IMG/VR virus record: IMGVR_UViG_3300048923_000295 | Location: 1 to 64,000 of that record | Origin: a virus | Taxonomy: Duplodnaviria; Caudoviricetes | Reading direction: 5' to 3' (one strand) | DNA length: 64,000 nucleotides | Shown here: piece after piece, positions 1 through 64,000 of the stretch | Position numbering within the stretch: the stretch's first letter is position 1 | How the letters are laid out: each line of letters begins with the position of its first letter | Program-made: the position numbers and the translations under genes | Notes under the pieces: generated by a model | What the model was told of the DNA's origin: nothing | The model's input: only the letters and a program-made list of their open reading frames with translations | The model's database searches: none

Positions 1-1455
1 TCAACCCTCCAGCGCGGCGGCGATCCGCGCCCGGGACACCTCCTCCTGACCGTCCACGCACTTCGCGTAGACGGTCAGGAGCATCTGCAACGAGTGCCCG
101 GCCCAGGTCGCGACCTGAGTCGCCGGCACGCCAGCGTTGAGCCACCCGGACAGACAGGCATGACGCAGGTCGTAGGGGATCCGCGCGAGCGGACTCGCCT
201 GCTGCTCCGGCGTGAACGCCGCCTCGCGGGCCAGGCGGAACGCCTTGGTGTAGATGTTCGTCGGGGGCGGCCCGCCGCGCTGCGCCCGGATCAGGTAGCC
301 GTCGGGCGACCAGCCGAACTTGGCGAGGTGCACCCGGATGATCCGGACGAGCGGCGGTGGGATCGGCACCGGTCTGGTGTCGCCGTCGGGCCGGTGTTTC
401 AGCGCCCGTTCTTCTCGTTCGCCGCTGTCGTGCCACTCGGCGGAGATCTCCGGGTCCGCGGCGTCGAGCAGGAACTCGCCCCACGCCTCCGTGTCGTCCG
501 GATCGTCCGGAAGGGTGATGTTGTCCCGTTGGAGGTTCCGGACCTCCTCGGGGCGTAGGCCGGAGTAGTAGGTGCAGGCGAAGAACACCCGGTACCGCAG
601 GTAGCGTCCGCCGTCGAGCTCCCCGACGGCGTCGAGTAGCGCGCGGGCCTGCGTGTGGTTCGCGACCGACCGGCGGTCCACTGCGCGGACCGCGACCTTC
701 GGGCGCACCCACTGCAAGGCGGACAGCGGGTTCGCGTCGAGGAGCCTGCGTTCGACGGCATAGTCGAACGTGGAGAACAGCACCGAGCGGCGCCTGCCCG
801 CGGTCTTCGCGGCGGCCGGCTTCCCATCGAGGCGCCGCCCGCCAAACTCCACCGCCCGGCGCGCCACGTCAGCGTCAACCTGGTCCATGCGGATCGTGTT
901 CGCCGCCGCCCACGCGAACGCGTCGGCGAGATGCTCGGGTGGGGCGTTCTCGACCCGCTCGCCGCCCTCAGTCCGGTAGCGGACGGTCGGGCGGAACGCC
1001 CAGCCATAGAGCGCGGCGCGTAGCTCCTCCGGGCTCGGCCTGCCCTTCGCCGTGGCGTAGAAAGCGGGACTCATGATCGTCAACGCTTCGGCGACGTTCC
1101 GCCGATGCCCCGGCGAGGTTCCCGCCGCCTTCATCGCCGCGAACGCCGACGCGTGCTCGAACCAGGTCACCGAACGGCGCGCCGCCTCAGCGGCGGCAGC
1201 CTGCGCAGCCAGTTCCGTCACGGGCAGGCCGGTCGGGATGTCGAACGCGATACCCAAGGACCGGGCCCTGACCAGCTCCGCCTCGCGCCCCTCAGCGGCG
1301 GTCTTGGCGGCGAACGTTTTCGAGTGCGGAGGCCCGACTCCGCCGACGCGCCAGCGGAGCTTCCACTTCGAGGGACGGCCCTTGACCGTCGAGGGCACCT
1401 CGACCGGGCTGTAGATCCGGACGTCGTGGCTGGTGCCTTCCGGACGGGAGGTCAT
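1..1455 (-). CDS. int: Tyrosine integrase
   Basis: GLRPEE (R), YDLRHA (HxxR region), AGHS (H), VYAK (catalytic Y); typical actinobacterial integrase C-terminus. Confidence 0.95.
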   Translation of the reverse strand: MTSRPEGTSHDVRIYSPVEVPSTVKGRPSKWKLRWRVGGVGPPHSKTFAAKTAAEGREAELVRARSLGIAFDIPTGLPVTELAAQAAAAEAARRSVTWFEHASAFAAMKAAGTSPGHRRNVAEALTIMSPAFYATAKGRPSPEELRAALYGWAFRPTVRYRTEGGERVENAPPEHLADAFAWAAANTIRMDQVDADVARRAVEFGGRRLDGKPAAAKTAGRRRSVLFSTFDYAVERRLLDANPLSALQWVRPKVAVRAVDRRSVANHTQARALLDAVGELDGGRYLRYRVFFACTYYSGLRPEEVRNLQRDNITLPDDPDDTEAWGEFLLDAADPEISAEWHDSGEREERALKHRPDGDTRPVPIPPPLVRIIRVHLAKFGWSPDGYLIRAQRGGPPPTNIYTKAFRLAREAAFTPEQQASPLARIPYDLRHACLSGWLNAGVPATQVATWAGHSLQMLLTVYAKCVDGQEEVSRARIAAALEG

Positions 1456-1679
1456 GCTGTGGCGCCAAGGCTCGCGAGCCAGGCGTCGACGTCGCCGCGA
1501 CGGAAACGGAGCTCCCTACCCGGGAGAGTGATCGCTTTCGGACCGGTACCTGCCTGCCGCCAGCGGCGGAACGTCCGCTCGGACACGCGCAGCTCGGCGA
1601 GCACGTCGTCGAGGGTCAGCAGCGGCTCGGCCGTCGCCTTGGCGGGCTTCGTCCTGGGCTTGACTGCGGCTCGTGGCAT
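1452..1679 (-). CDS. Excisionase-like HTH protein
   Basis: LLTLDDVLAELRVSERTFRRWRQAGTGPK...LRFRRGDVDAWL; stop overlaps the int start; start placed at ATG 1679. Confidence 0.85.
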   Translation of the reverse strand: MPRAAVKPRTKPAKATAEPLLTLDDVLAELRVSERTFRRWRQAGTGPKAITLPGRELRFRRGDVDAWLASLGATA

Positions 1680-1745
1680 GCGCCCCCCTATGTCCGGCCT
1701 CTGCCGGCCATGAGCGGTCACGAGCGGCAGCTGTCGGCCAGATCA

Positions 1746-1791
1746 TAACCAATTCGTAGGTTCTACTGTCAACCAACCTACGAATTGGTTA
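1746..1791. promoter_or_regulatory. Perfect 17-bp inverted repeat containing two operator-like sites
   Basis: TAACCAATTCGTAGGTT (1746-1762) and AACCTACGAATTGGTTA (1775-1791), upstream of xis. Confidence 0.75.
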
Positions 1792-1795
1792 GTTG

Positions 1796-2209
1796 CTACG
1801 CCGGTTGGCACTCGCGCCCGGTACAGCCCTCCCGGGGCGGCGGCACCTCCGGACCGCAGCCGTGACCGTGGCCCGGATCGATGGAAACCCGCAGGTCGCG
1901 GAGCACATGCTCGCGTATGTCGTCCTGCTCCTCGGGCGTCAGGTTGAGGACGGCGGCCAGGCGACGGAGGAGCTCGGCAGTTCCCGCCGGGTCAGGCTCA
2001 CCGACCGTGATCTCCATGTCCTGCCAGGTCCAGCCGGGGCCGTACCGGTCGGCGATCGTGTCGAGTACGGCCCGTGCGAGCCGGGCCGCGTTGAGGATGA
2101 TGACGAGCGCGCCCGGGTGACCGAGGATGGTGACGGACTCGCGGATCCGGGCGGGCCCCATGACTATCGCCTGCACTGTGATTCCCCCTCTGACGTGCGC
2201 CGTCCGCAC
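1796..2209 (-). CDS. Hypothetical protein
   Basis: 137-aa ORF co-oriented with repressor and xis; start uncertain. Confidence 0.5.
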   Translation of the reverse strand: MRTAHVRGGITVQAIVMGPARIRESVTILGHPGALVIILNAARLARAVLDTIADRYGPGWTWQDMEITVGEPDPAGTAELLRRLAAVLNLTPEEQDDIREHVLRDLRVSIDPGHGHGCGPEVPPPREGCTGRECQPA

Positions 2210-2368
2210 GCATACAGAGAGTGATGTTTAGTGCTGCCGCCGGGAGCCCGGCAAGGTTTGCCGCCGCAGCATGTCAGCTTGTTGTCCGCGATTCCGTTGC
2301 GTGACGACAAATCGGACGCATACGGAGTGTTTTTAACGGAAGGTAACGGATCGGTTGATGTCCGGTTG

Positions 2369-2782
2369 TTAAGATTTTCCTGTCTGCTGCTTCGCCAGCA
2401 TCTCGATCATCGGCATCGCCGCAGCCCACACGGCCGCCCACGCTGCGGGATCGCCGGCCTCAAGGTCGCCACCGGGCAGGAAGCGGGCGACTACGTTGGG
2501 TGGCATGTGGGCGACGTCTGCGAGCACCTGCTCGGGTGTCGGGCCCGGTGTCGGCTCGTCGTCGTCCTCGTCGATGATCCTCATGGCTTCGTCGCGCGTG
2601 TAACCGAGACGCTCGGCGATGTCCAGCATCTGCCGGAGCTTGCCCTTCGGTTCGCTCTTGCCCTGCTTCCAGTTGTAGACCGCGTCTCGGCTGACGCCGA
2701 GGTGGTCTGCCATGTCCTCGACCTTGCGGAACTGGCCTTCCCCGCGGCCGATCCTCTCGTTGAGCAGGCGCCGAAACGTCAT
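2369..2782 (-). CDS. Immunity repressor (XRE HTH), probably leaderless
   Basis: KVEDMADHLGVSRDAVYNWKQGKSEP HTH; divergent from the Cro-like gene; TATCCT 6 nt before ATG 2782. Confidence 0.8.
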   Translation of the reverse strand: MTFRRLLNERIGRGEGQFRKVEDMADHLGVSRDAVYNWKQGKSEPKGKLRQMLDIAERLGYTRDEAMRIIDEDDDEPTPGPTPEQVLADVAHMPPNVVARFLPGGDLEAGDPAAWAAVWAAAMPMIEMLAKQQTGKS

Positions 2783-2933
2783 GATCGTAGGATAGCCGAT
2801 TCGGTTATACGACGAACGACGGACTCGCATGATCGGCCCATCGAACCCACAACCAGGCGCTATGCGGGACGATCTACGATTTCGTCGCGTCGCAGGATCT
2901 ACTAATTCGTAGGATTCGGTTATACTGGTAGGC
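2783..2933. promoter_or_regulatory. Lysis/lysogeny switch region
   Basis: Operator-like CTACGATTTCGTCG (2874-2887) and CTACTAATTCGTAG (2899-2912); direct repeat GATTCGGTTATAC (2798-2810, 2913-2925); TATACT 7 nt before GTG 2934. Confidence 0.75.
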
Positions 2934-3317
2934 GTGGCAAGGACAGCCGCCGACGGAGCACCCCTCCACGCAGCCCACAGCCGACACGGCGAACGGCTCC
3001 GCGAGGCACGCAGAGCCGCCGGCCTACGCCAGAAGGACCTCGCCGACCTGCTCGGCGTCTCACAGGTCGCGGTCTCCCTCATGGAGACCGGCCAGCGCAG
3101 CGTCTACCCGCGCCGCCACGCGATCGCGGCTGTGCTCGGCGAGAGCTGGGACACCCCAGCAGCAGAAGAGAAGACGGTGCCGCCCGGATGCGACCCGGGC
3201 GGACACCCGGCAGGCCCCATCACGAACGGAGAAGAGCAGATGGACCCGCAGCAGCAGAATAGCCGGCCCCGCCTCGCCGCGCCGGCCAGCAACGCCCCTC
3301 AGGGGGTGCAGGCGTGA
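2934..3317 (+). CDS. Cro-like XRE HTH regulator
   Basis: RLREARRAAGLRQKDLADLLGVSQVAVSLMETGQR. Confidence 0.85.
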   Translation: MARTAADGAPLHAAHSRHGERLREARRAAGLRQKDLADLLGVSQVAVSLMETGQRSVYPRRHAIAAVLGESWDTPAAEEKTVPPGCDPGGHPAGPITNGEEQMDPQQQNSRPRLAAPASNAPQGVQA

Positions 3318-4285
3318 CGCAGAAGTTCACGGTGGTGCCCGCGGTGCGGCACCAGCAGCCGGCCCGGATCGCCATCACCGGCCCCTCGAACGCGGGGAAG
3401 ACGTTCACGTCGTTGACGTTCGCCCGGGAGCTGGCTGGACCGGACGGCCGGGTGGTCGTGGCCGACACGAACCGCGGCCAAGCCCTCGACTACGCCCCAG
3501 CGGACCCCGCGAACCCCGGCCCCCGGGAGTTCCGGTTCGACCACTGCCGGATCGAGGGCTCCTACAGCCCGGCGCTGATCCCCGACCTGATAGCCCAGTT
3601 CACCGCCGAGGGTGCGCCGGTGCTGGTCATCGACGGCATGTCGCCGTTCTGGTCCGGCACCGACGGGATGCTGGAGCTGGTCGACAGGCTGTCCGGTACC
3701 AAGAACGACAAGTTCACGTCGGGGTGGAACGCGGCCCGGCCGGTCGAGAAGCGGATGCTCGACGCGCTGCTCGGCTACCCAGGCCATCTGATCGTGACGA
3801 TGCGCGTCAAGACCGACTACGTCATCGAGAAGAACGACGCGGGGAAGAACGCCCCGAGAAAGATCGGTCTGAAGCCGGAGCAGCGCGACGGGCTCGACTA
3901 CGAGTTCGCGACCGTGATCACGCTCGACACGTCCCACCGGGCGACATTCGAGACCTCGACTTGCCCGGCGCTGGTCGACCTCATCGTCGACAAGCCCGGC
4001 GCCGACCTGGCGCGGGCATACGCGGAGTGGCTCAGCGGCGGCGCTCCCGCGATGTCGGTGGGCGACTACCTCGACGCGACATTCAACCCGGAGACCACCT
4101 TCGACGAGCTCGGCAACCTGCTCGCGCAGGTGCGAGGCGTCGGGTTGGCGAACGCCTCCGTGTTCGACCGGGACGGGCAGACGGCCACCCTCGGCGACGT
4201 CATGCTCACACGCGGGCGAGAGCTCCGCGAGCAGGCGGCCCGAGCGCAGCGGGCCGCCCGGTCGGCGGAACCGGCCGCAGCGTGA
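3314..4285 (+). CDS. AAA-family ATPase (Sak4-like recombination protein)
   Basis: Walker A GPSNAGKT, Walker B VLVIDG, GLKPEQRDGLDYEF. Confidence 0.8.
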   Translation: MTQKFTVVPAVRHQQPARIAITGPSNAGKTFTSLTFARELAGPDGRVVVADTNRGQALDYAPADPANPGPREFRFDHCRIEGSYSPALIPDLIAQFTAEGAPVLVIDGMSPFWSGTDGMLELVDRLSGTKNDKFTSGWNAARPVEKRMLDALLGYPGHLIVTMRVKTDYVIEKNDAGKNAPRKIGLKPEQRDGLDYEFATVITLDTSHRATFETSTCPALVDLIVDKPGADLARAYAEWLSGGAPAMSVGDYLDATFNPETTFDELGNLLAQVRGVGLANASVFDRDGQTATLGDVMLTRGRELREQAARAQRAARSAEPAAA

Positions 4286-5076
4286 CCAGCAGCACCGAGG
4301 GCACCCCGGCCGCCATCCCGGCGGCCGGGGGCTCCCCCGCCTCGCTCGATGCGCGTCTGATGGTCGACCCGCCCGGCGTCGAGAACCCGTACTGGGAGGC
4401 CGTCAAGCAGGTCCCCGGGGCGCATTCGAGCCTGCGCCGGGCGGCCGGCGGGTGGGAGCCCGACGGGTTCGCCATCAGCTGGGAGACCAGGCAGCCGATC
4501 CAGCCCGGCCGGGACGAGCTGGTCCGCCGCTACGCCTGGGCAGTCGCCGACCCCGGGTCGGTCGGGTTCGTCGCCGAGCATGCGGCAGCCGGTGTCGTCG
4601 AGATCGGCGCCGGTGCCGGGTACTGGGCGTGGCAGCTCGTGCAGCGCGGCATCCCGGTGGCCGCCTACGACGAGAGCCCGCCGAACGTGAAGTCCAACGG
4701 CTACTGCGGGCGAGACGGTGTGCTGCGGCCGGTGTGGCACCCGGTCCACGAAGGTGGTCCGGAGATGGCGGCCAAGCACGCCGATCGGGCGCTGTTCCTG
4801 TGCTGGCCGCCGATGAGCACGATGGCCGCCGAGGCGCTCGCCGCCTACCAGGGCGACCGGGTGATCTACATCGGCGAGGGCGACTGGGGATGCACCGCCG
4901 ACGACGACTTCCACGAGGCGCTGAACGCCGGCTGGGAGGAAATCGCCGATCACGTCGGGGTCCGCTGGTCCGGGATCAACGACCGGATCACCGTGCACCG
5001 GCGGGCGTCCAGCCGGGCGTTGGGGCCCACCCCGGAGGCCCGCGCGTTGACCGCCAGCTCGGGCGGTGCCCGGTGA
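4282..5076 (+). CDS. Class I SAM-dependent methyltransferase-like protein
   Basis: VVEIGAGAGYWA motif I, LFLCWPP, VIYIGEG; GTG 4282 overlaps the upstream stop. Confidence 0.65.
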   Translation: MTSSTEGTPAAIPAAGGSPASLDARLMVDPPGVENPYWEAVKQVPGAHSSLRRAAGGWEPDGFAISWETRQPIQPGRDELVRRYAWAVADPGSVGFVAEHAAAGVVEIGAGAGYWAWQLVQRGIPVAAYDESPPNVKSNGYCGRDGVLRPVWHPVHEGGPEMAAKHADRALFLCWPPMSTMAAEALAAYQGDRVIYIGEGDWGCTADDDFHEALNAGWEEIADHVGVRWSGINDRITVHRRASSRALGPTPEARALTASSGGAR

Positions 5077-5270
5077 CCGCCGGTCAGGTCGGGGCCTTAC
5101 TGATCGCCCTAGACGCCGCGCCCCGGCCAGTGCGTGCCCGTGCGCTCGCCGCCGCACTCCACCTGCCGCCCGACCAGGTGCGGGCGGCTCTCCGACAGCA
5201 GCAGAACGCGGGGGTCGTCCACTCGGACGGCCGCCGCTGGACCACCACCATCAACGAGCGGGGGAACTGA
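5073..5270 (+). CDS. Small winged-HTH-like protein
   Basis: RARALAAALHLPPDQVRAALRQQQNAGVV; coupled start/stop. Confidence 0.45.
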   Translation: MTAGQVGALLIALDAAPRPVRARALAAALHLPPDQVRAALRQQQNAGVVHSDGRRWTTTINERGN

Positions 5271-5272
5271 CC

Positions 5273-5830
5273 GTGACCATGGAGGAAACCGCGTCGAGCG
5301 GGATGACGTGGTCGGACGTCCATGCCGCACTCGGCACCGCGCTGGGCATCGCCGAGCGGCTGGTCGAGGGATCCGACCAGCTCCCGGGCGGCCCGCAGCT
5401 CGCCGAGCTGATCGAGCTCGCCGGCACCGTCGACCAAGTGGTCGAGAAGCTCGGCACCGTCCGCGGCGAGCTCTCGTACCGTGCGCGGTCCGCGTTCGGG
5501 TGGAAGCCGAACAAGTTCGTGCACCCGGAGCTCGGGTGGGTCGCCAAGCGGGAACGGGTCTACAGCCGGACGTGGAACCTTCGGCGGGCGTTCGGCCGGG
5601 TCGCCCCGATGCTGCTCTGCGACGCGGAGACCGGCGAGGCCGACATGCCGTTCAAGGCGGAGGACGTCGAGCGGCTGCTGCGCCGGTTCGAGGCGGTCGC
5701 GTCGATCAGCGGGATGAAGTCCACGGCGATGCGGAGTCTCGGGCTCGCCGTCGAGGACCTGTACGACGACGAGGAAAAGCCGAAGCGCGTCACGATCGTG
5801 CGCGACCCCTCGAAGGCGACGCGGCGGTGA
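5273..5830 (+). CDS. Hypothetical phage protein
   Basis: Operon position and GC-frame-consistent codons. Confidence 0.6.
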   Translation: MTMEETASSGMTWSDVHAALGTALGIAERLVEGSDQLPGGPQLAELIELAGTVDQVVEKLGTVRGELSYRARSAFGWKPNKFVHPELGWVAKRERVYSRTWNLRRAFGRVAPMLLCDAETGEADMPFKAEDVERLLRRFEAVASISGMKSTAMRSLGLAVEDLYDDEEKPKRVTIVRDPSKATRR

Positions 5831-6075
5831 GCGGCGACGTCTCCCTGCCGGCCGGGACCACCCCGGCCGGCGGGCCCACCCGCGACCGGATCCGAGCCGA
5901 CATCATCGCCGCCCGGAAGTACCTCGTTAGCGTCAACGAAGCACTAGAAGGCGCGGATCTCCCCCTTGTTGACTTTGAGCGGATCGCCGACGACCTCTAC
6001 GAACTGATCAGATCCGCAAGGCTCGCACGGGCTCGCGCGATCAGCCGCGCCGAACATTCCCGGAGCTCGCGGTGA
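5827..6075 (+). CDS. Hypothetical protein
   Basis: GTGA overlaps at both ends. Confidence 0.55.
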   Translation: MSGDVSLPAGTTPAGGPTRDRIRADIIAARKYLVSVNEALEGADLPLVDFERIADDLYELIRSARLARARAISRAEHSRSSR

Positions 6076-6311
6076 GCCGGGACGGGGTCGCGGCCATCTG
6101 GACAGCGGTCGCCGCTCTCGCCGCCTGCGCGCCCATGTTCGCCCTCACCGTGGCTCTCTACAGCCCCCACCCGGAGGGCACCCGCCCGCTGCCGGCGCGG
6201 TCCGGTCCGGCGGCGGTGATGGTGTGGCAGCCCGGGTTCTGGGGCGAGGTGCACCCCGCCGCCGCCCGGGACGGTGTCCGCTCCCCGCTGCCGGCGGCTC
6301 GCCGTGGGTAG
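6072..6311 (+). CDS. Small membrane protein
   Basis: Hydrophobic segment AAIWTAVAALAACAPMFALTVAL. Confidence 0.5.
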   Translation: MSRDGVAAIWTAVAALAACAPMFALTVALYSPHPEGTRPLPARSGPAAVMVWQPGFWGEVHPAAARDGVRSPLPAARRG

Positions 6312-6561
6312 GCACAGCACCCCGCCGCCCGAGCGGCCCACCAAGACCGAGCGGCCTGTCGCCATCATCGCGACCGGTGCTGTGGGCCTGGCCGCCGCCG
6401 TCGCCGCGCTGGTCCTCCTCGCCGTCGACCCGACCGGCACGGCGGCACCCCGCCGGCCCGCGTGCGCGGCGGCGTGTGTGCCCGCGTCCCCTCTCGGCTG
6501 GGCCATCGGCGCAGCCCCACACACCCAGACGATCGGAGTTGACCTTGACCGGGAACCGTGA
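6274..6561 (+). CDS. Small membrane protein
   Basis: TM segment VAIIATGAVGLAAAVAALVLLAV; start uncertain. Confidence 0.5.
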   Translation: MSAPRCRRLAVGRHSTPPPERPTKTERPVAIIATGAVGLAAAVAALVLLAVDPTGTAAPRRPACAAACVPASPLGWAIGAAPHTQTIGVDLDREP

Positions 6562-7183
6562 GCCGGACGTCCCCGGCCTGCGGAAGCTGCTCGACGCCGC
6601 TACCGGCCGTCCGTGGAGCTGGCGGGGAAACGTCGACGCCCGGGATATCCGGCTCGGCGGGTACGCAGAACCCACCAGCGAAGACGGCAAGCGGCGCCGC
6701 TGGGGGACGACGGTCCTCCGTTTCGCCCGGTGGGGCATGAGTAGCGCCCGGCCCCGTTTCAACGTCGACGACCTGATGCGTGACGGCGAGGAGTTCGCCG
6801 TCTTCGAGGTGGCGCCCAACGCGACCAGCCGGAAGGACCCGCAGGTCTACCGGGGCGACATCGTCGACCTTCGGCACCCCGACGCGCAGCTCATCGTCGC
6901 CGCCGTCAACAACCTCGACGCGCTGCTGAATGCGGCCGACGAACGTGACCGGCTGCGTGTCGAGCTGGAGCAGGCCCGCGCCGAGGCCGAGGCCGCCAAC
7001 GGACAGTCCGGGTGGCTCTCGAAGGAGCTCGCCGAACAGCGGCGAGTCGTCAGCTTCCTCGACGAGCTCCGCAGAACCCAGGAGGAGCGGGTCGCGGTGC
7101 TCGGCGGCGAGCGGGACATCGCCGCGGCACTGGAAGGCGAGAACGCCGAGCTGCGCCGGGCGCTCGCCCGGACCGAACCATGA
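6545..7183 (+). CDS. Ead/Ea22-like coiled-coil protein
   Basis: PDAQLIVAAVNNLDALLNAADERDRLR followed by a coiled coil; TTG start inferred. Confidence 0.5.
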   Translation: MTGNREPDVPGLRKLLDAATGRPWSWRGNVDARDIRLGGYAEPTSEDGKRRRWGTTVLRFARWGMSSARPRFNVDDLMRDGEEFAVFEVAPNATSRKDPQVYRGDIVDLRHPDAQLIVAAVNNLDALLNAADERDRLRVELEQARAEAEAANGQSGWLSKELAEQRRVVSFLDELRRTQEERVAVLGGERDIAAALEGENAELRRALARTEP

Positions 7184-7683
7184 GGACCCTGAGCGGCGTC
7201 GAGCAGGCCGAGGCGGCGCCGGCGTTCTCCAGCTCCTGGGAGTCCCGTGCCGGCTGCGGCCGGGCCGATGTCGACCCGGATCAGTTCTACCCGGTCGACA
7301 TCGGCCGGGGCGCGTCCGCCTCCTACCGGGCGCCCGGCCGGGTGTGCGCCGCCTGCCCGGTCGCGCTCGAGTGCCTGGTCGCCGCGGTCGATGGTGAGGA
7401 GCACGGCTACCAGTACGGGATGCGGGCCGGGCTGACCCCGCACGACCGGGGCCGGCCGCTGCTCGTCGCGAAACGGCTGCGAGTTCTCGCGAACATGCGT
7501 GCCGCGGGCCTGCCGGGTCGGCGGCTGCCGGACGGGCTGCATCGGCTGGTGCTCGCCCAGCTCGCCACGCTGGTCGCCCGTGAGCAGGAGCTCGCGCCGA
7601 AGCGGGAGGCGAAAAGGCGCCGGGCCCGGCAGTTGGAGCGGGCCCGGTTGAAGCGCAAGAAGGCGCTGGCCGCCAGCGCGTAG
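7180..7683 (+). CDS. WhiB-family Fe-S transcription factor
   Basis: C...[10 protein letters not shown] with YGMRAG (GVWGG-like) and a basic C-terminus. Confidence 0.85.
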
Positions 7684-7759
7684 CCCGGCCTATCAGCCTG
7701 CCCCGGCGCCGATCCCCCCGGACGGCACCGGGGCCTCGGACGTAGAGAAAGGATGCACG

Positions 7760-8650
7760 TTGACCGAGATCGTCCCTCCCGTCGCGCTGGCGGCGCCCAG
7801 CCCGTTCGATGCGCTCCGGCAGCTCGGCCCCGACGGCGAGTACTGGTCGGCCCGAGACCTGGCCCCGGCGCTCGGGTACGAGCGGTGGGAGCGGTTCGTC
7901 GACAGCATCGACCGCGCCCGCGCCGCAGCCCAGAACAGCGGTCGCGACCCCGAAGTTGACCGGCGCGGCGCCGCGAAGGACAACTTCAATGGGCGTCGTC
8001 ACCAGCGCGTCGTCGATTACCACCTGTCCCGATACGGTGCGTACCTCGTCGCGATGAACGGCGACCCGCGGAAGCCAGAGATCGCCGCCGCCCAGACCTA
8101 CTTCGCCGTCAAGACCCGCGAGGCGGAGACCCGCCTGCCCATCCCCGCCGAGAAGCCCCTCGATGAGCTGGAGGTCGCCGAGCGGTACGTGGCCGCGCTC
8201 CGGGAGAAGCGTGTGCTTGCCGCACGGCTGGAGCTGGAGTCCGCGCGGGCGGACACGGAGCACGCGGCCCGCAAGAAGCTGGAGCCGTTGGCCGCCGCCG
8301 GCCGCACGTTCACTGAGATCAAGGGCACGGTCAGCGTCGCAGTAGCCGCCGGTCACCTCTCCAACGATCTCGGGATCAAGGTTGGGCGTGACCGTCTGTT
8401 CACCAAAATGCGGGACCTCGGCTGGATCTGCCGTGAGGGGCGAGGATCCCGGAAGTGCTGGCGCGCGAAACAGACCGCCATCGACTCCGGAAAGCTCCGG
8501 GAATACCCGAACCCCTTCATCGACCAGGAAACCGGAGAACGGCAGTTCGGCGCCCCGACGATCCAGATCACCAGTAAGGGCCTGAGCAGCTTGTATGCCC
8601 ACTACTACGGCGGGGCCCAGGGCCGTCTCGGTCTGGAAGACGCCGGCTGA
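7760..8650 (+). CDS. Antirepressor (Bro/DinD-like N-domain plus KilAC-like C-domain)
   Basis: [51 protein letters not shown]; [15 protein letters not shown]...ITSKG. Confidence 0.85.
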
Positions 8651-9030
8651 TGGGCTCCCCCACGTCGGCGTGGCAGCCAGCCATGTTCAGCCTGCCGCGT
8701 ACCCCGATCCAGTGGCCGGAGCGTCGGGAGAAGAACTCGGCCGCGCCGCCGCCTCTGCCCGGGCGTGGCGCGTTCACGCAGCCGGTCGACGACGGCCGGA
8801 TACTCGTCGACACCAGCACCGGGGAGATTCTCGAGACCCCGCCGTCGCGGGCCCGCGCGGCACGGCTCGCCCCGCGGATCGACGCGCATCGGCAGCGGCT
8901 CGCCGCCGAGCTGGACGCCGCGCGGGAACGGGCCCGGCGGTGGGCGCCGCGTGCACGGGCCGCGCTGCCCGCCCGTACCCCACCGGGGCTGGAACGGCCG
9001 GCGGTCGGACCGTTGGGCGGTACCCGGTGA
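8650..9030 (+). CDS. Hypothetical protein
   Basis: TGATG coupling with the upstream gene. Confidence 0.5.
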   Translation: MGSPTSAWQPAMFSLPRTPIQWPERREKNSAAPPPLPGRGAFTQPVDDGRILVDTSTGEILETPPSRARAARLAPRIDAHRQRLAAELDAARERARRWAPRARAALPARTPPGLERPAVGPLGGTR

Positions 9031-9596
9031 CGACGCTGCGCCCACCGATCCCGGTGCAGCTCGCTGACCGGCCAACCGTCGGCGGCCTCGTCATCCCCTG
9101 GGTGGCGCTGCGACTCGCTGATGGCGGTGTCGATTTCCGCCGCCAGGACCGGCGGCGCGCCGAGCAGTGCTGGCGGGAACGGCTCTGCCAGATCTGCGGC
9201 CAGTACATCGAGGGCCCGATCGTCCTGTTCGGCGGCGCCGAGGCGGTCGCCGAGCGGGTCTTCCACGAGCCTCCGATGGATCCGGCGTGCGCCCGCTACG
9301 TGCAGGTGGCGTGTCCGATGGTCGCAGGGCGGATGGCCCGGTACGCGTCCGGGCCATCCGTTGCCGAAGGGCCGCGGGGGAAGACGTGCCCGACACCGGG
9401 ATGCGACTGCGCCGGCCTGGTGCACGCCGAGTCCGCCGTTCCCGGGGAGCCGGGCAGGCGGGCGCACGCCTGGTATGCCGTGTGGGCCCGTGGGTATCGG
9501 CTCGCGTTGCGGGCGGACGGCAGCCTGTACGGCGGCGCGCTGGCCGGTGAGCCGCTGCGGGTCCGGTTGCTGTCGACGCCAGGGCAGGAGTCTTGA
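9027..9596 (+). CDS. Cys/His-rich conserved actinophage protein
   Basis: GLVIPWV, CQICG, FHEPPMDPACARYVQVACP. Confidence 0.65.
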   Translation: MTTLRPPIPVQLADRPTVGGLVIPWVALRLADGGVDFRRQDRRRAEQCWRERLCQICGQYIEGPIVLFGGAEAVAERVFHEPPMDPACARYVQVACPMVAGRMARYASGPSVAEGPRGKTCPTPGCDCAGLVHAESAVPGEPGRRAHAWYAVWARGYRLALRADGSLYGGALAGEPLRVRLLSTPGQES

Positions 9597-9934
9597 CCAC
9601 CTCGTGTTGGCCCGTGGTCTACGTCTGCGAGTGCGGTCGGCTCCGCCAGGAGCACAAGTTCGCCGAGCGGGACCAGGCTCACGCGCGGCCGCGCGGCACG
9701 GACAACGGGGCATGCGCCGGATACCGGGAGGCGCGGGTGGAGGAGCGGCCGCCCGCGTCGGAGCTGCGCCAGCGCCTAGCCGCCGTCGTGTGGCTGGCTG
9801 GGGAGCCGCCGCCGATCCCTGCCGGGGTGCCGGCGTCCGCGCGGGTGGCGTGGCGAGACGGCTGGGATGCGGCAGTCGCCGCCGCGGTGCTCGCGGCCAC
9901 CGGGAAGACGGATCACCACAACCCCACAACGTAG
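9593..9934 (+). CDS. Hypothetical protein
   Basis: Coupled TTG start; CECG...H...C. Confidence 0.5.
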   Translation: MTTSCWPVVYVCECGRLRQEHKFAERDQAHARPRGTDNGACAGYREARVEERPPASELRQRLAAVVWLAGEPPPIPAGVPASARVAWRDGWDAAVAAAVLAATGKTDHHNPTT

Positions 9935-9960
9935 ATACTACGAATTGGTAGATTCGTAGA
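9931..9960. promoter_or_regulatory. Operator-like site
   Basis: CTACGAATTGGTAG 9938-9951 in an AT-rich gap. Confidence 0.7.
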
Positions 9961-9967
9961 ACGAGCT

Positions 9968-10273
9968 ATGCTCGTAGGCATGGCCACTGCACTCGGTCCC
10001 GATGCTGACCTGCGGGACCATCTCGCCGCCGCGCTCCGCGCCCACCTGGCCGTCACCGGGCAGACCCGGCAGGACTACGCGGCCATCGAAGCCGGCCTGG
10101 CGCCGTCCACGTTCTCCGTCCTCCTCAAAGGCCGCGGCTACCCGCGGGGTATCGGGCTGGACACGGCGATCCGAGCGGCACGCTGGGCCGGGATGCGGCT
10201 CGTCCTCGTCCCGCTCGACGCCGCCTGGCCCGCCACGCAGACGCCCGCCGACACGCCTGCCGGCGCGCAGTGA
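9968..10273 (+). CDS. XRE-like HTH protein
   Basis: AIEAGLAPSTFSVLLKGRG...GLDTAIRAARWAGMRLVLVP. Confidence 0.6.
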   Translation: MLVGMATALGPDADLRDHLAAALRAHLAVTGQTRQDYAAIEAGLAPSTFSVLLKGRGYPRGIGLDTAIRAARWAGMRLVLVPLDAAWPATQTPADTPAGAQ

Positions 10274-10794
10274 TCCCCCGCCGCACGCCACTGGCACGCG
10301 GCGCCGGACCGGCGCGGCGGACACCGCTGATCGCCCGGACGCAGCTGGCACGCGGCGGGCCCATCGGCCGCGCCACGCAGCTCCCCCGCGTTGGCCGCTC
10401 GAGCGCGGCCCGGCCACAGCCCGCACGCACCGCGCCGGCCGACTCGCTGCCCGCCGCGACCCGCGCGGCCGTGTACGCGCGGGCGGCCGGGCGGTGCGAG
10501 ATCTGCGGCTGCACCCTGCGGGCCGGCTGGCGGTCCGTGCAGCACCGGGCCCGCCGCGGCTCGGGAGGCTCCCGGGACGGCGGGCGGCATCGGCTGTCGA
10601 ACCTGCTCGCCGTCTGCGGTCCGGACGCCTCGGCCGGCTGCCACCACCGGGCCGACTGCGGGCCCGACCGGTACGACGACGGCCACCAGGTGCACCGCGG
10701 CGAGGATCCGGCCGCGGTCCCGGTGCTCTACCGGGGTGCTCGGGTGCTCATCGACGACCAGGGCGGCATCCGCCCTGCGGCGGTGGCAGCGTGA
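10270..10794 (+). CDS. HNH endonuclease-like protein
   Basis: CEICG, VQHRARRGSGG, SNLLAVCG, GCHHR. Confidence 0.7.
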   Translation: MIPRRTPLARGAGPARRTPLIARTQLARGGPIGRATQLPRVGRSSAARPQPARTAPADSLPAATRAAVYARAAGRCEICGCTLRAGWRSVQHRARRGSGGSRDGGRHRLSNLLAVCGPDASAGCHHRADCGPDRYDDGHQVHRGEDPAAVPVLYRGARVLIDDQGGIRPAAVAA

Positions 10795-11627
10795 ACGACC
10801 ACGTCCACTCCCGCGCCGCCTACGTCGCCGGTCGCCGGTCGTGCCCGGACTGCCGGGCAGCGAACGCCGCTTACGAGGCCGGTCGTAACCGGCTGGCCGC
10901 CTACGACCGGTCGACCACCGACCTCGTCGACGCCGGCCCGGTCCGGGAGCATCTCGCCCACCTGCGCGCGGCCGGCGTCGGCTGGCGGCAGATCGTCGCG
11001 CTGTCCGGGGTCGACACGTCGGTGGTGCGCCGCCTCGTCGGCCACTCGTCGACGAGGCCGGCCCGCCGCGTCCGTCCCGAGACCGCCGAGGCGTTGCTCG
11101 CGGTGACCGTCGACGCGCGGGCTCCGGGCGCGCTCGTCGACGCCGACCCTGTCTGGCGGCTCATCCACGGGATGATCGCCCGCGGGTACACGCGGACATG
11201 GATCGCCGAGCAGCTCGGGCCCCGCCCGGGTGCCGGCCTCCAGCTGCATCGGACCCGGGTCACCCGCCGCCAGGCCGACGCTGTGCGGGCGCTGGCCGAA
11301 CGTTGCGCACTGACGCCTGGCCCGTCGGCCCGCGCCCGGGCGGAAGCTACCCGGCAGGGGTGGAACGTGGCGTGGCTGTGGGAGGACGTCGGCTCCCCCG
11401 ACACGCCGGACGACGGCGACGAGCTGGACATGGACCCGGTCGCCGTACGTCGCATCGTCGCCCGCGAGGGGCCTGCGGCGATGACCCCGCAGGAGCAGCG
11501 CGCGGCCATCGCCGAGCTGACCCGCGCCCGGCTGTCCTCCGCGGAGATCGCGGTGCATCTCGGGTTGTCGGCGCGGACTGTCGTCCGCTACCGGGCGCGG
11601 GCCCGCGCACTGGGACGGCTCCCATGA
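10791..11627 (+). CDS. Multi-HTH DNA-binding protein
   Basis: SCPDCR; GVGWRQIVALSGVDTSVVRR; C-terminal LSSAEIAVHLGLSARTVVRYR. Confidence 0.65.
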   Translation: MNDHVHSRAAYVAGRRSCPDCRAANAAYEAGRNRLAAYDRSTTDLVDAGPVREHLAHLRAAGVGWRQIVALSGVDTSVVRRLVGHSSTRPARRVRPETAEALLAVTVDARAPGALVDADPVWRLIHGMIARGYTRTWIAEQLGPRPGAGLQLHRTRVTRRQADAVRALAERCALTPGPSARARAEATRQGWNVAWLWEDVGSPDTPDDGDELDMDPVAVRRIVAREGPAAMTPQEQRAAIAELTRARLSSAEIAVHLGLSARTVVRYRARARALGRLP

Positions 11628-11893
11628 TCTCCCGACGTGTGCCGTGCCCCTGGTGCCAGCGGCGCACCGCCGTCCGCGCCGATGGGACGCTGCGGGCACA
11701 CCAGCATCGGGGGCGCCGCTGCCCCGGCCGGCGCCTCGACGCCCAGCCGTGCGCCGGTGGATGCAACCGGACGGTTCAGGCCGGTCCCGGCCGTCAGCAG
11801 GGCCAGGACTGGTGGTGCCCGGACGCGGCCTGCCGGCGGCTGTGCGCCCAGCAGCGGCAGCAGGCATGGCGCGGCCGGCGGGTGGCGGCGTGA
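11624..11893 (+). CDS. Small Cys-rich (Zn-binding) protein
   Basis: CPWC, HxH...C, CAGGC, C...C; coupled start. Confidence 0.5.
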   Translation: MISRRVPCPWCQRRTAVRADGTLRAHQHRGRRCPGRRLDAQPCAGGCNRTVQAGPGRQQGQDWWCPDAACRRLCAQQRQQAWRGRRVAA

Positions 11894-12603
11894 CCGGCCG
11901 GCGACCGTGCCCGTGCGGCTGCGGAACCCTTGTCGACCCGCCGCCCCAGCCGTGTGCCTGTGGCTGCGGCCGGCTCGTGTCCTACGGCCCCGGCCGGCGC
12001 GAAGGGCAGCCCTGGTACTCCGCTGATCCGGCATGCCGGCGGGAGCGGGCGCGGGTCAAAGGGGAGCAGCGGCGGCGCGCCCGCGGCGTACCCCGGCGTG
12101 AAGGTGTGCTGCGGGTCTGCGGGCGGTGCGGCCGGCGGTACAGCGCAGTGGTGGGCAGTGCCGCGTCCGCGACCCCGCTGTGCTGGGTGGGCGAGTGCGC
12201 TCGTGAGCGCCGCCGTCGCGCCAACCGCCACCGTCGGGAGCGGGCGGGTGTGCCTTCCCGGCCCGCGTCCGAGCCGTGTGGAGCCTGCGGGCTACCGGTC
12301 CCCCCTGTGCGCGGAAGGGTGCGTTCGCCTGCGTGGCATCAGACGCCGGAGTGCCAGCGGGAGCGGGTCAGGGTGGCGGGCCGGCGGGCGCGGGAACGCG
12401 CCGGCCGGACACCGAAGACCACCCCGTCGCCTGCCCCGGGCCCGGCGGCGGACGTCGCGCTGCCCGCTGCGGGGCTGGTAGGCGCCGACGTAGCCGCGAG
12501 GGCGGCCGCCCGGGTCCGTGAGCATCTCACCGACCCGGAGGCGGTCGAGCTGGTGCTCGCCATGCTCGGCCTCGCCCCCGACCCGCAGCGGGATGCGGCG
12601 TGA
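11890..12603 (+). CDS. Cys/Arg-rich protein
   Basis: CPCGCG, CACGCG, CGRCG, CGACG. Confidence 0.5.
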   Translation: MTGRRPCPCGCGTLVDPPPQPCACGCGRLVSYGPGRREGQPWYSADPACRRERARVKGEQRRRARGVPRREGVLRVCGRCGRRYSAVVGSAASATPLCWVGECARERRRRANRHRRERAGVPSRPASEPCGACGLPVPPVRGRVRSPAWHQTPECQRERVRVAGRRARERAGRTPKTTPSPAPGPAADVALPAAGLVGADVAARAAARVREHLTDPEAVELVLAMLGLAPDPQRDAA

Positions 12604-12764
12604 TCGGGGACGAGCAGCTCGACCTGCACGCCGAGCCGTGCGCCGCCCTGGTACCCGTCCATCCGCAGCCCATCGGGCTGGAGCCGAAACCGCTGTCGTA
12701 CGGGCGGCGGCTCACCGCGCGGAAACGGGAAATGCTCGCCCGGGGGGTGGCGCCCGACGGGTAG
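12600..12764 (+). CDS. Small hypothetical protein
   Basis: GTGA-coupled 54-aa ORF. Confidence 0.35.
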   Translation: MIGDEQLDLHAEPCAALVPVHPQPIGLEPKPLSYGRRLTARKREMLARGVAPDG

Positions 12765-13259
12765 GCATGCGAAACGGCCCGGCGAAGCCACCACGCCGGG
12801 CCGTCCACAGTCACCGAGTTCGCAGCTCGGATCGGTATTTCAGAGGCACGGGATATCCCCCGTCGGGGCATGCCCGCTATCAGAATCGAGTGTATCGCGA
12901 ATGCGACTGACGCCGGGCAAGAATGCCCGGGAATGTGACGGCCATATCGCGGTCGTCGCGTGTTGTGCTGGCCGGAGCCGACACGGCCAGTCGAACAGGC
13001 GTGCCCCGCATGCTGCGGGCAGGCCGGAGTGTATGGTCGGGTTCGCCGGGAGGATCCCGGTCGGACGGCGCCAACCGTCCGACCGTTCACCCGCCTCGCG
13101 GCGATGCACCGCCCACCCGTTGACGCGGGCGCGGTGCCGCACCACCACTGTTGGGACTAGCAACAGAAAGTGGCACAACGTGATACTGGCACATCTTAGT
13201 TTCCGCGCATCCGCGGACGCGCGGCACCTCACGGTCCGCACCCCCGATGGGGGTAGCCG

Positions 13260-14540
13260 GTGACCGGTCCCGCGATCAAATGGCAGATCGAACGGGCCGT
13301 GTTCCGCGACCATCGCAACGACCCGTCCCGGCGCTGGGTCCTCGACCTCGCCCCGCTGACGTCCAACTGCCGTCTGGTCATGTCCGCGCTGTTGAGCCGC
13401 GCTGACGTCGACACGGGCGTCATCGCTGCGGAGAACACCCCCTCGCTGACCGAGCTTGCCGAGCTGACCGGGCTGGACCGGTCCACCGTGCGGCGGATGC
13501 TCAGCGATTTGGAGTCGCTCGGGTGGGTGAAGCGGCACCGCCCAGACCCTGCGGACGCGCGAGCGAACGGCACACGCACCTGGTACGAGCTGGGGCTCCC
13601 CGGACAGAACGGCATGCCCCAGCCGGTCACCCCGAAGCCGCGCAGGAAGACCAAGAAGGCGGCTGAAGGTGGGGGCGCAGCGCCCCCAGCCGAAGCGGCG
13701 GAGGTAGGGGCGCAGGACGCCGGAGGTAGGGGCGCCACGCCCCCAGCGGTAGGGGTGCAGAACCCCATGGGTAGGGGCGCAGCGCCCCCCATTACTTCTT
13801 CCAGACCAGAGAGACCTTCTCCACCACCACCCCCAACCCCCTCCGCGCCGGTGCTCGCGCCGGTCGCGGCGAACGGTGGTGGTGGTGAAAACGATCCCCA
13901 GGAAGACGAAGTACCCGAGACGGCCGAAGACGTCGACGCGGTCGTCGAGCCGATCGCCGATGCGCTCGGCCTGCCGCCGGAGACGCTGCACCCGATCCGC
14001 CCGGCCGTCGCCGCCGCGCTCGCATGCGGCTGGCCCGCTCCGGCGCTCGCCGAGCACCTCGCCGCCGACCCGCCCGCCGAGATGCGTCTGCCTGCCGCCG
14101 TGCTCGCTTCCCGCCTGAAGCCCGCCGTCCTGCCACCGGGCCCGGCCCGTTGCTCGTGCCGGGGATGCTCCCGCTGGCGCCGCGCCGCCGACGCGCTCGC
14201 CCGCCTCGCACCGACCCCGGCGACCTGCATCACCCACAAGACCGAGATCGAGCCGGGCGCCCGGTGCGCGGCCTGCGACGCCGACACCGCCGAGCACCTC
14301 GAGCAGGACCAGCGGGCCCGCCAGGCGCAGGCCGACCGGCAGGCGGACCGCCGGCAGCGCATCGAGGACGCCCGGGACGCCCTCGGCCTGCCCGTCGTCG
14401 CGGCGCTCACCGGCCAGCACAAGAACCCCGGCAGCCGGATCGCAGGCGCCCTGCTCGGCAACTGGCTCGACGATCACGACTGGGACCTCGACGCCGCCCG
14501 CGAGCACGCCGCGACGATCAAGAACAGGCAGGCGTCATGA
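13260..14540 (+). CDS. Replication initiator (wHTH, lambda O-like organisation)
   Basis: PSLTELAELTGLDRSTVRRMLSDLESLGWV wHTH; internal iteron-like repeats. Confidence 0.75.
   Translation: MTGPAIKWQIERAVFRDHRNDPSRRWVLDLAPLTSNCRLVMSALLSRADVDTGVIAAENTPSLTELAELTGLDRSTVRRMLSDLESLGWVKRHRPDPADARANGTRTWYELGLPGQNGMPQPVTPKPRRKTKKAAEGGGAAPPAEAAEVGAQDAGGRGATPPAVGVQNPMGRGAAPPITSSRPERPSPPPPPTPSAPVLAPVAANGGGGENDPQEDEVPETAEDVDAVVEPIADALGLPPETLHPIRPAVAAALACGWPAPALAEHLAADPPAEMRLPAAVLASRLKPAVLPPGPARCSCRGCSRWRRAADALARLAPTPATCITHKTEIEPGARCAACDADTAEHLEQDQRARQAQADRQADRRQRIEDARDALGLPVVAALTGQHKNPGSRIAGALLGNWLDDHDWDLDAAREHAATIKNRQAS
13668..13789 (+). repeat. Five ~20-bp iteron-like repeats (candidate ori)
   Basis: Consensus GGTAGGGGCGCAGCGCCCCC at 13668, 13703, 13725, 13748, 13770. 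Confidence 0.7.
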
Positions 14541-14983
14541 GAGTGTTGATCACCGGGTCGAGGGACTGGCGGAACGCCGACCTGATCGCCGCCCGTCTGG
14601 GCTCGCTGCTGCACCACGCCAGCCCGGCCGAGTTCGTCGTCGTGCATGGCGACTGCCCGCGCGGCGCCGACGCGATGGCCCGCCGCTGGGCCGAGGACGT
14701 CGCAGGCGAACCGAACCCGCGGCCGGGTGTCTCCCATGAGCCGCACCCGGCCGACTGGGATGGCCCGTGCCGGCCGGAATGCACGCACCGAGGTCGACCG
14801 CGTCGCCGCGACGGGGTCGAGTACTGCCCGGCGGCGGGCAACTACCGCAACGCCGACATGGTCGTGGCCGGCGCTGACGTGTGCCTGGCGTTCATCCGGG
14901 ACCGGTCCCCGGGGGCTACCAACTGCGCCCGGCTCGCGCTCGACGCCGGCATCGAGCTGCACGTCTGGCGGGAAACCGCATGA
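14537..14983 (+). CDS. SLOG-superfamily protein (DUF2493/YspA-like)
   Basis: MRVLITGSRDW, VVHGDCPRGADAMA, HPADW, AAGNYRNADMV. Confidence 0.8.
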   Translation: MRVLITGSRDWRNADLIAARLGSLLHHASPAEFVVVHGDCPRGADAMARRWAEDVAGEPNPRPGVSHEPHPADWDGPCRPECTHRGRPRRRDGVEYCPAAGNYRNADMVVAGADVCLAFIRDRSPGATNCARLALDAGIELHVWRETA

Positions 14984-15300
14984 CCGCCGAATCCACAGCC
15001 CCGGTGCTCCGTCTTCGCCGCCGCCCGCCAGGCGCTCCGTCATCCCGCTGGGATGACGGCTCCTGCGGAATCCCCGGCTGCCCCTGCACGCATGACCCGA
15101 ACGGCGCCGAGCCGTGTGACCGGGGATGGACCATGCCGCCGGCCGAGGGCAAGACCGGCGGTATCCCGGGAATCGGCAGCGCGATTGTCGAGCGCCTCCT
15201 TCCCGCGGGTGACGCGGTGCGCCGCTGCCCGACCTGCGCCGGTCACGCGAAACGGCGGGCAGCCATGGCGGAAACGGTCACCCGGGCGGAATCCGCCTAG
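14980..15300 (+). CDS. Cys-rich hypothetical protein
   Basis: CGIPGCPCTH, CDRGW, CPTC. Confidence 0.5.
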   Translation: MTAESTAPVLRLRRRPPGAPSSRWDDGSCGIPGCPCTHDPNGAEPCDRGWTMPPAEGKTGGIPGIGSAIVERLLPAGDAVRRCPTCAGHAKRRAAMAETVTRAESA

Positions 15301-15360
15301 CCGAATTGGCTTGTTGGTCGTATCGTCGATCTCACGATCTACGAATCGTGGGAGGACGTC

Positions 15361-15609
15361 ATGGCTATCACCGTGGCGTCGCCCCGCCGGCCGGTGCGGG
15401 GCGACGCCGAGCGCGCCGGGCACTGCGGTACCCGTGGCTGCCGCTGCACCCACCTGGCGACGGATCCGCTGTTTCCCGAGGCTCCGGCCTGTGACCATGG
15501 GTTCCGGCCGGCGCCGCCTGGCGCCCGGAGCCCGCGGGGGAACCTGCTGGGTCCGGGTGCGGTGGTGCCGTGTCCGGCGTGCCGGGAGGCGCTGCTCAAC
15601 GCCGTGTAG
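15361..15609 (+). CDS. Cys-rich hypothetical protein
   Basis: GGAGG RBS; CGTRGCRCTH, CDHG, CPAC, similar to the preceding ORF. Confidence 0.55.
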   Translation: MAITVASPRRPVRGDAERAGHCGTRGCRCTHLATDPLFPEAPACDHGFRPAPPGARSPRGNLLGPGAVVPCPACREALLNAV

Positions 15610-15622
15610 GTGCCGGTAGATC

Positions 15623-15648
15623 CTACGAATTGGTAGTTTCGTCGAAAT
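15623..15648. promoter_or_regulatory. Operator-like site
   Basis: CTACGAATTGGTAG (15623-15636) followed by TTTCGTCGAAAT. Confidence 0.7.
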
Positions 15649-15745
15649 CTGGTAGTGTCGTAGACGCCAACGCAAACGGCCGCCCCACCCGATCCCCTGT
15701 CAGAGATCACGGGCGAGACGGCCGCGACATGCAAGGAGCAAGTCT

Positions 15746-16411
15746 ATGACCCACCTCTCCATCGAACCCACCCCCCGTGACCACACGCTGGCCCGGCTCC
15801 ACTTCGCCGGCCTGGACCAGCCGACGGACGTCCACCAGCGCGCCGCGGACCTCCTGGCTTCCTCCGTCGACGCGCTCGCCGCGTCCGTCAGGGGCCTGGA
15901 CGTCCTCCGCTCCTACGCGGAGATGCGCCGGATGACTGCCGTCGTCGCGGCCTACCGGACGCAGATCGCCGAGATGGCCGCGGACGAGGCCGCCGACCGC
16001 GCGGTAGAAGAGCGCGACCCGCTCAACGACGCCGACATTCGCTGCGGCACCTGCAAGAAGTCGCAACTTGCCCGCCGGGGCGGCTGCACCTGTACCCGGA
16101 CCATCCCGCTCCCCAAGGCGGCGGCAGTGACCACGCAGAGCGTCGTTGTCTGGAAGCACCGGCTCCCCGACCTCGTCACCGCCCTCCGGCTGCCCGTCGG
16201 AGCGACCGTGCTCCACGTCGCCGCGCAGGGCCGGGACATGCTCCTCTGGGAGGCCCACCCGGTCAATTCGGCCGCGACCGAAACCCGGACGTTCGTGCGC
16301 ATCAGCACCGGCTCCACCGCCACCGTCGACGTCCAGCGGTATGTCGGCACGGTCCACATGGACAACGGCGACGTGGCCCACGTGTTCGAGGTGGACGGGG
16401 ACCAGCAGTGA
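15746..16411 (+). CDS. Hypothetical protein
   Basis: AAGGAG RBS, 221 aa. Confidence 0.65.
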   Translation: MTHLSIEPTPRDHTLARLHFAGLDQPTDVHQRAADLLASSVDALAASVRGLDVLRSYAEMRRMTAVVAAYRTQIAEMAADEAADRAVEERDPLNDADIRCGTCKKSQLARRGGCTCTRTIPLPKAAAVTTQSVVVWKHRLPDLVTALRLPVGATVLHVAAQGRDMLLWEAHPVNSAATETRTFVRISTGSTATVDVQRYVGTVHMDNGDVAHVFEVDGDQQ

Positions 16412-17160
16412 CCGCCCCGGCCGAGGACCGGATGCTCGGCCGCATCCGGAAGCTGCTCGCCATGGCTGAGGCCGACGGGCTCACCGAGGCGGCCCGCGAC
16501 TCGTACAACGCGAAGGCCGCCGAGCTGATCGCCCAGTACGGCATCGACCAGGTGCTCCTCGCCGCGCACGCCCCGATGTCGGCCGCCCCGGTCGACCGGA
16601 CGATCGAGCTGCTGGCGCCGTACGCCCGAGACAAGGCCGACCTGCTGTGGGCGGTGTTGGAGCCGCTGCGTTGCAAGGGAGTCCGCACCATCCGCTCCCG
16701 GACGGGCCGCGTCGAGATGCGGGTGTTCGGGATGCCGGCCGACCTCGAACGCGCCGAGGTGCTGTTCACCTCGCTGCTCGTCCAGGTCGCGCACGGGACG
16801 GCCGTCGCCTACCCGGACGATCCGATGGAGTCCATTGCCGCGTACCGCCGGTCGTGGATCATGGGCTTCCGGGTGGCCATCCACCGCCGCCTGATGGAGA
16901 CCGAGCGGCACGCCACCGAGCAGGCCACCTCCGCCGAGACCACCGTCGCCGGCACGCCGGCCCGGTCGGTTGCCCTCGTGCTCGTCGAGCAGAAGGACCG
17001 CGTCGAGCAGGCGGTGCACGCCGCCTACCCGAAGCTGAAGAAGGCCAAGCCCCGCAGCCTGGCCGGTACCGGCTACCAAGACGGCGCTGCCGCCGGCCGC
17101 CGCGCCGACCTCGGCGGCACCCGCCTCGGCGGGCAGAGACGTCGGGCGGTGGGACGGTGA
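16408..17160 (+). CDS. DUF2786-domain protein
   Basis: LGRIRKLLAMAEADGLTEAARDSYNAKAAELIAQYGID; YRRSWIMGF. Confidence 0.8.
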   Translation: MTAPAEDRMLGRIRKLLAMAEADGLTEAARDSYNAKAAELIAQYGIDQVLLAAHAPMSAAPVDRTIELLAPYARDKADLLWAVLEPLRCKGVRTIRSRTGRVEMRVFGMPADLERAEVLFTSLLVQVAHGTAVAYPDDPMESIAAYRRSWIMGFRVAIHRRLMETERHATEQATSAETTVAGTPARSVALVLVEQKDRVEQAVHAAYPKLKKAKPRSLAGTGYQDGAAAGRRADLGGTRLGGQRRRAVGR

Positions 17161-17582
17161 CCGCCCCGACCCGCCCGGCCGCGATGACCGCGACCCGCGG
17201 CGACGTCCTGCGGGCCCTCGCCGAGGCCGTCGACCGGCTGCCCGCGACGGTGCGGCTGACCCTGTCCGCCGGCCCCTTCACGGGCCGCAGCCCCTACTTC
17301 TCGGTCCACGCGCACGGCGGGACCCCGCAGCAGAACGTCGCCGCGCTGGCGACGATCGCACACGACCTCGCGCTCACCCTGGTCGTCCCGGTCACCGTCG
17401 ACCAGTGGGCCGACGCCGACGGCGACGAGGTCATCTCGATCAGCGCGACGACCCGCTGGCGCGGCGTCCGCCTGGAGCTCGTCGCCTTCCCCCGTGCGGA
17501 CCACAGGCCGGACGCCGACGTCGTGGAGGCGTTGGTCGCGCCGCTGCGGCTCGCGCTCGGCCCCGCGGCGGTGACGTCGTGA
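17157..17582 (+). CDS. Hypothetical protein
   Basis: GTGA-coupled. Confidence 0.55.
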   Translation: MTAPTRPAAMTATRGDVLRALAEAVDRLPATVRLTLSAGPFTGRSPYFSVHAHGGTPQQNVAALATIAHDLALTLVVPVTVDQWADADGDEVISISATTRWRGVRLELVAFPRADHRPDADVVEALVAPLRLALGPAAVTS

Positions 17583-17767
17583 TCGGCCCGGACGGAATGC
17601 CGATCCCCGGAGCCGGCTGGCCCGCCCTGGAGCCCCCCGGCCCCCTGTACGCCCCCCGGCCGCCGCGCCGATGGGACCTCGCCGCCTGGGTGCTGCTGTT
17701 CGCCCTCGGCACTCCGGCGGCGCTGCTCCTCGGCATCCACCTCGGCATCAACCTGGCCCGGCCGTGA
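17579..17767 (+). CDS. Small membrane protein
   Basis: WDLAAWVLLFALGTPAALLLGIHLGI. Confidence 0.55.
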   Translation: MIGPDGMPIPGAGWPALEPPGPLYAPRPPRRWDLAAWVLLFALGTPAALLLGIHLGINLARP

Positions 17768-18219
17768 CCGGCCCGCAGGTGCAGACCCTCGGCTACGCCC
17801 CAGACCATCCCGGGTGGGCGGCGGTCTGGCCGGCGCTCGGCGGGGATCTCGCGCAGATCGTCGCCGACGCGGCCCGCCACAACATCGCCCTGGACGCGGT
17901 CATCACCGCCGACCAGATGTGGCTGCACACCAACCAGCAGAGCCTCCTGACGCTCCACGGCCCGCACACCCCCGGGCTGGCGCACCGCTGGCTGCACGAG
18001 ACCGCGCAGACCAGCGGCGTGCCCTACGGGCCGTGGCTCGCCGCCGCGATGCTCCACATCCACCTGGTCGCCCCGGCCTGCACCCGGCTCGGTTCGGACA
18101 CGGACTGGGACCGCGGCTGGCTGCCCGCCAGGCGGATCTGCTCCCGCCGGTTCGACCCCGTGCCGGACACGTCCCCGCTGGTCCAGCCGGCGGATGCGTT
18201 CGCCGGCATCCAACTCTAG
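17764..18219 (+). CDS. Hypothetical protein
   Basis: GTGA-coupled. Confidence 0.55.
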   Translation: MTGPQVQTLGYAPDHPGWAAVWPALGGDLAQIVADAARHNIALDAVITADQMWLHTNQQSLLTLHGPHTPGLAHRWLHETAQTSGVPYGPWLAAAMLHIHLVAPACTRLGSDTDWDRGWLPARRICSRRFDPVPDTSPLVQPADAFAGIQL

Positions 18220-18227
18220 GAATGATC

Positions 18228-18419
18228 ATGACAGACGAAAAGCCGACCCTCCGATCGGGCGCGGTCGCCGAACGTTTCGGCGTCGACACCAAAACGGTTC
18301 TCGCCTGGGTGCACGCTGGGAAGCTGAAGGCCGTCAAGACCCTCGGAGGGCACTACCGGTTCCGCGAGTCTGACGTCAACGCGGCCGCCGAAGCACAGCA
18401 GGCTCTGGACGGGCAGTGA
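18228..18419 (+). CDS. BldC/excisionase-family MerR-type HTH protein
   Basis: LRSGAVAERFGVDTKTVLAWVHAGKLKAVKTLGGHYRFRESDV. Confidence 0.85.
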   Translation: MTDEKPTLRSGAVAERFGVDTKTVLAWVHAGKLKAVKTLGGHYRFRESDVNAAAEAQQALDGQ

Positions 18420-18674
18420 GCGACCTCGACGGGGCGACGATCGCGAACTGCCCGGACTGCTGGGGCACCGTCTGGGTTCCTCCTAGCGGCACGGCGAGCA
18501 GCTCCAGCGCCCACGCATCCAACAAGCCCTGCCCCGGTCGGCCGCGCCGGTGAGCGGCGTCTGCGTGCTCTGCCTCGGCACCGGCGCTCCCTGCCTGCGC
18601 TGCGGCGGGCAGGGCATCGACCCCGACCCGGAAGCCGCGAAGCTCCCCCAACCCGACACCACACCGGAGGCACG

Positions 18675-19058
18675 GTGAACCCCCTCGATTTCCCCCCCGG
18701 CTCGCGTCAGGACCTACAGTCCCGACGACTTCAGGGCGCGGTGCTCAACTGCGCCGACTGGGAGCTGACCTTCGGTGCCACGAACATCCCTTTGATCGCC
18801 CAGCGCCGTTACCAGTGTGGTGCGGAAAGTGGATGCGTGCGCGGTTTCCACTACTGCGTGATCGCCACCGTCGGCTACTGGGACACCGAAGCCGGCGGCG
18901 AATGGCACTGGCATCTGATCGACACGCGGCGGGACCGCCCCGGCGACAGCGTCGTTCGCCTCGACAGGTCGCCCTACACCGAACCCAGTGAGGCGATGGC
19001 CAAAGCCGAGCAGGGGACGACCTTGTTCCTCGCGGGCCACGCCGACTGCCACATCTGA
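18675..19058 (+). CDS. Hypothetical protein
   Basis: GGAGG RBS before GTG. Confidence 0.6.
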   Translation: MNPLDFPPGSRQDLQSRRLQGAVLNCADWELTFGATNIPLIAQRRYQCGAESGCVRGFHYCVIATVGYWDTEAGGEWHWHLIDTRRDRPGDSVVRLDRSPYTEPSEAMAKAEQGTTLFLAGHADCHI

Positions 19059-19183
19059 GCCCCGATCGCCGGCCTCTTCCCTCCCCTTGGGGCTGGCGGT
19101 CCTCCCCCGCCTGCCGGCCTGGCCTCTCGCTCCCCTGTCACGCGGCCGGGCCGGCAGGCATCCCGAACGCGAAAGGAATCCCA

Positions 19184-19582
19184 GTGGAACGAACCGACCG
19201 GTTCGACGGCACGATCACCGCCACCGTCCGCTACAGCGGCTGGAAGCCGCCGGCCGACGAAATCGTCGAGGGCCTGACCGACTTCTTCGGACCCTACCGG
19301 GACGACGAGCTGCCCTACATCCGGCAGATCCGCCTCGACGCCCGGGCGGCGCCGACCCGCCGGAACCTGGTGCTCGCTATCGGCGTGTCGTACGCCCTGT
19401 TCGTCGGCCTCGTGCTGGCCGTCTACGGACTGATCCTCACCTACGACCACCGGTTCTGGCTCGGCGTGGGCCTGGCCGTCGTCGGCGCGGCGCTGGCCGG
19501 GGTCGCCGCCAGCTGGATCGTCCGGCTGTTGCGCCGAGAGGTCCAGCGGGAGCGGGACAGCGTCATCTACAGCAAGCCCTGA
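19184..19582 (+). CDS. Membrane protein (2 TM)
   Basis: AAAGGA RBS; two hydrophobic helices. Confidence 0.7.
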   Translation: MERTDRFDGTITATVRYSGWKPPADEIVEGLTDFFGPYRDDELPYIRQIRLDARAAPTRRNLVLAIGVSYALFVGLVLAVYGLILTYDHRFWLGVGLAVVGAALAGVAASWIVRLLRREVQRERDSVIYSKP

Positions 19583-19658
19583 GACCGGCCGTCCGGCCCG
19601 GCCCCTCATCCCCTGTCACGGGCCGGGCCGGCAGGCACCCCAACCACCAAGGAAAGCG

Positions 19659-20225
19659 ATGATCGAGGACACCACCAAGCGCGCCCCGATGCTCCACCTC
19701 CTCGGCGCCTTGTCCGACGGCCCCTCCGGCTACATCGAGGGCATGGAGGCCGGCGGCGGCCGGCAGCTCGCCGCCTCCGACCTCCTACCCACCGACCTCT
19801 CCCCAGCCGACGAGGGCGCCTGGACCGCGCTCGGGTTCACCCTCGGCGACACGGTCGACGGCGACCCCCTGTTCCGCCACGCCACCTTGCCGGAGGGCTG
19901 GACCCGCCGCTCCCACCAGGATCCGCGCGGCTCGGACATCCTCGACACCCGCGGCATCCCCAGGGTGTCGATCTTCTACAAGGCGGCGTTCTACGACCGG
20001 CGGGCGTCCGCGAGCATCGTCAACGTCGGTTCCGTCGTCGCGAACACCGCGATCTACGACGACGGCGACTACATGATCCCCTGGGATCTGCTGACCGCCG
20101 ACGAGACGGCGACCGTCGTCCGTGTGCTCGACGAGTACCTCGCCGACGTCGCCGACTATCCGGGCACCCACGGTCAGCGCGTTCCCCGCGTGCAGGCGCT
20201 CCGCAGCTCGGCGCCGTCCACCTGA
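19659..20225 (+). CDS. Conserved actinophage hypothetical protein
   Basis: AAGGAAAG RBS; LPEGWTR, SIFYKAAFYDRRA. Confidence 0.7.
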   Translation: MIEDTTKRAPMLHLLGALSDGPSGYIEGMEAGGGRQLAASDLLPTDLSPADEGAWTALGFTLGDTVDGDPLFRHATLPEGWTRRSHQDPRGSDILDTRGIPRVSIFYKAAFYDRRASASIVNVGSVVANTAIYDDGDYMIPWDLLTADETATVVRVLDEYLADVADYPGTHGQRVPRVQALRSSAPST

Positions 20226-20360
20226 GACCGGCCGTCCGGCCCGGCCCTGTCTCCCCGGGCCGGACGGCCACCCCCGGTTCTGTTCCACCGTCTCCCGGTC
20301 TCGGCACCCCCCGAGCCGGGCCGGGAGGCGGCGGTACAGAACCGACCCGAGAGGACCACG

Positions 20361-20936
20361 ATGCGCTTCGCGTTGGAGCTGACCGGCGCCACACCGTTGG
20401 TCATGCACAACATCCGTCTGGCCGACGAAGACGACGAGATCGTCATGGAGATCAAGAAGCTGACGAGTAAGAAAACGAAGACGAAGCAGGACCGAGACGA
20501 AATCGGCCGCTTGGAGTGGTACGGCGGTCTCTACACCGACCAGGGGAAGGTGGTGATGCCGACCGAGAACTTCAAGCGGTGCGTTGCCGAGATTGCCAAG
20601 GTTCGGAAGCTCGGCAAGGCGGTCGAGCGGGCGATGTTGCCCCTCGACGGTCTTCACGTTCCACTCATCCACGATGGCCCGCAGTCCCTCGAAGAACTGT
20701 GCTCCTCCGACGTCTACCGACTCAGGAAGTCGGTGGGCGTGATGGGCAGGCGTGTTACGCGAGTCAGGCCGCGATTCCCGGCCTGGGGCCTGACGCTGTC
20801 CGTGGAACTGCTGGCGGACGTCATGGACCCTGGCACCTTTGTCGACCTCGTCCATCTCGCCGGCCGCGCCGAGGGCCTTGGCGACGGAAGGCGCATCGGC
20901 TATGGACGATTCTCGGCCACGATAAAGGAGGTATGA
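20361..20936 (+). CDS. Stand-alone Cas7/RAMP-like RNA-binding protein (candidate guide-RNA filament subunit)
   Basis: N-terminal LELTGATPLVMH (RAMP beta1-like), VTRVRPRF, and C-terminal glycine loop EGLGDGRRIGYGRF; adjacent to GGY-NN arrays. Confidence 0.75.
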   Translation: MRFALELTGATPLVMHNIRLADEDDEIVMEIKKLTSKKTKTKQDRDEIGRLEWYGGLYTDQGKVVMPTENFKRCVAEIAKVRKLGKAVERAMLPLDGLHVPLIHDGPQSLEELCSSDVYRLRKSVGVMGRRVTRVRPRFPAWGLTLSVELLADVMDPGTFVDLVHLAGRAEGLGDGRRIGYGRFSATIKEV

Positions 20937-20957
20937 TGCTGAAGCAGGCCGCCGCCA

Positions 20958-21027
20958 GGACCGGCATGGCTAGGCGGGGCTCGGCCTGGTTGGGCCAGGC
21001 ATTGCGCGGTAAGGCTGGGTTGGGCGG
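20958..21027 (+). ncRNA. GGY-NN pentamer array 0 (candidate guide RNA)
   Basis: GGA CC GGC AT GGC TA GGC GG GGC TC GGC CT GGT TG GGC CA GGC AT TGC GC GGT AA GGC TG GGT TG GGC GG. Confidence 0.75.
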
Positions 21028-21036
21028 TGGGCTGGC

Positions 21037-21549
21037 GTGAGCCCGTTCACCGCCCGCAGCCCCGACGGCCGCTCGGAATGGCAGATCGTCCGCGACCTCA
21101 TCGCCACCTACAGCCTGAAGCCGGGCGACATCCTCCCCTACCACGATCTCCACGTCGCCCTGAACAGGGACGAGGAAGAGCGGCAGGCCGTCCAACGGGC
21201 CGCCCGCGAAGCCTCACGACACATGCTCCAGCTCGACAAGAGATGCCTGGTCCCGGTGCCGAACGAGGGCTACCGGCTGGCGCTCCCCAGCGAGCACGTG
21301 CGCGTCGCCAAGGAACGGGAGGCGCGGGGGGTCCGCCAGTTCGCCCGAGCGATCAAGGTGTACGACGGCACCCCGCTCGACGAACTGAAGCCCGCCGAGC
21401 GCGAACTTCACCTCAACACCTCCATGCTCGCCAAGACCGCTTTCGCCGCTCTCGATGATCACGAGAAGAGGCTACGGAGACTGGAAAATGTGATCGGTGG
21501 GATCGCCGGACCCAAAATCATTGATCACGACCCGGAAGAGATAGTGTAA
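21037..21549 (+). CDS. Partner protein of the RAMP/array locus (possible wHTH plus coiled coil)
   Basis: 170 aa between arrays; LPYHDLHVAL...AVQRAAREASRHML...LVPVPNEGYRLA suggests a wHTH. Confidence 0.65.
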   Translation: MSPFTARSPDGRSEWQIVRDLIATYSLKPGDILPYHDLHVALNRDEEERQAVQRAAREASRHMLQLDKRCLVPVPNEGYRLALPSEHVRVAKEREARGVRQFARAIKVYDGTPLDELKPAERELHLNTSMLAKTAFAALDDHEKRLRRLENVIGGIAGPKIIDHDPEEIV

Positions 21550-21563
21550 AGAACACAGTTCTG

Positions 21564-21707
21564 GGCCGCGCAGGTTAGGGCGGGGCCCGGCTAGGCGGGG
21601 CTGCGCTAGGCAGGTCCCGGCGGGGAAGGGAAGGCTGGGGCGCTTTCATGCGCGGGTGGCGGGCAGGCATCAACGTTCGAGCCGTTGACACCCACGGCCG
21701 AAAGGCC
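21564..21707 (+). ncRNA. Array unit 1: GGY-NN tract, hairpin, tRNA-like module, GNRA hairpin
   Basis: Tract 21564-21642 (degenerate, 1-nt slip near 21627); GCGC-TTTCAT-GCGC; GGGTG/CACCC-A; CAACG-TTCGAGC-CGTTG; GGCC-GAAA-GGCC. Confidence 0.75.
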
Positions 21708-21718
21708 GATTAACTCGC

Positions 21719-21849
21719 GGCGTGGCTTGGCCCGGCTCGGCAAGGCGAGGCGGGGCGAGGCGCGGCGTGGTGAGGCTGGGGCGCTTTCATGCGCGGGAGG
21801 CTGGCAGCCATCGGGGTTCGAGGCCCCGACTCCCACGGTCGCAAGACCG
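21719..21849 (+). ncRNA. Array unit 2
   Basis: 12 perfect GGY-NN (21719-21778); GCGC-TTTCAT-GCGC; GGGAG/CTCCC-A; TCGGGG-TTCGAGG-CCCCGA; CGGTC-GCAA-GACCG. Confidence 0.85.
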
Positions 21850-21860
21850 ATTCAGGTAAA

Positions 21861-21996
21861 GGCGCGGCTAGGTCAGGCTCGGCCGGGCGAGGCACGGCAT
21901 GGCATGGCTGGGCCGGGGAAGGCTGGGGCATCTTCGGATGCGGGCGGATGGCATACACGCGGGGTTCGAGTCCCCGGCGCCCACGGCCGAAAGGCC
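21861..21996 (+). ncRNA. Array unit 3
   Basis: 11 perfect GGY-NN then GGG AA GGC TG GGG; GCATC-TTCG-GATGC; GGGCG/CGCCC-A; CGGGG-TTCGAGT-CCCCG; GGCC-GAAA-GGCC. Confidence 0.85.
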
Positions 21997-22011
21997 AGCA
22001 CGGTTCAGACT

Positions 22012-22084
22012 GGCGGGGCCGGGATAGGTGTGGCACCGCTGGGCGCGTCTAGGCGCGGCGCCGCTGGGCCTGGCAAAGCTGGGA
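22012..22084 (+). ncRNA. Array unit 4 (more degenerate tract)
   Basis: GGC GG GGC CG GGA TA GGT GT GGC AC CGC TG GGC GC GTC TA GGC GC GGC GC CGC TG GGC CT GGC AA AGC TG GGA. Confidence 0.7.
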
Positions 22085-22115
22085 GCGGGGGGGCGACTCG
22101 AAGTCGCCCCCCCGC
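22085..22115 (+). terminator. 14-bp hairpin closing the array transcript
   Basis: GCGGGGGGGCGACT-CGA-AGTCGCCCCCCCGC. Confidence 0.65.
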
Positions 22116-22256
22116 ATTCAAAGCAATTTGAACACATCCGAGAGGACCCCTGTTGCGCGTTCGTCTCCGCCGTGCCGCCTGCCGCTGCCGACATCGCCGA
22201 CGACCTGCTCGACCTCGTCACCGACCTGATCACCCGCTGACCGAACGGAACCGATC

Positions 22257-22379
22257 ATGAAGAGACGCATCCTCCCCGCCGTCGCGCTCGCCGGCACGCT
22301 GGCGCTGACCGCGACCGGCTGCGACGACAACCGGGCCGCCCTCGCCGTCGCCCCGAACGACCCCCGGTGCTCCGGATGA
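22257..22379 (+). CDS. 40-aa putative lipoprotein
   Basis: MKRRILPAVALAGTLALTATG-C lipobox; not in the ORF track. Confidence 0.55.
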   Translation: MKRRILPAVALAGTLALTATGCDDNRAALAVAPNDPRCSG

Positions 22380-22795
22380 TCATGCGCACCCTGAACCTCA
22401 GCGCCGACCCGCCGACCCTCGATGGCCAGCCGATCCCCTACCCGCACGCCTGGGAGATCTCCTCCCGCGGCATCCGGGTGAACGGCGCCCGTCTCTTCGG
22501 CGTCCGCGCCGTCCACGGCGGCCGGACGATCGAGACCGCGGACCCTGACCCGGATGGCCGCTGCTGCGACCTGCACGGCCGGTGGGGCGCCGACTGTGGA
22601 TGCACGGTCCCGGCTCCGGCGTCCGCCGCACCCTCCCCGCTGGCGGTCCGTCTCGCCGAGCTCGCCACCCGCTGGGAGCAGGCCGCTGCGGACATGCCCG
22701 ACACCGCCGGCCCGGCCGCGAGCGCCGCCCGCGCGCATCTGCGGGCCTGCGCACGCGACCTTCGCAAGGAGCTGGAAGGCGGCGGCCATGCGTAG
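22376..22795 (+). CDS. Hypothetical protein
   Basis: ATGA-coupled to the upstream ORF. Confidence 0.55.
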   Translation: MIMRTLNLSADPPTLDGQPIPYPHAWEISSRGIRVNGARLFGVRAVHGGRTIETADPDPDGRCCDLHGRWGADCGCTVPAPASAAPSPLAVRLAELATRWEQAAADMPDTAGPAASAARAHLRACARDLRKELEGGGHA

Positions 22796-23033
22796 CCGAC
22801 TCGCCGCCGGTCTGCTTGCCGTCGCGCTGGCCACGGCCGGTCTGGTGGCCTGCCAGTCGGGCAGCGCCTGCGCCTCCCCGCCGCTAGTCCTGGCCCGCGG
22901 CGCCGGCAGCCACGGAGGTCACAGCTCCGGCCACGGCCACAGCTCCAGCCACGGGGGCAGCCGGAGTCGTCCCCACGCCCCGCATCCGGTCGTCGTTCAC
23001 CCCGGCGGCAGCGGCAGGCACTGTGATGACTGA
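22788..23033 (+). CDS. His/Gly/Ser-rich putative lipoprotein
   Basis: MRSRLAAGLLAVALATAGLVA-C; GSHGGHSSGHGHSSSHGGS. Confidence 0.6.
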   Translation: MRSRLAAGLLAVALATAGLVACQSGSACASPPLVLARGAGSHGGHSSGHGHSSSHGGSRSRPHAPHPVVVHPGGSGRHCDD

Positions 23034-23751
23034 CCCGACCCTGCCGGAGGAGCTGCGCGCCCGCCTGGCCGCCGCCGGCCGCCAGGTGCACCGCACACTC
23101 GGCCCGGACGACGATTCCCGCGCGCTCGCCCTCGAGGTCCGCGCCGCCGGCCTCTGCGCCCAGATCTGCCCCGTAGCCGAGGGCCCCGACGCGGAGGCCA
23201 CCGGCTGGCGGCACGACATCTGCGTCCTGGCGCCGGACCATCTCGACCGCCACCGGTCGGCGCTGTGGACCCGGTGGGGCCTGGACTGGCACGAGATGCG
23301 AGACCGGGCCCTCGCTCTCGCCGACCGTGTCAGGGCCACCGAAGAGCGCGCCGAGGAGCTGGAGGCCGAGCTGGTCGGCACCCGAGACGCCCTCGCGCTG
23401 GCCACCCGGGATCGGGGGCACTGGCGGGACGCCCACCTCCGCCTCCGCGGCCAGGTCGAGGCGCTGCTGGGATCCATGGGGTTCGCGCCGGGCTCCTACT
23501 CGAACGGCTGGGACGACGCCCTCGGCCGGGTGCTCGACACGCTGCTCCCACCCGAGGCCGACCGGGACGCGGACGGCCGTCCCCCGCTCGGCGCCCGGGT
23601 CACCGTGACCGTGACCGGCATCGTCGACCCGGGCCGTTACGACGGCACCCAGGCCTACATCTCCGCGTCACGGTCCCAGCTCGACGGAGACCTGTGGCTC
23701 GACAAACCCACCATCGTCATCACCGCCGCGCCTACCGAGGAGACCCGTTGA
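23023..23751 (+). CDS. Coiled-coil hypothetical protein
   Basis: 242 aa, heptad-rich middle. Confidence 0.6.
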   Translation: MMTDPTLPEELRARLAAAGRQVHRTLGPDDDSRALALEVRAAGLCAQICPVAEGPDAEATGWRHDICVLAPDHLDRHRSALWTRWGLDWHEMRDRALALADRVRATEERAEELEAELVGTRDALALATRDRGHWRDAHLRLRGQVEALLGSMGFAPGSYSNGWDDALGRVLDTLLPPEADRDADGRPPLGARVTVTVTGIVDPGRYDGTQAYISASRSQLDGDLWLDKPTIVITAAPTEETR

Positions 23752-24164
23752 CCGCCACCGCCGTCGAGCTGCCGCCATGCCGAGTCTGCGGCTGCACCGC
23801 CGACGACCCGTGCCCCCTCGGCCGGCACAACTCGGTTTCCTGCCTGCCAGTGCCGGACCCGAAGGGCTCGCCGCGGCTGTGCAACTGGTGCGCGGGCAAG
23901 GAGGAGGGCGCGGTCCGCTGCGACGTCCTCGCGTCCGGTCTGCTCGCCGGCCCCGAGCCGGTGCGCTGCGCGATGGGCGCCATCCACGCCGCCCATTACC
24001 GCTGCGCTCGCGGCCACGACCGCCACATCAACGTCTGCCGCATGCACCACGGCGACCAGGGCGACATCCCGGCCGACTGCGCCGAGTGCCCGCACGCCGA
24101 TCAGGTGCCGGTCCGGCTCGTCTCCTCCGCCCTCCTCTATCCGCCGACCGCACCGCCGGCCTGA
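23748..24164 (+). CDS. Cys/His-rich Zn-binding protein
   Basis: CRVCGCTADDPC, CNWC, HYRCARGH, CAEC. Confidence 0.55.
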   Translation: MTATAVELPPCRVCGCTADDPCPLGRHNSVSCLPVPDPKGSPRLCNWCAGKEEGAVRCDVLASGLLAGPEPVRCAMGAIHAAHYRCARGHDRHINVCRMHHGDQGDIPADCAECPHADQVPVRLVSSALLYPPTAPPA

Positions 24165-24250
24165 CGCGCAGCGGCAGCGCAAGACGCCGAACGGCCCCCG
24201 CCCGGAGACCCTCCCCCCGGGCGAGGGCCGTTCGTCCGTTCTGGGACCGC

Positions 24251-26536
24251 TCAAGCGGCGGCACCGGCCAGCCAGGCGGGCACCGTGTCCGGCGCCTTCG
24301 CGAAGCTCGGGCAGGCGGTCACGTCCAGCGCGTTCCGCGCCCGCGTCACTGCGACGTACAGGAGCATCAGCTCGTCCGCGTTGCCGTCGAGCTGGCCGGG
24401 CGGCGGGAAGTCCGCGGCGAGCTTCACCGTGTCCCACTCCAGCCCCTTGACGCAGTGCACGGTGCCCACCGTGACGTCCGCAGCCCGCAGGTCGGACAGA
24501 TCCGCCAGCCCCGCGATGATCGCCTCCGGGCCGAAGTCCTCGACCAGCTTCACGAGCAGCGCAATGTCACTGCCGAGCTCGTCGAACTCGCAGTTGTGGG
24601 AGAGCAGGCCCTCGGCGATGAAGGTGCGGGCGTCCGTACGTACAGCGACGACCTCGCGCTCTCCCACGTACTCGACATTGACGACCTTGGTCCGGGGGGT
24701 GCGGCCAATCTGGCGACGCTCCCACAAGCCTCCGGCCGCCGCGACTAGGCGCTCAGGGCGCGTAGTACCCAGCAGGCGCAGCTGCTCGGAGAGCCCTCCT
24801 CGTATGACAAGTTGCCGCACCTCGCTTGGGGCGCTGCCATGCGCGTAGTCGCCGAACTCGAAGCCTCGGTCCTTGAGCAAGGAACGAACCCGCTCAAGCA
24901 CCGGCCCCTCCTTCTGAGAGATTGACAAGTGACGGTTGCGGCTGCTCTCACCCCGGCAGCCAGCGGACCCCTCACCGTCGAACATGCCCGCCAACCAGCC
25001 GGCATCCTTGGTGTCTTCCTCCTCCCACCGCCCGAGAGTCAGGATCGGCGTGCCGGGCGAGAGCCGCTCCGTGTGCATCCAACGGAGGTTGTTGCCTTGC
25101 TGGACGATCCAGCGATGCTCGGCACTCGCTGTGACCGTGGTGCCGTCGTCCGTGGTGATGCGGTAGCACGGCCTAGTGATGGTCTTGACACTCTCCACGA
25201 CGGCCGTCCGATACCGGCGTCCTCGCGCATCCGCCGGCGTCTCCTCATCGAAACCTACGAGACGGTCGCCCGGCTCCAGAGTGTCAATGGTCTGCCAGCG
25301 AAGATCTGAGGTGAGCACTCTCGTCTCTGGCGCGAGACAGTAATCCTGCACCTGCCCCCACGTCGAGAAGCAGGACAGCTCCGGGTGCGCCGTCCACCCT
25401 TGGTCGCGGAGCTCGATCGCACCGCGGGCGAAGGAGACGACGGCCTGCGCCGTGTTCCCCACCAAGTGGACCTTCCTTCCGGCCTTCATCAGCGTCAGCG
25501 CCTCGGACACGGCCGTCGCATTGGTGCGGCAGAGGATCGCGTCGATCATCTCGCACGGGCCGATGTAACCGGCTTCGTCGTCGCTGCCGGGCCTGCCCTT
25601 GAGCCGCAGGGGGGTGTCGAGCTGGGCGAGGAGGGTGTTCGCGAAGTCGGCGAGGTCCTGACCGAACCGGAACGACTGGGACAGGTAGGCGGTGCGGTCG
25701 ACCTCGATGTTCTTGAAGGCGTCCAGGCAGCCGTTGAACGAGTTGATCGCCTGGGCCGAGTCGCCTACCAGTACCACGCGGCTGCCGAGCTGCATCTGCT
25801 TCTTGATGATCGAAAGCATGATCGGACTCATGTCCTGCGCCTCGTCGATCATGAGAATTTCGGCGCCGATCCACGGCATCCGCCGCACACCCGGCCGCGA
25901 CGGGTGCAGCCCCAGCTCCCACATCTTCAGGAAGTGCGCCGGGCTGTACGGCAGGACCCCGTTCGTCTTCTGCGCGTCCTCCCACGCACGGTTCAGCGCC
26001 GGGAGCATCCGCGCCCGGAGCATGTCGTTGGCCTTGTAGGTGCGCTTCCCAGTCGCCGAGTCGGGGGCGTCGATCCCGTCCACATACCGGAAATGGTCGA
26101 CACTGGGCGCCTCGGCGTCGGACTGGCAGAACCGGCCGAGCGCCCGCAGCACGTAGGACGCGAGCCACGCCGGACGCAGCGCCCGCGATCCCCCACCGAT
26201 CTGCGGCACCCACACCGGCTCGTTGATGCCGAGCGCCTTCGCGTTCTCCGCCGAGGTGCGCCGCACGTTCGACCGTCCGGAGAACTCCCGGCCGACCGCG
26301 TCGAACGCGAATCCGTGCATCGTCCGGACCCGCACGTTCCGGCCCATCTTGCCCTTCTGCTCCTGGCAGATGGCCTTGTTGAACGCCGTGTAGGCGACCC
26401 GCCGGTCCCGGTATTCGTGGGCGATCGCGCGGAGCACCGTCGACTTTCCGCAGCCTGCCCCGGCCTGGATGGCGAGGTGGCCGCCTTCAGCGAACAGGTC
26501 GATGGCCTTCTGCTGCTCGGGTGTGGGCTGGAACAT
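24251..26536 (-). CDS. UvrD/REP-family SF1 helicase with intein
   Basis: AGAGCGKS, YTAFNK, IDEAQD, LVGDSAQAI, LSQSFRFG, CRTNA, TVHCVKGLEW, YVAVTRA. Confidence 0.9.
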   Translation of the reverse strand: MFQPTPEQQKAIDLFAEGGHLAIQAGAGCGKSTVLRAIAHEYRDRRVAYTAFNKAICQEQKGKMGRNVRVRTMHGFAFDAVGREFSGRSNVRRTSAENAKALGINEPVWVPQIGGGSRALRPAWLASYVLRALGRFCQSDAEAPSVDHFRYVDGIDAPDSATGKRTYKANDMLRARMLPALNRAWEDAQKTNGVLPYSPAHFLKMWELGLHPSRPGVRRMPWIGAEILMIDEAQDMSPIMLSIIKKQMQLGSRVVLVGDSAQAINSFNGCLDAFKNIEVDRTAYLSQSFRFGQDLADFANTLLAQLDTPLRLKGRPGSDDEAGYIGPCEMIDAILCRTNATAVSEALTLMKAGRKVHLVGNTAQAVVSFARGAIELRDQGWTAHPELSCFSTWGQVQDYCLAPETRVLTSDLRWQTIDTLEPGDRLVGFDEETPADARGRRYRTAVVESVKTITRPCYRITTDDGTTVTASAEHRWIVQQGNNLRWMHTERLSPGTPILTLGRWEEEDTKDAGWLAGMFDGEGSAGCRGESSRNRHLSISQKEGPVLERVRSLLKDRGFEFGDYAHGSAPSEVRQLVIRGGLSEQLRLLGTTRPERLVAAAGGLWERRQIGRTPRTKVVNVEYVGEREVVAVRTDARTFIAEGLLSHNCEFDELGSDIALLVKLVEDFGPEAIIAGLADLSDLRAADVTVGTVHCVKGLEWDTVKLAADFPPPGQLDGNADELMLLYVAVTRARNALDVTACPSFAKAPDTVPAWLAGAAA
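24593..25339 (-). mobile_element. Intein (249 aa) with LAGLIDADG motif
   Basis: Starts CLAPETRVLT, TASAEHRW block B, WLAGMFDGEGS, ends FIAEGLLSHN followed by Cys +1. Confidence 0.9.
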
Positions 26537-26649
26537 CAGGGTCCCCCTTCGTCTCGATTCTACCGAAACCTACCATATTCGTAGTTTCGACGAAATTACC
26601 ATACCGGCAGACCTCGACCACCACTCTCCGTAGCCGGATCCGGTGGCCG

Positions 26650-26747
26650 GACATCCGGACATCCGCCCACCCATCGCGCAGGCACGCGCGGGCACACAGG
26701 CGATCCGGACGTCCGCCCGGACAACCCAGGACGTCACCCAACGTCAC
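26650..26747 (+). repeat. Cluster of 8-bp direct repeats (candidate clt)
   Basis: GACATCCG x2 tandem (26650, 26658), GACGTCCG 26708, GACAACCC 26720, GACGTCAC 26730, AACGTCAC 26740. Confidence 0.45.
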
Positions 26748-26845
26748 AGCACTCCCGACCGGGGGAGGGGATCCCGATCTACGAAATGGTCGGATCGGCG
26801 ATAGGGTGACAACACCTATCCCGCCCTCGGCGAAAGCGAGCCCCC

Positions 26846-27187
26846 ATGGCCCAGAAGACCTTCGTCAGCCTGGTCTGCGACATCACCGGGGAGGAGGCTG
26901 CCGAGACGGTGCGATTCAGCCTCGACGGCGCCCAGTACGAGATCGACCTGACCGGGCCGAGGGCGGACGAGCTTCGCGGCGCCCTGGCGCCGTTCATCAC
27001 CGCAGGACGCCGGCAGGGCGCGAAGCCGGCCCGACGTCGCAGTGGCGGCGCGACCGCGCCGAGGGCGACCAGCGGAACCGCGGACGTCCGCGAGTGGGCC
27101 CGCGAACAGGGAATCGAGGTGTCCGACCGGGGCCGGATCTCCCGGGAGATCCTCACCCAGTACGAGGCGGCACAGACCCCCGCCTGA
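26846..27187 (+). CDS. lsr2: Lsr2 nucleoid-associated protein / xenogeneic silencer
   Basis: MAQKTFVSLVCDI, TVRFSLDGAQYEIDL, VREWAREQGIEVSDRGRI. Confidence 0.95.
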   Translation: MAQKTFVSLVCDITGEEAAETVRFSLDGAQYEIDLTGPRADELRGALAPFITAGRRQGAKPARRRSGGATAPRATSGTADVREWAREQGIEVSDRGRISREILTQYEAAQTPA

Positions 27188-27210
27188 CCGGATTGGCCAG
27201 ATCGCGGTTT

Positions 27211-27224
27211 CTACTAATTCGTAG
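27211..27224. promoter_or_regulatory. Operator-like site upstream of the spd-tra module
   Basis: CTACTAATTCGTAG, identical to 2899-2912. Confidence 0.75.
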
Positions 27225-27414
27225 CCGCGTTATCATCGGGCGGCGTGCCGGACTGGTGCGCCGCCCGACACGGTGACTCCAACACCGGGCCGGACGACGA
27301 CTTGCACGTGTCCTAACAGGAGGACCGCGCCGTGCGTCATTTTGCCGTGCCCACGCTTCCGCGCACGTGGTTGGGCGTGTTGCGCCCGACCGTTACCGGT
27401 CTGGTGGCCGTCCG

Positions 27415-27603
27415 ATGAGCCAGGGCGACTTCATCGCGCTTCTGGTCCTGGGCGGAACATTCGGCCTCGCTGGGCTCTACCTGCGGGAGTTCCGCGCGGC
27501 CCTGGTCGTCGGCTTGATCTACGCCGGCGGATACACCGGCCTGCTGATCCTCAAGGCGGGGGGCCCCTGGTTCGAGTTCATCGTCTCCCTCCGAGCCGGC
27601 TGA
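27415..27603 (+). CDS. Small 2-TM membrane protein (Spd-like)
   Basis: Hydrophobic 62 aa. Confidence 0.65.
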   Translation: MSQGDFIALLVLGGTFGLAGLYLREFRAALVVGLIYAGGYTGLLILKAGGPWFEFIVSLRAG

Positions 27604-27606
27604 TCG

Positions 27607-29154
27607 ATGGCCGTCACCCCCGAGGTCATCGCTGCCCGCGCCGAAGCCGCCCTCGTGCTGGCCCAGGCCGACGAGACCCGTGCCGAGACGGCCCGGCGGG
27701 ACGATGCCGCCGCGGCCGAGCGGGCCCGGCTCGCCGAGGAGACCCGCGCCGACATCCGCCGCAAGGACGCCGCAGACCGGGACGCCCGCGCCCAGCGGGA
27801 GCGCGCGGACTGCCGAGCCCGCTGGAAACGCCGCCGCGCCGCCGTTGCCACCGTGCTCGGCCGGATCCGCGGGGACGCCGATGCTGCCGCAGCGATGACC
27901 GTCTACACCGCCGCCGTCGGCACCGCCCTCTACGGCCAGCTCACCGCCGCCCACGACCACGGCCTCCCCGCACCCATCGCGATCGCCGCCGCGGTCGCCC
28001 TGGAAGGCTGGGCGCTCGCCGCTGCCCGCACGGCCCTCCGGCTGCGCCTGGAGCACGGGGAGCGGGCGGTGCTGCCCCGGACGGCAATGGCGGTCGCCGG
28101 CGCCGTCGTCGCCGCGATCAACGTCGCCGGCCACTGGCCGCACGTCGTCACCGTCGATGGCGTCGCCACGCAGTCCGGCAGTCGGGCGACCGCGGTCATC
28201 CTCGGTCTCCTCTCCCTCGGCGCGATCACGATGTGGGAGCTGCGGTCCGGCGCCCGACACCGCCCGGCCCTACGCGCCCGCGGCCTGCTCGCCGAGCCGC
28301 TGCCGTGGCTCGGCCTGCGCTACTGGACCCGTTACCCGCTGCGCGCCTGGTGGGCCCGTTCGGCGTCCATCGCCGCGCCGTCAATCCGGACCCGCGCGGC
28401 AGCAATCCGCGCGGGCGAGCTGCTGCGCGCACTCCGCGCACAGGCCCGCGTCGATGCGCGGAACGCGCGCACGGCCGCGCGGCACCGCGCACAGGTCGCC
28501 CAGCTCGCGCGCGAGGCCGCGCGCGACGCCGCGAAGAAGGGCGCCGTGCAGGAGGCGCTCGCGCAGCTGCGCGCGTTTGCCGCGGCGAACGCGCTGCCCT
28601 TGGCCGCGCAGCCTCGCGCAGCCGTCCGCGCGGACGTGCGCGACGAGCCGGCCGACCCGCGCGAGGCCGCGCAGGAGACCGCGCTGGCCGCGCACCCGGA
28701 CGACGAGCCCGCGCGCCCCGCGCAGGACGACCGCGCGGACGCCGCGCACGACGAGGACCCGTTCGCGCACATCGCGCGCGACCTCGTGCACGTCGACGTC
28801 GACCTCGCACACCTGCGCGAGCCCGCGCGGACCAGCACACCCGTGCTCGCACAGCACGCCGTCGAGTTCGCCGCGCCGCCGCCCGCAGTCGAGCCGGCCC
28901 CGGACGACGACGACCTCACCGATGGCGATGAAGAGGAGCCGGCCGCGCCGGTCGACGACCTCGCCGCCCGCCGCGCGGAGAAGAACGCGGCGCTACGCGA
29001 CGAGGTGCGGGACCTCCTCGACCGGGGCAAGGCCGTATCGTCGCGCGCCCTCGGCCGCCAGTACGGCGTCGCCGAGTCGACCATGCGGGACCGGATCAAG
29101 CCGATCCGCGCGGAGTGGGAGGCGGAGCAGGCGGCCAGAGAGCGCACGGGATGA
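27607..29154 (+). CDS. SpdB-like multi-TM protein with C-terminal HTH
   Basis: Coiled coil, ~4 TM helices, C-terminal AVSSRALGRQYGVAESTMRDRI. Confidence 0.6.
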   Translation: MAVTPEVIAARAEAALVLAQADETRAETARRDDAAAAERARLAEETRADIRRKDAADRDARAQRERADCRARWKRRRAAVATVLGRIRGDADAAAAMTVYTAAVGTALYGQLTAAHDHGLPAPIAIAAAVALEGWALAAARTALRLRLEHGERAVLPRTAMAVAGAVVAAINVAGHWPHVVTVDGVATQSGSRATAVILGLLSLGAITMWELRSGARHRPALRARGLLAEPLPWLGLRYWTRYPLRAWWARSASIAAPSIRTRAAAIRAGELLRALRAQARVDARNARTAARHRAQVAQLAREAARDAAKKGAVQEALAQLRAFAAANALPLAAQPRAAVRADVRDEPADPREAAQETALAAHPDDEPARPAQDDRADAAHDEDPFAHIARDLVHVDVDLAHLREPARTSTPVLAQHAVEFAAPPPAVEPAPDDDDLTDGDEEEPAAPVDDLAARRAEKNAALRDEVRDLLDRGKAVSSRALGRQYGVAESTMRDRIKPIRAEWEAEQAARERTG

Positions 29155-29798
29155 TCCGCGTCGTCGCGCTCCTGGCCGGCGCGCTGTTCCTCCTCAGCTC
29201 GTTCGACGGCCCGACGCCCCGCCGCGCACCCGCGCGCGCGGGGCGTTCCAGTCCGAGCACCCGCGCGATGCTCGCCGGCAGCGCACGAGCATGGCGCGCG
29301 GCCACCCCGGCGGGCCGCCGCTGGCGTGCGCGCCGGCTCGCCGGGAACACCGCCCGCGCACTGCTCTGGCCGCGCGGTCGCGCAGCCGCCGCGCACCCGC
29401 CGCGCGGCCCGCGCGTCGACCTCACCCATCCCGCGCGACGCCGCGCACCATCCGCGCACCACCCGCGCGAATCGCAGCCGGCCGCGCGAGACCCGCACAC
29501 ACCACGAGGCGGAGGACCGTACATGGATCTCGTCAAATTCGCGCAAGCCACGGCCGCCGCCGGCCAGCTCGACCCCCCAGACGGCGGCCTGCCCGGCGTC
29601 CCCGACCAGGCCCGCGCATGGGCGCGCGCCATCGAGACGATCGCCGACGGCTACCTGGCATGGGTCGGGAGTCTCATTGAGGACGTCGGGCTCGCCCAGA
29701 AACCGCTCGAGCCCCTGCTCGACGCTGGCGACCTTCTCGTTGGTCTCGGCCCTGCGGTGGCCGCCGGGGCACAGCAGATCGCGGCTGGCCGGCGATGA
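29151..29798 (+). CDS. Hypothetical transfer-module protein
   Basis: N-terminal hydrophobic segment; coupled to neighbours. Confidence 0.5.
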   Translation: MIRVVALLAGALFLLSSFDGPTPRRAPARAGRSSPSTRAMLAGSARAWRAATPAGRRWRARRLAGNTARALLWPRGRAAAAHPPRGPRVDLTHPARRRAPSAHHPRESQPAARDPHTPRGGGPYMDLVKFAQATAAAGQLDPPDGGLPGVPDQARAWARAIETIADGYLAWVGSLIEDVGLAQKPLEPLLDAGDLLVGLGPAVAAGAQQIAAGRR

Positions 29799-31822
29799 GC
29801 AGCCCGCGCGACCGCGCGTTCGCGCGCGAACTGCGCCGCGCAGAGGGTGCGCGACGTCGCGAGCAGGCCGCGCAGCGCCGCGCGGATCTGCGCGACCGTC
29901 GCGCGGGTGGTGCGCAGCCGCGCGCACGCCCGGACCGTTCGCGCACTGTCGCCCGCGCATCACGCGACCGGCCCGCGCAGAAACCGCGCGAGCGTCGCGC
30001 ACCCGCCGCGCGGGCCCTGCGCGAACCGCGCACGGCCCGCGCAGGCAACCCGCTGCGCCGCGCACGCCGCGCGGCCTACCGCACCCGTCACGCGCTCGCC
30101 CCGGCCTGGTGCGCGGTCGGCGTCGCCCTCGTGGCGTGGGGCCTGCGCGGCCTGCTGCCCGCCTGGCTCGCCGTGTGCGCGGTGCTGCTACTGCTCGCCG
30201 CGGCGGATGTGCGGATCGCGCGGGACTCGCGCACCCTGCGCGCGCACCGCGCGGGCGTTCTGCTCGCGGCGGCCGCCGCGGCGTGGGCCTGCTGGGTGGT
30301 CGTCGCCGGCTTCGGCCAGCTCCAGGCGGTCGCGCTCGCACTCGCGACGCTGGCCATGTGGCCGTCGTGGTGGCGATCCCACCGGGTACGCCGCGCCCGC
30401 GCGGCCAGCCGGTTCGAGCAGGCATGGGCGTGGGCCGCCGCCGACCTCGGCCTCCGCGCCGAACTCCGCGGCACCATCCCGGGCGAGGTGGACGGCCAGT
30501 GGTCCCACCCGGTCGACCTGAACGGGGACACAGTCGACCGGCTCCGCGGGGCGCTCGGCGACCTCGAAGCGGTCCCGGCGCTGCGTCTGCGCCGTGGCGC
30601 GCTCCGCGTCGACGACGTGCCGGCGGACGCCTCCCGGGCGGTGCTCCACGTCGTTGCCGTCGACCCGCTCACCTCCGCCCCGGACGTGCCGGCCGGCGAT
30701 GACGAGGGTATCCCGTGGCCGGGCCCGGACCCGGCCGCCGGCCCGGACGACCCGATCGCCGTGGGCCTGTACGAGGACGGCGGCCCGATCGAACTCGGTC
30801 TAGATCAGCACATCCTCTTGGTTGGCGGCACTGGCGCCGGGAAAGGCACACTCCTCAAGATCCTTATTGGGAACGCTCTAGCTCGCCGCGCGCTGAAGGT
30901 GTGGGGAATCGATTTCAAGGGCGGCCGGCTCCTCACGCCGTGGGGCCGGTGCATCGCCAAGGCCGTGACGAACGCCGACGGCTACGGACCAGGTATCGAA
31001 CAGGCGCGGGCTCTTCTCGCGGGGGCCCTCGCCGAGGTCGACCGCCGCGCCGCCGCCGGTGCGGTGTCCGGCCTCGACGGGCACGTGGCGACGGAGCGGG
31101 ACCCGCACATCATTCTGATCATCGATGAGGCTGAGCGGGTCCTCGACGACCCGGACTGCCTCTATCTGATCAACGAACTGTCGGACGTGGCCCGCTCCGA
31201 ACGGATCACCCTCGTGATCACGGTTAAGCGCCCGACCGCCGACAGCACCCGCGGCGGACGGCTTTCCAGCAACATCAAAACCCGAGTGCTGCTCGGCTCC
31301 CGCGAGAACAAGCAGGATCTTCGGGGCGCTCTGCCTGGCGGCATCACGTTCCCCGTCGAGGTGCTCGACCGGCCGGGGAAGGCAGCGATCTACCGGCACG
31401 GCCAAGCCGCGGCCCGTCCCGGCCGCATCTGGCTGCCCTCCGTCGCCCAGGTCGCCGAGCTCCGCGCCGCCTACGAGCCGGCCGAAACAGCGCCCGCGAT
31501 GTCGACAGACCCCGAAAACACCCCCGAGAACGCCGTTTCGGGAGCTCTGTCGACATCCGAGGCCGCTATCACGACCACCCCGGTGCCGTCGGGGCCGCCG
31601 TCGCCCGCGCTCGCCCTGGAGCTCATCACCGCCACGGGCACCGAGGGCATCCGCGCCAAGGATCTGAAGCCTCTGGGTCAGTGGGGTTCGACCACCACCA
31701 TGTACGAGCACCTCGCCCAGCTCGGCGAGGACGAGGAGAAAGGCCGGGCCGCACAGGTCGTGAGCGTGAATCGCCGCTGGTACGCCGTTGAGCATGCCCC
31801 GGATGGGCCGCGGCCAGCGTGA
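29795..31822 (+). CDS. TraB-like FtsK/SpoIIIE DNA translocase
   Basis: N-terminal TM helices, Walker A GGTGAGKG, IDFKGG, Walker B ILIIDEA, C-terminal wHTH-like segment. Confidence 0.8.
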   Translation: MSSPRDRAFARELRRAEGARRREQAAQRRADLRDRRAGGAQPRARPDRSRTVARASRDRPAQKPRERRAPAARALREPRTARAGNPLRRARRAAYRTRHALAPAWCAVGVALVAWGLRGLLPAWLAVCAVLLLLAAADVRIARDSRTLRAHRAGVLLAAAAAAWACWVVVAGFGQLQAVALALATLAMWPSWWRSHRVRRARAASRFEQAWAWAAADLGLRAELRGTIPGEVDGQWSHPVDLNGDTVDRLRGALGDLEAVPALRLRRGALRVDDVPADASRAVLHVVAVDPLTSAPDVPAGDDEGIPWPGPDPAAGPDDPIAVGLYEDGGPIELGLDQHILLVGGTGAGKGTLLKILIGNALARRALKVWGIDFKGGRLLTPWGRCIAKAVTNADGYGPGIEQARALLAGALAEVDRRAAAGAVSGLDGHVATERDPHIILIIDEAERVLDDPDCLYLINELSDVARSERITLVITVKRPTADSTRGGRLSSNIKTRVLLGSRENKQDLRGALPGGITFPVEVLDRPGKAAIYRHGQAAARPGRIWLPSVAQVAELRAAYEPAETAPAMSTDPENTPENAVSGALSTSEAAITTTPVPSGPPSPALALELITATGTEGIRAKDLKPLGQWGSTTTMYEHLAQLGEDEEKGRAAQVVSVNRRWYAVEHAPDGPRPA

Positions 31823-31843
31823 TCTATGCTAGCCGGCTAGCTT

Positions 31844-32617
31844 ATGATGGAGGCGAGCATGGTTGACCGCGGCGACGGCCGGCACACCTACGAATCGATC
31901 GCGTGGGACATCCGCGGACGGATCGGCCGCGGCGATCTCCGTCCAGGTGACCCGATCCCCAGCCTCCCCGCGATACAGCGGGACTTGAAGGTCTCGAACC
32001 AGACGGCGCAGGCTGCGGTCCGGCTCCTGAAATCGTGGGGGCTGGTCGAGGGGAAGTCGGGGCTTGGGACCTTTGTGCGCGAGCTTCGTCCCATCGTCCA
32101 CGTCATGACGGACATGACCGTTCCCGGTCCCGCCGGGAAGCGGCGCACCTGGCGCGAGATCGTGTCCGAGTACGGCATGGTGGGCGCTCAGCAGGTCACC
32201 GGAGCTGGCCGGACGCCCGCACCTGCGGACGTCGCAGAGGCGCTGGGGATCGCCGCGGAAGCCCCGGTGGCATGGCGCCAGAGGCTCCTCTTGGCCGATG
32301 GTCGCCCCATCATGATCTGCTCCTCGTACTACCCGGACGCCATAGCCGACGTCGTGCCAGCGCTCGCCGAGCCCGCACGGCTGCCCTCCAACGCAATGGA
32401 GTTGATGGCCCGCGTAGGCCACGCAATCGTCCCCGGCGGCCGGGACACCGTCTTCGGCCGCGCCGCGACAGCGGAGGAAGCGGCCCAGCTCGGGGCGCAG
32501 GCCGGCGCGCCGGTCACCGAGACGTTCCGAGTGGCGTATGACGCAGACGGGTTGGTGGTCCTCGTAGAAAGGATGGTCGCGGACGGGCTGCGGCTCCGGC
32601 AGGTCTGGCGGTTCTGA
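31844..32617 (+). CDS. GntR-family regulator with UTRA domain (KorA/TraR-like)
   Basis: YESIAWDIRGRIGRGDLRPGDPIPS...VSNQTAQAAVRLLKSWGLVEGKSGLGTFVR. Confidence 0.9.
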   Translation: MMEASMVDRGDGRHTYESIAWDIRGRIGRGDLRPGDPIPSLPAIQRDLKVSNQTAQAAVRLLKSWGLVEGKSGLGTFVRELRPIVHVMTDMTVPGPAGKRRTWREIVSEYGMVGAQQVTGAGRTPAPADVAEALGIAAEAPVAWRQRLLLADGRPIMICSSYYPDAIADVVPALAEPARLPSNAMELMARVGHAIVPGGRDTVFGRAATAEEAAQLGAQAGAPVTETFRVAYDADGLVVLVERMVADGLRLRQVWRF

Positions 32618-32670
32618 CATGTCGATGCCCCCGGCCCGAGAACGGGACACGGGGGCGGGGGGCTGGACGG

Positions 32671-32892
32671 TCAGGTGTCGGTCGGGATGACGACCGACAC
32701 CGTCCGGATGTGGCTGAGGTGCTGGCCGGTCCGCCGCCCGTCGGCGTCGAGGAAGGCCAGCTGGTAGCGGGTGCTGCCGTTGCAGCGCAGGCACCAGCAG
32801 GCGCCGGCGGCGAGGACCTCGGCCGGGCCGTGGCCCGGGGTGTAGCTGCCGGCGTAGACGACGCGGGCGCCGCGCGGGGCGAGAGCGGACAT
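32671..32892 (-). CDS. Small hypothetical protein
   Basis: AAGGAG RBS; CWCLRC. Confidence 0.55.
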   Translation of the reverse strand: MSALAPRGARVVYAGSYTPGHGPAEVLAAGACWCLRCNGSTRYQLAFLDADGRRTGQHLSHIRTVSVVIPTDT

Positions 32893-32981
32893 GGCGGGCT
32901 CCTTCGGGCTGGTGCGGGGGCGAGGGGTGCGGGGTGCGGGGTGCGGGGGCCCGGCCGGCGGACCGCCAGCCGGGCGGAGGG

Positions 32982-33491
32982 TCAGGCGACCCGGGCCGCC
33001 TTGATCGAGTCCGCCTTCTGCTTCATCGGCACCTCGTCCTCGCGCGCCTCGTAGTCCGCGCGAACCGCGCCCTGGTCCATCACCAGGCCGCCCGGGATGA
33101 ACCGCAGCTCGAACCGGCCGTGACGGCCCGGTCCGGCCGCTTCGAGGATCGGCCGGGCCTGCTTCTTCAGGTCCCGGGCGATCGCCTCCAGTCGCGCCGC
33201 CTCCGCCCACGCCTCCGCGGCGAGCTCGACGTCGGTCAGCTCGGTGAGGTCGGTGACCGGCCTCGGGGCCTTCTTGAACCGGGTGCGCTCCTGGTTCGCC
33301 TTCCGCGCGACCTTGTACGCCTCGACCGAGTCGGCGGAGATCCCGCCGGCCAGGCGGGCAAGCTTCCCGGCCTTCGCGTAGCGGCGGATGGTGGCGACCT
33401 TCAGTCCGCCGAGCTCGGCGGCGGCGGTCTCCACGCTGATCGCGTGGTCGCGGGCCGGCGCGGTGGTGGTGATCTCGGCGGTGATGGTCAT
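32982..33491 (-). CDS. MerR-like HTH protein
   Basis: ISVETAAAELGGLKVATIRRYAKAGKL. Confidence 0.65.
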   Translation of the reverse strand: MTITAEITTTAPARDHAISVETAAAELGGLKVATIRRYAKAGKLARLAGGISADSVEAYKVARKANQERTRFKKAPRPVTDLTELTDVELAAEAWAEAARLEAIARDLKKQARPILEAAGPGRHGRFELRFIPGGLVMDQGAVRADYEAREDEVPMKQKADSIKAARVA

Positions 33492-33611
33492 CGTGGCCCC
33501 CGTGGTGTGGCGTACCGTTCGGTGTGGCCCTACTGTACCCACAAAATGGCCACAGTGGCAATGGGGAAACTCGACGGACCTTGTGGCCCGTCCGTGGGTA
33601 CACTGGGGGGT

Positions 33612-33794
33612 ATGGCAGAGACCGCCCTCAAACGCTTCCGCATCGACAGCGACCAGTGGGACCGCTTCAAAGCGGCCGTCGACAACAGCCCCGACCCCGA
33701 GGCCGACATGTCCAAGGTCCTGCGGCAGTTCGTCCGCTGGTACTGCCGAGAGACAGGCGCCAAGCTCCCCGAGCGTCCGGCGGAGAAGGCGTGA
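33612..33794 (+). CDS. Ribbon-helix-helix protein
   Basis: LKRFRIDSDQWDRFKAAV...DMSKVLRQFVRWY. Confidence 0.7.
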   Translation: MAETALKRFRIDSDQWDRFKAAVDNSPDPEADMSKVLRQFVRWYCRETGAKLPERPAEKA

Positions 33795-34342
33795 CCATCG
33801 CCCTGGCTGGAACGATCACGACCCTGTACCGCATGTATGACGAGGCTGGCACGCTGCTCTACGTGGGCATCAGTAACCGGCCCCTCGACCGCAAGGGCCA
33901 GCACAAGCACGACAAGCCGTGGTGGACCGAAGTAGCGACCATGACCCTGGAGCACTACCCGACGCGCCAGGCAGCAGCGCACGCAGAGGCGATCGCGATA
34001 GCAGGCGAAGCTCCCCGGTACAACAAGGCTGGCACGCCCGACTTCGAGCAGGCACGTCACGCGCCCCGCGCGCGGCTGGTCGCAGAGGCGCCTGTCATCG
34101 CCCGGCTGTTCTCTCATCCCGAGCCGGACACCCGGCACAGGCCGACGGGCCTACTGATGGGCCTCCAGGAGATCGAAAAGAAGCTAGGCGTCTCTCGCCA
34201 ACGGGTCCACCAGCTCACAGACCACCCAAACTTTCCGCCCGCCTATGACGTGATCAAGGCAGGCCGAATCTGGCGCACCGAGGACATCGAGGGCAGGATG
34301 CGCCGCACCGGGCGGACGCCAGCGAAGGAGGGTTCGCAGTGA
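33791..34342 (+). CDS. GIY-YIG nuclease domain fused to AlpA-like HTH
   Basis: TLYRMYDEAGTLLYVGIS..R..H..E..P.YN; LMGLQEIEKKLGVSRQRVHQL..HPNFP. Confidence 0.75.
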   Translation: MTIALAGTITTLYRMYDEAGTLLYVGISNRPLDRKGQHKHDKPWWTEVATMTLEHYPTRQAAAHAEAIAIAGEAPRYNKAGTPDFEQARHAPRARLVAEAPVIARLFSHPEPDTRHRPTGLLMGLQEIEKKLGVSRQRVHQLTDHPNFPPAYDVIKAGRIWRTEDIEGRMRRTGRTPAKEGSQ

Positions 34343-34550
34343 GCGCCGTCGACCGGCACTGAACCCGGCAACGCGAACGGCCCCACACCGACGGGGGACG
34401 CGGTGTGAGGCCGCACGTGCCCTGGCGCGTCGGGTGCGGCTCACCCATGCCGCTGACTCGCCGGCAGGGCTGCCCAGACCCGGGGGCGGAGCACTGGAAC
34501 GGACACCAGCCATGTCGGTGCCGTCCCGACGCGCCAGGAACGAGACCATC

Positions 34551-34564
34551 CTACTAATTCGTTG
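34551..34564. promoter_or_regulatory. Operator-like site
   Basis: CTACTAATTCGTTG. Confidence 0.6.
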
Positions 34565-34588
34565 GTTCGTCGATCGTAGGATGCGGCT

Positions 34589-35269
34589 GTGCCCCCCACG
34601 CAGCTCTCCGCTGAGATCCAGTTGTCTCATCTACTCGGCGAGCTGTACGGCCGGTTCTCTGCCGCCGACGCCCCCGGGAACCTGTCGCTGCTGGATCGGC
34701 TGAGCCTCGCCTGGCGGGAGCGCCTCCTCCCGGCCAGCCGCGAGGGCACCTCCGGCCGCCGACCACCGGGATCCCGCCCGCCGAACCCTGACGGGGCGCT
34801 TCTCGCCCGAGACGAGATCGAACGTCTCGTCGACGACTGGCTCGACGCGCTGGCCCCAGCCGGGACGACCCGCCGTGGAGATCCACTGCTGCTCCCAATA
34901 CTCGTCCAGAGCGCCGACGACCAGCAGGCCGGCGAGCTGCTCACCGACGTGCGGGGGATGCACCGCACCGCTCTACTAGTCCTCGGACTGGAGGAGTACC
35001 CGCGGAACCTCCGCGGCGAGAGCGCGCCGGTGTGTACCCACTGCGACCAGCAGACGATCATGTTCGATCGGAATGCGAACCGCGGGGACCTGTGGTGCGG
35101 TAACGCCGGCTGGGCTGCCAGCGCCTGCCACGACGACGAACACTGGCCGGACTGCCGCGACCCCGAAACGGGGGTCATTCGCTGCCGGCGCTCCGCTCGT
35201 TCCGTGCGCCACCACTACTTCTGGGAGCACTGGCGGTGGCACGAGCTGACCCGGGCGAGGCCGGCATGA
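34589..35269 (+). CDS. Hypothetical protein with C-terminal Zn ribbon (possible late regulator)
   Basis: CTHC...WCGN...C; follows an operator site. Confidence 0.55.
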   Translation: MPPTQLSAEIQLSHLLGELYGRFSAADAPGNLSLLDRLSLAWRERLLPASREGTSGRRPPGSRPPNPDGALLARDEIERLVDDWLDALAPAGTTRRGDPLLLPILVQSADDQQAGELLTDVRGMHRTALLVLGLEEYPRNLRGESAPVCTHCDQQTIMFDRNANRGDLWCGNAGWAASACHDDEHWPDCRDPETGVIRCRRSARSVRHHYFWEHWRWHELTRARPA

Positions 35270-35565
35270 GCACACCAACCGCTCCCGCCGTCACCTGCTG
35301 GGCTCCCGGTGGCCATCTCGAGAACGCCACCGATCCCGGCTGGTGTGTGTCCTGCGGCGCGGCCATCCCACCACCTCCGCCGTGGGAGTGGTGGACGGCT
35401 CGACAGGCGCTCATCGTCCAGGCCGCGGAGACCGCCCGCCGCCGACGGCAGACACGGCTGACCGCCGACCGCATCGCCCGGCTGGGCGCGGCCATCGAAC
35501 GGGCCGCCGACGTGCTAGGCGCGGTGAGCGAGGCCGCGGCGCGCGTCCGCGAGGACCTCCGGTGA
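35266..35565 (+). CDS. Hypothetical protein
   Basis: Coupled; C...H...CVSC. Confidence 0.5.
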   Translation: MSTPTAPAVTCWAPGGHLENATDPGWCVSCGAAIPPPPPWEWWTARQALIVQAAETARRRRQTRLTADRIARLGAAIERAADVLGAVSEAAARVREDLR

Positions 35566-35828
35566 GCCCGCGCGGGACGCTCCGTGTCGACGAGCTGATC
35601 CTCCCGGTCGTCGACATCAGGCTCCGAGCCGGCGAGCTCCACATCATCGCGGTCCGCGTCGGCGTCGGCCCGGCTGCCTCCGGCTGGCCTGTGGTGCATG
35701 GCGTCGACGGCACCCAGATCATCCGCGGCGTCGACCGGATCGACATCCCCGCACGATCCAGCTACGCCCAGACGATCACGGTGGATCTGCCGATCCGCCT
35801 CGGTGCCGATCGGACGGCCATCCGCTGA
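35562..35828 (+). CDS. Hypothetical protein
   Basis: Coupled GTGA/TGATG. Confidence 0.5.
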   Translation: MSPRGTLRVDELILPVVDIRLRAGELHIIAVRVGVGPAASGWPVVHGVDGTQIIRGVDRIDIPARSSYAQTITVDLPIRLGADRTAIR

Positions 35829-36034
35829 TGCCGCCCCTCGCCACGTTCGTGGTCATCATCGTCGAGTGGCTACTCGACCGCCGCCGCGCCGCACGGCTGC
35901 CGGTGGAGGTGTTCCGGGACGTCTGCGCGGTCTGCGGCCACGTCGAGGACCATCCGGATGCGGGAGTGGCACTGGCTCGGATGGCCGTGCACCGCGCCGC
36001 CGACCACACCACACCCACCCTGGAGTCCCGTTGA
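35828..36034 (+). CDS. Small hypothetical protein
   Basis: Coupled; CAVCGH. Confidence 0.5.
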   Translation: MPPLATFVVIIVEWLLDRRRAARLPVEVFRDVCAVCGHVEDHPDAGVALARMAVHRAADHTTPTLESR

Positions 36035-36861
36035 CCCGCATCCGCGCCCAACGCCCGGCCGCCGACGTCCTCGCCGAGATCGAGGCGACGCTCGACGCGG
36101 TGACCACCCCGCCGCCGGACTGGTCCGGATCCGGCGTCCAGGCGCGCCGCGACGACGACCCGATGTGGCAGATGGGCGACACGGCCGCCCGCTGGGATCC
36201 CGACGTCGGGTGGAACCCCCGCCTCGGCGAGGTTGCGGCCGAATCGCTCGACGACCTCATGATTGGCGACTTCGATCCCGGCACCATGCGCGTCAGCGTG
36301 GCCCGCAGGCTGCAACGCGCAGCCTCGCAGACCGTCCGCTACGAGGCATGCAACCCGTCCGACCCTGCCCGCCGCCACTGGCTCCGAGATGGACAGCGGG
36401 ACGGCGTCGACATCGGCCGCGTGTGGCTCGACGAGGCCGCCGGATTCCCGGATCACCCGCGGCTGTTCCGGGAGGCCGACACCGTCCGCATGCTCGAAAC
36501 GCACCAGCTCACCGCACCGATGCCGATCGTCGTCATCGGCCGAGACCGGCGGGACATCGAACGCTGGTGCGACGAGGGCAACATCCCCGACCATCTGCGC
36601 CGCCGGCAGATCATCGGCATCACCGGCGTGCCCGACCTCCGCGGGCTGATGGGCTCCATCCCGCAGGCCGCGGTCGTCCTCGACTCCTTCGACGGCCACC
36701 CGCACCGCGTGGAGATCCTCGCGGAGGTAGTGACCCGGCTGACGGCGGCCGACCAAGCCGAGGCCGCACACCGCCAGGCCGGCTGGCCGGTGCCGCCCCA
36801 CCTCGACAACCCGATCACCCGAATCTTCAACGAGCACATCGAGGAGCACCGCCGCAGATGA
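36031..36861 (+). CDS. Hypothetical protein
   Basis: TTG start overlapping the upstream stop. Confidence 0.5.
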   Translation: MTRIRAQRPAADVLAEIEATLDAVTTPPPDWSGSGVQARRDDDPMWQMGDTAARWDPDVGWNPRLGEVAAESLDDLMIGDFDPGTMRVSVARRLQRAASQTVRYEACNPSDPARRHWLRDGQRDGVDIGRVWLDEAAGFPDHPRLFREADTVRMLETHQLTAPMPIVVIGRDRRDIERWCDEGNIPDHLRRRQIIGITGVPDLRGLMGSIPQAAVVLDSFDGHPHRVEILAEVVTRLTAADQAEAAHRQAGWPVPPHLDNPITRIFNEHIEEHRRR

Positions 36862-37376
36862 TGAACCCCCTCACTGTCGTCGCGGTCACCGGCGTTCGGG
36901 AGCGGCCAGACGACCTCGATGTCAGCTCGCTCGGCGTGCCAGCCAGCATCCCGAACCCCACCGCATCCATCACGATGACGATCACCGCCGCGAAACCGTG
37001 GGGGATGGTGACGGTCTCGGCCACCGCCTCAGGCCCGCATGCCGTTGCCCGCGCCGGATGGCAGGCGTTCACACGCCTCGAAGCCGCCCTACCCGGCATG
37101 ACCCTGGAACACCGCGCACTCGTTGACGGCCGCTGGCAGACCGTCCTCACCGAACCGGAGGAACCATCGATGGCCGATGAGCCGACCCCGCTCCATCCCG
37201 CCCAGCGTCTGACCGACGAGCAGGTGGTCGCCGAGCTGGTGCGCCTGGCCGACGCCGACGAGCTCCCCAACCGGCTCGCCGCGCAGTTGAACGGGGCGCT
37301 GATCCGCCGCGCCGGCCGACAGTTCAAAGGCGCGATCGACCAGTTCACGTCCGCTCTCGGCGGCGGGAAGCAATGA
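36858..37376 (+). CDS. Hypothetical protein
   Basis: ATGA-coupled. Confidence 0.55.
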   Translation: MMNPLTVVAVTGVRERPDDLDVSSLGVPASIPNPTASITMTITAAKPWGMVTVSATASGPHAVARAGWQAFTRLEAALPGMTLEHRALVDGRWQTVLTEPEEPSMADEPTPLHPAQRLTDEQVVAELVRLADADELPNRLAAQLNGALIRRAGRQFKGAIDQFTSALGGGKQ

Positions 37377-38131
37377 ACCCCGGCACCTTCGAGGCCACGA
37401 TGCGCGCGGGCGAGTGGTTCCACGACCTGACCGTCCCGGCCGGCATGTGGCCTGTGATCCGGGTCGACGGCCGCGCGTTCACCAAGCTCACCACCGACGC
37501 CGGCTACGACAAGCCGTTCGACGCCCAGTTCTCGAGCATCATGGTCGAGGTCGCCCGGGAGCTCCTCCAGCAGCTGGGCGGCCTCTACGCGTTCACCGAG
37601 TCCGACGAGGTCAGCGTCGTACTCCCGCCGACCACCGACCTGTTCAGCCGCTCGCTCGAGAAGCTGGTCAGCGTCTCCGCCGGCATCGCCACCGCGGCGT
37701 TCACCTCCCGCGCACCCGAGCCGGGGCATTTCGACAGCCGGGTGTGGATCGGCCCCACCCTCGGCGCCGTGGTGGACTACCTGTCGTGGCGGCAGGCGGA
37801 TGCGATCCGCTGCGGCCTGAACGGCTGGGCCTACTGGACGCTGCGCCATGCCGGCCGGTCGGCGCGTGCGGCCACCTCGGCGCTGAAGGGCCTGCGCGCC
37901 GACGCGAAACGCCAGCTGCTCGCCGAGTACGGCGTTGCCTTCGACGAACGCCCGGCGTGGGAGCGTCACGGCATCGCCCTCTGGTGGGACCTCCACATCA
38001 AGATCGGCCACGACCCTATCCGCGGCGTCGATGTGGCCACCGACCGCCGTCGGATCCACGTCGCCCGGGAGCTGACGACCGGCGCCGACTACCGGGAGAT
38101 CGCAGCCCACGTCATCGGCAGCTCGCTGTGA
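37373..38131 (+). CDS. tRNA(His) guanylyltransferase Thg1-like protein (3'-5' polymerase)
   Basis: VIRVDGRAFTKLT, KPFD, AFTESDEVS, EKLVS, FDSRV, YLSWRQADA. Confidence 0.92.
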   Translation: MNPGTFEATMRAGEWFHDLTVPAGMWPVIRVDGRAFTKLTTDAGYDKPFDAQFSSIMVEVARELLQQLGGLYAFTESDEVSVVLPPTTDLFSRSLEKLVSVSAGIATAAFTSRAPEPGHFDSRVWIGPTLGAVVDYLSWRQADAIRCGLNGWAYWTLRHAGRSARAATSALKGLRADAKRQLLAEYGVAFDERPAWERHGIALWWDLHIKIGHDPIRGVDVATDRRRIHVARELTTGADYREIAAHVIGSSL

Positions 38132-38198
38132 CCGGGACCCGCGCCCAAAACGCGCTCCGCGATCTCCTCGACGCGCCCGCCCCGCTGGTCTCCCGGCC

Positions 38199-38660
38199 GT
38201 GACCGACCTCGACGTCCTCGCCGCGTTCGTGCTCGCCCGGATCGCCGAGGAGGAAGCCGACGCGCGGGCGGCCACACCGGCCCCGTGGTGGGTCGAGAAC
38301 ACCACATCCCGTCGCTGGACAGTCATGGCGGCAGCGGACGACGCCCCGGAGCTTGCGCAGATGGTCGGTGGAGGGAACTCGGTTCGGCGGTGCGGTGACG
38401 CTGACACCCGGCACATCGCCCGCCAGAACCCTGCCGTCACCCTCGCCCGGGGGCAGGCGCTACGGTCGCTCGTCGAGCTGCACGGGCGCGTCGAGGAGCA
38501 CGGCGAGGCGATGTGCGGGCACTGCGCGCGCCCCGGGGAGATCTCGGGCGACCTGGAGGGCGACTGGCCCTGTGCGACCCTCCGTCTCGTCGCGTCGATC
38601 TACCGTTACCGTCCTGACGGCTCCCAGCATCCCGACTGGCAGGCAGACTGGGCCGTGTGA
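38199..38660 (+). CDS. DUF6221-like protein
   Basis: LAAFVLARIAEEEA, HIARQNPAVTLA, TLRLVASIY..HPDW. Confidence 0.7.
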   Translation: MTDLDVLAAFVLARIAEEEADARAATPAPWWVENTTSRRWTVMAAADDAPELAQMVGGGNSVRRCGDADTRHIARQNPAVTLARGQALRSLVELHGRVEEHGEAMCGHCARPGEISGDLEGDWPCATLRLVASIYRYRPDGSQHPDWQADWAV

Positions 38661-39274
38661 ACTGGTGCGAGCACTGCCGGGAATTCGCTGCCGACCATTA
38701 CGACGCGGACGGTAAGCATCGCGTCGGTTCGGCCTTCGGTGCGTACGGCCGGCTCCTCGCCGCCGAGCAGCAGCTCCACCGGCTTCTCGCCGCCGCCGGC
38801 ACGCTCGCCGCCGTCAGGGCAGAGGAGAGCGAAACCCGGTTCGGCGGCTGGCTCCTCTCGCCCCCCATCGAACTGCCCGACGAACTCGAGAAGCTCCGCG
38901 CCGCCATCACCGAAGCCCGCGAGACCTTGGGCCTGTGCGGCGCCCGGGCGGTGTTCTGGCCCGACGACGAGGCGTGCGACGCCGAATGCTGCCTCCTCCT
39001 CGGCCACCGGCCCGCCGGCGTCCACGAGGATGAGATCCTCGGCGAGTGGGACGAGGACGAGCTGCCCACGACCCCCGGCGTGCCGGACACGGCCTCACAT
39101 GAGGATCATCATCGGCACATCGTCCGTTCCCGCATCGTCTGCTCGTGCGGCGTACCCCGGGCACTCCTTGTCCCAGCGGCGAAGGCCACCAGCGGGGATG
39201 ACGTGTGCGTGATCTGCGGCATTCGAGGTGTCCGCGCCGCCGATCCACCTCCATCCGAGGAGTCGACACCATGA
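38657..39274 (+). CDS. Hypothetical protein
   Basis: Coupled; Cys/His clusters. Confidence 0.55.
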   Translation: MNWCEHCREFAADHYDADGKHRVGSAFGAYGRLLAAEQQLHRLLAAAGTLAAVRAEESETRFGGWLLSPPIELPDELEKLRAAITEARETLGLCGARAVFWPDDEACDAECCLLLGHRPAGVHEDEILGEWDEDELPTTPGVPDTASHEDHHRHIVRSRIVCSCGVPRALLVPAAKATSGDDVCVICGIRGVRAADPPPSEESTP

Positions 39275-39408
39275 CGAATCGTTCGGGCCGTTCCGTGAAC
39301 ACCCGGGATCCACGGGGCTGGACGAGCACGGGGAAGCGGTACAAGGCGTCGACGGCGCGCTACCTGCGCCGCGCCGTCCGTCAGGTGCTCACCCGCAAGA
39401 CCCGCTGA
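39271..39408 (+). CDS. Small basic protein
   Basis: GAGGAG RBS, coupled. Confidence 0.45.
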   Translation: MTNRSGRSVNTRDPRGWTSTGKRYKASTARYLRRAVRQVLTRKTR

Positions 39409-39484
39409 CCCCCCGCAATCATCTGTTTCGCATACCGCTATGCTCCCCCTCCGTTAGGTACAACATCGGATACACGGGGGAAAC

Positions 39485-39931
39485 ATGGGCAAGAAACTCG
39501 CGATCGCTGGCGGCGTCATCATCTTCCTGGCCATCGTCGGCGCGGCGATCGGTGGCAGCGGCGGCGGGAAGTCCAGCACGTCGACGTCGAGCACCACCCC
39601 GTCCGCGATCGCCGCAGGCCAGCCGGCGTCCGCCGCCCAGGCCGCGGGCCCGGAGCACTCCGAGGATGTGGCCATCACCGGCTGCGCCCCGGACGCCGCA
39701 GGGTTCGCCGCGGCCAACGTCACCGTCACGAACCACAGCTCGAAGGCGTCGAACTACATCGTCAACATCGTCTTCGAGTCCGGTGACGGCACCACCCAGA
39801 TCGGCACCGGCCTTGTCGCCGTCAACGGGTTGCAGCCTGGCCAGCAGTCCCCGCAGGACACCTCGGCGCTGAAGCCGGCAACCGCCGGCTACCGGTGTCG
39901 GATCGGCGACATCACCCGCTACGCCGCGTAG
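39485..39931 (+). CDS. Membrane-anchored FxLYD-like domain protein
   Basis: N-terminal TM; ANVTVTNHSSKASNYIVNIVFESGDG...NGLQPGQ. Confidence 0.7.
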   Translation: MGKKLAIAGGVIIFLAIVGAAIGGSGGGKSSTSTSSTTPSAIAAGQPASAAQAAGPEHSEDVAITGCAPDAAGFAAANVTVTNHSSKASNYIVNIVFESGDGTTQIGTGLVAVNGLQPGQQSPQDTSALKPATAGYRCRIGDITRYAA

Positions 39932-40029
39932 GAGGACGCCACGGGCATGCGGGTGGGACGCCTGCATGCCCCACCCCCACCGTGAGGGGTGGTAAGGTCC
40001 CGACAGCGCCAGAGGTGCGCCTACAGCAC

Positions 40030-40064
40030 ACCCCGGAGGTCCGATGCGACCCCGGGGGTTTCTT
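40030..40064 (+). terminator. Hairpin with T-rich tail
   Basis: ACCCCGG...CCGGGGGT followed by TTCTT. Confidence 0.4.
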
Positions 40065-40253
40065 ATGCTGCCCGAGATCGCCCACTGGCTCGGCCAGTCC
40101 CCCGCCCGCTACTGCGCCGCGACCCGCCGACTCCTCGAACGCCGCGGCATCGCCCCAGCCGCGCAGATGGCCACAGGCCGCCGCGAGCTCCTCTGGCGCT
40201 GGGAAGACCTTCAGCCCCTCGCCGCCCGGATCCCCCGCGCCGAGGCGGCGTGA
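40065..40253 (+). CDS. Small hypothetical protein
   Basis: Coupled to the next ORF. Confidence 0.45.
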   Translation: MLPEIAHWLGQSPARYCAATRRLLERRGIAPAAQMATGRRELLWRWEDLQPLAARIPRAEAA

Positions 40254-40528
40254 CGGGGCCGACCGACCGGGCCGCCGACCTGCGCCACGCCCGCGAGCAG
40301 GACGCCCAAAGAGCCGCTCGGGACCGCAAGACAGCCGCAAGGGCCGCACGGCACCGTGCGGCCGGCCGCTCGAGCGCCCACGCGGCCCGGGTGCGTTCCC
40401 GAACCCTCGAGCATCTCCTGGCCGCCGAACGCCGCGACCTCGCCGTCGAGGTGGAACGCCGCCGTGCCGAGCTCGCCCGCCTCGCCCGGCTGATGACCGC
40501 CCGGCCCACCCGGCACGCCCCCGAATAG
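40250..40528 (+). CDS. Small Arg-rich protein
   Basis: GTGA-coupled. Confidence 0.45.
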   Translation: MTGPTDRAADLRHAREQDAQRAARDRKTAARAARHRAAGRSSAHAARVRSRTLEHLLAAERRDLAVEVERRRAELARLARLMTARPTRHAPE

Positions 40529-40552
40529 CCCCGCAGCGACCCGAGGTGACCC

Positions 40553-41764
40553 GTGGCCGGTCCCTCGGCCCCGAAGTGCGCCGCGATCACCCTCAAAGGG
40601 CTGCCGTGTAAGAACAAGGCGAAGTACGGGCCCTACTGCGGCGTCCACAAGAACTACAGCGGTAAGGCCGCAGCGAAAGCCGCGGCAGCCCCGAAGCTCG
40701 CGCACCTCGCGGGGAAAGCGAAGCCGACCGCGACCCACCCGCCCGCGGCCCCGGACGCAGACCCGTTCACCCCCACCGGCCTGTCCGTCCTGGACGCCGC
40801 GCCAGACGCTTTCAATCTCCCTGCCACGGTCTCCTCGGCCGACGTGGCCCCCTACCGGCCGTCGGGGGCGAAGAAGACCGTCGGCGCCTACCTCCGCCGG
40901 CTCGACGCGGATCCGAATGCCAAGGCGCAGACGAAGACCAAGCTGGCCGCGCACGCCGATGGTCTCGTGCACCTCGACGCGGACGGCAAGGCGACGCTCA
41001 CCCCGAAGGGGCAGGCGATCGCCGCCGCCCTCGCCCAGCCGAAGAAGAAGCCGACGCTCGCCGCGCTGAGCGGGAAGACGCCCACCCCGGCTCTCCCGCA
41101 TCACGGCGGGACCGCGCCGCTTCATACCGGCCCGTGGTGGTCGAAGGATGCCGCCAAGCCTAAGAGCCTCGCCGAGTTGCTGGCCAGCAACGCCCCCATC
41201 GTGGGATCCGCGAACCTCGCAACCTATTTCGATCATGTGATGTCGCACGGGAAGTACACCGACGCCCACAGGAACGCGACCCGCGCCTACTCGGGTCCCG
41301 CATACGGCCACATCAACGCCAACCTCAGGGCGGGCACAGCCGTTCCGGCCAGCAGCCAAGTCACGATGAAAAACCTTGACTCGGCATTCGAGGCCACACC
41401 TCCACTCGACCGTCCTGTCCACGTCAGTCGAGGAGTGAAGGGCGTCGCCGGAGTGTTTCCCGACCTTGCCCCGGGGACGATGTACACCGATCCCGGGTTC
41501 ATGTCGACGAGCCGGGACAGAACAACCGCGGAATCGTTCTCCGGTTACACCGACCCGGGGATCATCACCCTTCGGGTGCCGGCCGGTGCGCGAGCCATCG
41601 CGATGACCAGCCCATCACCCCCGAACCTACCCTCGAACCTGCCCGGCGAAGGCGAGATTCTGCTTCCCCGGGATAGCTCGATCAGGATCCGGCATGTTAC
41701 CATCAAGAATGGTAGGACGTATATCGACGCCGAACTCATCGTCGCGGGGGTTAACGATGGCTAG
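40553..41764 (+). CDS. ADP-ribosyltransferase (VIP2/C3-like R-S-E), paralog 1
   Basis: AYSGPAYGHINANLR, VSRG, GFMSTS, EGEILLPR; N-terminal C-x8-C-x8-C-xx-H. Confidence 0.88.
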   Translation: MAGPSAPKCAAITLKGLPCKNKAKYGPYCGVHKNYSGKAAAKAAAAPKLAHLAGKAKPTATHPPAAPDADPFTPTGLSVLDAAPDAFNLPATVSSADVAPYRPSGAKKTVGAYLRRLDADPNAKAQTKTKLAAHADGLVHLDADGKATLTPKGQAIAAALAQPKKKPTLAALSGKTPTPALPHHGGTAPLHTGPWWSKDAAKPKSLAELLASNAPIVGSANLATYFDHVMSHGKYTDAHRNATRAYSGPAYGHINANLRAGTAVPASSQVTMKNLDSAFEATPPLDRPVHVSRGVKGVAGVFPDLAPGTMYTDPGFMSTSRDRTTAESFSGYTDPGIITLRVPAGARAIAMTSPSPPNLPSNLPGEGEILLPRDSSIRIRHVTIKNGRTYIDAELIVAGVNDG

Positions 41765-41936
41765 CACGCACGGCAACGCCACGCAGGAGGACCGTCTCAC
41801 CTGGAAGCCGGGGGACCTGCGGCCACTCCCGCCCGGCGCTCCGATCCCGACACCGGTGATCGGGCCTCTCGACTGGGAGAACACCCCGGAAGGCCAGGCG
41901 CTCCTCGCGCAGGCCGCGGCGGAGGCCGACGGATGA
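41757..41936 (+). CDS. Small protein, candidate ART partner/immunity
   Basis: 59 aa; EDRLTWKPGD. Confidence 0.55.
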   Translation: MASTHGNATQEDRLTWKPGDLRPLPPGAPIPTPVIGPLDWENTPEGQALLAQAAAEADG

Positions 41937-42076
41937 GCCACCCCACCGGCGACGGCCCCACGCAGGCCGAACAGGACGAGTACGACGAGCGGTTCCTGTG
42001 GGAGCCAGGCGACGCCACGGTGATCCCCGCCGGCGAGCCGCTCCCCCAGCCCGATCCCGATCCGGCCAGCGAGTAG
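41933..42076 (+). CDS. Small acidic protein, candidate ART partner/immunity
   Basis: 47 aa, not in the ORF track; DERFLWEPGD. Confidence 0.55.
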   Translation: MSHPTGDGPTQAEQDEYDERFLWEPGDATVIPAGEPLPQPDPDPASE

Positions 42077-42121
42077 CACCCGCCCGCGGGCCGCTCGCCC
42101 GCATCCCCGTAGTGAGGCGTC

Positions 42122-43276
42122 ATGGCCTCACACGGGCCGAAGTGCGCCGCGATCACCCTCAAAGGGCTGCCGTGTAAGAACCGGGCCCGGCCAGGCTCCC
42201 CCTACTGCGGCGTCCACAAGAACTACAAGGGCGGCCAGCACGCCGCCCAGGCGGCCGCCGCCCCGAAGCTCGCGCACCTTGCGGGGAAGGCGAAGCCGAC
42301 CGCGACCCACCCGCCCGCGGCCCCGCCAACACCAGCAGCGCCCCCACCGGCCGCCCAGGCCATCCCGCACGACCTCGACGCCACCCCCTACCGGTCCAGC
42401 GGCCCGAAACGCACCGTCGGCGCCTACATCAGCCGCCTCGCCGCCGACCCGAAGGCCCGCGCGCAGACGAAGACGAAACAGGCCGCCCTCGACGACGGTC
42501 TCGTGCACACCGACCCGTCGGGCAGCCTGGTCCTCACCCCGAAGGGCCATCAGCTCGCCGGCGAACTCGCCATGAAACCGAAACCGAAGCTGGCCGCGCT
42601 CGCCAAGCCGAAACCGGTCGGCCCGCTACCCGCTGCCGTGGCCGCCGCCCAGAACACCCCGAAGCCGCCACCGAAGGGCGCCCCGCCGCCGCTGCTCGTC
42701 CCGGGCGCGGTCCACGGCCAGGACGACGTCATCGCCTACATGACCGGCCACTCGAAGGCGGTCAGTTACACCGCCCAGCATCGAATGGCGACCCGCACCT
42801 ACACCACCCCCGTCTACCGGGAAATCAACGGCAACCTTCGTCACGGAAGCTGGGCGTCGCCTGCCGCGCAGAAGGCCATCGCCGGCCTCGACTCGGCGCT
42901 CCAAGCCACCCCACCACTCGACAAGCCGGTGATCACCCAGCGGGGTATCCGCTTCTACCGCGACGTCCTCGGCGACGTGAAAGTCGGCGACACCATCCAC
43001 GACAAAGGTTTCATGTCGACGTCGGTGGACCGGAACCACGCCTACTACTACGCGACGAAACGCGGCCACGCCAACCAGGCCGCCCTGATGAACATCACCA
43101 TCCCGCCAGGAGTGCGCGCGCTCAGCATCCTCCCACCGGCCCCGCCGAACCTCCCCCCGAAATATGGCACCGAACATGAGGTGCTGCTGCCCCGCGGCAC
43201 GTCCCTGCGGGTCGACCGGATCGTCCGCAACGCGCAGGGCGTCACGTTCATCGACGCGACCGTGGTCCCCGCCTGA
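42122..43276 (+). CDS. ADP-ribosyltransferase, paralog 2
   Basis: TYTTPVYREINGNLR, TQRG, GFMSTS, EHEVLLPRG; N-terminus nearly identical to paralog 1. Confidence 0.88.
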   Translation: MASHGPKCAAITLKGLPCKNRARPGSPYCGVHKNYKGGQHAAQAAAAPKLAHLAGKAKPTATHPPAAPPTPAAPPPAAQAIPHDLDATPYRSSGPKRTVGAYISRLAADPKARAQTKTKQAALDDGLVHTDPSGSLVLTPKGHQLAGELAMKPKPKLAALAKPKPVGPLPAAVAAAQNTPKPPPKGAPPPLLVPGAVHGQDDVIAYMTGHSKAVSYTAQHRMATRTYTTPVYREINGNLRHGSWASPAAQKAIAGLDSALQATPPLDKPVITQRGIRFYRDVLGDVKVGDTIHDKGFMSTSVDRNHAYYYATKRGHANQAALMNITIPPGVRALSILPPAPPNLPPKYGTEHEVLLPRGTSLRVDRIVRNAQGVTFIDATVVPA

Positions 43277-43318
43277 CCGTCCCCGTTCCACCCCCCGTCC
43301 CTCCCGCCGTGGTGCCAG

Positions 43319-43861
43319 GTGCCTGCGGTGAGCCCCTACACGCCCACGAGCGAGGTCCAGGTGCCCCGCCGTGAACCGTCCAAGGGCCGTCGCCCGCGCG
43401 CTGGCGCAACGTTGTCGGACCAAGAACGCGCGCGGATCGCGGAGCTCCACGGCGAGGGGCTCGGCTGCTCCGAGATCGCCCGCCGGATCGGCCGCGACCC
43501 GTCGACCGTCTCGCGTGCGGCGAAGAAGCTCGGGCTGTCCTTCGCCCGGGAGGCCACGAAGGCCGCCACCGAGGCCCACCAGGCCGACATAGCCGCGGAG
43601 CGGGCCCAGCTCGCCAGGGACCTCCTGGGCGACGCTCAGCGCCTGCGAGAGCGTGCCTGGTCGGAGTACAAGGTCGTCACATCGGGCCCGCAGGGCGCGG
43701 AGATCACCGTGCTTGAGCTGCCCCCGCTCGGCGACGTCCGGAACGCCTATGCCTCGCTGGGGATCTGCGTCGACAAGGTCAAGGTCATCACGGACGCGGA
43801 CCGTGACCCGGTCGGGATGTCGGCGGTTGACGCCTGGTTGCGCGGAATCACCGGCGGATGA
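43319..43861 (+). CDS. Terminase small subunit (HTH)
   Basis: GLGCSEIARRIGRDPSTVSR; overlaps the terL start. Confidence 0.7.
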   Translation: MPAVSPYTPTSEVQVPRREPSKGRRPRAGATLSDQERARIAELHGEGLGCSEIARRIGRDPSTVSRAAKKLGLSFAREATKAATEAHQADIAAERAQLARDLLGDAQRLRERAWSEYKVVTSGPQGAEITVLELPPLGDVRNAYASLGICVDKVKVITDADRDPVGMSAVDAWLRGITGG

Positions 43862-45147
43862 TCGTTCAATCGCTTGTCGCGAAACAGATCCAGTCGTACC
43901 GGCTCGCGGATGCTCGGCTCAACATCTGGGACGGCACGGTCCGATCGTCGAAGACCATCACCAGCCTGTTGCGGTGGATCGAGTTCGTGAAGGACGCCCC
44001 CCCGGGCAACCTGCTTATGGTCGGGAAGACCGAGCGGACCCTGCGCAGGAACATCATCGACGTGATGGTCGACATGCTCGGCCGTTCACGCTGCAAGCTC
44101 ATCGCCGGATCTGGTGAACTCTGGCTCCTCGGCCGTCGGATCTACCTCTGCGGGGCAGCCGACGAGCGGGCGCAGGAGAAAATCAGAGGTCTCAGCCTCC
44201 AGGGTGCCTACTGTGACGAGCTGACCACCTACCCCGAGTCGTTCTTCTCGATGCTCCTCACTCGCCTGTCCGGCGACGGCATCCACCCCGCCCGCTGCTA
44301 CGGCACGACCAACCCTGACGGCCCCCGGCACTGGCTTAAGATCAACTATCTGGACAAGGCGAAGCTCCACCTCACCCTGGACGGCGAGCTACGCCACAGC
44401 GACGACCCGGACGCGCTCGACCTCCACCGCTTCTCCTTCCAACTCAAAGACAATCCCGCGCTGTCACCGGACTACGTCAAGGCGCTGGAGAAGGAGTTCG
44501 TCGGCCTCTGGCGGAAACGCTTCATCCTCGGGATGTGGGTGCTCGCCGAAGGCAGCGTCTACGACATGTTCGACCCCGAGGTCCACGTCGTCGACGAGAT
44601 CCCGACGATCACCCGCTACGTGGCCCTCGCCGTCGACTACGGCACCCGGAACCCGTTCCACGCCGGCCTCATCGGCCTGGGCGTCGACCGCAAGCTGTAC
44701 GTCATGGCCGAGTGGCGCCACGACTCGCTGGCGGCCTTCCGGCAGATGTCCGACACCGAGTACGCCACCGCGATCCAAGACTGGCTCGCCAGCATCCCCA
44801 TCCCCGGCACGAGCCTGCGAGGCGTCCGGCCCGAGTGGACCTGTGTCGACCCGTCGGCCGCCTCGTTCATCGTCGAGCTCTACAACCGGGGCATCACCGC
44901 GGCGAAGGCGAACAATGATGTCCTCGACGGGATCCGGCTCATCTCGTCCCTGTTCACGAACCGGCAGCTCCTCATTCACCGGTCTTGCCGGTGGCTGGTA
45001 GATGAGCTGGTCGGATACTGCTGGGACGATAAAGCGGCCATGGTCGGTGAAGACAAACCCATCAAGCAGGCCGACCACGGGCCGGACATGTTGCGTTACG
45101 GGCTTCTGACCACTCAGGCGCTTTGGCAAGGCCAGATCGCGGCCTAG
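43858..45147 (+). CDS. terL: Terminase large subunit (PBSX-like)
   Basis: GTVRSSKT, CDELT, TTNPDGP, VDYGTRNP, DPSAA, DHGPDMLRY. Confidence 0.93.
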   Translation: MIVQSLVAKQIQSYRLADARLNIWDGTVRSSKTITSLLRWIEFVKDAPPGNLLMVGKTERTLRRNIIDVMVDMLGRSRCKLIAGSGELWLLGRRIYLCGAADERAQEKIRGLSLQGAYCDELTTYPESFFSMLLTRLSGDGIHPARCYGTTNPDGPRHWLKINYLDKAKLHLTLDGELRHSDDPDALDLHRFSFQLKDNPALSPDYVKALEKEFVGLWRKRFILGMWVLAEGSVYDMFDPEVHVVDEIPTITRYVALAVDYGTRNPFHAGLIGLGVDRKLYVMAEWRHDSLAAFRQMSDTEYATAIQDWLASIPIPGTSLRGVRPEWTCVDPSAASFIVELYNRGITAAKANNDVLDGIRLISSLFTNRQLLIHRSCRWLVDELVGYCWDDKAAMVGEDKPIKQADHGPDMLRYGLLTTQALWQGQIAA

Positions 45148-45222
45148 GGATTTGACCGGAAGTTGTGCCGGTTGTCGCAGACTTACAGGACCCCGGCAAT
45201 AGAATCGAACACGTAAGCGAAC

Positions 45223-46203
45223 ATGCGCCCCGGGAAGCGGACGGCAATCCGCCCCCGGGACTTCGAGACACCTTCTACGGAGGTGCCCCGCGTGGGCGAT
45301 CGTACCTGCTCCGTCCCCGGCTGCGCCGGCAAGTACAAGGCCGCCGGGCTGTGCATCATGCACTACGAACGCAAGCGGAAGAACGGCACGACCGATCCGA
45401 AGCAACCGCCCGCCCCTCGCCGCATGGTCGAGGGGCGGCGCGTCTGCGCGGTCGAGACCTGTACCCGCAAGTACGGCGCCGCCGGCTACTGCCGCCGTCA
45501 CCACGAGCTTCTGCGAGACACCGGGTCGCTGACCGATCCGCGAGACGAAGGTCGGCGAGAGCCGCGGATCTTCGACGGCGTGCGTCGCTGCGAGTTCGAG
45601 TCCTGCGACGGGAAGTATCTCGCTAAGGGCTACTGCGCGAAGCACTACCAGCGGTCCGTCGATGGCAGACCGATGGAAGACCCCACCCCCCGAACACCCC
45701 AGGAGCGCCACGCAGCCCGGTTGGCAGCCGGGCGACGCTACTACGAGCGCAACAGGGAGTCCGAGCTCGCGAAGAACAGGGAATATAGGGCACGTAACCG
45801 TGAACGACTGAACGCCGCCTCTCTGGAGTGGCACAAACGCAACCCTGGACGGAACGCCGAGAACACGCGCAGGTGGCGCGAGGCCAATCCGGAGCGAGTC
45901 GCGCAACGCAACAGCGAATGGTACGCCCGCAACCCGGACTGGTCGCGCACTAAGTCTGGCCGCCGTCGAGCGATGAAGCTCGCGACACAGGTCGAGCCGG
46001 TCGACTACGCGGTCATCCTCGAACGGCACGGAATGCAGTGCCACATCTGTAAGGCCCCGATCGAGTCGAAGGCCGTGCTGCACTTCGATCACGTCGTTCC
46101 GCTTGTCCGGGGCGGCACGCACACCTACGACAACATCAAGCCAGCCCACTCTCGGTGCAACCTGAGCAAGCACGCGAAGCTGCTTCCCGCCGAAGCAGGG
46201 TGA
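45223..46203 (+). CDS. Free-standing HNH endonuclease with three Zn-finger repeats
   Basis: 3x C-x4-C-x9-C-xx-H; CHIC, DHVVPLVRGGTHTYDNIKPAHSRCNLSK. Confidence 0.88.
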   Translation: MRPGKRTAIRPRDFETPSTEVPRVGDRTCSVPGCAGKYKAAGLCIMHYERKRKNGTTDPKQPPAPRRMVEGRRVCAVETCTRKYGAAGYCRRHHELLRDTGSLTDPRDEGRREPRIFDGVRRCEFESCDGKYLAKGYCAKHYQRSVDGRPMEDPTPRTPQERHAARLAAGRRYYERNRESELAKNREYRARNRERLNAASLEWHKRNPGRNAENTRRWREANPERVAQRNSEWYARNPDWSRTKSGRRRAMKLATQVEPVDYAVILERHGMQCHICKAPIESKAVLHFDHVVPLVRGGTHTYDNIKPAHSRCNLSKHAKLLPAEAG

Positions 46204-46239
46204 CCGTCCGCCATTCCAACCCGCCGCATAGGAGCCCTC

Positions 46240-46482
46240 GTGGGATTCCCACCCGCACCCGGTGGCCGGCCGAAGCTCGCCAGCCTCGCGAAGCGCCGCC
46301 GTCGTCCCGCCGGCCCGCCGCAGCCCGATGGCGAACCCGACGAGGACGACACCACCCCGCCGGCTGACGGCCAGGCGCCCGTCCCGGATGACGACGAGGA
46401 CGACCAGCAGCAACCCCCGGGGCGCCCCGGTGCGTCCGCGCCCGCGATGCGGAAGAAGCGCCGGCCGCCGTTCGGCCGCTGA
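46240..46482 (+). CDS. Low-complexity small protein
   Basis: AGGAG RBS; PKLASLAK motif. Confidence 0.55.
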   Translation: MGFPPAPGGRPKLASLAKRRRRPAGPPQPDGEPDEDDTTPPADGQAPVPDDDEDDQQQPPGRPGASAPAMRKKRRPPFGR

Positions 46483-46495
46483 CGAAGGAGTCCCC

Positions 46496-46741
46496 GTGGC
46501 CCGCTACCGCTCCAGCCCCGTCGCGGTCGACGCCGTCCACTGGACCGGCACCAACCGCGGCGAAGTCGAGGAGCTCGCGGGCAACGCCGTGCAGGTCCAG
46601 CCGGACGGCGCGGCCATGTTCTGGGCGCCGGCAGGGTCGGTGTGGGCGCCGGCAGGGTCGTGGCTGGTCCTGCGCGGCGGCGGGTTCGAGGTGCTCGACG
46701 AGGCGGCGTTCGCGGCCCGCTACGAGCCCGCCGAGGACTGA
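46496..46741 (+). CDS. Small conserved phage protein
   Basis: AAGGAG RBS; YRSSPVAVDAVHWTG...FAARYEP. Confidence 0.65.
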   Translation: MARYRSSPVAVDAVHWTGTNRGEVEELAGNAVQVQPDGAAMFWAPAGSVWAPAGSWLVLRGGGFEVLDEAAFAARYEPAED

Positions 46742-47028
46742 CCCGGCCGATTGCTGCTGCTCTCGCGGGCGCTGTAGGTCTCCAACGCCTCCGTGAAATC
46801 GTCCGGGTCGTAGTCGCGGGCCTCGACGCCGGCTGCGTTCGCCCACACGTTCTCCAGGCCCTCGCCGAGCGCCAGGGCGTCGAGGATGCGGCGAGTGTCG
46901 CGTGCGGCGGCGCCGGCCTTCGGGTGCGCTTCGAGGAGCGCGGCGATCCGCTGGAGTTCCTCGGTGAGGCTGGTGCCTCCGAACGTGAGGTCGTACAGCT
47001 CGGGGTAGTTGTCGTGCAGCGCGCTCAC
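46720..47028 (-). CDS. Hypothetical protein (reverse cassette)
   Basis: Last gene of a coupled minus-strand four-gene unit. Confidence 0.55.
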   Translation of the reverse strand: MSALHDNYPELYDLTFGGTSLTEELQRIAALLEAHPKAGAAARDTRRILDALALGEGLENVWANAAGVEARDYDPDDFTEALETYSARESSSNRPGQSSAGS

Positions 47029-47339
47029 TGGTTCGCTTCCGTCGCGGCCCGGTTGACCTGATCTTCGATGGTCCGAATGACGCCTTCGATGTTGTTGCAC
47101 TGCCAGACGCCCGGCAGGTCGGTGTAGAGCTTGCCCACGGTGTACGAGATCGGGCCGTCTTCGGACCACTGGACGTCATCGATGACCAGCGTGTGGCGGA
47201 CCTCGGCGACGTCGACGAGTGTCACCCAGCCGTCGTCACCCCGGTGGAGTTTGACGGCGCGCGGCTCCAGCATCGTCGCCAGGGCGGGCAGTCCCCCCCC
47301 GATGCTCGTGGCGACCCGCTCGGCCTTCCCCTGGTTCAC
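47025..47339 (-). CDS. Hypothetical protein (reverse cassette)
   Basis: GGAGG RBS, coupled. Confidence 0.6.
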   Translation of the reverse strand: MNQGKAERVATSIGGGLPALATMLEPRAVKLHRGDDGWVTLVDVAEVRHTLVIDDVQWSEDGPISYTVGKLYTDLPGVWQCNNIEGVIRTIEDQVNRAATEANQ

Positions 47340-47575
47340 TTCGCCTCCTGTCCGCAGTGCCCGCAGGCACCGCCCTTGATCGGGCCCTGGTGTCCGCGGG
47401 CACAGTCGCGTTCCCAATCGGCCAGCGCCTTGCCAACCGCTCGACGGATCGCCGCCGAGACGGTGAACTCCTCGTCGTCCGCGCTGGACGCTACGGCGAT
47501 CCGCTTGAGACGCGCGAGGCCGTCGCCGCCCATCCGCAGGCTGATCTGTTCCCGGGCGGGTCGCCGGCTGCTCAT
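47336..47575 (-). CDS. Ribbon-helix-helix protein with C-terminal Cys/His
   Basis: EQISLRMGGDGLARLKRIA...TVSAAIRRAV; CARGH, CGHC. Confidence 0.6.
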   Translation of the reverse strand: MSSRRPAREQISLRMGGDGLARLKRIAVASSADDEEFTVSAAIRRAVGKALADWERDCARGHQGPIKGGACGHCGQEAK

Positions 47576-47853
47576 TCGGTCGGCTCTTCCCAGTCGTTGA
47601 TCGGCTCCCAGATCCCGCACTCGATCATCGCGAGCGCGTCGGAGATCGACACGGTGTCGTGCTGCGGCAGGTAGCCCCGCATTTCGGGCTGCCGCTCGAT
47701 GACGAGCCTCCCGGCCGGGTCGCAGCGTTCCAACGTGATCGTGCAGGCCGGGTCGCTGTCCTCGTAGCTGGCGCCCGGTAGTCCTCCTCGGTAGGTAAAC
47801 CGAGCCCCGGTGAAAAGAACCGGCTGTCTCGCAAAAGTTTTCACGTCACCCAT
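47572..47853 (-). CDS. Hypothetical protein (reverse cassette)
   Basis: First gene of the unit. Confidence 0.5.
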   Translation of the reverse strand: MGDVKTFARQPVLFTGARFTYRGGLPGASYEDSDPACTITLERCDPAGRLVIERQPEMRGYLPQHDTVSISDALAMIECGIWEPINDWEEPTE

Positions 47854-47889
47854 CGTATCCCACTGTCCGACACTTTCGGGAGGGCCCGC

Positions 47890-50286
47890 GTGCCTCTCCC
47901 CGATGGCAGCATCCCTTGGCCCCCACCCCACCTCGCCCGGCCGTTCGGCGAGATGGACCGGCTCGCCGCCTGGTGGGAAGGCGACCCGGAGAAGCTGTCC
48001 GCGGTCTACGGCGGCACCGCCGGCGGCACCACCCAGACCTCCCCGTCCAGCGAACGCTCATTCGAGCGGCCCGCGCAGTACCGCGGCGGTGTCGTCGGCG
48101 CCGTCGCCCGCTGGTTCTGGGGCCAGCCGACGAGCCCGCAGCAGCAGCGAACCAAAGTCCACGTCCCCCTCGCCAGCGAGATCGCCAGCGCCTCCGCCGA
48201 CCTCCTGTTCAGCCGGGCGATCACCGTCACCTGGGGCGACGAGGCCGCCCGCCGCGCAGACCGTGACGCGGCCGTCCAAGACGCCCAGGACCTCGCCGAC
48301 CAGCAGGCCGCCGACGACCACGCCGCGGCGATGGACGACGCCGGTGTCGACCCGGACGACCCGGCCCTGGCGAACCCGATCACCGGCGAGCCCCCGCAGC
48401 CGCCCAAGGCCGACCCCGTCGACGCCCCGGACGTCCCCCCGGACCCGGCGCAGCTCCGCTTCGACCAACTCCGCGAAGCCAGCATGCTCGACGCGACGCT
48501 TCTTGAGGCAGCCGAGATCGCCGCCGCCATGTCCGGCGTCTACCTGCGTCTGGTGTGGGACGAGGAACTCCAGGACGGCCCGTGGATCGACATCGTCCAC
48601 CCCGACAGCGCGGTGCCGGAGTGGCGCTACGGCCGCCTGTGGGCGGTGACGTTCTGGCGTGAGCTGGTGAGCTCGGACGAGTCCCAGAACCGCGGCAAGG
48701 TGATCCGCCATCTCGAACGGCACGAGCGCGGGCAGATCCTGCACGGCCTGTACGAGGGCGACCGGGACAACCTCGGACGCGCGATCCCCTTGTCCGAGGC
48801 GCCGGACCTTGAGGGGCTGGTCGAGTCCCTCGAAGACGGAAACAAGATCGCCACCGTTGAGGGGCGCCTGACCGCCTGCTACGTGCCGAACATGCGCCCC
48901 GCCCCGCAGTGGCGCCGCCTGCCGCAGCTCGCCCCCCTCGGCCGCTCCGACTACACCCCGCCCGTTCTGGCCCTCATGGACCAGTTGGACGAGGTGATGA
49001 CGAGCTGGATGCGCGACATCCGCCTCGGTAAGGCCCGGATCCAGGTGCCCGAGAGCTACCTGGAAACCCAGGGGCGCGGCAAAGGGGCGCTGTTCGACGA
49101 GGACCGTGAGGTCTACACGACGCTGGCGATGCTGCCAACGCCCGCCGGCCCGCCGCAGATCACGGCGACACAGTTCGCGATCCGCGTCGACGAGCACGAG
49201 CGGACCGCCCGGGCGTTGATGGACGCGATCGTCCGCGGCGCCGGCTACAGCTCGCAGACGTTCGGCAGCGACGCTGAAGGCGCCGGCGCGACGACCGCGA
49301 CCGAGATCAACGCCCGCGAAAAGCGCAGCGTCATGACCCGCGAGAAGAAGATCCGCTACTGGGACAACGCCCTGTCGGACCTCTTCTACACGTGGCTCCT
49401 CCTCGACGCCGCCCTCGCCGGCGTGAAGGCCGCACCGCCGGCCGCGGACACCGAACCGAAGCCCGGCCAGCCCCAGCCCGGCGATGCCCCGGCCGAGCCT
49501 GGGAAGGGCACGGGCACCGACGGGAAGAAGCCCGTCTTCGGGAAACAGGCCGAACCAGCGCCCGGCCCGCCCGGCACGAAGCCGACCCCCGGCGACGCGA
49601 AGACCCCGCCTGCGGGCAAGGGCAAGCCGTTCAGCCAGCAGGGCCAAGACGACACCGCCCAGCCCGCGGGGAAGCGCCGTCCGTTCGGCAAGGGCAAGGC
49701 GGGCGCTCCGCCGTTCGGGCAGAAGCCGGCCAGCGCCCAGCCCGGCGACGCGCAGGACGGCCAGACCCCAACCGGCGCTCCACCCGCACCAGCCGGCAAG
49801 GCCGGTGGCCGGTCGGGTCCGACGCTCGGCGCTCTCGCCCGCACCGCCCAGCAGCCCACCGACCCGAACGCCGATCCGCAGGCGGACGAGCAGGACCCGA
49901 ACGCCGCCCTCGACCCCAACGCCCCCGCAGCCCCGGTCATCCCCGACGGGCCGCCGGAGCTGTCCTGGCCGGCGCTCGCCGACGCCGACCAGCTGACCCT
50001 GGCACAGACCGCGCAGGCGATTTTCGCCGCCTCGGCCGCCAGCAAGTACACCTTGGTCAAACTCCTCCACCCCGACTGGGACGAGGACCAGATCCAGGAC
50101 GAACTCGCCCGCATGGACGAGGACACCAAGGCCGCGGCGCCGGCGCCCGACCCGATGTCCATGGGCGCCGAACAGCCCCTCGGCGGCGCTCCGTTCGGGC
50201 AGGACCCGATGGACGACGGCACGGGCAACCAGGGCGACTTCGGACAGGACGACGGCAGCGGCGACGGCGGGGTGCCCTTCCAGTGA
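47890..50286 (+). CDS. Portal protein (SPP1-like) with long low-complexity insertions
   Basis: KVHVPLASEIASASADLLF, YVPNMRP, LGRSDY, SWMRDIRLGKAR, TATEI. Confidence 0.9.
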   Translation: MPLPDGSIPWPPPHLARPFGEMDRLAAWWEGDPEKLSAVYGGTAGGTTQTSPSSERSFERPAQYRGGVVGAVARWFWGQPTSPQQQRTKVHVPLASEIASASADLLFSRAITVTWGDEAARRADRDAAVQDAQDLADQQAADDHAAAMDDAGVDPDDPALANPITGEPPQPPKADPVDAPDVPPDPAQLRFDQLREASMLDATLLEAAEIAAAMSGVYLRLVWDEELQDGPWIDIVHPDSAVPEWRYGRLWAVTFWRELVSSDESQNRGKVIRHLERHERGQILHGLYEGDRDNLGRAIPLSEAPDLEGLVESLEDGNKIATVEGRLTACYVPNMRPAPQWRRLPQLAPLGRSDYTPPVLALMDQLDEVMTSWMRDIRLGKARIQVPESYLETQGRGKGALFDEDREVYTTLAMLPTPAGPPQITATQFAIRVDEHERTARALMDAIVRGAGYSSQTFGSDAEGAGATTATEINAREKRSVMTREKKIRYWDNALSDLFYTWLLLDAALAGVKAAPPAADTEPKPGQPQPGDAPAEPGKGTGTDGKKPVFGKQAEPAPGPPGTKPTPGDAKTPPAGKGKPFSQQGQDDTAQPAGKRRPFGKGKAGAPPFGQKPASAQPGDAQDGQTPTGAPPAPAGKAGGRSGPTLGALARTAQQPTDPNADPQADEQDPNAALDPNAPAAPVIPDGPPELSWPALADADQLTLAQTAQAIFAASAASKYTLVKLLHPDWDEDQIQDELARMDEDTKAAAPAPDPMSMGAEQPLGGAPFGQDPMDDGTGNQGDFGQDDGSGDGGVPFQ

Positions 50287-50435
50287 GCACCCCGTCCCGG
50301 TCGCTCGGCTGGCACGTCATCAGCGGCGAAGACCTCCTCGCACTGCTCCGCCGGGCCGCTGCCGGTGAGGATCCTGACCTGCTCTACGCCGAGGCGTGGG
50401 CGAACGCCGACCACGAGCCGGTTGACGGCGACTGA
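50283..50435 (+). CDS. Small conserved actinophage protein
   Basis: WHVISGEDLLALLRRAAAGEDPDLLYAEAWAN. Confidence 0.55.
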   Translation: MSTPSRSLGWHVISGEDLLALLRRAAAGEDPDLLYAEAWANADHEPVDGD

Positions 50436-50450
50436 TCTTCTGGAGGCCCG

Positions 50451-51281
50451 GTGGCCTCCCGCGCCCGTCCGAAGCTCGGCGACCTCGCACGCAAGACCCG
50501 CACCTACAAACGCGACGGCCGCGGACGGTTCGCCCACACGGCCAGCTCAGGCCCGGACGCCTCCGCGATCGGCATCGGCCGCCGCCGCGAACCCGGCCGT
50601 CACCGCGCCGGACGCCCCCCGGCCGCGCACGAGGAAGCCGAGCGGCGCCTCCGCCAACGCTTCGGTGCGGACCGGATCCACGTCGCTGACCGCGACGATC
50701 CCGCCGTCCGCAAAGCCCTGGTCGACCTGGACCGGCTACCTGCCGACCATCAGGAGCGTCTCGCCCGCCACCTCTCCGGTGTCGACGGCGGGGGGATCCT
50801 CATCGGCCGGGGCATGGCCATGGACGTCTACCGGGCCCACGGCCGGCAGGACCTGATCGAGCGAGGCTGGGGGCAGCCGACAGCCCGCTCGGCGGTTGGC
50901 CTGTACCAGTACGGGCCGCGGGTCATCGCGATCGGCACTGTCGAAACCGGCTCACCATCAACCGCGCAGCACGAAGCCGGCCACGCCCTGGACCATGCGC
51001 TCGGGAATCCGTCGCAGAACCGCCGCTTCCCCGTCTGGCATGCCGTGTCCCGGGCGCGCCACTACGACCTGCTGTTCGACTACTTCGCGCAGGCGAACGG
51101 CGACGGCCAGCGGGAGACGTTCGCCGAGGGATATGCGCTGTGGAACGCCCACCGGGATGCCCCGGACCGGGCCCGTCGGATCGCTGAGGGGCTCGGCGCA
51201 CCGGTCGACAACCCGAAGCTCCGCGGCGAGTCCGAGAAGCTGGGCCGTACTCTCGGCGACTTCTTCGACACGCTCGTCTAG
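50451..51281 (+). CDS. Zincin metallopeptidase (lethal-factor-like) with RDxxGRF head motif
   Basis: QHEAGHALDH (HExxH), RETFAEGY; N-terminal YKRDGRGRFA. Confidence 0.75.
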   Translation: MASRARPKLGDLARKTRTYKRDGRGRFAHTASSGPDASAIGIGRRREPGRHRAGRPPAAHEEAERRLRQRFGADRIHVADRDDPAVRKALVDLDRLPADHQERLARHLSGVDGGGILIGRGMAMDVYRAHGRQDLIERGWGQPTARSAVGLYQYGPRVIAIGTVETGSPSTAQHEAGHALDHALGNPSQNRRFPVWHAVSRARHYDLLFDYFAQANGDGQRETFAEGYALWNAHRDAPDRARRIAEGLGAPVDNPKLRGESEKLGRTLGDFFDTLV

Positions 51282-51282
51282 G

Positions 51283-51450
51283 ATGCCGGCCATGCTCCCC
51301 ACGCGACTCCCTGACGGGAAGATCCGCACCATGAAGACCGTCGGCGGCGGCCCGACCAGCGGGCTGATCGGTGACGCGGTCGTCATCCTCAAGCCCGGTG
51401 ACGACGGTTACGCGAAGGTCGACGCCTGGCTCAAGTCCCGCGGCAAGTAG
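51283..51450 (+). CDS. Small protein downstream of the peptidase
   Basis: 55 aa, starts 1 nt after the stop. Confidence 0.5.
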   Translation: MPAMLPTRLPDGKIRTMKTVGGGPTSGLIGDAVVILKPGDDGYAKVDAWLKSRGK

Positions 51451-51465
51451 CACCCTGGGGGTCGT

Positions 51466-52623
51466 GTGGCCCCCACCCCGGACGACGCCTCCCACCTCGG
51501 CGAGCAGATCCGCCGGGCGTATGAGGACCTCGAGCTCGGCCTGGTCGCCCGCATCGCCCGCGCGCTCGGCGTCGGCCGCGGCACGTTGGGCTCGGCGCTC
51601 GGTAAACGTGGCGCGCTCCGCAGGGCCGTGCAGCGTCTCCTCGCCCGGCTGGCCGCACGCCTCCGTCGAGAGCTACCCAGGCTCGTCGAGGAGGCGTACC
51701 AGATCGGCGCCGACGAAGCGGCGCGCGAGCTCCGTCGCCTCCGCCGCCTCGACGAGGACCAGAGGCCCCGCCGGGAATCCCCGGGAGGCCGTGGCCGCGC
51801 GCTCCCGATCCGCCCGCCGCTGCGCTCCCCCCTACCCGGCCCGGCCCGTCGGGACGAGCTCGCCGAGCGGCTGATCCGCGAGTTTCACCCCCAGGTGCTA
51901 CGCGGCGTCGATGACGCGTTCCGCAGGATCGTCGCCGAGGTGTACGCCCCGGCGCTGGTCGAACCGGCGACGCGGCTGGAGGCGTCGCAGCGGGTCCTCG
52001 CCCGGTTCGCCGAGGAGGGCATCGTCGGGTTCACGGACCGTGCTGGCCGCAGATGGAGACCGGAATCCTACGCGGAGATGGCGATGCGGGCCGCGTTCGC
52101 GCGCGCCACGATCGCTGGGGCACTCGACCAGTACCGCGCGGACGGCATCGTCTGCGTCGCCGTGCCGAACATTCCGTACGAGTGCGAGAAGTGCCGACCC
52201 TTCGAGGGCAAGACGTTGTCGATCACCTCTGGGGCGAAACCGCCGCGCGGCGTGCGGGTGTTCACCTCCCTCGAGAACGCCATGGCGCGCGGCTTCCTCC
52301 ACCCGAACTGCCGGCATACCCTCCTGCCGGTCTCGTCGGCCGGTGTGGTCGCGGCGATGGAGCCGGCGGAGCCGGATCCCGAGGGCTACAAGGCGACGCA
52401 GCAGCAGCGCGCCCACGAACGCCGCATCCGCGCAGCCAAGCGCGCCCTGGTGGCCGCGCAGGAGTCCGGCGCCCCGCCCGCCGACGTCCGACGGGCCCGC
52501 GAGCGGGTGAGCCGGCAGCAGGCCGCGCTCCGCACGTTCCTGGCTGCCAACCCGCAGCTGCTGCGGTACAGCTCCCGCGAGCAGGTCCGCCGCGCCGGGG
52601 AAACGGTCGAACGCGCCGTCTAA
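51466..52623 (+). CDS. Phage minor capsid protein (MuF-related)
   Basis: FTDRAGRRWRPESYAEM, CEKCRPFEG, LHPNCRH, QQQRAHERRIR. Confidence 0.88.
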   Translation: MAPTPDDASHLGEQIRRAYEDLELGLVARIARALGVGRGTLGSALGKRGALRRAVQRLLARLAARLRRELPRLVEEAYQIGADEAARELRRLRRLDEDQRPRRESPGGRGRALPIRPPLRSPLPGPARRDELAERLIREFHPQVLRGVDDAFRRIVAEVYAPALVEPATRLEASQRVLARFAEEGIVGFTDRAGRRWRPESYAEMAMRAAFARATIAGALDQYRADGIVCVAVPNIPYECEKCRPFEGKTLSITSGAKPPRGVRVFTSLENAMARGFLHPNCRHTLLPVSSAGVVAAMEPAEPDPEGYKATQQQRAHERRIRAAKRALVAAQESGAPPADVRRARERVSRQQAALRTFLAANPQLLRYSSREQVRRAGETVERAV

Positions 52624-52648
52624 CGATCAACGACGAGAGGTAGTCACC

Positions 52649-52873
52649 ATGGCCGACACGGACCTCGACGAGGCGCTCAACCGATTCCGCTTCCACCCGG
52701 CGGGGACCGTCGAGCGGCAGCGGGCGCATGAGGACGTGCGGAACGTCTGCGCCGGGGCGCTGCGCGACCTGTGGGTGTTGGTCCCGGCGTCGCCGGAGCG
52801 GGATCGGATGGTCGATGCGCTCGACGGCGTGTGCATGCTGGCGAACGCCGCGGTCGCGCGTCACGGGAAGTAG
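52649..52873 (+). CDS. Acb2/Tad1-like helical-hairpin protein (candidate nucleotide sponge)
   Basis: NRFRFHP, HEDVR, PASPERDRMVDALDGVCMLANAAVAR pattern. Confidence 0.55.
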   Translation: MADTDLDEALNRFRFHPAGTVERQRAHEDVRNVCAGALRDLWVLVPASPERDRMVDALDGVCMLANAAVARHGK

Positions 52874-52876
52874 ATC

Positions 52877-53224
52877 ATGGCCGGCGGTGGGATGCGGGTT
52901 CGGGCGGACTGGCGCGGCAGCCGGATTCTCGCCCGGATCCCGATCGTTCGCCGCCGGGCGTTGCAGCGGGCTGGGCATATGTGGCTGGCCCGGTCGCAGG
53001 CGATCGTGCCGCTGCGTGAGGGGCATCTGCTGCGCACCGGCAAGATGACGTTGGCTGATCGCAGTGTGACTGTTGCGTTCGGGACGCCATACGGCGCCCG
53101 TCAACACGAAGAGCTATCTTACCGTCACCTTCCGGGGCGGCAGGCGAAGTACATCACGGACGCGGTTCCCCCCGGCGCCCTACAGGCCGCTCTCGCCGAG
53201 GCTTTCCGCGAACTCTTCCGCTGA
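52877..53224 (+). CDS. Minor capsid / HK97 gp10-like protein
   Basis: VPLREGHLLRTG, FGTPYGARQHEELSYRHLPGRQAKY. Confidence 0.75.
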   Translation: MAGGGMRVRADWRGSRILARIPIVRRRALQRAGHMWLARSQAIVPLREGHLLRTGKMTLADRSVTVAFGTPYGARQHEELSYRHLPGRQAKYITDAVPPGALQAALAEAFRELFR

Positions 53225-53240
53225 CCATCTGGAGGCCATC

Positions 53241-53333
53241 ATGCGCGCCGACGTGAACGCCCTGCTCGCCGCCCTCGCCGCCCTCGTCATCATCATCGTC
53301 GGCGTCGTCTGGCTCATCCAGCAGGCCCACTGA
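53241..53333 (+). CDS. 30-aa membrane peptide
   Basis: GGAGG RBS; single TM. Confidence 0.45.
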   Translation: MRADVNALLAALAALVIIIVGVVWLIQQAH

Positions 53334-54142
53334 TGGCCCGCCGCCCCGTCTCCGCCGCTGCCCGCGCGGCGATCGCCGCCGGGTTGCGCCACTACTGGGA
53401 GACCCACGGCGGCGGCAACGGCAGATCGGCGCGCAGCGGGAGCGGCCGGGCCCGCTCCGGCTCCGTCCGCCTCGGCCCGCTCCGCGTAGGCGTAGGAGTC
53501 CGCGAGCGCGGCGCCGCACCGCAGGGCAGCCTGAACACGGCCGCGCACGCCTACCGGCAGCACCGCGCCGCCCAACGGCAGCGCGCCCTCGGCTCCGGCC
53601 TCGGTGACGGCGAGGTCGACCGGGCACGCGCCCAAGCCCGCGCAGGACGTGAGGCAGAGGCGGCCGCGCGGGACGAGCGGATGGCCCAGCGCCACCGCCG
53701 GCTCATGTCGCGCGGCCAGCAGTCCTCCCCCGAGCTGCGCGCCGCGCACCAGCGTCACCAGGCCAGGCAGCGTGAGCAGCGTGCGGCTCAGAGGGAGTTC
53801 GACCAGTACCGCCGGCCGAACCCAGGTGAGCAGCGCCGTGCCCAGCCCGCCCGGCGCCGCGCACCGTCCGGAGGTCAGCGGCGTACTTCGCAGCCGGGTC
53901 AGCGGCGGACATCCCCACGGCCACCACCCGACCAACCCCGACCGCAGCCGCAGCGTCGCCGCCAACCGAACGGCGACCTCCGCGACCGCATGGGCGCCGC
54001 CTCACGGGAATTGCATGCAGCCCGCCGAGACGAGCAGATGGCTCAGAGGCACCGCCGGCTCCTCCGGCAGGGCCGGCAGTCGACACCCGAGCTGGAAGCG
54101 GCCGCGCGCCGGCACGCGGCCCGGCAGCGCCGGCCACGCTGA
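53333..54142 (+). CDS. Arg/Gln-rich protein with internal repeats
   Basis: DE[RQ]MAQRHRRL twice; GQRRTS twice. Confidence 0.6.
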   Translation: MARRPVSAAARAAIAAGLRHYWETHGGGNGRSARSGSGRARSGSVRLGPLRVGVGVRERGAAPQGSLNTAAHAYRQHRAAQRQRALGSGLGDGEVDRARAQARAGREAEAAARDERMAQRHRRLMSRGQQSSPELRAAHQRHQARQREQRAAQREFDQYRRPNPGEQRRAQPARRRAPSGGQRRTSQPGQRRTSPRPPPDQPRPQPQRRRQPNGDLRDRMGAASRELHAARRDEQMAQRHRRLLRQGRQSTPELEAAARRHAARQRRPR

Positions 54143-54173
54143 CGCGCTTCGGCGCCCCGACCGCGAGGGGGTG

Positions 54174-54384
54174 ATGATCACTGTGCCCGATCACGCGCCC
54201 CGTCCATTCAAGTCCCGGGCCCAGTGGCGAAGATCGCCTGTTCATGGCGAAGGCCGCGAAGGGCTCCCCGAAGTGGAAGAAGTGGGCGACGGAGAAGGCG
54301 CACGCCACCCCAGGCGGCCCCGTCGCCCGCTACCGCCACCTTCCCGAGCGGACGGGCGGCCCGACGGCACGCACAGCCCGGTAG
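54174..54384 (+). pseudogene. Small gene with apparent +1 frameshift near 54235
   Basis: ATG 54174 gives PFKSRAQWR; a plausible continuation FMAKAAKG..WATEKAHATPGG lies in the next frame, ending TAG 54384. Confidence 0.35.
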
Positions 54385-54650
54385 GAGCTCACGGAGGGGG
54401 CGTCAGGGGACCGCGAAGCCCCTGCCCTTGCGCGACCTGACGGCCGGTCGGCCTGCACCACCGCTTGTCCCGCGCGCTGCACAGCGTCCTGCGCTCGCCT
54501 GCGGGCCCATCTGAGGCGGGGACCGAGCCGGGTGCGCTGCTTCCGGCTCTGAGGGTCCGGATGCGCCGTCCTGCCACTCACCCCGTCCCCGCAGACAGCA
54601 GTGTAACCCCGGTCACACCCAATGACCCGGGGGAAATCCCCCTCCCCCTC

Positions 54651-54679
54651 AAGGCCCGCCCAGGTGGCGGGCCTTCTTC
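54651..54679 (+). terminator. Hairpin upstream of the scaffold gene
   Basis: AAGGCCCGCC-CAGGT-GGCGGGCCTT then CTTC. Confidence 0.5.
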
Positions 54680-54696
54680 ATGCCCGGAGATCCCCT

Positions 54697-55614
54697 GTGC
54701 CCCACGCGCGCCGCCCTCGCACCCTCGACGAGCTGCCCATCCTCGGCCACCGCAAGGACGGCCGGCCGATCCGGCTCATCGCGGGCGGCAACGGCGACGA
54801 CGGCGGGGACACCCTTGGAGGTCAGGCCCCGGCCGACCCCGGGGGTGCACCGGCCGCCGCCCCCGCCGCTCCCCCCGCACCGGCCCGGACGGCCCCCGCG
54901 GTTCCGGCCGCGCCGCCGCAGGCGCCCGCCGTCCCCGCCGCCGGTGGTGGGCTGAGCCTGGCCGACCAAGGCATCACCCCGCAGTCCCTCGCCGCCGCGC
55001 TCGCAGCCCAGCAGCCGAGGCACGCCACCGACTCGGATCGGGACATCTCCCGTCTCCCCCAGTGGGCGCAGACCGAGATCCGCAAGGCCCGTGACGGTGA
55101 GGCCGGCTACCGGGTCCGGTACCGCGAGGCCGAGCAGGCCGGCACCGAGCTGCGGCAGACCATCGCCGATGCCGCCGGCCTCGAAGTGTCCGAGGTCACC
55201 CCCGACACCCTCCAGGACCTTTTCGCGTACGCGGCCGGCGCCGCCCAGCGCGCCGAGGTCACCCAGGCCGCGCTCGTCGCCGCCGTCGAGCACGGCCTCG
55301 ACCCGGCCGCCCTACTGAAGTGGCAGCCGTTCCTCGACGCCGCGGACGCGTTGGACCCGACCGCCGACGACTTCCGGACGAGCATCGGCAGCCTCGTCCG
55401 GGACACCGGCGAGTCCACCCCGATTCTTCGGGCGCTCCAGACCGGCCAGGAGCCGGCACGGGGTGTTCCGTCGCGCTCCGGCGCACCGATTCCCGGCGGG
55501 TCCGGGAATCAGCCCCAGCTCACCATGGACGACGTCAATGCGATGGCCGCCGACGGCCAGTTCGAGCGTATCGACCAACTCCGCCGCGAAGGCAAGCTGT
55601 CCCACCTCATCTGA
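54697..55614 (+). CDS. Capsid scaffolding protein
   Basis: ILGHRKDGRPIRLIAGG N-terminus, Pro/Ala linker, SRLPQWAQTEIRKARDGEAGYR; precedes the major capsid gene. Confidence 0.8.
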   Translation: MPHARRPRTLDELPILGHRKDGRPIRLIAGGNGDDGGDTLGGQAPADPGGAPAAAPAAPPAPARTAPAVPAAPPQAPAVPAAGGGLSLADQGITPQSLAAALAAQQPRHATDSDRDISRLPQWAQTEIRKARDGEAGYRVRYREAEQAGTELRQTIADAAGLEVSEVTPDTLQDLFAYAAGAAQRAEVTQAALVAAVEHGLDPAALLKWQPFLDAADALDPTADDFRTSIGSLVRDTGESTPILRALQTGQEPARGVPSRSGAPIPGGSGNQPQLTMDDVNAMAADGQFERIDQLRREGKLSHLI

Positions 55615-55686
55615 GGTCACGCATTCCAGTACGCGCCCGGGTGGTGCGACTGACAGGACTTTCCGCACCGCCTGAAAGAGAATCAG

Positions 55687-56520
55687 ATGGCCATCAATCG
55701 GTTTGTGCCGATCATCTGGACGTCCGCGCTGATGTCCTCCCTCAAGAAGAGCCTGGTCTACGCGGACCTGTGTAACACCGACTATGAGGGCGAGATCCAG
55801 GCCGCGGGTAACACCGTGAAGATCACGTCGATTTCGCGGCCCACGATCAACAGCTACACCCGCAACAGCAACATCACCTACGAGGAGCTGACCGATGCGC
55901 AGCGGTCCCTCGTCGTGGACCAGGAGAAGTACTGGGCCGTCACCGTCGACGACGTCGACAAGGCCCAGGCCAAGGCCGACGTCGTCAGCGAGGCGATGTC
56001 CGAGGCGGCGTACGCACTGGCCGACACCATCGACCAGTACATCGCCGCGCTCTACACCCAGGCGCAGACCGCGAACCGCCTCGGCACCGTCTCCGTCACC
56101 ACCGCCGACCTTGCGTACACGCAGATCCGGCTGATGAAGCTCAAGCTCGACCAGGCGAACGTGCCGCAGGAGGGCCGCTGGTTCACCTGTCCGCCGTGGT
56201 ACCACTCGCTGCTGCTGGAGAACCAGAAGTTCGTGTCCTACATGAACTCGCAGAGCACCGAGCCGCTGTACAACGGCCGCGTCGGACGCGCCCTCGGATT
56301 CGACATCCGCGTGTCGAACAACGCCCCGCTGGTCACCGGCGACGACTATGCCGTCATGGCGGGCACCAATCGTGCGATCACGTTCGCCCGGCAGCTCACC
56401 AAGACCGAGGCGGGCCGTTCCGAGCAGCGTATCGGCGACTGGATGCGCGGCATCGCGGTGTACGGCGCTAAGGTGATCCGCCCGGAGGGCATCGCGACCA
56501 TGGTCGCGTCTATGACCTGA
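55687..56520 (+). CDS. Major capsid protein
   Basis: FVPIIWTS, NTDYEGEI..GNTVKI, GRVGRALGFDIRVSNN, VYGAKVIRPEG. Confidence 0.9.
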   Translation: MAINRFVPIIWTSALMSSLKKSLVYADLCNTDYEGEIQAAGNTVKITSISRPTINSYTRNSNITYEELTDAQRSLVVDQEKYWAVTVDDVDKAQAKADVVSEAMSEAAYALADTIDQYIAALYTQAQTANRLGTVSVTTADLAYTQIRLMKLKLDQANVPQEGRWFTCPPWYHSLLLENQKFVSYMNSQSTEPLYNGRVGRALGFDIRVSNNAPLVTGDDYAVMAGTNRAITFARQLTKTEAGRSEQRIGDWMRGIAVYGAKVIRPEGIATMVASMT

Positions 56521-56542
56521 TCTTTCCCCGCCATTCTTCATC

Positions 56543-56564
56543 GCCCCTCACAGGGGCTTTTTTT
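56543..56564 (+). terminator. Intrinsic terminator after the major capsid gene
   Basis: GCCCC-TCACA-GGGGC-TTTTTTT. Confidence 0.75.
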
Positions 56565-56583
56565 ATGCCCAAAGGAGGGCGAT

Positions 56584-56964
56584 ATGGCGCGCACCGCCAT
56601 TCCCTACACCAACCTGGTCGCCAACGGGAACGTCGCGCAGCCGGCCGGCACGACGATCGACGCGACGAACAGCCACGTCATCAACTCGGCCCGGCCCGAG
56701 CAGACGGTCCTGCGGGTCACGAACACCCACAGCTCCGACCACGTGCTCACCATCAAGGCCGGGGACTACCCGCCCGCGTGGGCCGCCGGCCTCGGCGACC
56801 TCACCGTCACCGTCACCGCCACCTCGGGGGTGCAGTTCATCGGCCCGTTCGAGTCCGGCCGGTTCCTGAAGAAGAACACCGACGGCACGGCCGCGCTGAA
56901 CATCGACATCGAGGCCGGGCACACCGGGACCATCGCCGCCCTGCTCGTCCCCCTGGCCGCCTGA
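56584..56964 (+). CDS. Putative capsid decoration protein
   Basis: AAGGAGG RBS; beta-rich; follows the major capsid gene. Confidence 0.65.
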   Translation: MARTAIPYTNLVANGNVAQPAGTTIDATNSHVINSARPEQTVLRVTNTHSSDHVLTIKAGDYPPAWAAGLGDLTVTVTATSGVQFIGPFESGRFLKKNTDGTAALNIDIEAGHTGTIAALLVPLAA

Positions 56965-57314
56965 TGGCCGCCGAGGACGCCGCGCCGCTGACCGTGTTCC
57001 TGCGGCACGGCGGGGACCTGAACGAGCACGACTGGCCGCTGCACCCGGACATCGCCGAGCAGCTCGCGAAGGGCATGGTCACCCAGGCGTCGGAGCCCGG
57101 GCCGGCGACCTGGTTCAAGCCGCCGGAGACCGTGCCGTCGGAGTCGGAGCAGACCGGCCGGGAGATCTACGCCGACGACAGACCGCTTGTCCCGCACCGC
57201 GGCGCGCCCAAGAGCGAGTGGGTGGGCTACGCGGTGAAGGTCCACGGGGTCCGGCCTGACGACGCCGACGCGATGACGAAGCAGGACCTGATCGACCGGT
57301 ACGGGCAGGGCTGA
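56964..57314 (+). CDS. Hypothetical protein with C-terminal helical hairpin
   Basis: PKSEWVGYAV...MTKQDLIDRYG. Confidence 0.6.
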   Translation: MAAEDAAPLTVFLRHGGDLNEHDWPLHPDIAEQLAKGMVTQASEPGPATWFKPPETVPSESEQTGREIYADDRPLVPHRGAPKSEWVGYAVKVHGVRPDDADAMTKQDLIDRYGQG

Positions 57315-57316
57315 CC

Positions 57317-57550
57317 ATGTCCAACCCGTACCGCGACCGGCTGCTCGGGGTTGGGGTCCTGCGTCACGGCAGGACCCGACCCCGGGTTCGTGAGGGCCGC
57401 TCCCACCCGGAGACCGGCGTCCCGTTCAAGGCCGTCACCGACGAGCTCGGATCCATCACGACCGAGCACGCCACCCGAGACGACCGGGTCGACGTCAACA
57501 TCGCCGCGCCGCTCGTGCGCACACACCTATCCCAGAGCGAGGTCCGCTAA
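57317..57550 (+). CDS. Hypothetical protein
   Basis: Coupled. Confidence 0.55.
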   Translation: MSNPYRDRLLGVGVLRHGRTRPRVREGRSHPETGVPFKAVTDELGSITTEHATRDDRVDVNIAAPLVRTHLSQSEVR

Positions 57551-57819
57551 TGGACGAGCTGACCGACCTTCTCGGCGAGCTCAACGCCGACCAGCGGGCG
57601 GCGCTCCTCGCCCAGGTCCGCGGCCCGATCGTCGAGCGGCGTCTGGCCGCCGAGCTGGACGCGGCCACCGACACACACCGCGCCGAGCAGACCGACGAGT
57701 CCCGCGCCGCCTACCGGGCCGCCAACGACGCCCTCGTCTCCCACCGGCGGCAGATGCGCGCCGGACGCACCGGCGTTGGTGTCGGCGGCGACGCGGTCAT
57801 GACCAGACAGGAGCAGTAG
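57550..57819 (+). CDS. Hypothetical protein
   Basis: TAATG coupling. Confidence 0.55.
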   Translation: MDELTDLLGELNADQRAALLAQVRGPIVERRLAAELDAATDTHRAEQTDESRAAYRAANDALVSHRRQMRAGRTGVGVGGDAVMTRQEQ

Positions 57820-57822
57820 GCC

Positions 57823-58302
57823 ATGGCGATCACCGTTTCCGGGCTGTACGTCGCGAACTGGATCGACATCCTCGACGCGACGCAGCTCGCGATCGACACG
57901 AGCCTGACCACGCACAAGCTCGCCCTCTACAACAACACCCTCACTCCGAACTTCTCCAGCGACGTCGGCTACGGCGCCGCGCCGTTCACCTCCAACGAGG
58001 TGAGCGGTACCGGCTGGGCGTCGGGCGGTGTCGCGCTCTCGGCCGCCGCGTCCGGCGCGACGAGCACCTCGCCGACCACCACCGAGTCGCCCACCGGCAC
58101 GCTCATGTACGACATGGGCGACGTCGCCGTGTCGGGCACGACGCTCACCAACGCCCGCGGAGTCGTGCTCTACGCGAACGCGCTCACCAACAAGAACGCC
58201 ATCGTCCTGATCAACTTCGGGGCCGACTATTCCACGAACAATGGAATCTTCGGGATCACGTGGGCCGCGGGCGGTGTGTTCAACATCGATCTTACCCCGT
58301 AG
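57823..58302 (+). CDS. Structural (fibre-associated) protein
   Basis: HKLALY, NEVSGTGWASGGVAL, INFGADYS beta-rich pattern. Confidence 0.6.
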   Translation: MAITVSGLYVANWIDILDATQLAIDTSLTTHKLALYNNTLTPNFSSDVGYGAAPFTSNEVSGTGWASGGVALSAAASGATSTSPTTTESPTGTLMYDMGDVAVSGTTLTNARGVVLYANALTNKNAIVLINFGADYSTNNGIFGITWAAGGVFNIDLTP

Positions 58303-58336
58303 CCGCGCGGCGCCTCACACAAGAACGGACCGATCA

Positions 58337-58807
58337 ATGGCGAAAGCCGGATACAGCATCGTCACAGGCGGAGCCGTTGCTCTTTCCGCAGCCACCGCGA
58401 AAACGATCCTCGGTGTGAAGGCAACGTCCGGGTTCGGTATCGACCTTCAGTATGTCGAGGTGGGTTTCGACGGGGTCACTGCCGGCGCGACGCCGGTTCT
58501 CGTGGAAATCCAGTATTGCACGTGGGCGTCGAACTCGCCGGGTACGAACTCCACCTCGGTCACGCCCGCGCAGATCTACGGCCGGGCGGTCACGGTCGGA
58601 GCTACCGCAGCGAAAACTTGGACCACGGAACCGACGGCCATCACCACCTTCGACGAGGAGCTGCTGACCCCGTACGGCGGTCTCGTGAAATACGACTGGC
58701 CGTTGGGGCGCACCCCGGACAGTAACGTGAGCGAGGGGTTCACTATTCGCTGTACGGCTCCGGCCGCGGTGAACGTCCGCGCGACGATGATTTTCGAGAG
58801 GATCTGA
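58337..58807 (+). CDS. Structural beta-sandwich protein
   Basis: Thr/Gly-rich; located in the fibre cluster. Confidence 0.55.
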   Translation: MAKAGYSIVTGGAVALSAATAKTILGVKATSGFGIDLQYVEVGFDGVTAGATPVLVEIQYCTWASNSPGTNSTSVTPAQIYGRAVTVGATAAKTWTTEPTAITTFDEELLTPYGGLVKYDWPLGRTPDSNVSEGFTIRCTAPAAVNVRATMIFERI

Positions 58808-58813
58808 TCCGGG

Positions 58814-59389
58814 GTGGCGTCAGTCGCCGACTCGTTCACGTCCGGGACCGGGATCACGGCGCTTGTCGGGTCGTTCACGGCGACGGGCGGCCAGATCACC
58901 TCAGCGACCACAGGTAGTTTCGTCATCGGCCAGTATCAGGGCACTACTCTCGGCGCCGATCAGTTCGCTGAGATGACAATCGCGACGTTGGATGCGACAA
59001 CGTCACGACGGTGGGGTGTCGCCACCCGCCTCGGCACCGCAGGGGCTAACTACCAGCTTTATCTGGACGCATCGGCCGGCGGCACATGGGAATTGTCGAA
59101 ATACACATCGTTTACCTACGCGACGGTTTCCGGTGTGCAGGCAATCACCATTTCTCTACCGATGAGAATCCGCCTGGAATCGATCGGCTCAACTCAGCGG
59201 GCGATCATCAATGGGATTCCTGTTGGCGCCTACACGGACACTGGCGTGGCCACAGGAACTTATGTGGGGATCTACGGAAACGAACCAAACTCTGCCGTCG
59301 CCGGTGACGATTTTTACGGTGGCGACATGACACCGCCGCCGCCAACGCCGATGTCGCGTGCCGCGCTGGTCCGCGCGTCGTCGATCTGA
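58814..59389 (+). CDS. ConA/LamG-like lectin-fold protein
   Basis: ADQFAEMTI, IRLESIGSTQRAIING, YVGIYG; visibly lower GC. Confidence 0.55.
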   Translation: MASVADSFTSGTGITALVGSFTATGGQITSATTGSFVIGQYQGTTLGADQFAEMTIATLDATTSRRWGVATRLGTAGANYQLYLDASAGGTWELSKYTSFTYATVSGVQAITISLPMRIRLESIGSTQRAIINGIPVGAYTDTGVATGTYVGIYGNEPNSAVAGDDFYGGDMTPPPPTPMSRAALVRASSI

Positions 59390-59404
59390 TCCGGAGGTCG
59401 GGCC

Positions 59405-62400
59405 GTGGCGCGTGTGGGACGTGGGATCCCGAACCGGCCGGTCATCGTCAGCCCCGTGCCGGTGGCGTCGTCCAGCGATGCGTCGGTGTCCGCAGCCGCG
59501 GTTGCCGGAGTTGCCGCGGTTCCGGCGGCGAGCCTGTCGACCGGGTCCACGCTCACCGCGGCGGCTGTCGCCGCTGTCGCCTCGGTCCCAGGGCCGACGG
59601 TCGGTGGTGGTGCGTCGGCCACACCTGCGACGGTGGCGGGCACGGCGAGTATCCCGGGCCCGGCTGTCAGCGCAGGGTGGACGGGGATCGGGGCTGTCGG
59701 CTCGGGCGCGGTCTCGCGGGCAACCGCAGGCGGCACGACTCCGACGTTGCCCGCCGGGCTGATCGCCAATGATCTGATGGTCCTGGTCGACGGCGTTGTC
59801 TCCTGGGCTGGCACCGGGGGTCCTGCGACTCCGGGGACGCCGTCAGGGTGGACGCAGGTCACTAGCTACCTGAACTCGGGTAGCAGCGGTTTCGCCCGGG
59901 TGACGCTCTACTACCGGCTGTACCAGCCGGGCGACACGGCGCCGACGGTCTCGTACACGGCGAACTCGGGCGGCGGCTCGGACAACCACGCATCCCAGAT
60001 CCACGCCTACCGCGGCAACGCGACCAGCTCGATCCAGGATGCGGTCGGCTCCGGGGCGTCGACCGCGCAGAGCTCCACCGCGGTGGGGACGATCACCGGT
60101 CTGACGACGACCGCCGCGGGCAGCATGGTGCTGGTCGCCGCGGTCCGCGATGACCAGCCGACCACCTCCACCGTGCTGACCGGTGACGGGCTGACCTGGG
60201 CGAAAGAAGCCGACTACTCCGACGGCACCGCCAACGGGCTGAGCCTGATCACCCAGTATGCGGTCACAACCACGGCCCTGACGGTCACCAGCAAGACCAT
60301 TGCGCTCACCGGGTCGGCGGACGCCGCCGGCGCGGCGTTGATGTGGGCGTTCAAGGCCCTCGCCGCCGCCGCACCGGCCACCGTTTCCGCCGTGGCCGGC
60401 GTCCCCTCGGCCGCAGCGACCGTCAGCGTGAGCGTGACCGCTACCACGGTCGCAGGTGTCGCCTCGATCCCGTCCGTGCAGGCCGCGGGCGGGGCGGGCA
60501 CAACACCGGCGTCCGTCGCCGCAGTCGCGTCGATCCCTGCTCCGGCGCTGATGACCGGCTCGACGATCGCAGCCACAGCGGTAGCCGGGACCGCGTCCGT
60601 CGCTGCCGTGCAGGTGCTGGTCTCCCCGCAGGTCGCCACCGTTGCGGGGGTCGTGGGTGTTCCCGCGGCGACGCTGGCCGCAGGTGCCGGCGCCGCCCCG
60701 ACCGGCGTCGCCGGTGTTGCGGCCGTACCTGCCGTGACCGTGCAGGCCGGTGTCGGAACAGCTCCTGCCACTGTGGCCGGCGTCGGAGCTGTTCCCGCGC
60801 CGGCTCTCGTCGCCGGATCGGTCGCCACACCCGGTGTTGTCGCTGGTGTCGCCGCGGTGCCGCAAGCATCGGTCGGGATCAGCCCGGCCAGCGTCGCCGC
60901 GGTCGCCCTGGTCCCCGCGCCGGCTCTCGTCGCCGGATCGACGCTCGACGTCGCCGCGGTCGCCGGGGTCAGCGCCGTTCCCTCGTCCGTGGCTGCGGGG
61001 GGCGCCGGGACGAGCCCGGCCGTGGTCACCGCCGTCGCCTCGGTGCCGGCCGTTGTCGCCTCGGCGAACTCGAATGCGACACCCGGTGTTGCGTCGGCCG
61101 CTGTGTCGATTCCGGCCGTGCAGGTTGCAGTCAGCCCGCAGGTTGCTGCGGTCGCTGCGGTTGCTGCGGTGCCAGGCCCGACCCCGACCGTCAGCTCCAC
61201 CGCCGCACCCGCCACGGTCACGGCCGTTGCCGTGGCGCCGGCCGCCTCGGAGCAGGGCGGCGCGGACAGCGTCCCGGCCACGGTCGTCGCCGTCGTCTCG
61301 GTCCCATCGGCCGCCGTGACAGCCGGCTCGACGGCCACCCCGGTCGTCGTTGCCGGAGTCGGACAGGTGCCGGCGGCCACGCTGGGCATCGCGCCAAACA
61401 CGGTCATCGCGATCGGCGCAGTGGCGGCGCCGGTGTTGTCTGCCGGGTCGGCGTCGGCCCCGGCCGTCGTGGCCGGCGTCGGCGATGTTCCCACCGTGCT
61501 GGTGCACAGCGGTGCCGGCGCCGCTCCGGTTGCGGTCACCTCCACCGCCTCGATCCCCGCCGCGGCGCTGACGACCGGTGGTACCGCCGCGCCAGGCTCC
61601 GTGGCCGGTACAGCGCAGGTACCCGAGGTGGTACTCGCCGGTATCGCCCGGGCAGCGACGGTCACCACGGTCGGTGCGGTCCCGGCCCCGGGCGTCACCG
61701 CTGGTTCCACTCTCACGGCCACGACCGTCGCCGGTGTCGCCCTTGTCCCGGCAGTGTCCGCGGCGGGAGGCGCGGGCGCGCAGCCGAACGTCATCACCGC
61801 AGCCGCGGACGTTCCCGCCGCGGCCATCACGACCAGCCCGACCATCATCGCCGTGGCAGTCTCGGCCACGGTTACCGTGCCCGCGCCGAGCATCATCACA
61901 GAATCGGTCATCGCCGCCACGGCGGTGGTCGGCGTCGCGGACGTTCCGGCCGGCACGGGCGCGGGCGGTGCGGTAGCTGGCCCGGCCACGGTATCCGTGT
62001 TCGCGGCGGTCCCGGATCCGGCGGCGGCGGCGGCGGGCACCACGGCCACGGTCGCCGCGGTGGCCGCAGTCGTGTCCGTGTCGACGCCCGCCTTGTCCGT
62101 CGACGCTGCCATCACGCCCGCCGCGGCGGGCGGTGCCGCCGAGATCCCGGTGCCCGTCGCGTCGGCCAGTGCCACTGCCGGCCCGGTCGCGGTCGTCGGC
62201 ATCGTCTCGATCCCAACAGCGTCTGCGGCTGGCGGCGCGGTAGTCACCGCAGTCGCGGTGTCCTGCGGGCCGCCGCAGATCCCCCCGGTGGTGCTCGCGT
62301 TCGACAGCACCGCGCCCGCGGGTTCGCTGGCTGGTGCGGCACAGATCCCGGTCGCCGTGGTCGCGGTCGGCTCGACGCTGCTCGTCGCCACGGTCGGCCT

Positions 62401-62599
62401 CGCCGCGACCGTCCCGGCTGTGGACGTGCACGGCGGCGCCAACGTGGCGCCCGACACTGTGGCCGCCTCGGCGCAGATCCCGGTGATCGCCGTCTATGTG
62501 GTGCATCGCAAGGGCCGGCTCACCGGCGGGGCACAGTACCTACCCGGCCTGACCGGCACGGCGCGACCGACTGCCACCCTGACCGGTTCTGCCAGCTGA
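59405..62599 (+). CDS. 1064-aa Ala/Val-rich repeat fibre protein
   Basis: Many PA(T/S)VA(G/A)VA(A/S)(V/I)P repeats around one globular domain. Confidence 0.7.
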   Translation: MARVGRGIPNRPVIVSPVPVASSSDASVSAAAVAGVAAVPAASLSTGSTLTAAAVAAVASVPGPTVGGGASATPATVAGTASIPGPAVSAGWTGIGAVGSGAVSRATAGGTTPTLPAGLIANDLMVLVDGVVSWAGTGGPATPGTPSGWTQVTSYLNSGSSGFARVTLYYRLYQPGDTAPTVSYTANSGGGSDNHASQIHAYRGNATSSIQDAVGSGASTAQSSTAVGTITGLTTTAAGSMVLVAAVRDDQPTTSTVLTGDGLTWAKEADYSDGTANGLSLITQYAVTTTALTVTSKTIALTGSADAAGAALMWAFKALAAAAPATVSAVAGVPSAAATVSVSVTATTVAGVASIPSVQAAGGAGTTPASVAAVASIPAPALMTGSTIAATAVAGTASVAAVQVLVSPQVATVAGVVGVPAATLAAGAGAAPTGVAGVAAVPAVTVQAGVGTAPATVAGVGAVPAPALVAGSVATPGVVAGVAAVPQASVGISPASVAAVALVPAPALVAGSTLDVAAVAGVSAVPSSVAAGGAGTSPAVVTAVASVPAVVASANSNATPGVASAAVSIPAVQVAVSPQVAAVAAVAAVPGPTPTVSSTAAPATVTAVAVAPAASEQGGADSVPATVVAVVSVPSAAVTAGSTATPVVVAGVGQVPAATLGIAPNTVIAIGAVAAPVLSAGSASAPAVVAGVGDVPTVLVHSGAGAAPVAVTSTASIPAAALTTGGTAAPGSVAGTAQVPEVVLAGIARAATVTTVGAVPAPGVTAGSTLTATTVAGVALVPAVSAAGGAGAQPNVITAAADVPAAAITTSPTIIAVAVSATVTVPAPSIITESVIAATAVVGVADVPAGTGAGGAVAGPATVSVFAAVPDPAAAAAGTTATVAAVAAVVSVSTPALSVDAAITPAAAGGAAEIPVPVASASATAGPVAVVGIVSIPTASAAGGAVVTAVAVSCGPPQIPPVVLAFDSTAPAGSLAGAAQIPVAVVAVGSTLLVATVGLAATVPAVDVHGGANVAPDTVAASAQIPVIAVYVVHRKGRLTGGAQYLPGLTGTARPTATLTGSAS

Positions 62600-62617
62600 C
62601 GAGGAGAGGAGACGACC

Positions 62618-63331
62618 GTGTCCGGGCTGCCTTACACCGTCGGTGACGCCGTGCGCCTCACCCTCAACGTCGCCGACATCGACGGCGCCGCCGACGACCC
62701 GGACACGATCGCGCTCGACGTCGAGCTGCCCGACGGGGCGCACACCGCTATACCGTCGGGCGACCTCGTCCATCAGGCGCTGGGCCTGTACCTGTACGAC
62801 TACACCGCCACCGTCGCCGGCCGGCACATGGCCCGCTGGACGACCACCCTGCCTGACGGGCTGCTCATCACCGAGTTCGACGTCGCGCCCGCTCTGGATT
62901 CGACGACGCCGTACCGGCCGGTGTACGCCACGGCGGCGGACTACCGGCAGGTCACCGGACAGGACCCGCCCCCGGACGCGATCCGCCGCCTGGCCGACGC
63001 CAGCGAGTATCTCGATGAGCTACTGATCACGTCGTGGTACGAGACCGACCCGGAAACCGAGCTACCGACCGATCCGCGGATCGCCGCGGCGATGGCCCGC
63101 GCGGTCTGCTGGCAGGTCCACTGGGAGGAGACAACCGGGGACCGGGACGGCCTGGGGCTGGTCTACCCGTCGATGAGCATCGGGTCGGTGTCGATCAGCC
63201 GCGGGTCGGGCAGTGGGGGGACGACCGGGTCAGCGTGGGACCGAGCCGCACCCCGGCTCGTCACCGCGCTGCGGACCGCTGTGGACTCGCGCGGGTATGC
63301 GCTGCTCGGGCACCCGATCGTCCTCGGCTGA
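62618..63331 (+). CDS. Head-tail adaptor with N-terminal Ig-like extension
   Basis: VYATAADY, ASEYLDELL, AVCWQV, SMSIGSVSIS; N-terminal GLYLYDYTATVAGRHMARW. Confidence 0.7.
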   Translation: MSGLPYTVGDAVRLTLNVADIDGAADDPDTIALDVELPDGAHTAIPSGDLVHQALGLYLYDYTATVAGRHMARWTTTLPDGLLITEFDVAPALDSTTPYRPVYATAADYRQVTGQDPPPDAIRRLADASEYLDELLITSWYETDPETELPTDPRIAAAMARAVCWQVHWEETTGDRDGLGLVYPSMSIGSVSISRGSGSGGTTGSAWDRAAPRLVTALRTAVDSRGYALLGHPIVLG

Positions 63332-63619
63332 CAGCACGGTGATCGTCGCGTCCGGGGCGAGCGGCACCCACCGGCCGCCCTGCGAGCCGTAGGCCCGTCG
63401 GCAGCCGCAGAACCAGACGTTCCCGGCGGGAAGTTCAGGCGTCCAGCCGCTCGCGGTCACCGCCCGCACCATCGGCGGCCGGCACCGGTGGATCCACCCC
63501 GTCGGGGCTGCATGGTCCCAGCGCACCCGACCATCATCCCGGATCGGTGGCGGATGACGGCCGCGCGGGTACGCGGCGCCTTGGGCCGCTAGACGACTAG
63601 GAGTACCGATCAACCGCCG

Positions 63620-63703
63620 GGGTGCCCGCCGGGATTTGAACCCGGGTTCCGCGTCCCCGCGCGGACCGTCACGGCTGATCGTAGCCGGCTCGTTGTAGCG
63701 GGC
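63620..63703 (-). ncRNA. tRNA-like structured element (non-canonical)
   Basis: T-arm CCGGG-TTCAAAT-CCCGG, extra arm TCCGCG/CGCGGA, arm CGGCT-ACGATC-AGCCG, 5-bp GCCCG/CGGGC closure. Confidence 0.45.
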
Positions 63704-63797
63704 CGGCCGGTCTCACCGGGCTTATATGTGCGGCCCGGCCGCGAACCCCCGCCCGCATCGCGTGATCCGCGCCACACGTCTCTCCCTGGGAGGTCCG

Positions 63798-64000
63798 GTG
63801 GCCGGCATCCCCGCGATGCTCCTCCGCTTCCTCGCCGTCGTCGAGCCCTACCAGGGCGCCGGCGCACACGGCCCGATCCTTGGCCCGCCCGCCCCGGCCA
63901 TGCCGTGCTTCGCCGAGGTTCGCCGCTCGCTGACCGTCGACCGCGAATCCCGCCGGATCACCTCCACGGCCACCGTCTGGCTGCCCCTCGGCACCGACTG
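63798..64000 (+). CDS. Head-closure/adaptor protein (truncated by window)
   Basis: GGGAGG RBS; VVEPYQGAGAHGP...ITSTATVWLP. Confidence 0.65.
   Translation, partial: MAGIPAMLLRFLAVVEPYQGAGAHGPILGPPAPAMPCFAEVRRSLTVDRESRRITSTATVWLPLGTD

What the first reader, a model, noticed from the sequence alone, without database searches (positions are those of the whole stretch)
20361..22115. Cas7/RAMP-like gene with GGY-NN pentamer arrays: candidate RNA-guided system with a gapped guide code
Seen: a 191-aa protein with a RAMP-like first strand (LTGATPLVMH) and C-terminal glycine loop (GLGDGRRIGYGRF); no cas1, cas2, cas3 or CRISPR repeats in the window. Five tracts have 5-nt periodicity with a near-constant GGY and a variable NN. 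NN strings: array 0 AT TA GG TC CT TG CA AT GC AA TG; unit 1 CG AG AG GG CC TA GG TG TA AG CC GG; unit 2 GT TT CC TC AA GA GG GA GC GT GA TG; unit 3 GC TA CA TC CG GA AC AT AT TG CG AA TG; unit 4 GG CG TA GT AC TG GC TA GC GC TG CT AA TG. Knowledge: Cas7 RAMPs polymerise along RNA at a fixed nucleotide period. Inference: one subunit binds each GGY and presents NN for pairing, giving ~24-nt non-contiguous guides against DNA or RNA of competing elements. From memory this matches the recently reported viral VIPR architecture (GGY/NN RNAs, every third target base skipped); I cannot verify that here.
Basis: partly seen in the sequence, partly recalled or inferred. Interest (0 to 1): 0.97.

Follow-up and report, generated by a model that had tools for sequence, protein, structure and literature searches.

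The report
Prophage VIPR system, tRNA-like guide spacers
This stretch of an actinobacterial prophage is a complete VIPR system, a CRISPR-related RNA-guided DNA-silencing system first described in 2026 preprints, so it is a new example of a known kind; its one unusual feature is that its guide RNAs are separated by small tRNA-like modules.

Summary
The 191-aa protein (20361-20936) matches the solved SUSP1 Vipr protein by sequence (PDB 36pp, E 1.4e-15, residues 5-188). It folds as a Cas7/Csm3-type RAMP and keeps most of the published RNA- and DNA-contact residues. The next gene (21037-21549) belongs to PHROG 5926, the family of vap1 in SUSP1-clade phages, and is predicted to be a winged-helix protein.

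Five GGY/NN tracts of 11-14 units lie on the same strand. No shuffle gives a tract above 6 units. GGY is 87-89% conserved, while NN is at chance level between paralogs and 38% between orthologs.

There is no cas1, cas2 or CRISPR array. The record is an 81-kb provirus from a high-GC actinobacterium.

By homology, Vipr subunits should bind one per GGY and read double-stranded DNA as NNx. I found no natural target.

Guides 1-3 are followed by a hairpin, a covarying tRNA-like acceptor/T-arm minihelix and a GNRA hairpin. The minihelix recurs in Gordonia and Mycobacterium phage VIPR loci. The held VIPR papers do not mention it. It may recruit RNase P/Z, but this is inferred.

This scan has noted VIPR loci, some with tRNA-like tails, on other DNA before.

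The parts
20361..20936 (+). vipr: 191-aa RAMP (Cas7-like) protein that should polymerise on the vrRNA, one subunit per GGY/NN unit
   Evidence: PDB 36pp_D 'SUSP1 Vipr protein', E 1.4e-15, residues 5-188. PHROG 4652, E 2e-30. AF2 pLDDT 96.4. Foldseek top hits are Csm3/Cas7 of type III and VII, prob 1.0. Equivalents of SUSP1 H17, K33, R39, R138, D177 and R179 are conserved as H16, K32, K38, R136, D175 and R177.
20958..21055 (+). vrRNA 0: 11-12 GGY/NN units (20958-21017) in the vipr-vap spacer, then GG plus a long hairpin (about 21022-21055) that overlaps the vap start codon
   Evidence: hairpin -35.3 kcal/mol, z -2.7. The ortholog in L005 keeps GGY at 32/36 positions but NN at only 9/24.
21037..21549 (+). 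vap1-like accessory gene, 170 aa, predicted winged-helix DNA-binding domain plus two long helices
   Evidence: PHROG 5926, E 8.9e-9. The gene after vipr belongs to the same family in wV8 (SUSP1 clade, 7e-76), LESphi2, LittleE, MakoManhole and Trine. 441 representative homologs. AF2 pLDDT 93.8 with an H-E-H-H-E-E wHTH topology. Weak Foldseek hits to OmpR/GntR/MarR-type wHTH domains.
21564..21653 (+). vrRNA 1: about 12-14 units (partly degenerate, one register slip), the conserved GGCTG-GGG motif and hairpin P1 (21640-21653)
21654..21707 (+). tRNA-like module 1: acceptor-like stem, 11-nt GG linker and T-arm (21654-21694), then GNRA hairpin P4 (21696-21707)
   Evidence: RNAalifold and pair counts on 9 copies. 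R1 model score 92.7 bits.
21719..21794 (+). vrRNA 2: 12 perfect GGY/NN units (21719-21778) plus hairpin P1 (21781-21794)
21795..21848 (+). tRNA-like module 2 (21795-21835) plus GNRA hairpin P4 (21837-21848)
21861..21941 (+). vrRNA 3: 13 units (21861-21925) plus hairpin P1 (21928-21941)
21942..21996 (+). tRNA-like module 3 (21942-21983) plus GNRA hairpin P4 (21985-21996)
   Evidence: Sub-threshold Rfam match to mascRNA-menRNA (18.2 bits, E 0.59).
22012..22115 (+). vrRNA 4: 14 units (22012-22081, four with degenerate GGY), then a 14-bp GC hairpin (22085-22115) that takes the place of P1 and probably ends the transcript; no tRNA-like module
   Evidence: -35.4 kcal/mol, z -5.6.

Best explanation
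This is a type II-like VIPR (Viral Interference Programmable Repeat) operon of an actinobacterial provirus. Its order is vipr, vrRNA0, vap1-like gene, then vrRNA1-4.

By homology with the SUSP1 and P. fulva systems, the operon is transcribed on the + strand and cut into five guide RNAs. Vipr subunits then assemble along each guide, one per pentamer. Each GGY is flipped out and held by the G-loop, thumb and first beta-strand, and the 11-14 NN dinucleotides are left exposed.

The filament binds double-stranded DNA whose sequence reads NNxNNx, with one base skipped per unit, giving a footprint of about 33-42 bp. It silences transcription there, with the winged-helix Vap1-like protein assisting. 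The likely targets are competing prophages, satellites or other mobile elements in the same host.

Shown here:
- homology and fold of both proteins
- conservation of most published contact residues
- the repeat code and the hypervariability of NN
- a covarying structured tail

Inferred:
- transcription and RNP assembly
- the 1-nt-skip rule in this clade
- silencing and the identity of the targets

A further inference concerns the tRNA-like minihelices between guides. I propose they are cut by host RNase P (5' side) and RNase Z or a similar enzyme (3' side). This would release guide-plus-hairpin units, in the way hammerhead ribozymes punctuate other VIPR arrays.
For: - Vipr homology: PDB 36pp SUSP1 Vipr, E 1.4e-15 over residues 5-188.
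- Vipr fold: AF2 pLDDT 96.4 and Cas7/Csm3 top hits.
- Contact residues named in 10.64898/2026.04.26.720927 are conserved in the pairwise alignment and mostly invariant across 31 homologs.
- The partner gene is in the vap1 family, PHROG 5926, with a wHTH model.
- Five same-strand GGY/NN tracts lie far beyond chance.
- Every related vipr locus fetched has such tracts on the vipr strand, with different NN.
- GGY versus NN identity is 89% versus 38% between orthologs and 87% versus 22% between paralogs.
- No guide matches its own provirus at any skip length, as published for other VIPRs.
- Context: no cas1, cas2 or CRISPR array, and the record is a provirus.

For the tail:
- 97% of cells pair, against 32-48% in slid controls, and 13 of 19 pairs show compensatory changes.
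- The T-arm has an invariant G-C closing pair and a TTCGAnn loop.
- The minihelix recurs in Trine, MakoManhole and LittleE.
- In Trine and MakoManhole a minihelix precedes the first guide.
- The terminal unit here (vr4) and vr0 lack it.
Against: - No natural target was found.
- There is no expression or binding data.
- SUSP1 W178, which stacks on the second G, is Gly176 here and varies across the clade.
- Units 1 and 4 contain degenerate GGY units, and unit 1 has a register slip.
- The tail differs from the published pseudoknot tail, so type II membership rests on Vipr homology and vap1 only.
- No sigma-70-type promoter or U-tract terminator was detected. That scan is not tuned to actinobacteria.
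- Against the processing idea: in the related record G001 the last visible unit also carries a minihelix, and single-sequence fold energies are not better than shuffles.
Confidence: 0.92

Rival explanations
1. The tRNA-like module is not a cleavage signal. It is the structural 3' tail of each vrRNA and is the local equivalent of the SUSP1 pseudoknot that caps the Vipr filament. It stays attached to the guide.
For: - Published vrRNAs carry a conserved structured 3' tail that caps the filament.
- In G001 all six visible units, including the last, carry the module.
- In Trine and MakoManhole no separate P1 hairpin lies between guide and minihelix.
Against: - vr0 and vr4 in this locus and the last LittleE unit have only GGG plus a hairpin and no minihelix.
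- In Trine and MakoManhole a minihelix sits 5' of the first guide with no guide before it.
- The imitation of the tRNA acceptor/T-arm stack, with a G-C closing pair and a TTCGAnn loop, is needlessly exact for a mere cap.
Confidence: 0.35
2. The locus is a decaying VIPR remnant that no longer functions; the arrays are relics.
For: Degenerate GGY units and a register slip occur in vr1 and vr4. No target was found. The W178 equivalent is lost.
Against: - Both ORFs are intact and give high-confidence folds.
- Contact residues are conserved.
- Three guides have 11-13 clean units.
- The tails keep pairing through compensatory changes.
- The VIPR authors themselves report frequent internal degeneracy of vrRNAs.
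Confidence: 0.05
3. It is an orphan CRISPR-Cas Cas7 gene, or the G-rich tracts are protein-coding low-complexity sequence. On this reading the pentamer periodicity is incidental.
For: Cas7/Csm3 chains are the top structural matches. A 148-aa ORF (21685-22131) can be drawn across the arrays.
Against: - The sequence match is to Vipr, not to any Cas7.
- There is no cas1, cas2 or CRISPR array.
- A 5-nt period cannot be a codon period.
- Relatives keep the tracts but not any reading frame.
- The tails covary as RNA.
Confidence: 0.02

Closest known systems
Type II VIPR systems of Escherichia phage SUSP1 and the Pseudomonas fulva prophage (bioRxiv 10.64898/2026.04.26.720920, .720927 and 10.64898/2026.10.15.759431)
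   Same: - Homologous Vipr protein with conserved GGY- and DNA-contact residues
- vap1-family second gene
- One vrRNA apart from a downstream array of three or four
- 11-14 GGY/NN units per guide with a fixed last unit followed by GGG
- Viral or proviral location
- No self-targeting
   Different: - Only about 29% protein identity to SUSP1-clade Vipr by tblastn, and the W178 equivalent is lost.
- The separate vrRNA lies between vipr and vap rather than upstream.
- The tail is a simple hairpin followed, in internal units, by a tRNA-like minihelix and a GNRA hairpin, instead of a hairpin-pseudoknot.
- High-GC actinobacterial host.
- Targets unknown.
Hammerhead-ribozyme-interspersed vrRNA arrays of type I and V VIPR (fig. 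S19 legend of 10.64898/2026.04.26.720920)
   Same: A structured RNA module sits between successive guides and could define their ends.
   Different: Here the module is a tRNA mimic that would need host RNase P/Z rather than cutting itself. No hammerhead family match was found.
Class 1 CRISPR backbone subunits (Cas7 / Csm3 / Cmr4)
   Same: RRM core, G-loop and thumb fold. The protein polymerises along a guide RNA with periodic base flipping (for the published comparison).
   Different: - 10-14% sequence identity
- 5-nt instead of 6-nt period
- Three guide bases flipped per unit
- No repeat-spacer array, no adaptation genes, no other Cas subunits
tRNA-like 3'-end processing elements (MALAT1/mascRNA) and engineered tRNA-gRNA arrays
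   Same: An acceptor/T-arm mimic is placed next to a functional RNA so that RNase P and RNase Z can cut it out. The best, sub-threshold, Rfam match of module 3 is mascRNA-menRNA.
   Different: The resemblance is of mechanism only: 18.2 bits against a gathering score of 42.5. The modules have no anticodon arm or D stem, and cleavage is untested.

Membership tests
VIPR system | Vipr protein: a minimal single-RRM RAMP homologous to published Vipr | tested here: met
   PDB 36pp_D SUSP1 Vipr, E 1.4e-15, 184 of 191 residues aligned. Cas7/Csm3 fold, pLDDT 96.4.
VIPR system | G-loop, thumb and beta-strand residues that hold GGY (SUSP1 H17, R138, D177, W178, R179), and DNA-contact lysines or arginines (K33, R39) | tested here: met
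   H16, R136, D175, R177, K32 and K38 align with them. H16 and R136 are invariant across 31 homologs, and D175 and R177 are at least 90% conserved. W178 is not conserved (G176).
VIPR system | vrRNAs of about 9-16 tandem GGY/NN (YNNGG) units on the vipr strand in flanking non-coding DNA | tested here: met
   Five tracts of 11-14 units. No shuffle exceeds 6 units.
VIPR system | GGY conserved and NN hypervariable between paralogs and between related loci | tested here: met
   GGY 87-89% versus NN 22-38% identity. NN differs in all related loci.
VIPR system | Conserved structured 3' tail after the repeat tract | tested here: met
   All five units have the GCTG-GGG motif plus a hairpin. The tail of units 1-3 covaries. 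The structure differs from the SUSP1 pseudoknot.
VIPR system | Minimal locus without CRISPR array or adaptation genes, usually in a virus or provirus | tested here: met
   The record is classed as a provirus, 87% complete. No Cas1 or Cas2. No CRISPR-like repeats.
VIPR system | Guides match natural targets under the 1-nt-skip (NNx) rule and not their own contig | tested here: inconclusive
   No self match at any skip length. No exact NNx match in IMG/VR for four guides. Seeds of 8 or 9 NN gave only chance hits. The host genome is not available.
VIPR system | vrRNAs are expressed and co-purify with Vipr; programmable repression | not testable with these tools
   Needs sRNA-seq, pull-down and reporter assays.
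VIPR type II | vap1-type predicted DNA-binding accessory gene next to vipr | tested here: met
   PHROG 5926 is shared with the gene after vipr in SUSP1-clade phage wV8 (7e-76) and in LESphi2. wHTH model.
VIPR type II | Placement in the type II clade of the authors' Vipr phylogeny | not tested
   The authors' reference tree and type labels are not available here. The only support is that SUSP1 Vipr is the best solved match.
tRNA (Rfam RF00005) for the inter-guide modules | Cloverleaf with anticodon arm and D arm, recognised by tRNA finders | tested here: not met
   ARAGORN finds no tRNA in the window. No Rfam tRNA match at E up to 10. Only the acceptor-like stem, the GG linker and the T-arm are present.
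CRISPR-Cas (Class 1) | Repeat-spacer array, cas1/cas2 and further effector subunits | tested here: not met

The most novel reading that the evidence does not exclude
In actinobacterial phages, VIPR guide arrays are punctuated by tRNA-like acceptor/T-arm minihelices that hand vrRNA maturation to the host tRNA-processing enzymes (RNase P at the 5' side, RNase Z or similar at the 3' side). This would be a third natural way of cutting VIPR arrays, besides staggered processing and hammerhead ribozymes, and a natural counterpart of engineered tRNA-gRNA arrays. The structure itself is well supported by covariation. The cleavage role is inferred from the mimicry and from the position of the modules.
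Probability: 0.45. Interest if true: 0.6.

Novelty: new member of a known kind. Interest (0 to 1): 0.4.

Why it matters
VIPR is a months-old field whose experiments come from two Gammaproteobacteria systems.

This locus, together with the Gordonia and Mycobacterium phage loci found beside it, shows the same vipr-vap1-vrRNA design working in high-GC Actinomycetota phages. It gives five natural guides whose targets could be sought once the host genome is known.

How vrRNA arrays are matured is not addressed in the VIPR papers I could read. The tRNA-like modules offer a concrete, easily tested hypothesis for it. They also suggest a compact natural design for multiplexed guide expression.

The finding also flags mis-annotated 'hypothetical protein' genes in deposited actinophage genomes that are really vrRNA arrays.

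Tried and rejected
1. Self-targeting. All five guides were scanned against the whole 80,937-bp provirus at skip 0-3 with shuffled-NN controls. Nothing exceeded the shuffles except the guides matching themselves at skip 3.

2. Cross-targeting. 31 guides were scanned against all held loci, about 190 kb. No hit reached 85% under the 1-nt-skip rule.

3. Exact NNx patterns of 10 NN for vr0, vr2, vr3 and vr4 in IMG/VR gave 0 hits each.

4. Seed-and-extend:
- A 9-NN seed of vr2 in JGI metagenomes gave 27 hits, mostly in low-GC contigs. None matched more than 3 of the 6 flanking NN bases.
- An 8-NN seed of vr3 in IMG/VR gave 1 hit that did not extend.
Only exact matching was possible and the host genome is not held, so targets remain unknown, not absent.

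5. Relatives. The search for related loci in genome contigs found no relatives in two scans. The genome search cannot draw relatives for a virus record.

6. Host identification failed. tblastn of the TraB-like protein against plasmids gave no match, and tblastn of the helicase against phages was uninformative.

7. Megablast of window 1-20000 against GenBank phages gave only a 114-bp antirepressor match.

8. Pfam has no family for either protein.

9. Foldseek of the Vap model gave no hit below E 0.001.

11. The sigma-70 promoter and U-tract terminator scan found nothing and is not suited to actinobacteria.

12. I read the guides as NNx codons on both strands by eye to look for a familiar protein motif. 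I recognised none; no tool was used for this.
Full report
**What is in the sequence.** The stretch 20361-22115 holds two + strand genes and five G-rich non-coding tracts. A scan for GGY repeated in phase every 5 nt finds tracts of 7 or more units only at 20963-21027, 21579-21623, 21719-21778, 21861-21925 and 22002-22076. All are on the + strand. No tract above 6 units appeared in 100 dinucleotide-preserving shuffles of the window or in 500 shuffles of the region alone.

Unit 1 has a one-base register slip and several degenerate units. Unit 4 has four degenerate GGY units. In all five tracts the last unit is G/A-GCTG followed by GGG, and the unit before it ends in RA. These two units therefore look like part of the handle.

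**The protein.** Pfam has no family for the 191-aa product, but PHROG 4652 matches at 2e-30. A phmmer search of all PDB chains returns a single hit: 36pp chain D, 'SUSP1 Vipr protein', E 1.4e-15, aligned over residues 5-188.

An AlphaFold2 model built on 31 homologs has mean pLDDT 96.4. Its best Foldseek matches are Csm3/Cas7 subunits of type III and type VII CRISPR effectors, at probability 1.0 and 10-14% identity.

The cryo-EM paper names the SUSP1 residues that hold GGY and the DNA. Their equivalents here are:

| SUSP1 residue | Here |
|---|---|
| H17 | H16 |
| R138 | R136 |
| D177 | D175 |
| R179 | R177 |
| K33 | K32 |
| R39 | K38 |
| W178 | G176 (not kept; this position varies in the clade) |

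H16 and R136 are invariant across the 31 homologs, and D175 and R177 are nearly so.

**The partner gene.** ORF 21037-21549 (170 aa) hits PHROG 5926. The gene directly after vipr belongs to the same PHROG in five phages:
- Felixounavirus wV8 of the SUSP1 clade, at 7e-76. This is vap1, given the 1,114-bp vipr-vap1 module described.
- Pseudomonas phage LESphi2.
- Mycobacterium phage LittleE.
- Gordonia phages MakoManhole and Trine.

An exhaustive profile search finds 441 representative homologs. The AF2 model has pLDDT 93.8. It shows a winged-helix topology followed by two long helices. Foldseek gives only weak matches, to OmpR-, GntR- and MarR-type winged-helix domains. This fits the published description of type II Vaps as predicted DNA binders.

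**Context.** The window is the first 64 kb of an 80,937-bp IMG/VR provirus record estimated 87% complete. Neighbouring genes include:
- a wHTH protein
- DUF2786/DUF7168 and DUF7352 proteins
- a UvrD-type helicase interrupted by a LAGLIDADG intein
- an Lsr2 homolog

GC is 71.5% and GC3 of neighbouring genes is 0.88-0.95, which points to an actinobacterial host. The VIPR genes are lower in GC, at 62-65% with GC3 of 0.82. There is no Cas1 or Cas2 match in the record and no CRISPR-like array.

**Relatives.** 73 homologs down to 35% identity were found, mostly on short metagenome contigs. 34 GenBank phages also encode one. Every locus I could fetch has GGY/NN tracts on the vipr strand next to vipr or vap, with unrelated NN content.

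For the orthologous vipr-vap spacer array in the closest relative (L005, 69% protein identity):
- GGY positions are 32/36 identical.
- NN positions are 9/24 identical.
- vipr DNA identity is 72%.

Among the window's own guides, GGY identity is 87% and NN identity is 22%. This is the published VIPR signature.

**Comparison with the literature.** VIPR was reported in 2026 preprints. The published picture is:
- A Vipr RAMP protein and vrRNAs of 9-16 YNNGG units with a structured tail.
- One protomer per repeat, with GGY flipped out and NN pairing with double-stranded DNA while every third target base is skipped.
- Transcriptional silencing of competing phages and satellites.
- Seven types with varied array architectures.

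The present locus meets every defining feature that sequence can test. I file it as a type II-like member on the strength of Vipr homology to SUSP1 and the vap1-family gene. Formal placement on the authors' tree was not possible.

**The tail.** Units 1-3 are each followed by about 75 nt that repeat with a 141-148 nt period. The same architecture occurs six times in a row at the end of another IMG/VR contig (L015/G001). That array runs off the contig end, so its vipr is not visible.

RNAalifold on the nine copies predicts four helices:
- **P1:** a hairpin directly after GGG.
- **P2:** a 5-bp stem.
- **P3:** a 6-bp stem-loop enclosed by P2 after an 11-12 nt linker.
- **P4:** a GNRA-tetraloop hairpin.

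13 of 19 pairs show compensatory changes. 97% of cells pair, against 32-48% when partners are slid. None of 500 shuffles reaches the observed covariation.

P3 has an invariant G-C closing pair and a 7-nt loop TTCGAnn. From established tRNA knowledge, this is the T-arm signature (G53-C61, T54-Psi55-C56-R57-A58). P2 stacked on P3 gives 11 bp, close to the 12-bp acceptor/T-arm stack. The linker has an invariant GG where a D-loop G18-G19 would lie.

It is not a tRNA. ARAGORN and Rfam find none. The best sub-threshold Rfam match of module 3 is mascRNA-menRNA, a tRNA-like RNA cut out by RNase P and RNase Z.

A covariance model of the tail also hits minihelices in the VIPR arrays of Trine, MakoManhole and LittleE. 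There, 9 of 11 pairs covary. SUSP1-clade and LESphi2 tails lack the module. So do the closer metagenomic relatives L001, L005, L006 and L008, some of which have long uninterrupted tracts.

The texts of the four held VIPR-related papers and the one held supplement never mention tRNA. Their figures are not held.

**What the modules may do.** Several positional facts favour a punctuation or processing role:
- vr0, which is followed by vap, has only GGG plus a hairpin.
- vr4, the last unit, also has only GGG plus a hairpin.
- The last LittleE unit is the same.
- In Trine a minihelix follows the vipr stop codon and precedes the first guide, so three minihelices bracket two guides.
- In MakoManhole a minihelix precedes the single guide upstream of vipr.

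RNase P cutting at the P1/P2 junction and a 3' tRNA-type cut after the acceptor-like stem would release guide-plus-P1 RNAs of about 80 nt. P4 would be left at the 5' side of the next guide.

Against this, the last visible unit in G001 also carries a module, and Trine and MakoManhole have no P1 hairpin. The module could therefore equally be a structural cap retained on the vrRNA. I put the processing reading at about 45%.

**Targets.** No guide matches its own provirus better than shuffled guides at any skip length, as published for other VIPRs. Exact NNx patterns for four guides found nothing in IMG/VR. Shorter seeds found only chance matches that do not extend. Cross-scans among the held loci were negative.

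**Verdict.** The system is a new member of a published kind. The tRNA-like inter-guide modules are a well-supported structural feature that I did not find described, but their function is inferred.

Earlier notes of this scan report VIPR loci on other DNA, including an actinophage with tRNA-like tails and arrays flanked by or holding tRNAs. I treated these as leads. I tested the structure only on the sequences named above.

Noticed in passing
L009 (Gordonia phage Trine) 3591-4394; L011 (Mycobacterium phage LittleE) 2557-2946, minus strand: Deposited 'hypothetical protein' CDSs overlap vrRNA arrays. Only residues 111-235 of Trine gp40 match the vap family, and its first ~110 codons cover two guides and two minihelices. 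LittleE gp35 lies antisense to two vrRNAs. Both are probably mis-annotations.
   Followed up: partly
L015 / G001 26210-27066, minus strand: An IMG/VR contig ends in an array of six vrRNAs with the same P1, tRNA-like and GNRA tail. No vipr was detected on the 27-kb record. Either vipr is cut off by the contig end or this is a solo vrRNA array.
   Followed up: partly
window 20361-21549: vipr and vap have 62-65% GC and GC3 of 0.82-0.83. The window averages 71.5% GC and neighbouring genes have GC3 of 0.88-0.95. This hints that the module was acquired from a lower-GC source or is under different constraints.
   Followed up: no
window 21022-21055: The long hairpin that ends vrRNA0 overlaps the GTG start (21037) and the likely ribosome-binding site of vap. 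vrRNA0 folding or processing and vap translation may therefore compete on one transcript.
   Followed up: no
window 24251-26536, minus strand: A UvrD/SF1-type helicase gene is interrupted by an intein with a LAGLIDADG homing-endonuclease domain.
   Followed up: partly
window 26846-27187: An Lsr2 homolog (dimerisation plus DNA-binding domains). Lsr2 is the actinobacterial xenogeneic silencer, here carried by the provirus.
   Followed up: partly
window 13703-13789: Two 42-nt direct repeats, each containing GGTAGGGG(C/T)GC twice, lie inside the ORF of a 426-aa wHTH (IclR/MarR-like) protein. They are possibly iterons of a replication origin.
   Followed up: no
L001/L002 959-1068 and 1695-1799; L005 5197-5296: Relatives with 50-69% identical Vipr have uninterrupted tracts of 18-21 pentamers and no tRNA-like modules. 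These resemble the published 'staggered' arrays, so array architecture changes quickly within this clade.
   Followed up: no
window 21552-21566, 21696-21707, 21837-21848, 21985-21996: Each of guides 1-4 is preceded by a small hairpin. Guide 1 has AGAAC-ACA-GTTCT and guides 2-4 have the GNRA hairpin P4. This may be a 5' protective structure, for example against a 5'-3' exonuclease.
   Followed up: no

Follow-up and report, generated by a model that had tools for sequence, protein, structure and literature searches.

Why should a prophage that encodes its own virions also carry an operon resembling the DNA transfer modules of actinomycete plasmids, and what could this operon do for the phage? 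Here, we examined a window of 64,000 nucleotides (positions 1 to 64,000 of IMG/VR record IMGVR_UViG_3300048923_000295), which belongs to an 80.9-kb record classed as a provirus, with a tyrosine integrase at its left end (frame 1-1515). The element is an integrated temperate tailed phage of a Frankia-like root actinomycete, and its genes for terminase, portal, protease, minor and major head proteins, tape measure and endolysin agree with a preliminary description of this DNA as a virion-encoding prophage. There is, in our judgement, about an even chance that the operon is a TraB/Spd-type dsDNA translocation operon of Frankia-type prophages, which would spread DNA between hyphal compartments once derepressed.

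The genes in question form a single operon (27332-32617), which is co-directional and translationally coupled via overlapping start and stop codons (Table 1). Its neighbours are the phage helicase and Lsr2 genes of the early/replication region. The first small ORF and its peptide are kept in the related element of Frankia sp. AgB32.

Table 1. Coordinates of the operon, its upstream elements and the reference operator in the window
Feature	Position	Strand	Remarks
Switch operator, reference copy	2898..2912	+	Sits between divergent repressor and Cro-like genes
Candidate promoter/operator of pump operon	27210..27236	+	TCTACTAATTCGTAG at 27210-27224, then -10-like TATCAT
Conserved hairpin CGGGCGGCG ... 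CGCCGCCCG	27238..27268	+	Start of 5' leader; read from sequence
28-aa ORF	27332..27418	+	Predicted coding; strong RBS AGGAGGA, ATGA overlap with next gene
62-aa membrane protein, Spd-like	27415..27603	+	Two hydrophobic helices (translation, hydropathy)
515-aa DUF2637/SpdB-like integral membrane protein	27607..29154	+	Homology; Ala/Arg-rich helices, candidate C-terminal HTH-like tail
215-aa ORF	29151..29798	+	N-terminal TM helix; ATGA overlaps at both ends
TraB-like FtsK-family dsDNA translocase, 675 aa	29795..31822	+	Basic N-terminus, TM helices, motor, linker, predicted winged helix
GntR/HutC-type regulator (wHTH + UTRA)	31844..32617	+	Pfam; starts 22 nt past translocase gene

The translocase contains TM segments within aa 110-186 (hydropathy) and a motor domain of the FtsK/HerA type, whose Walker A and B motifs are intact. 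In a 50-member alignment, G349 and K350 of Walker A and D444 of Walker B were invariant and E445 nearly so. An AlphaFold2 model (mean pLDDT 82.9) gave its closest structural matches to the FtsK motor (Z 29.0, rmsd 3.3 over 336 residues; Foldseek E 4.5e-19) and the TcpA coupling protein (Z 27.9). In this model, residues 604-664 follow a helix-helix-helix-strand-strand order (pLDDT about 88-92) and the C-terminal domain is a winged helix, the secondary structure of the model being the sole basis for this call; a phmmer search of PDB sequences with the last 81 aa gave no match. The predicted combination of an N-terminal membrane region and a C-terminal winged helix is the architecture of full-length TraB.

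Several comparisons relate this motor to TraB. The Pfam FtsK_SpoIIIE match was weak (2.7e-4, under the gathering score), and plasmid_TraB was the top NCBIfam model both for the query and for each of the 50 full-length relatives sampled. A search with the family profile gave 182 hits below E 1e-30. The match of the query to plasmid_TraB (55.9 bits, E 2.7e-15) is confined to the ATPase region and does not reach the cut-off of 800 bits, so the protein is TraB-like and no equivalog of the Streptomyces plasmid protein. As tblastn of the motor at 1e-5 also found no match among 72,556 plasmids and 50,697 phages, we consider it a distant relative; a single-protein search for related loci among genome and viral contigs found none. 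A profile of the family aligned over about positions 25-600 of its 608 with TraB of plasmid pJV1 (NC_001759.1), TraB of a 14-kb Streptomyces longwoodensis element (NZ_CP108973.1) and gp10 of Streptomyces phage Gilgamesh, and with Frankia FtsK and EccC over the ATPase core only (about 249-504). The phylogenetic check suggested in the preliminary description gave a similar picture: in a tree from a quick search (ATPase core only, 46 rows; support moderate, <95), the query clade fell inside a TraB-like clade (SH-aLRT 87), in which a 13-row subclade united it with the two plasmid TraBs (SH-aLRT 93). Chromosomal FtsK, EccC and a mycobacteriophage FtsK-like protein all lay outside the TraB-like clade, the mycobacteriophage protein near chromosomal FtsK.

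Among the membrane proteins encoded upstream of the motor, the 515-aa protein is the most informative. It has three to four hydrophobic segments at aa 120-212 and no direct Pfam hit. Residues 87-248 share 40% identity (E 2e-27) with part of a Micromonospora protein, and this part is recognised by the Pfam DUF2637 model (E 4.3e-7, 30.4 bits versus a cut-off of 22.8); via this homologue the 515-aa protein possesses the DUF2637 membrane domain of SpdB2 proteins. Its feature and structure neighbours in the ESM Atlas likewise are DUF2637 clusters, which carry DUF2637, SpdB_N and HTH_SpdB_C. The HTH_SpdB_C part is an Atlas lead (score 0.81-0.82), and the orthologues in related prophages, which are 49-51% identical to the protein, give faint HTH hits (E 0.008-0.1). 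Direct comparison with the annotated "DUF2637" protein of S. longwoodensis was uninformative, and that protein itself fails the local Pfam copy. With the DUF2637 domain as a tblastn query, no match was found in 50,697 phage records, and the plasmids yielded two weak matches, on Streptomyces plasmids of 129 and 153 kb. A complex prediction for the TM region of the TraB-like protein and the DUF2637 domain scored 0.00, which is evidence in neither direction.

The 62-aa and 215-aa proteins had no family match in family searches. AgB32 contains a poorly conserved ORF at the position of the 62-aa gene. In the 215-aa ORF the TM helix is followed by an Arg/Pro/Ala-rich linker and a conserved C-terminal 88 aa, and there is an internal RBS and ATG at about 29533. 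Relative to AgB32, all of its internal indels are multiples of three, and its start and overlaps are kept.

The last gene of the operon encodes a protein with both GntR (E 1.9e-12) and UTRA (E 3.5e-18) domains, that is, the wHTH plus UTRA layout of TraR/KorA-type regulators, and it is 30-31% identical over its full length to the GntR regulators of pJV1 and the S. longwoodensis plasmid. Divergent orientation and obligate linkage to traB/spd, which are also expected of TraR/KorA, were not found, since the gene lies downstream of the motor and in the same direction. Occurrences of the HutC operator pattern GTNTANAC were at chance level, and a scan of short inverted repeats for a HutC-type operator returned only CG-rich coding palindromes. 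Neither AgB32 nor Parafrankia EUN1f has an ortholog of the GntR gene adjacent to its pump gene, and the Micromonospora phage/integrative plasmid pMLP1 (CP058906.1) has a GntR regulator and lacks TraB; hence the regulator is no fixed part of the module. By analogy with plasmid TraR/KorA and their control of traB, it probably adds ligand-dependent control. The membrane genes, the FtsK-type ATPase with TM helices and a wHTH-like tail, and the GntR/UTRA regulator, all listed in the preliminary description, are thus present as described.

The operon is close to the TraB-Spd-TraR loci of Streptomyces plasmids and AICEs such as pSVH1, pJV1, pSN22 and pSAM2, with which it was compared through pJV1 and the 14-kb S. 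longwoodensis element. Both have a lone FtsK-like motor that is anchored in the membrane and ends in a winged helix (in the phage protein, a predicted one), translationally coupled genes for DUF2637/SpdB-type and small membrane proteins, and a GntR/HutC regulator (about 30% identical), and both belong to mycelial actinomycete hosts. Small TM proteins and translational coupling are also what Thoma et al. (2015) reported for spd operons (PMC4447253). The homology to a Spd-TraB-GntR module that had been proposed for this segment is therefore supported by the TraB profile match, the tree, DUF2637 and the identity of the GntR protein. On the other hand, the phage module lies inside a virion-encoding prophage of 80.9 kb without an integrase or Prim-Pol gene of its own, its GntR gene is downstream and co-directional whereas the plasmid GntR is divergent, its promoter carries the immunity operator and its motor is very diverged. 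No TraA homologue was identified in the phage element.

In Frankia sp. AgB32, whose genome also has a portal 89% identical, the module is collinear with the helicase and Lsr2 genes, and it is intact in Frankia and Parafrankia prophages; intact and collinear module genes were found in at least five relatives. Throughout the 80.9-kb record, PF00589 matched only the integrase at the left end, in line with the earlier statement that no second integrase is visible, and searches for resolvase and, as the replication gene covered, Prim-Pol gave no match. No direct repeats other than the operator flank the module. The possibility raised at the outset that the block is an independent insert, such as an AICE, is contradicted by the single integrase, the lack of Prim-Pol and flanking repeats, and the collinearity in AgB32. 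Judged from these sequence comparisons, the block is an inherited part of the phage early region in a lineage of temperate siphovirus-like Frankia-type prophages.

A separate origin had also been suggested for this segment from its richness in CGCG/GCGC. The richness itself is real: 105-135 sites per kb occur at 28.0-30.5 kb (about 4-fold; the window mean is 31, sd 18), and the observed/expected ratio is 2.3-2.9 in this region versus 0.93 in the window. The suggested origin did not hold, because the prophages of Frankia AgB32 and Parafrankia EUN1f show the same enrichment in their orthologous regions and synonymous shuffling of the Ala/Arg-rich genes reproduces about 80-85% of the enrichment. 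The composition thus arises mostly from Ala/Arg-rich proteins and shows no foreign origin. We found no discrete clt-like array of 8-bp direct repeats in this DNA. Over 2.5 kb, the hexamer CCGCGC shows an enrichment of about 8-fold, in excess of synonymous shuffles (z 4.3-4.8), and by eye the distances between its copies peak near 10, 21, 31, 42, 52 and 63. This period of about 10.5 bp was rejected as a DNA signal since the synonymous-shuffle null shows the same (p about 0.09), and we attribute it mainly to the helical periodicity of the Ala/Arg-rich proteins.

Regulatory elements upstream of the operon point to control by the phage itself. The 14-mer CTACTAATTCGTAG occurs exactly at 2899-2912, with an HTH repressor gene (2369-2782, minus strand) on one side and a Cro-like gene (2934-3317) on the other, and a second exact copy is present at 27211-27224, before the pump operon. 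An exact copy of the switch operator had been noted here previously; as read from the sequence, the identity of the two copies extends to 15 nt (TCTACTAATTCGTAG). Including variants at 9938, 15623 and 34551, the operator pattern has five matches versus 0.00 expected (100 shuffles), and a + strand gene starts just downstream of four of the five sites (2899, 15623, 27211 and 34551). AgB32 is without the 19 nt holding the operator at the equivalent site and retains a TTATCAT/TTATGAT element. The 14-mer is a predicted repressor-bound site, and could instead be a promoter element. Conservation of the 5' leader that follows exceeds that of the first small gene, and both arms of its hairpin are kept in AgB32. 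This hairpin is a candidate Lsr2 terminator or leader element; an Rfam search over 20-36 kb, hairpin included, had no match, and a scan for consensus promoters and terminators at 26.5-33 kb gave nothing useful.

Sharing of the operator with the lytic switch suggests joint silencing of the operon and the lytic genes. The phage repressor would hold the pump operon off in the lysogen along with the early lytic operons, and after induction or infection the operon would come on during excision and replication of the phage DNA. A TraB hexamer would dock on phage DNA via its winged helix, work with the SpdB-like channel protein, and move phage dsDNA through septal cross-walls to neighbouring compartments and possibly touching hyphae, so that infection or lysogeny would spread without an extracellular virion step. 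A more specific version, in which the immunity-operator-controlled pump of a Frankia phage moves the replicating genome through septa or contacts and the strand-biased CCGCGC of spd-traB may dock the winged helix or the SpdB-like HTH, is tentative and in our view rather doubtful.

The same genes could alternatively serve conjugation by the lysogen in the manner of an AICE: excision at low frequency with no lytic growth, movement of circular dsDNA by TraB from a donor hypha to a recipient that is not lysogenic, and integration there, with GntR as a kil-kor regulator. All components of the module match plasmid/AICE transfer modules, one integrase is available for both excision and integration, and AICEs that encode Tra proteins are present in Frankia genomes (PMC3218068, PMC2440964). 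We nevertheless consider this explanation unlikely. A lytic-switch operator on the operon predicts silence in a stable lysogen, and DNA spread after derepression fits the shared operator better than mating by such a lysogen. In addition, GntR is co-directional, not divergent, and has no ortholog by the pump gene in related prophages, an AICE-type Prim-Pol replication gene was not found in the 80.9-kb record, and a substrate of 80 kb far exceeds typical AICEs.

Two further groups of elements are close to this one. The first comprises the Streptomyces plasmid-phages, namely pZL12/phiZL12 (Zhong et al. 2010, J Bacteriol 192:3747) and pFP4 (Chen et al. 2012, Plasmid 68:170); they are reported to unite tailed-phage particles and tra-type transfer on one DNA molecule, and pFP4 is presumably extrachromosomal like pZL12. 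The extrachromosomal state of pZL12 is documented (PMC7157519), and its conjugal transfer, which would also favour AICE-style mating, is cited in PMC3583192. Our element similarly combines virion genes with a predicted tra function on one replicon, and differs in being integrated, with a tyrosine integrase, a CI/Cro-type switch and a Frankia-type host. With its pump the phage may also spread without virus particles, as the preliminary description proposed, and the plasmid-phages are laboratory precedents for this.

The second group comprises related phages. pMLP1 resembles our element in terminase (47%), portal (41%), minor head protein (37%) and the GntR/UTRA regulator (31%), and a six-frame profile search of pMLP1 found no TraB-like gene, which implies that GntR is untied to the pump in this phage group. 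FtsK-like translocases or SpdB2 homologues are also annotated in actinophages, including Streptomyces phages Gilgamesh (gp10), Wofford (gp108) and Abt2graduatex2 (gp71). Gilgamesh gp10 and Abt2graduatex2 gp71 show the full-length TraB-like architecture (profile positions 32-601 and 22-595 of 608, respectively), and Gilgamesh is temperate with a membrane-protein gene adjacent to gp10. Our proteins differ from these in having no close similarity to them (tblastn of motor and DUF2637 domain, 50,697 phage records). Phages phiC31 and VWB carry Spd homologues, and Thoma et al. suggested that such genes act in the spread of phage DNA (PMC4447253). In the literature searched, no experimental test of a phage-borne TraB or Spd gene was found.

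A second alternative is an intracellular role in the lytic cycle, which pump expression in lytic growth could equally reflect: the translocase would handle phage or host DNA within the infected compartment, for instance in clearing or segregation of DNA at septa, genome resolution, or retrieval of DNA from closing cross-walls, with no transfer. Phage records with an annotated FtsK-like DNA translocase number 106 for Streptomyces and 52 for Mycobacterium. They include 126-134-kb Streptomyces phages that are regarded as strictly lytic, and lysogen conjugation is unlikely to apply to such phages. Location of the pump gene in the early/replication region, beside helicase and Lsr2, and operator control that points toward expression in lytic growth are also consistent with an intracellular role. 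However, a coupled operon with DUF2637/SpdB-like and small membrane proteins is the signature of a spread module (PMC4447253), and the motor groups with conjugative TraB while the mycobacteriophage protein is found near chromosomal FtsK, which makes a purely intracellular function improbable.

Finally, it is very improbable that the module is a captured AICE fragment that benefits the lysogen through superinfection exclusion or defence, as a membrane ATPase acting on DNA that enters, or decaying cargo: phage FtsK/SpoIIIE-like proteins are classed as morons in PHROGs, defence systems include HerA/FtsK ATPases and one family member is matched by HerA anti-phage models, but the genes are intact and collinear in the relatives mentioned above, the dN/dS of the motor is 0.41, the full TraB architecture, including the predicted DNA-binding winged helix, is kept, and the operator makes expression in a lysogen less likely.

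If the module works as we propose, tailed phages of mycelial actinomycetes would gain a second, contact-dependent and capsid-free route of spread, and models of infection, lysogenisation and gene flow in hyphal bacteria would change. The operator wiring predicts a pump that is silent in the lysogen and on at induction. This kind of element is already documented by pZL12, pFP4 and the annotated FtsK-like phage genes, thus the present instance adds a host group and regulatory detail and no new principle. Frankia has been hard to manipulate genetically, so a native integrase-att system and dsDNA transfer module could be a start for useful tools.

Joints between metagenome contigs and the element all had sides of 20-24 nt, none of them trustworthy. 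As assembled contigs, the same DNA is present in the root metagenomes that are its likely source, and near-identical fragments were observed in two other soil/root metagenomes.

The window covers bases 1-64000 of an IMG/VR provirus record of 80,937 bp and has a G+C content of ~71%. The record carries in its right part genes for the large terminase, an HNH endonuclease, portal, protease, and minor and major head proteins, with the tape measure, tail proteins and endolysin within its last 17 kb. Because these head and tail genes accompany an integrase and a CI/Cro-type switch (see the table), the element is a temperate, virion-encoding phage. Close relatives of the studied genes were found only in Frankia sp. 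AgB32, Parafrankia sp. EUN1f and further assemblies; AgB32 in addition encodes a portal with 89% identity to that of the phage, and this DNA occurs in root and soil metagenomes. Based on these relatives, the AgB32 portal and the metagenome source, the host is most likely a Frankia-type actinomycete.

Genes were called from third-position G+C, translation and alignment to the AgB32 locus. The membrane genes noted in the preliminary description are present in an operon in which three junctions show ATGA start/stop overlaps, the same translationally coupled arrangement as in spd operons (Thoma et al., PMC4447253). Compared with AgB32, the 5' leader (27238-27415), which contains the hairpin and the short ORF, is more conserved than the small membrane gene that comes first; the leader may act in regulation or in cis.

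Features of the switch, the pump operon and other regions of the phage
Feature	Position	Remark
Tyrosine integrase	1-1515 (frame)	minus strand; left end
HTH repressor gene	2369-2782	minus strand; CI/Cro-type switch
HTH Cro-like gene	2934-3317	divergent from repressor gene
Repeat region	20963-21996	
Helicase gene	24251-26536	minus strand
Lsr2 gene	26846-27187	directly upstream of pump operon
Operator and -10-like element	27210-27236	
Conserved hairpin	27238-27268	perfect 9-bp stem
28-aa ORF	27332-27418	strong ribosome-binding site
62-aa protein	27415-27603	two TM helices
515-aa membrane protein	27607-29154	
215-aa protein	29151-29798	N-terminal TM helix
675-aa ATPase	29795-31822	
GntR/UTRA regulator	31844-32617	starts 22 nt after ATPase gene
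Thg1-like gene	37181-38131	
ADP-ribosyltransferase-like genes	40550-41764, 42116-43276	tandem paralogues
Large terminase gene	43831-45147	
HNH endonuclease gene	45217-46203	
Portal gene	47782-50286	834 aa

The ATPase is TraB-like. Pfam gave only a weak FtsK_SpoIIIE match, and the best NCBIfam model was plasmid_TraB (E 2.7e-15), far under its equivalog cut-off. A search with a profile built from its six nearest relatives gave 12,833 proteins at E <= 0.001 (182 at < 1e-30); among the matches listed, most had 550-720 aa and were matched almost end to end. plasmid_TraB was the commonest family for all of the 50 relatives sampled, and a profile of these covered ~25-600 of 608 positions in the TraB proteins of pJV1 and an S. 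longwoodensis element, as well as in the Streptomyces phage proteins Gilgamesh gp10 and Abt2graduatex2 gp71; for Frankia chromosomal FtsK and EccC the alignment was confined to the ATPase core. Phylogeny, proposed earlier as a check, did not place the protein with non-conjugative FtsK proteins: in a maximum likelihood tree built from the core, with Frankia FtsK as the root, the five Frankia-prophage motors formed one clade (SH-aLRT 97) that was nested in a TraB-like clade (87) and shared a subclade with two plasmid TraBs (93), with EccC and a mycobacteriophage FtsK-like protein outside the TraB-like clade. The confident AlphaFold2 model (pLDDT 82.9) shows the TM helices and the C-terminal winged helix, which flank an FtsK-type alpha/beta motor and a disordered linker; structural matches included E. 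coli FtsK (Z 29.0) and the conjugative coupling protein TcpA (Z 27.9), and family members share the residues of Walker A and B.

The 515-aa protein, which had no direct match in Pfam, PHROG or NCBIfam, is DUF2637/SpdB-like. Its membrane region is 40% identical (E 2e-27) to exactly that part of a Micromonospora protein passing Pfam DUF2637, and its ESM Atlas neighbours by features and structure are DUF2637 clusters, the lower-ranked ones carrying SpdB_N and HTH_SpdB_C. The canonical S. longwoodensis element has the same cast: small proteins, a protein with DUF2637, TraA and TraB, together with Prim-Pol, an integrase and a GntR gene in divergent orientation.

The block is not an independent insert. 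It is collinear with the AgB32 prophage from 22.8 to 31.5 kb, with a single interruption of 757 bp (24583-25340) present only in the window, within the gene of the UvrD/SF1-type helicase, where Pfam gave faint hits to LAGLIDADG and intein-splicing domains (aa ~445-648); this is probably a homing intein peculiar to this phage. No direct repeats bracket the block except the operator copies at 27211 and 34551, and across all 80.9 kb of the record a single integrase was matched but neither a resolvase nor a Prim-Pol, in line with the earlier remark that no second integrase or AICE Rep was visible. Purifying selection acts on the motor gene (dN/dS 0.41 vs AgB32); for the DUF2637 gene the value is 0.64.

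Richness in CGCG/GCGC had been taken as a sign of separate origin. The richness is real (105-135 per kb in the module vs 31, sd 18, in the window), but the origin proposed is not upheld: orthologous segments are also rich (98-99 per kb in AgB32, 119 in EUN1f), and synonymous shuffling within genes accounts for ~80-85% of the enrichment. The enrichment is thus characteristic of the module's lineage and does not mark a recent foreign origin. The rich stretch coincides with proteins of 21-26% Ala and 13-20% Arg. CCGCGC and CGCGCA still exceed synonymous shuffles (z 4.3-5.8), the former with a strand bias (54 copies on the + strand against 23 on the opposite one), and a docking role at the DNA level is conceivable. 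The 10.5-bp spacing of CCGCGC was not significant against the shuffle null and is attributed mainly to the helical periodicity of the proteins.

As described previously, the switch operator (14-mer at 2899) recurs exactly ahead of the block, at 27211; slightly changed copies lie at 9938, 15623 and 34551. By chance, no such site would be expected. Of the five, those at 2899, 15623, 27211 and 34551 each have the start of a + strand gene just downstream. We infer that these are repressor operators overlapping early promoters, in which case a lysogen would keep the pump operon silent. AgB32 lacks the 19 nt holding the operator and keeps the -10-like element and leader, which fits a different immunity specificity of that phage. 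The GntR/UTRA regulator, also recognized earlier, is ~30% identical to plasmid TraR/KorA-type proteins, and the relatives have no ortholog beside the pump gene. The phage Lsr2, with dimerisation and DNA-binding domains, is kept in AgB32; this xenogeneic-silencer homologue adjoining a CG-rich module may bear on its regulation.

With regard to function, we rank first, at about an even chance, that once derepressed the phage passes its dsDNA from one hyphal compartment or hypha to another. AICE-like conjugation by a stable lysogen seems unlikely. Purely intracellular DNA handling in lytic growth is likewise unlikely; what speaks for it is the number of FtsK-like genes in large Streptomyces phages, themselves lytic. 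Defence or a decaying remnant is very improbable.

GenBank annotations place FtsK-like translocases in 106 records of Streptomyces phages and 52 of Mycobacterium phages. Spd homologues are known from phages phiC31 and VWB, and Thoma et al. (PMC4447253) proposed that such proteins help to spread phage DNA. pZL12 and pFP4 are Streptomyces plasmid-phages, and the tra function of pZL12 is cited as characterised (PMC3583192, PMC4487206, PMC7157519, PMC6950372). Thus, a TraB/Spd module on a phage is of an already known kind; new in this case are the Frankia-type host, the integrated state of the prophage and the link to the immunity operator. Micromonospora phage pMLP1 has head genes and the GntR in common with it but lacks a TraB-like gene.

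Five Streptomyces 'plasmids' of 129-133 kb in PLSDB (CP108533.1, NZ_CP108441.1, NZ_CP070374.1, NZ_CP107821.1 and NZ_CP122459.1) have an FtsK/SpoIIIE gene whose match to the protein query P0010 is about as strong as that of gp10 from Gilgamesh, a temperate phage of 129 kb. These replicons may represent phage-plasmids, or extrachromosomal prophages of the Gilgamesh type. AgB32 contig C155 (~20.3-29.5 kb, loci L010 and L030) has a further TraB-like gene, which is divergent, at ~8 kb from a GntR/UTRA gene; the two probably belong to an ordinary AICE of this strain.

Elsewhere in the window, the repeat region holds GGY-NN pentamer arrays and three tandem units of ~141-147 bp with tRNA T-arm-like sequence, which ARAGORN and Rfam did not match. 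The middle region has a PHROG match to tRNA-His guanylyltransferase (Thg1-like, E 3.8e-29). The ADP-ribosyltransferase-like paralogues, with DNA stretches 73-79% identical at their 5' ends, lie just upstream of the terminase genes, and the HNH gene directly follows that of the large terminase. The portal is unusually long, the portal profile spanning aa 40-548.
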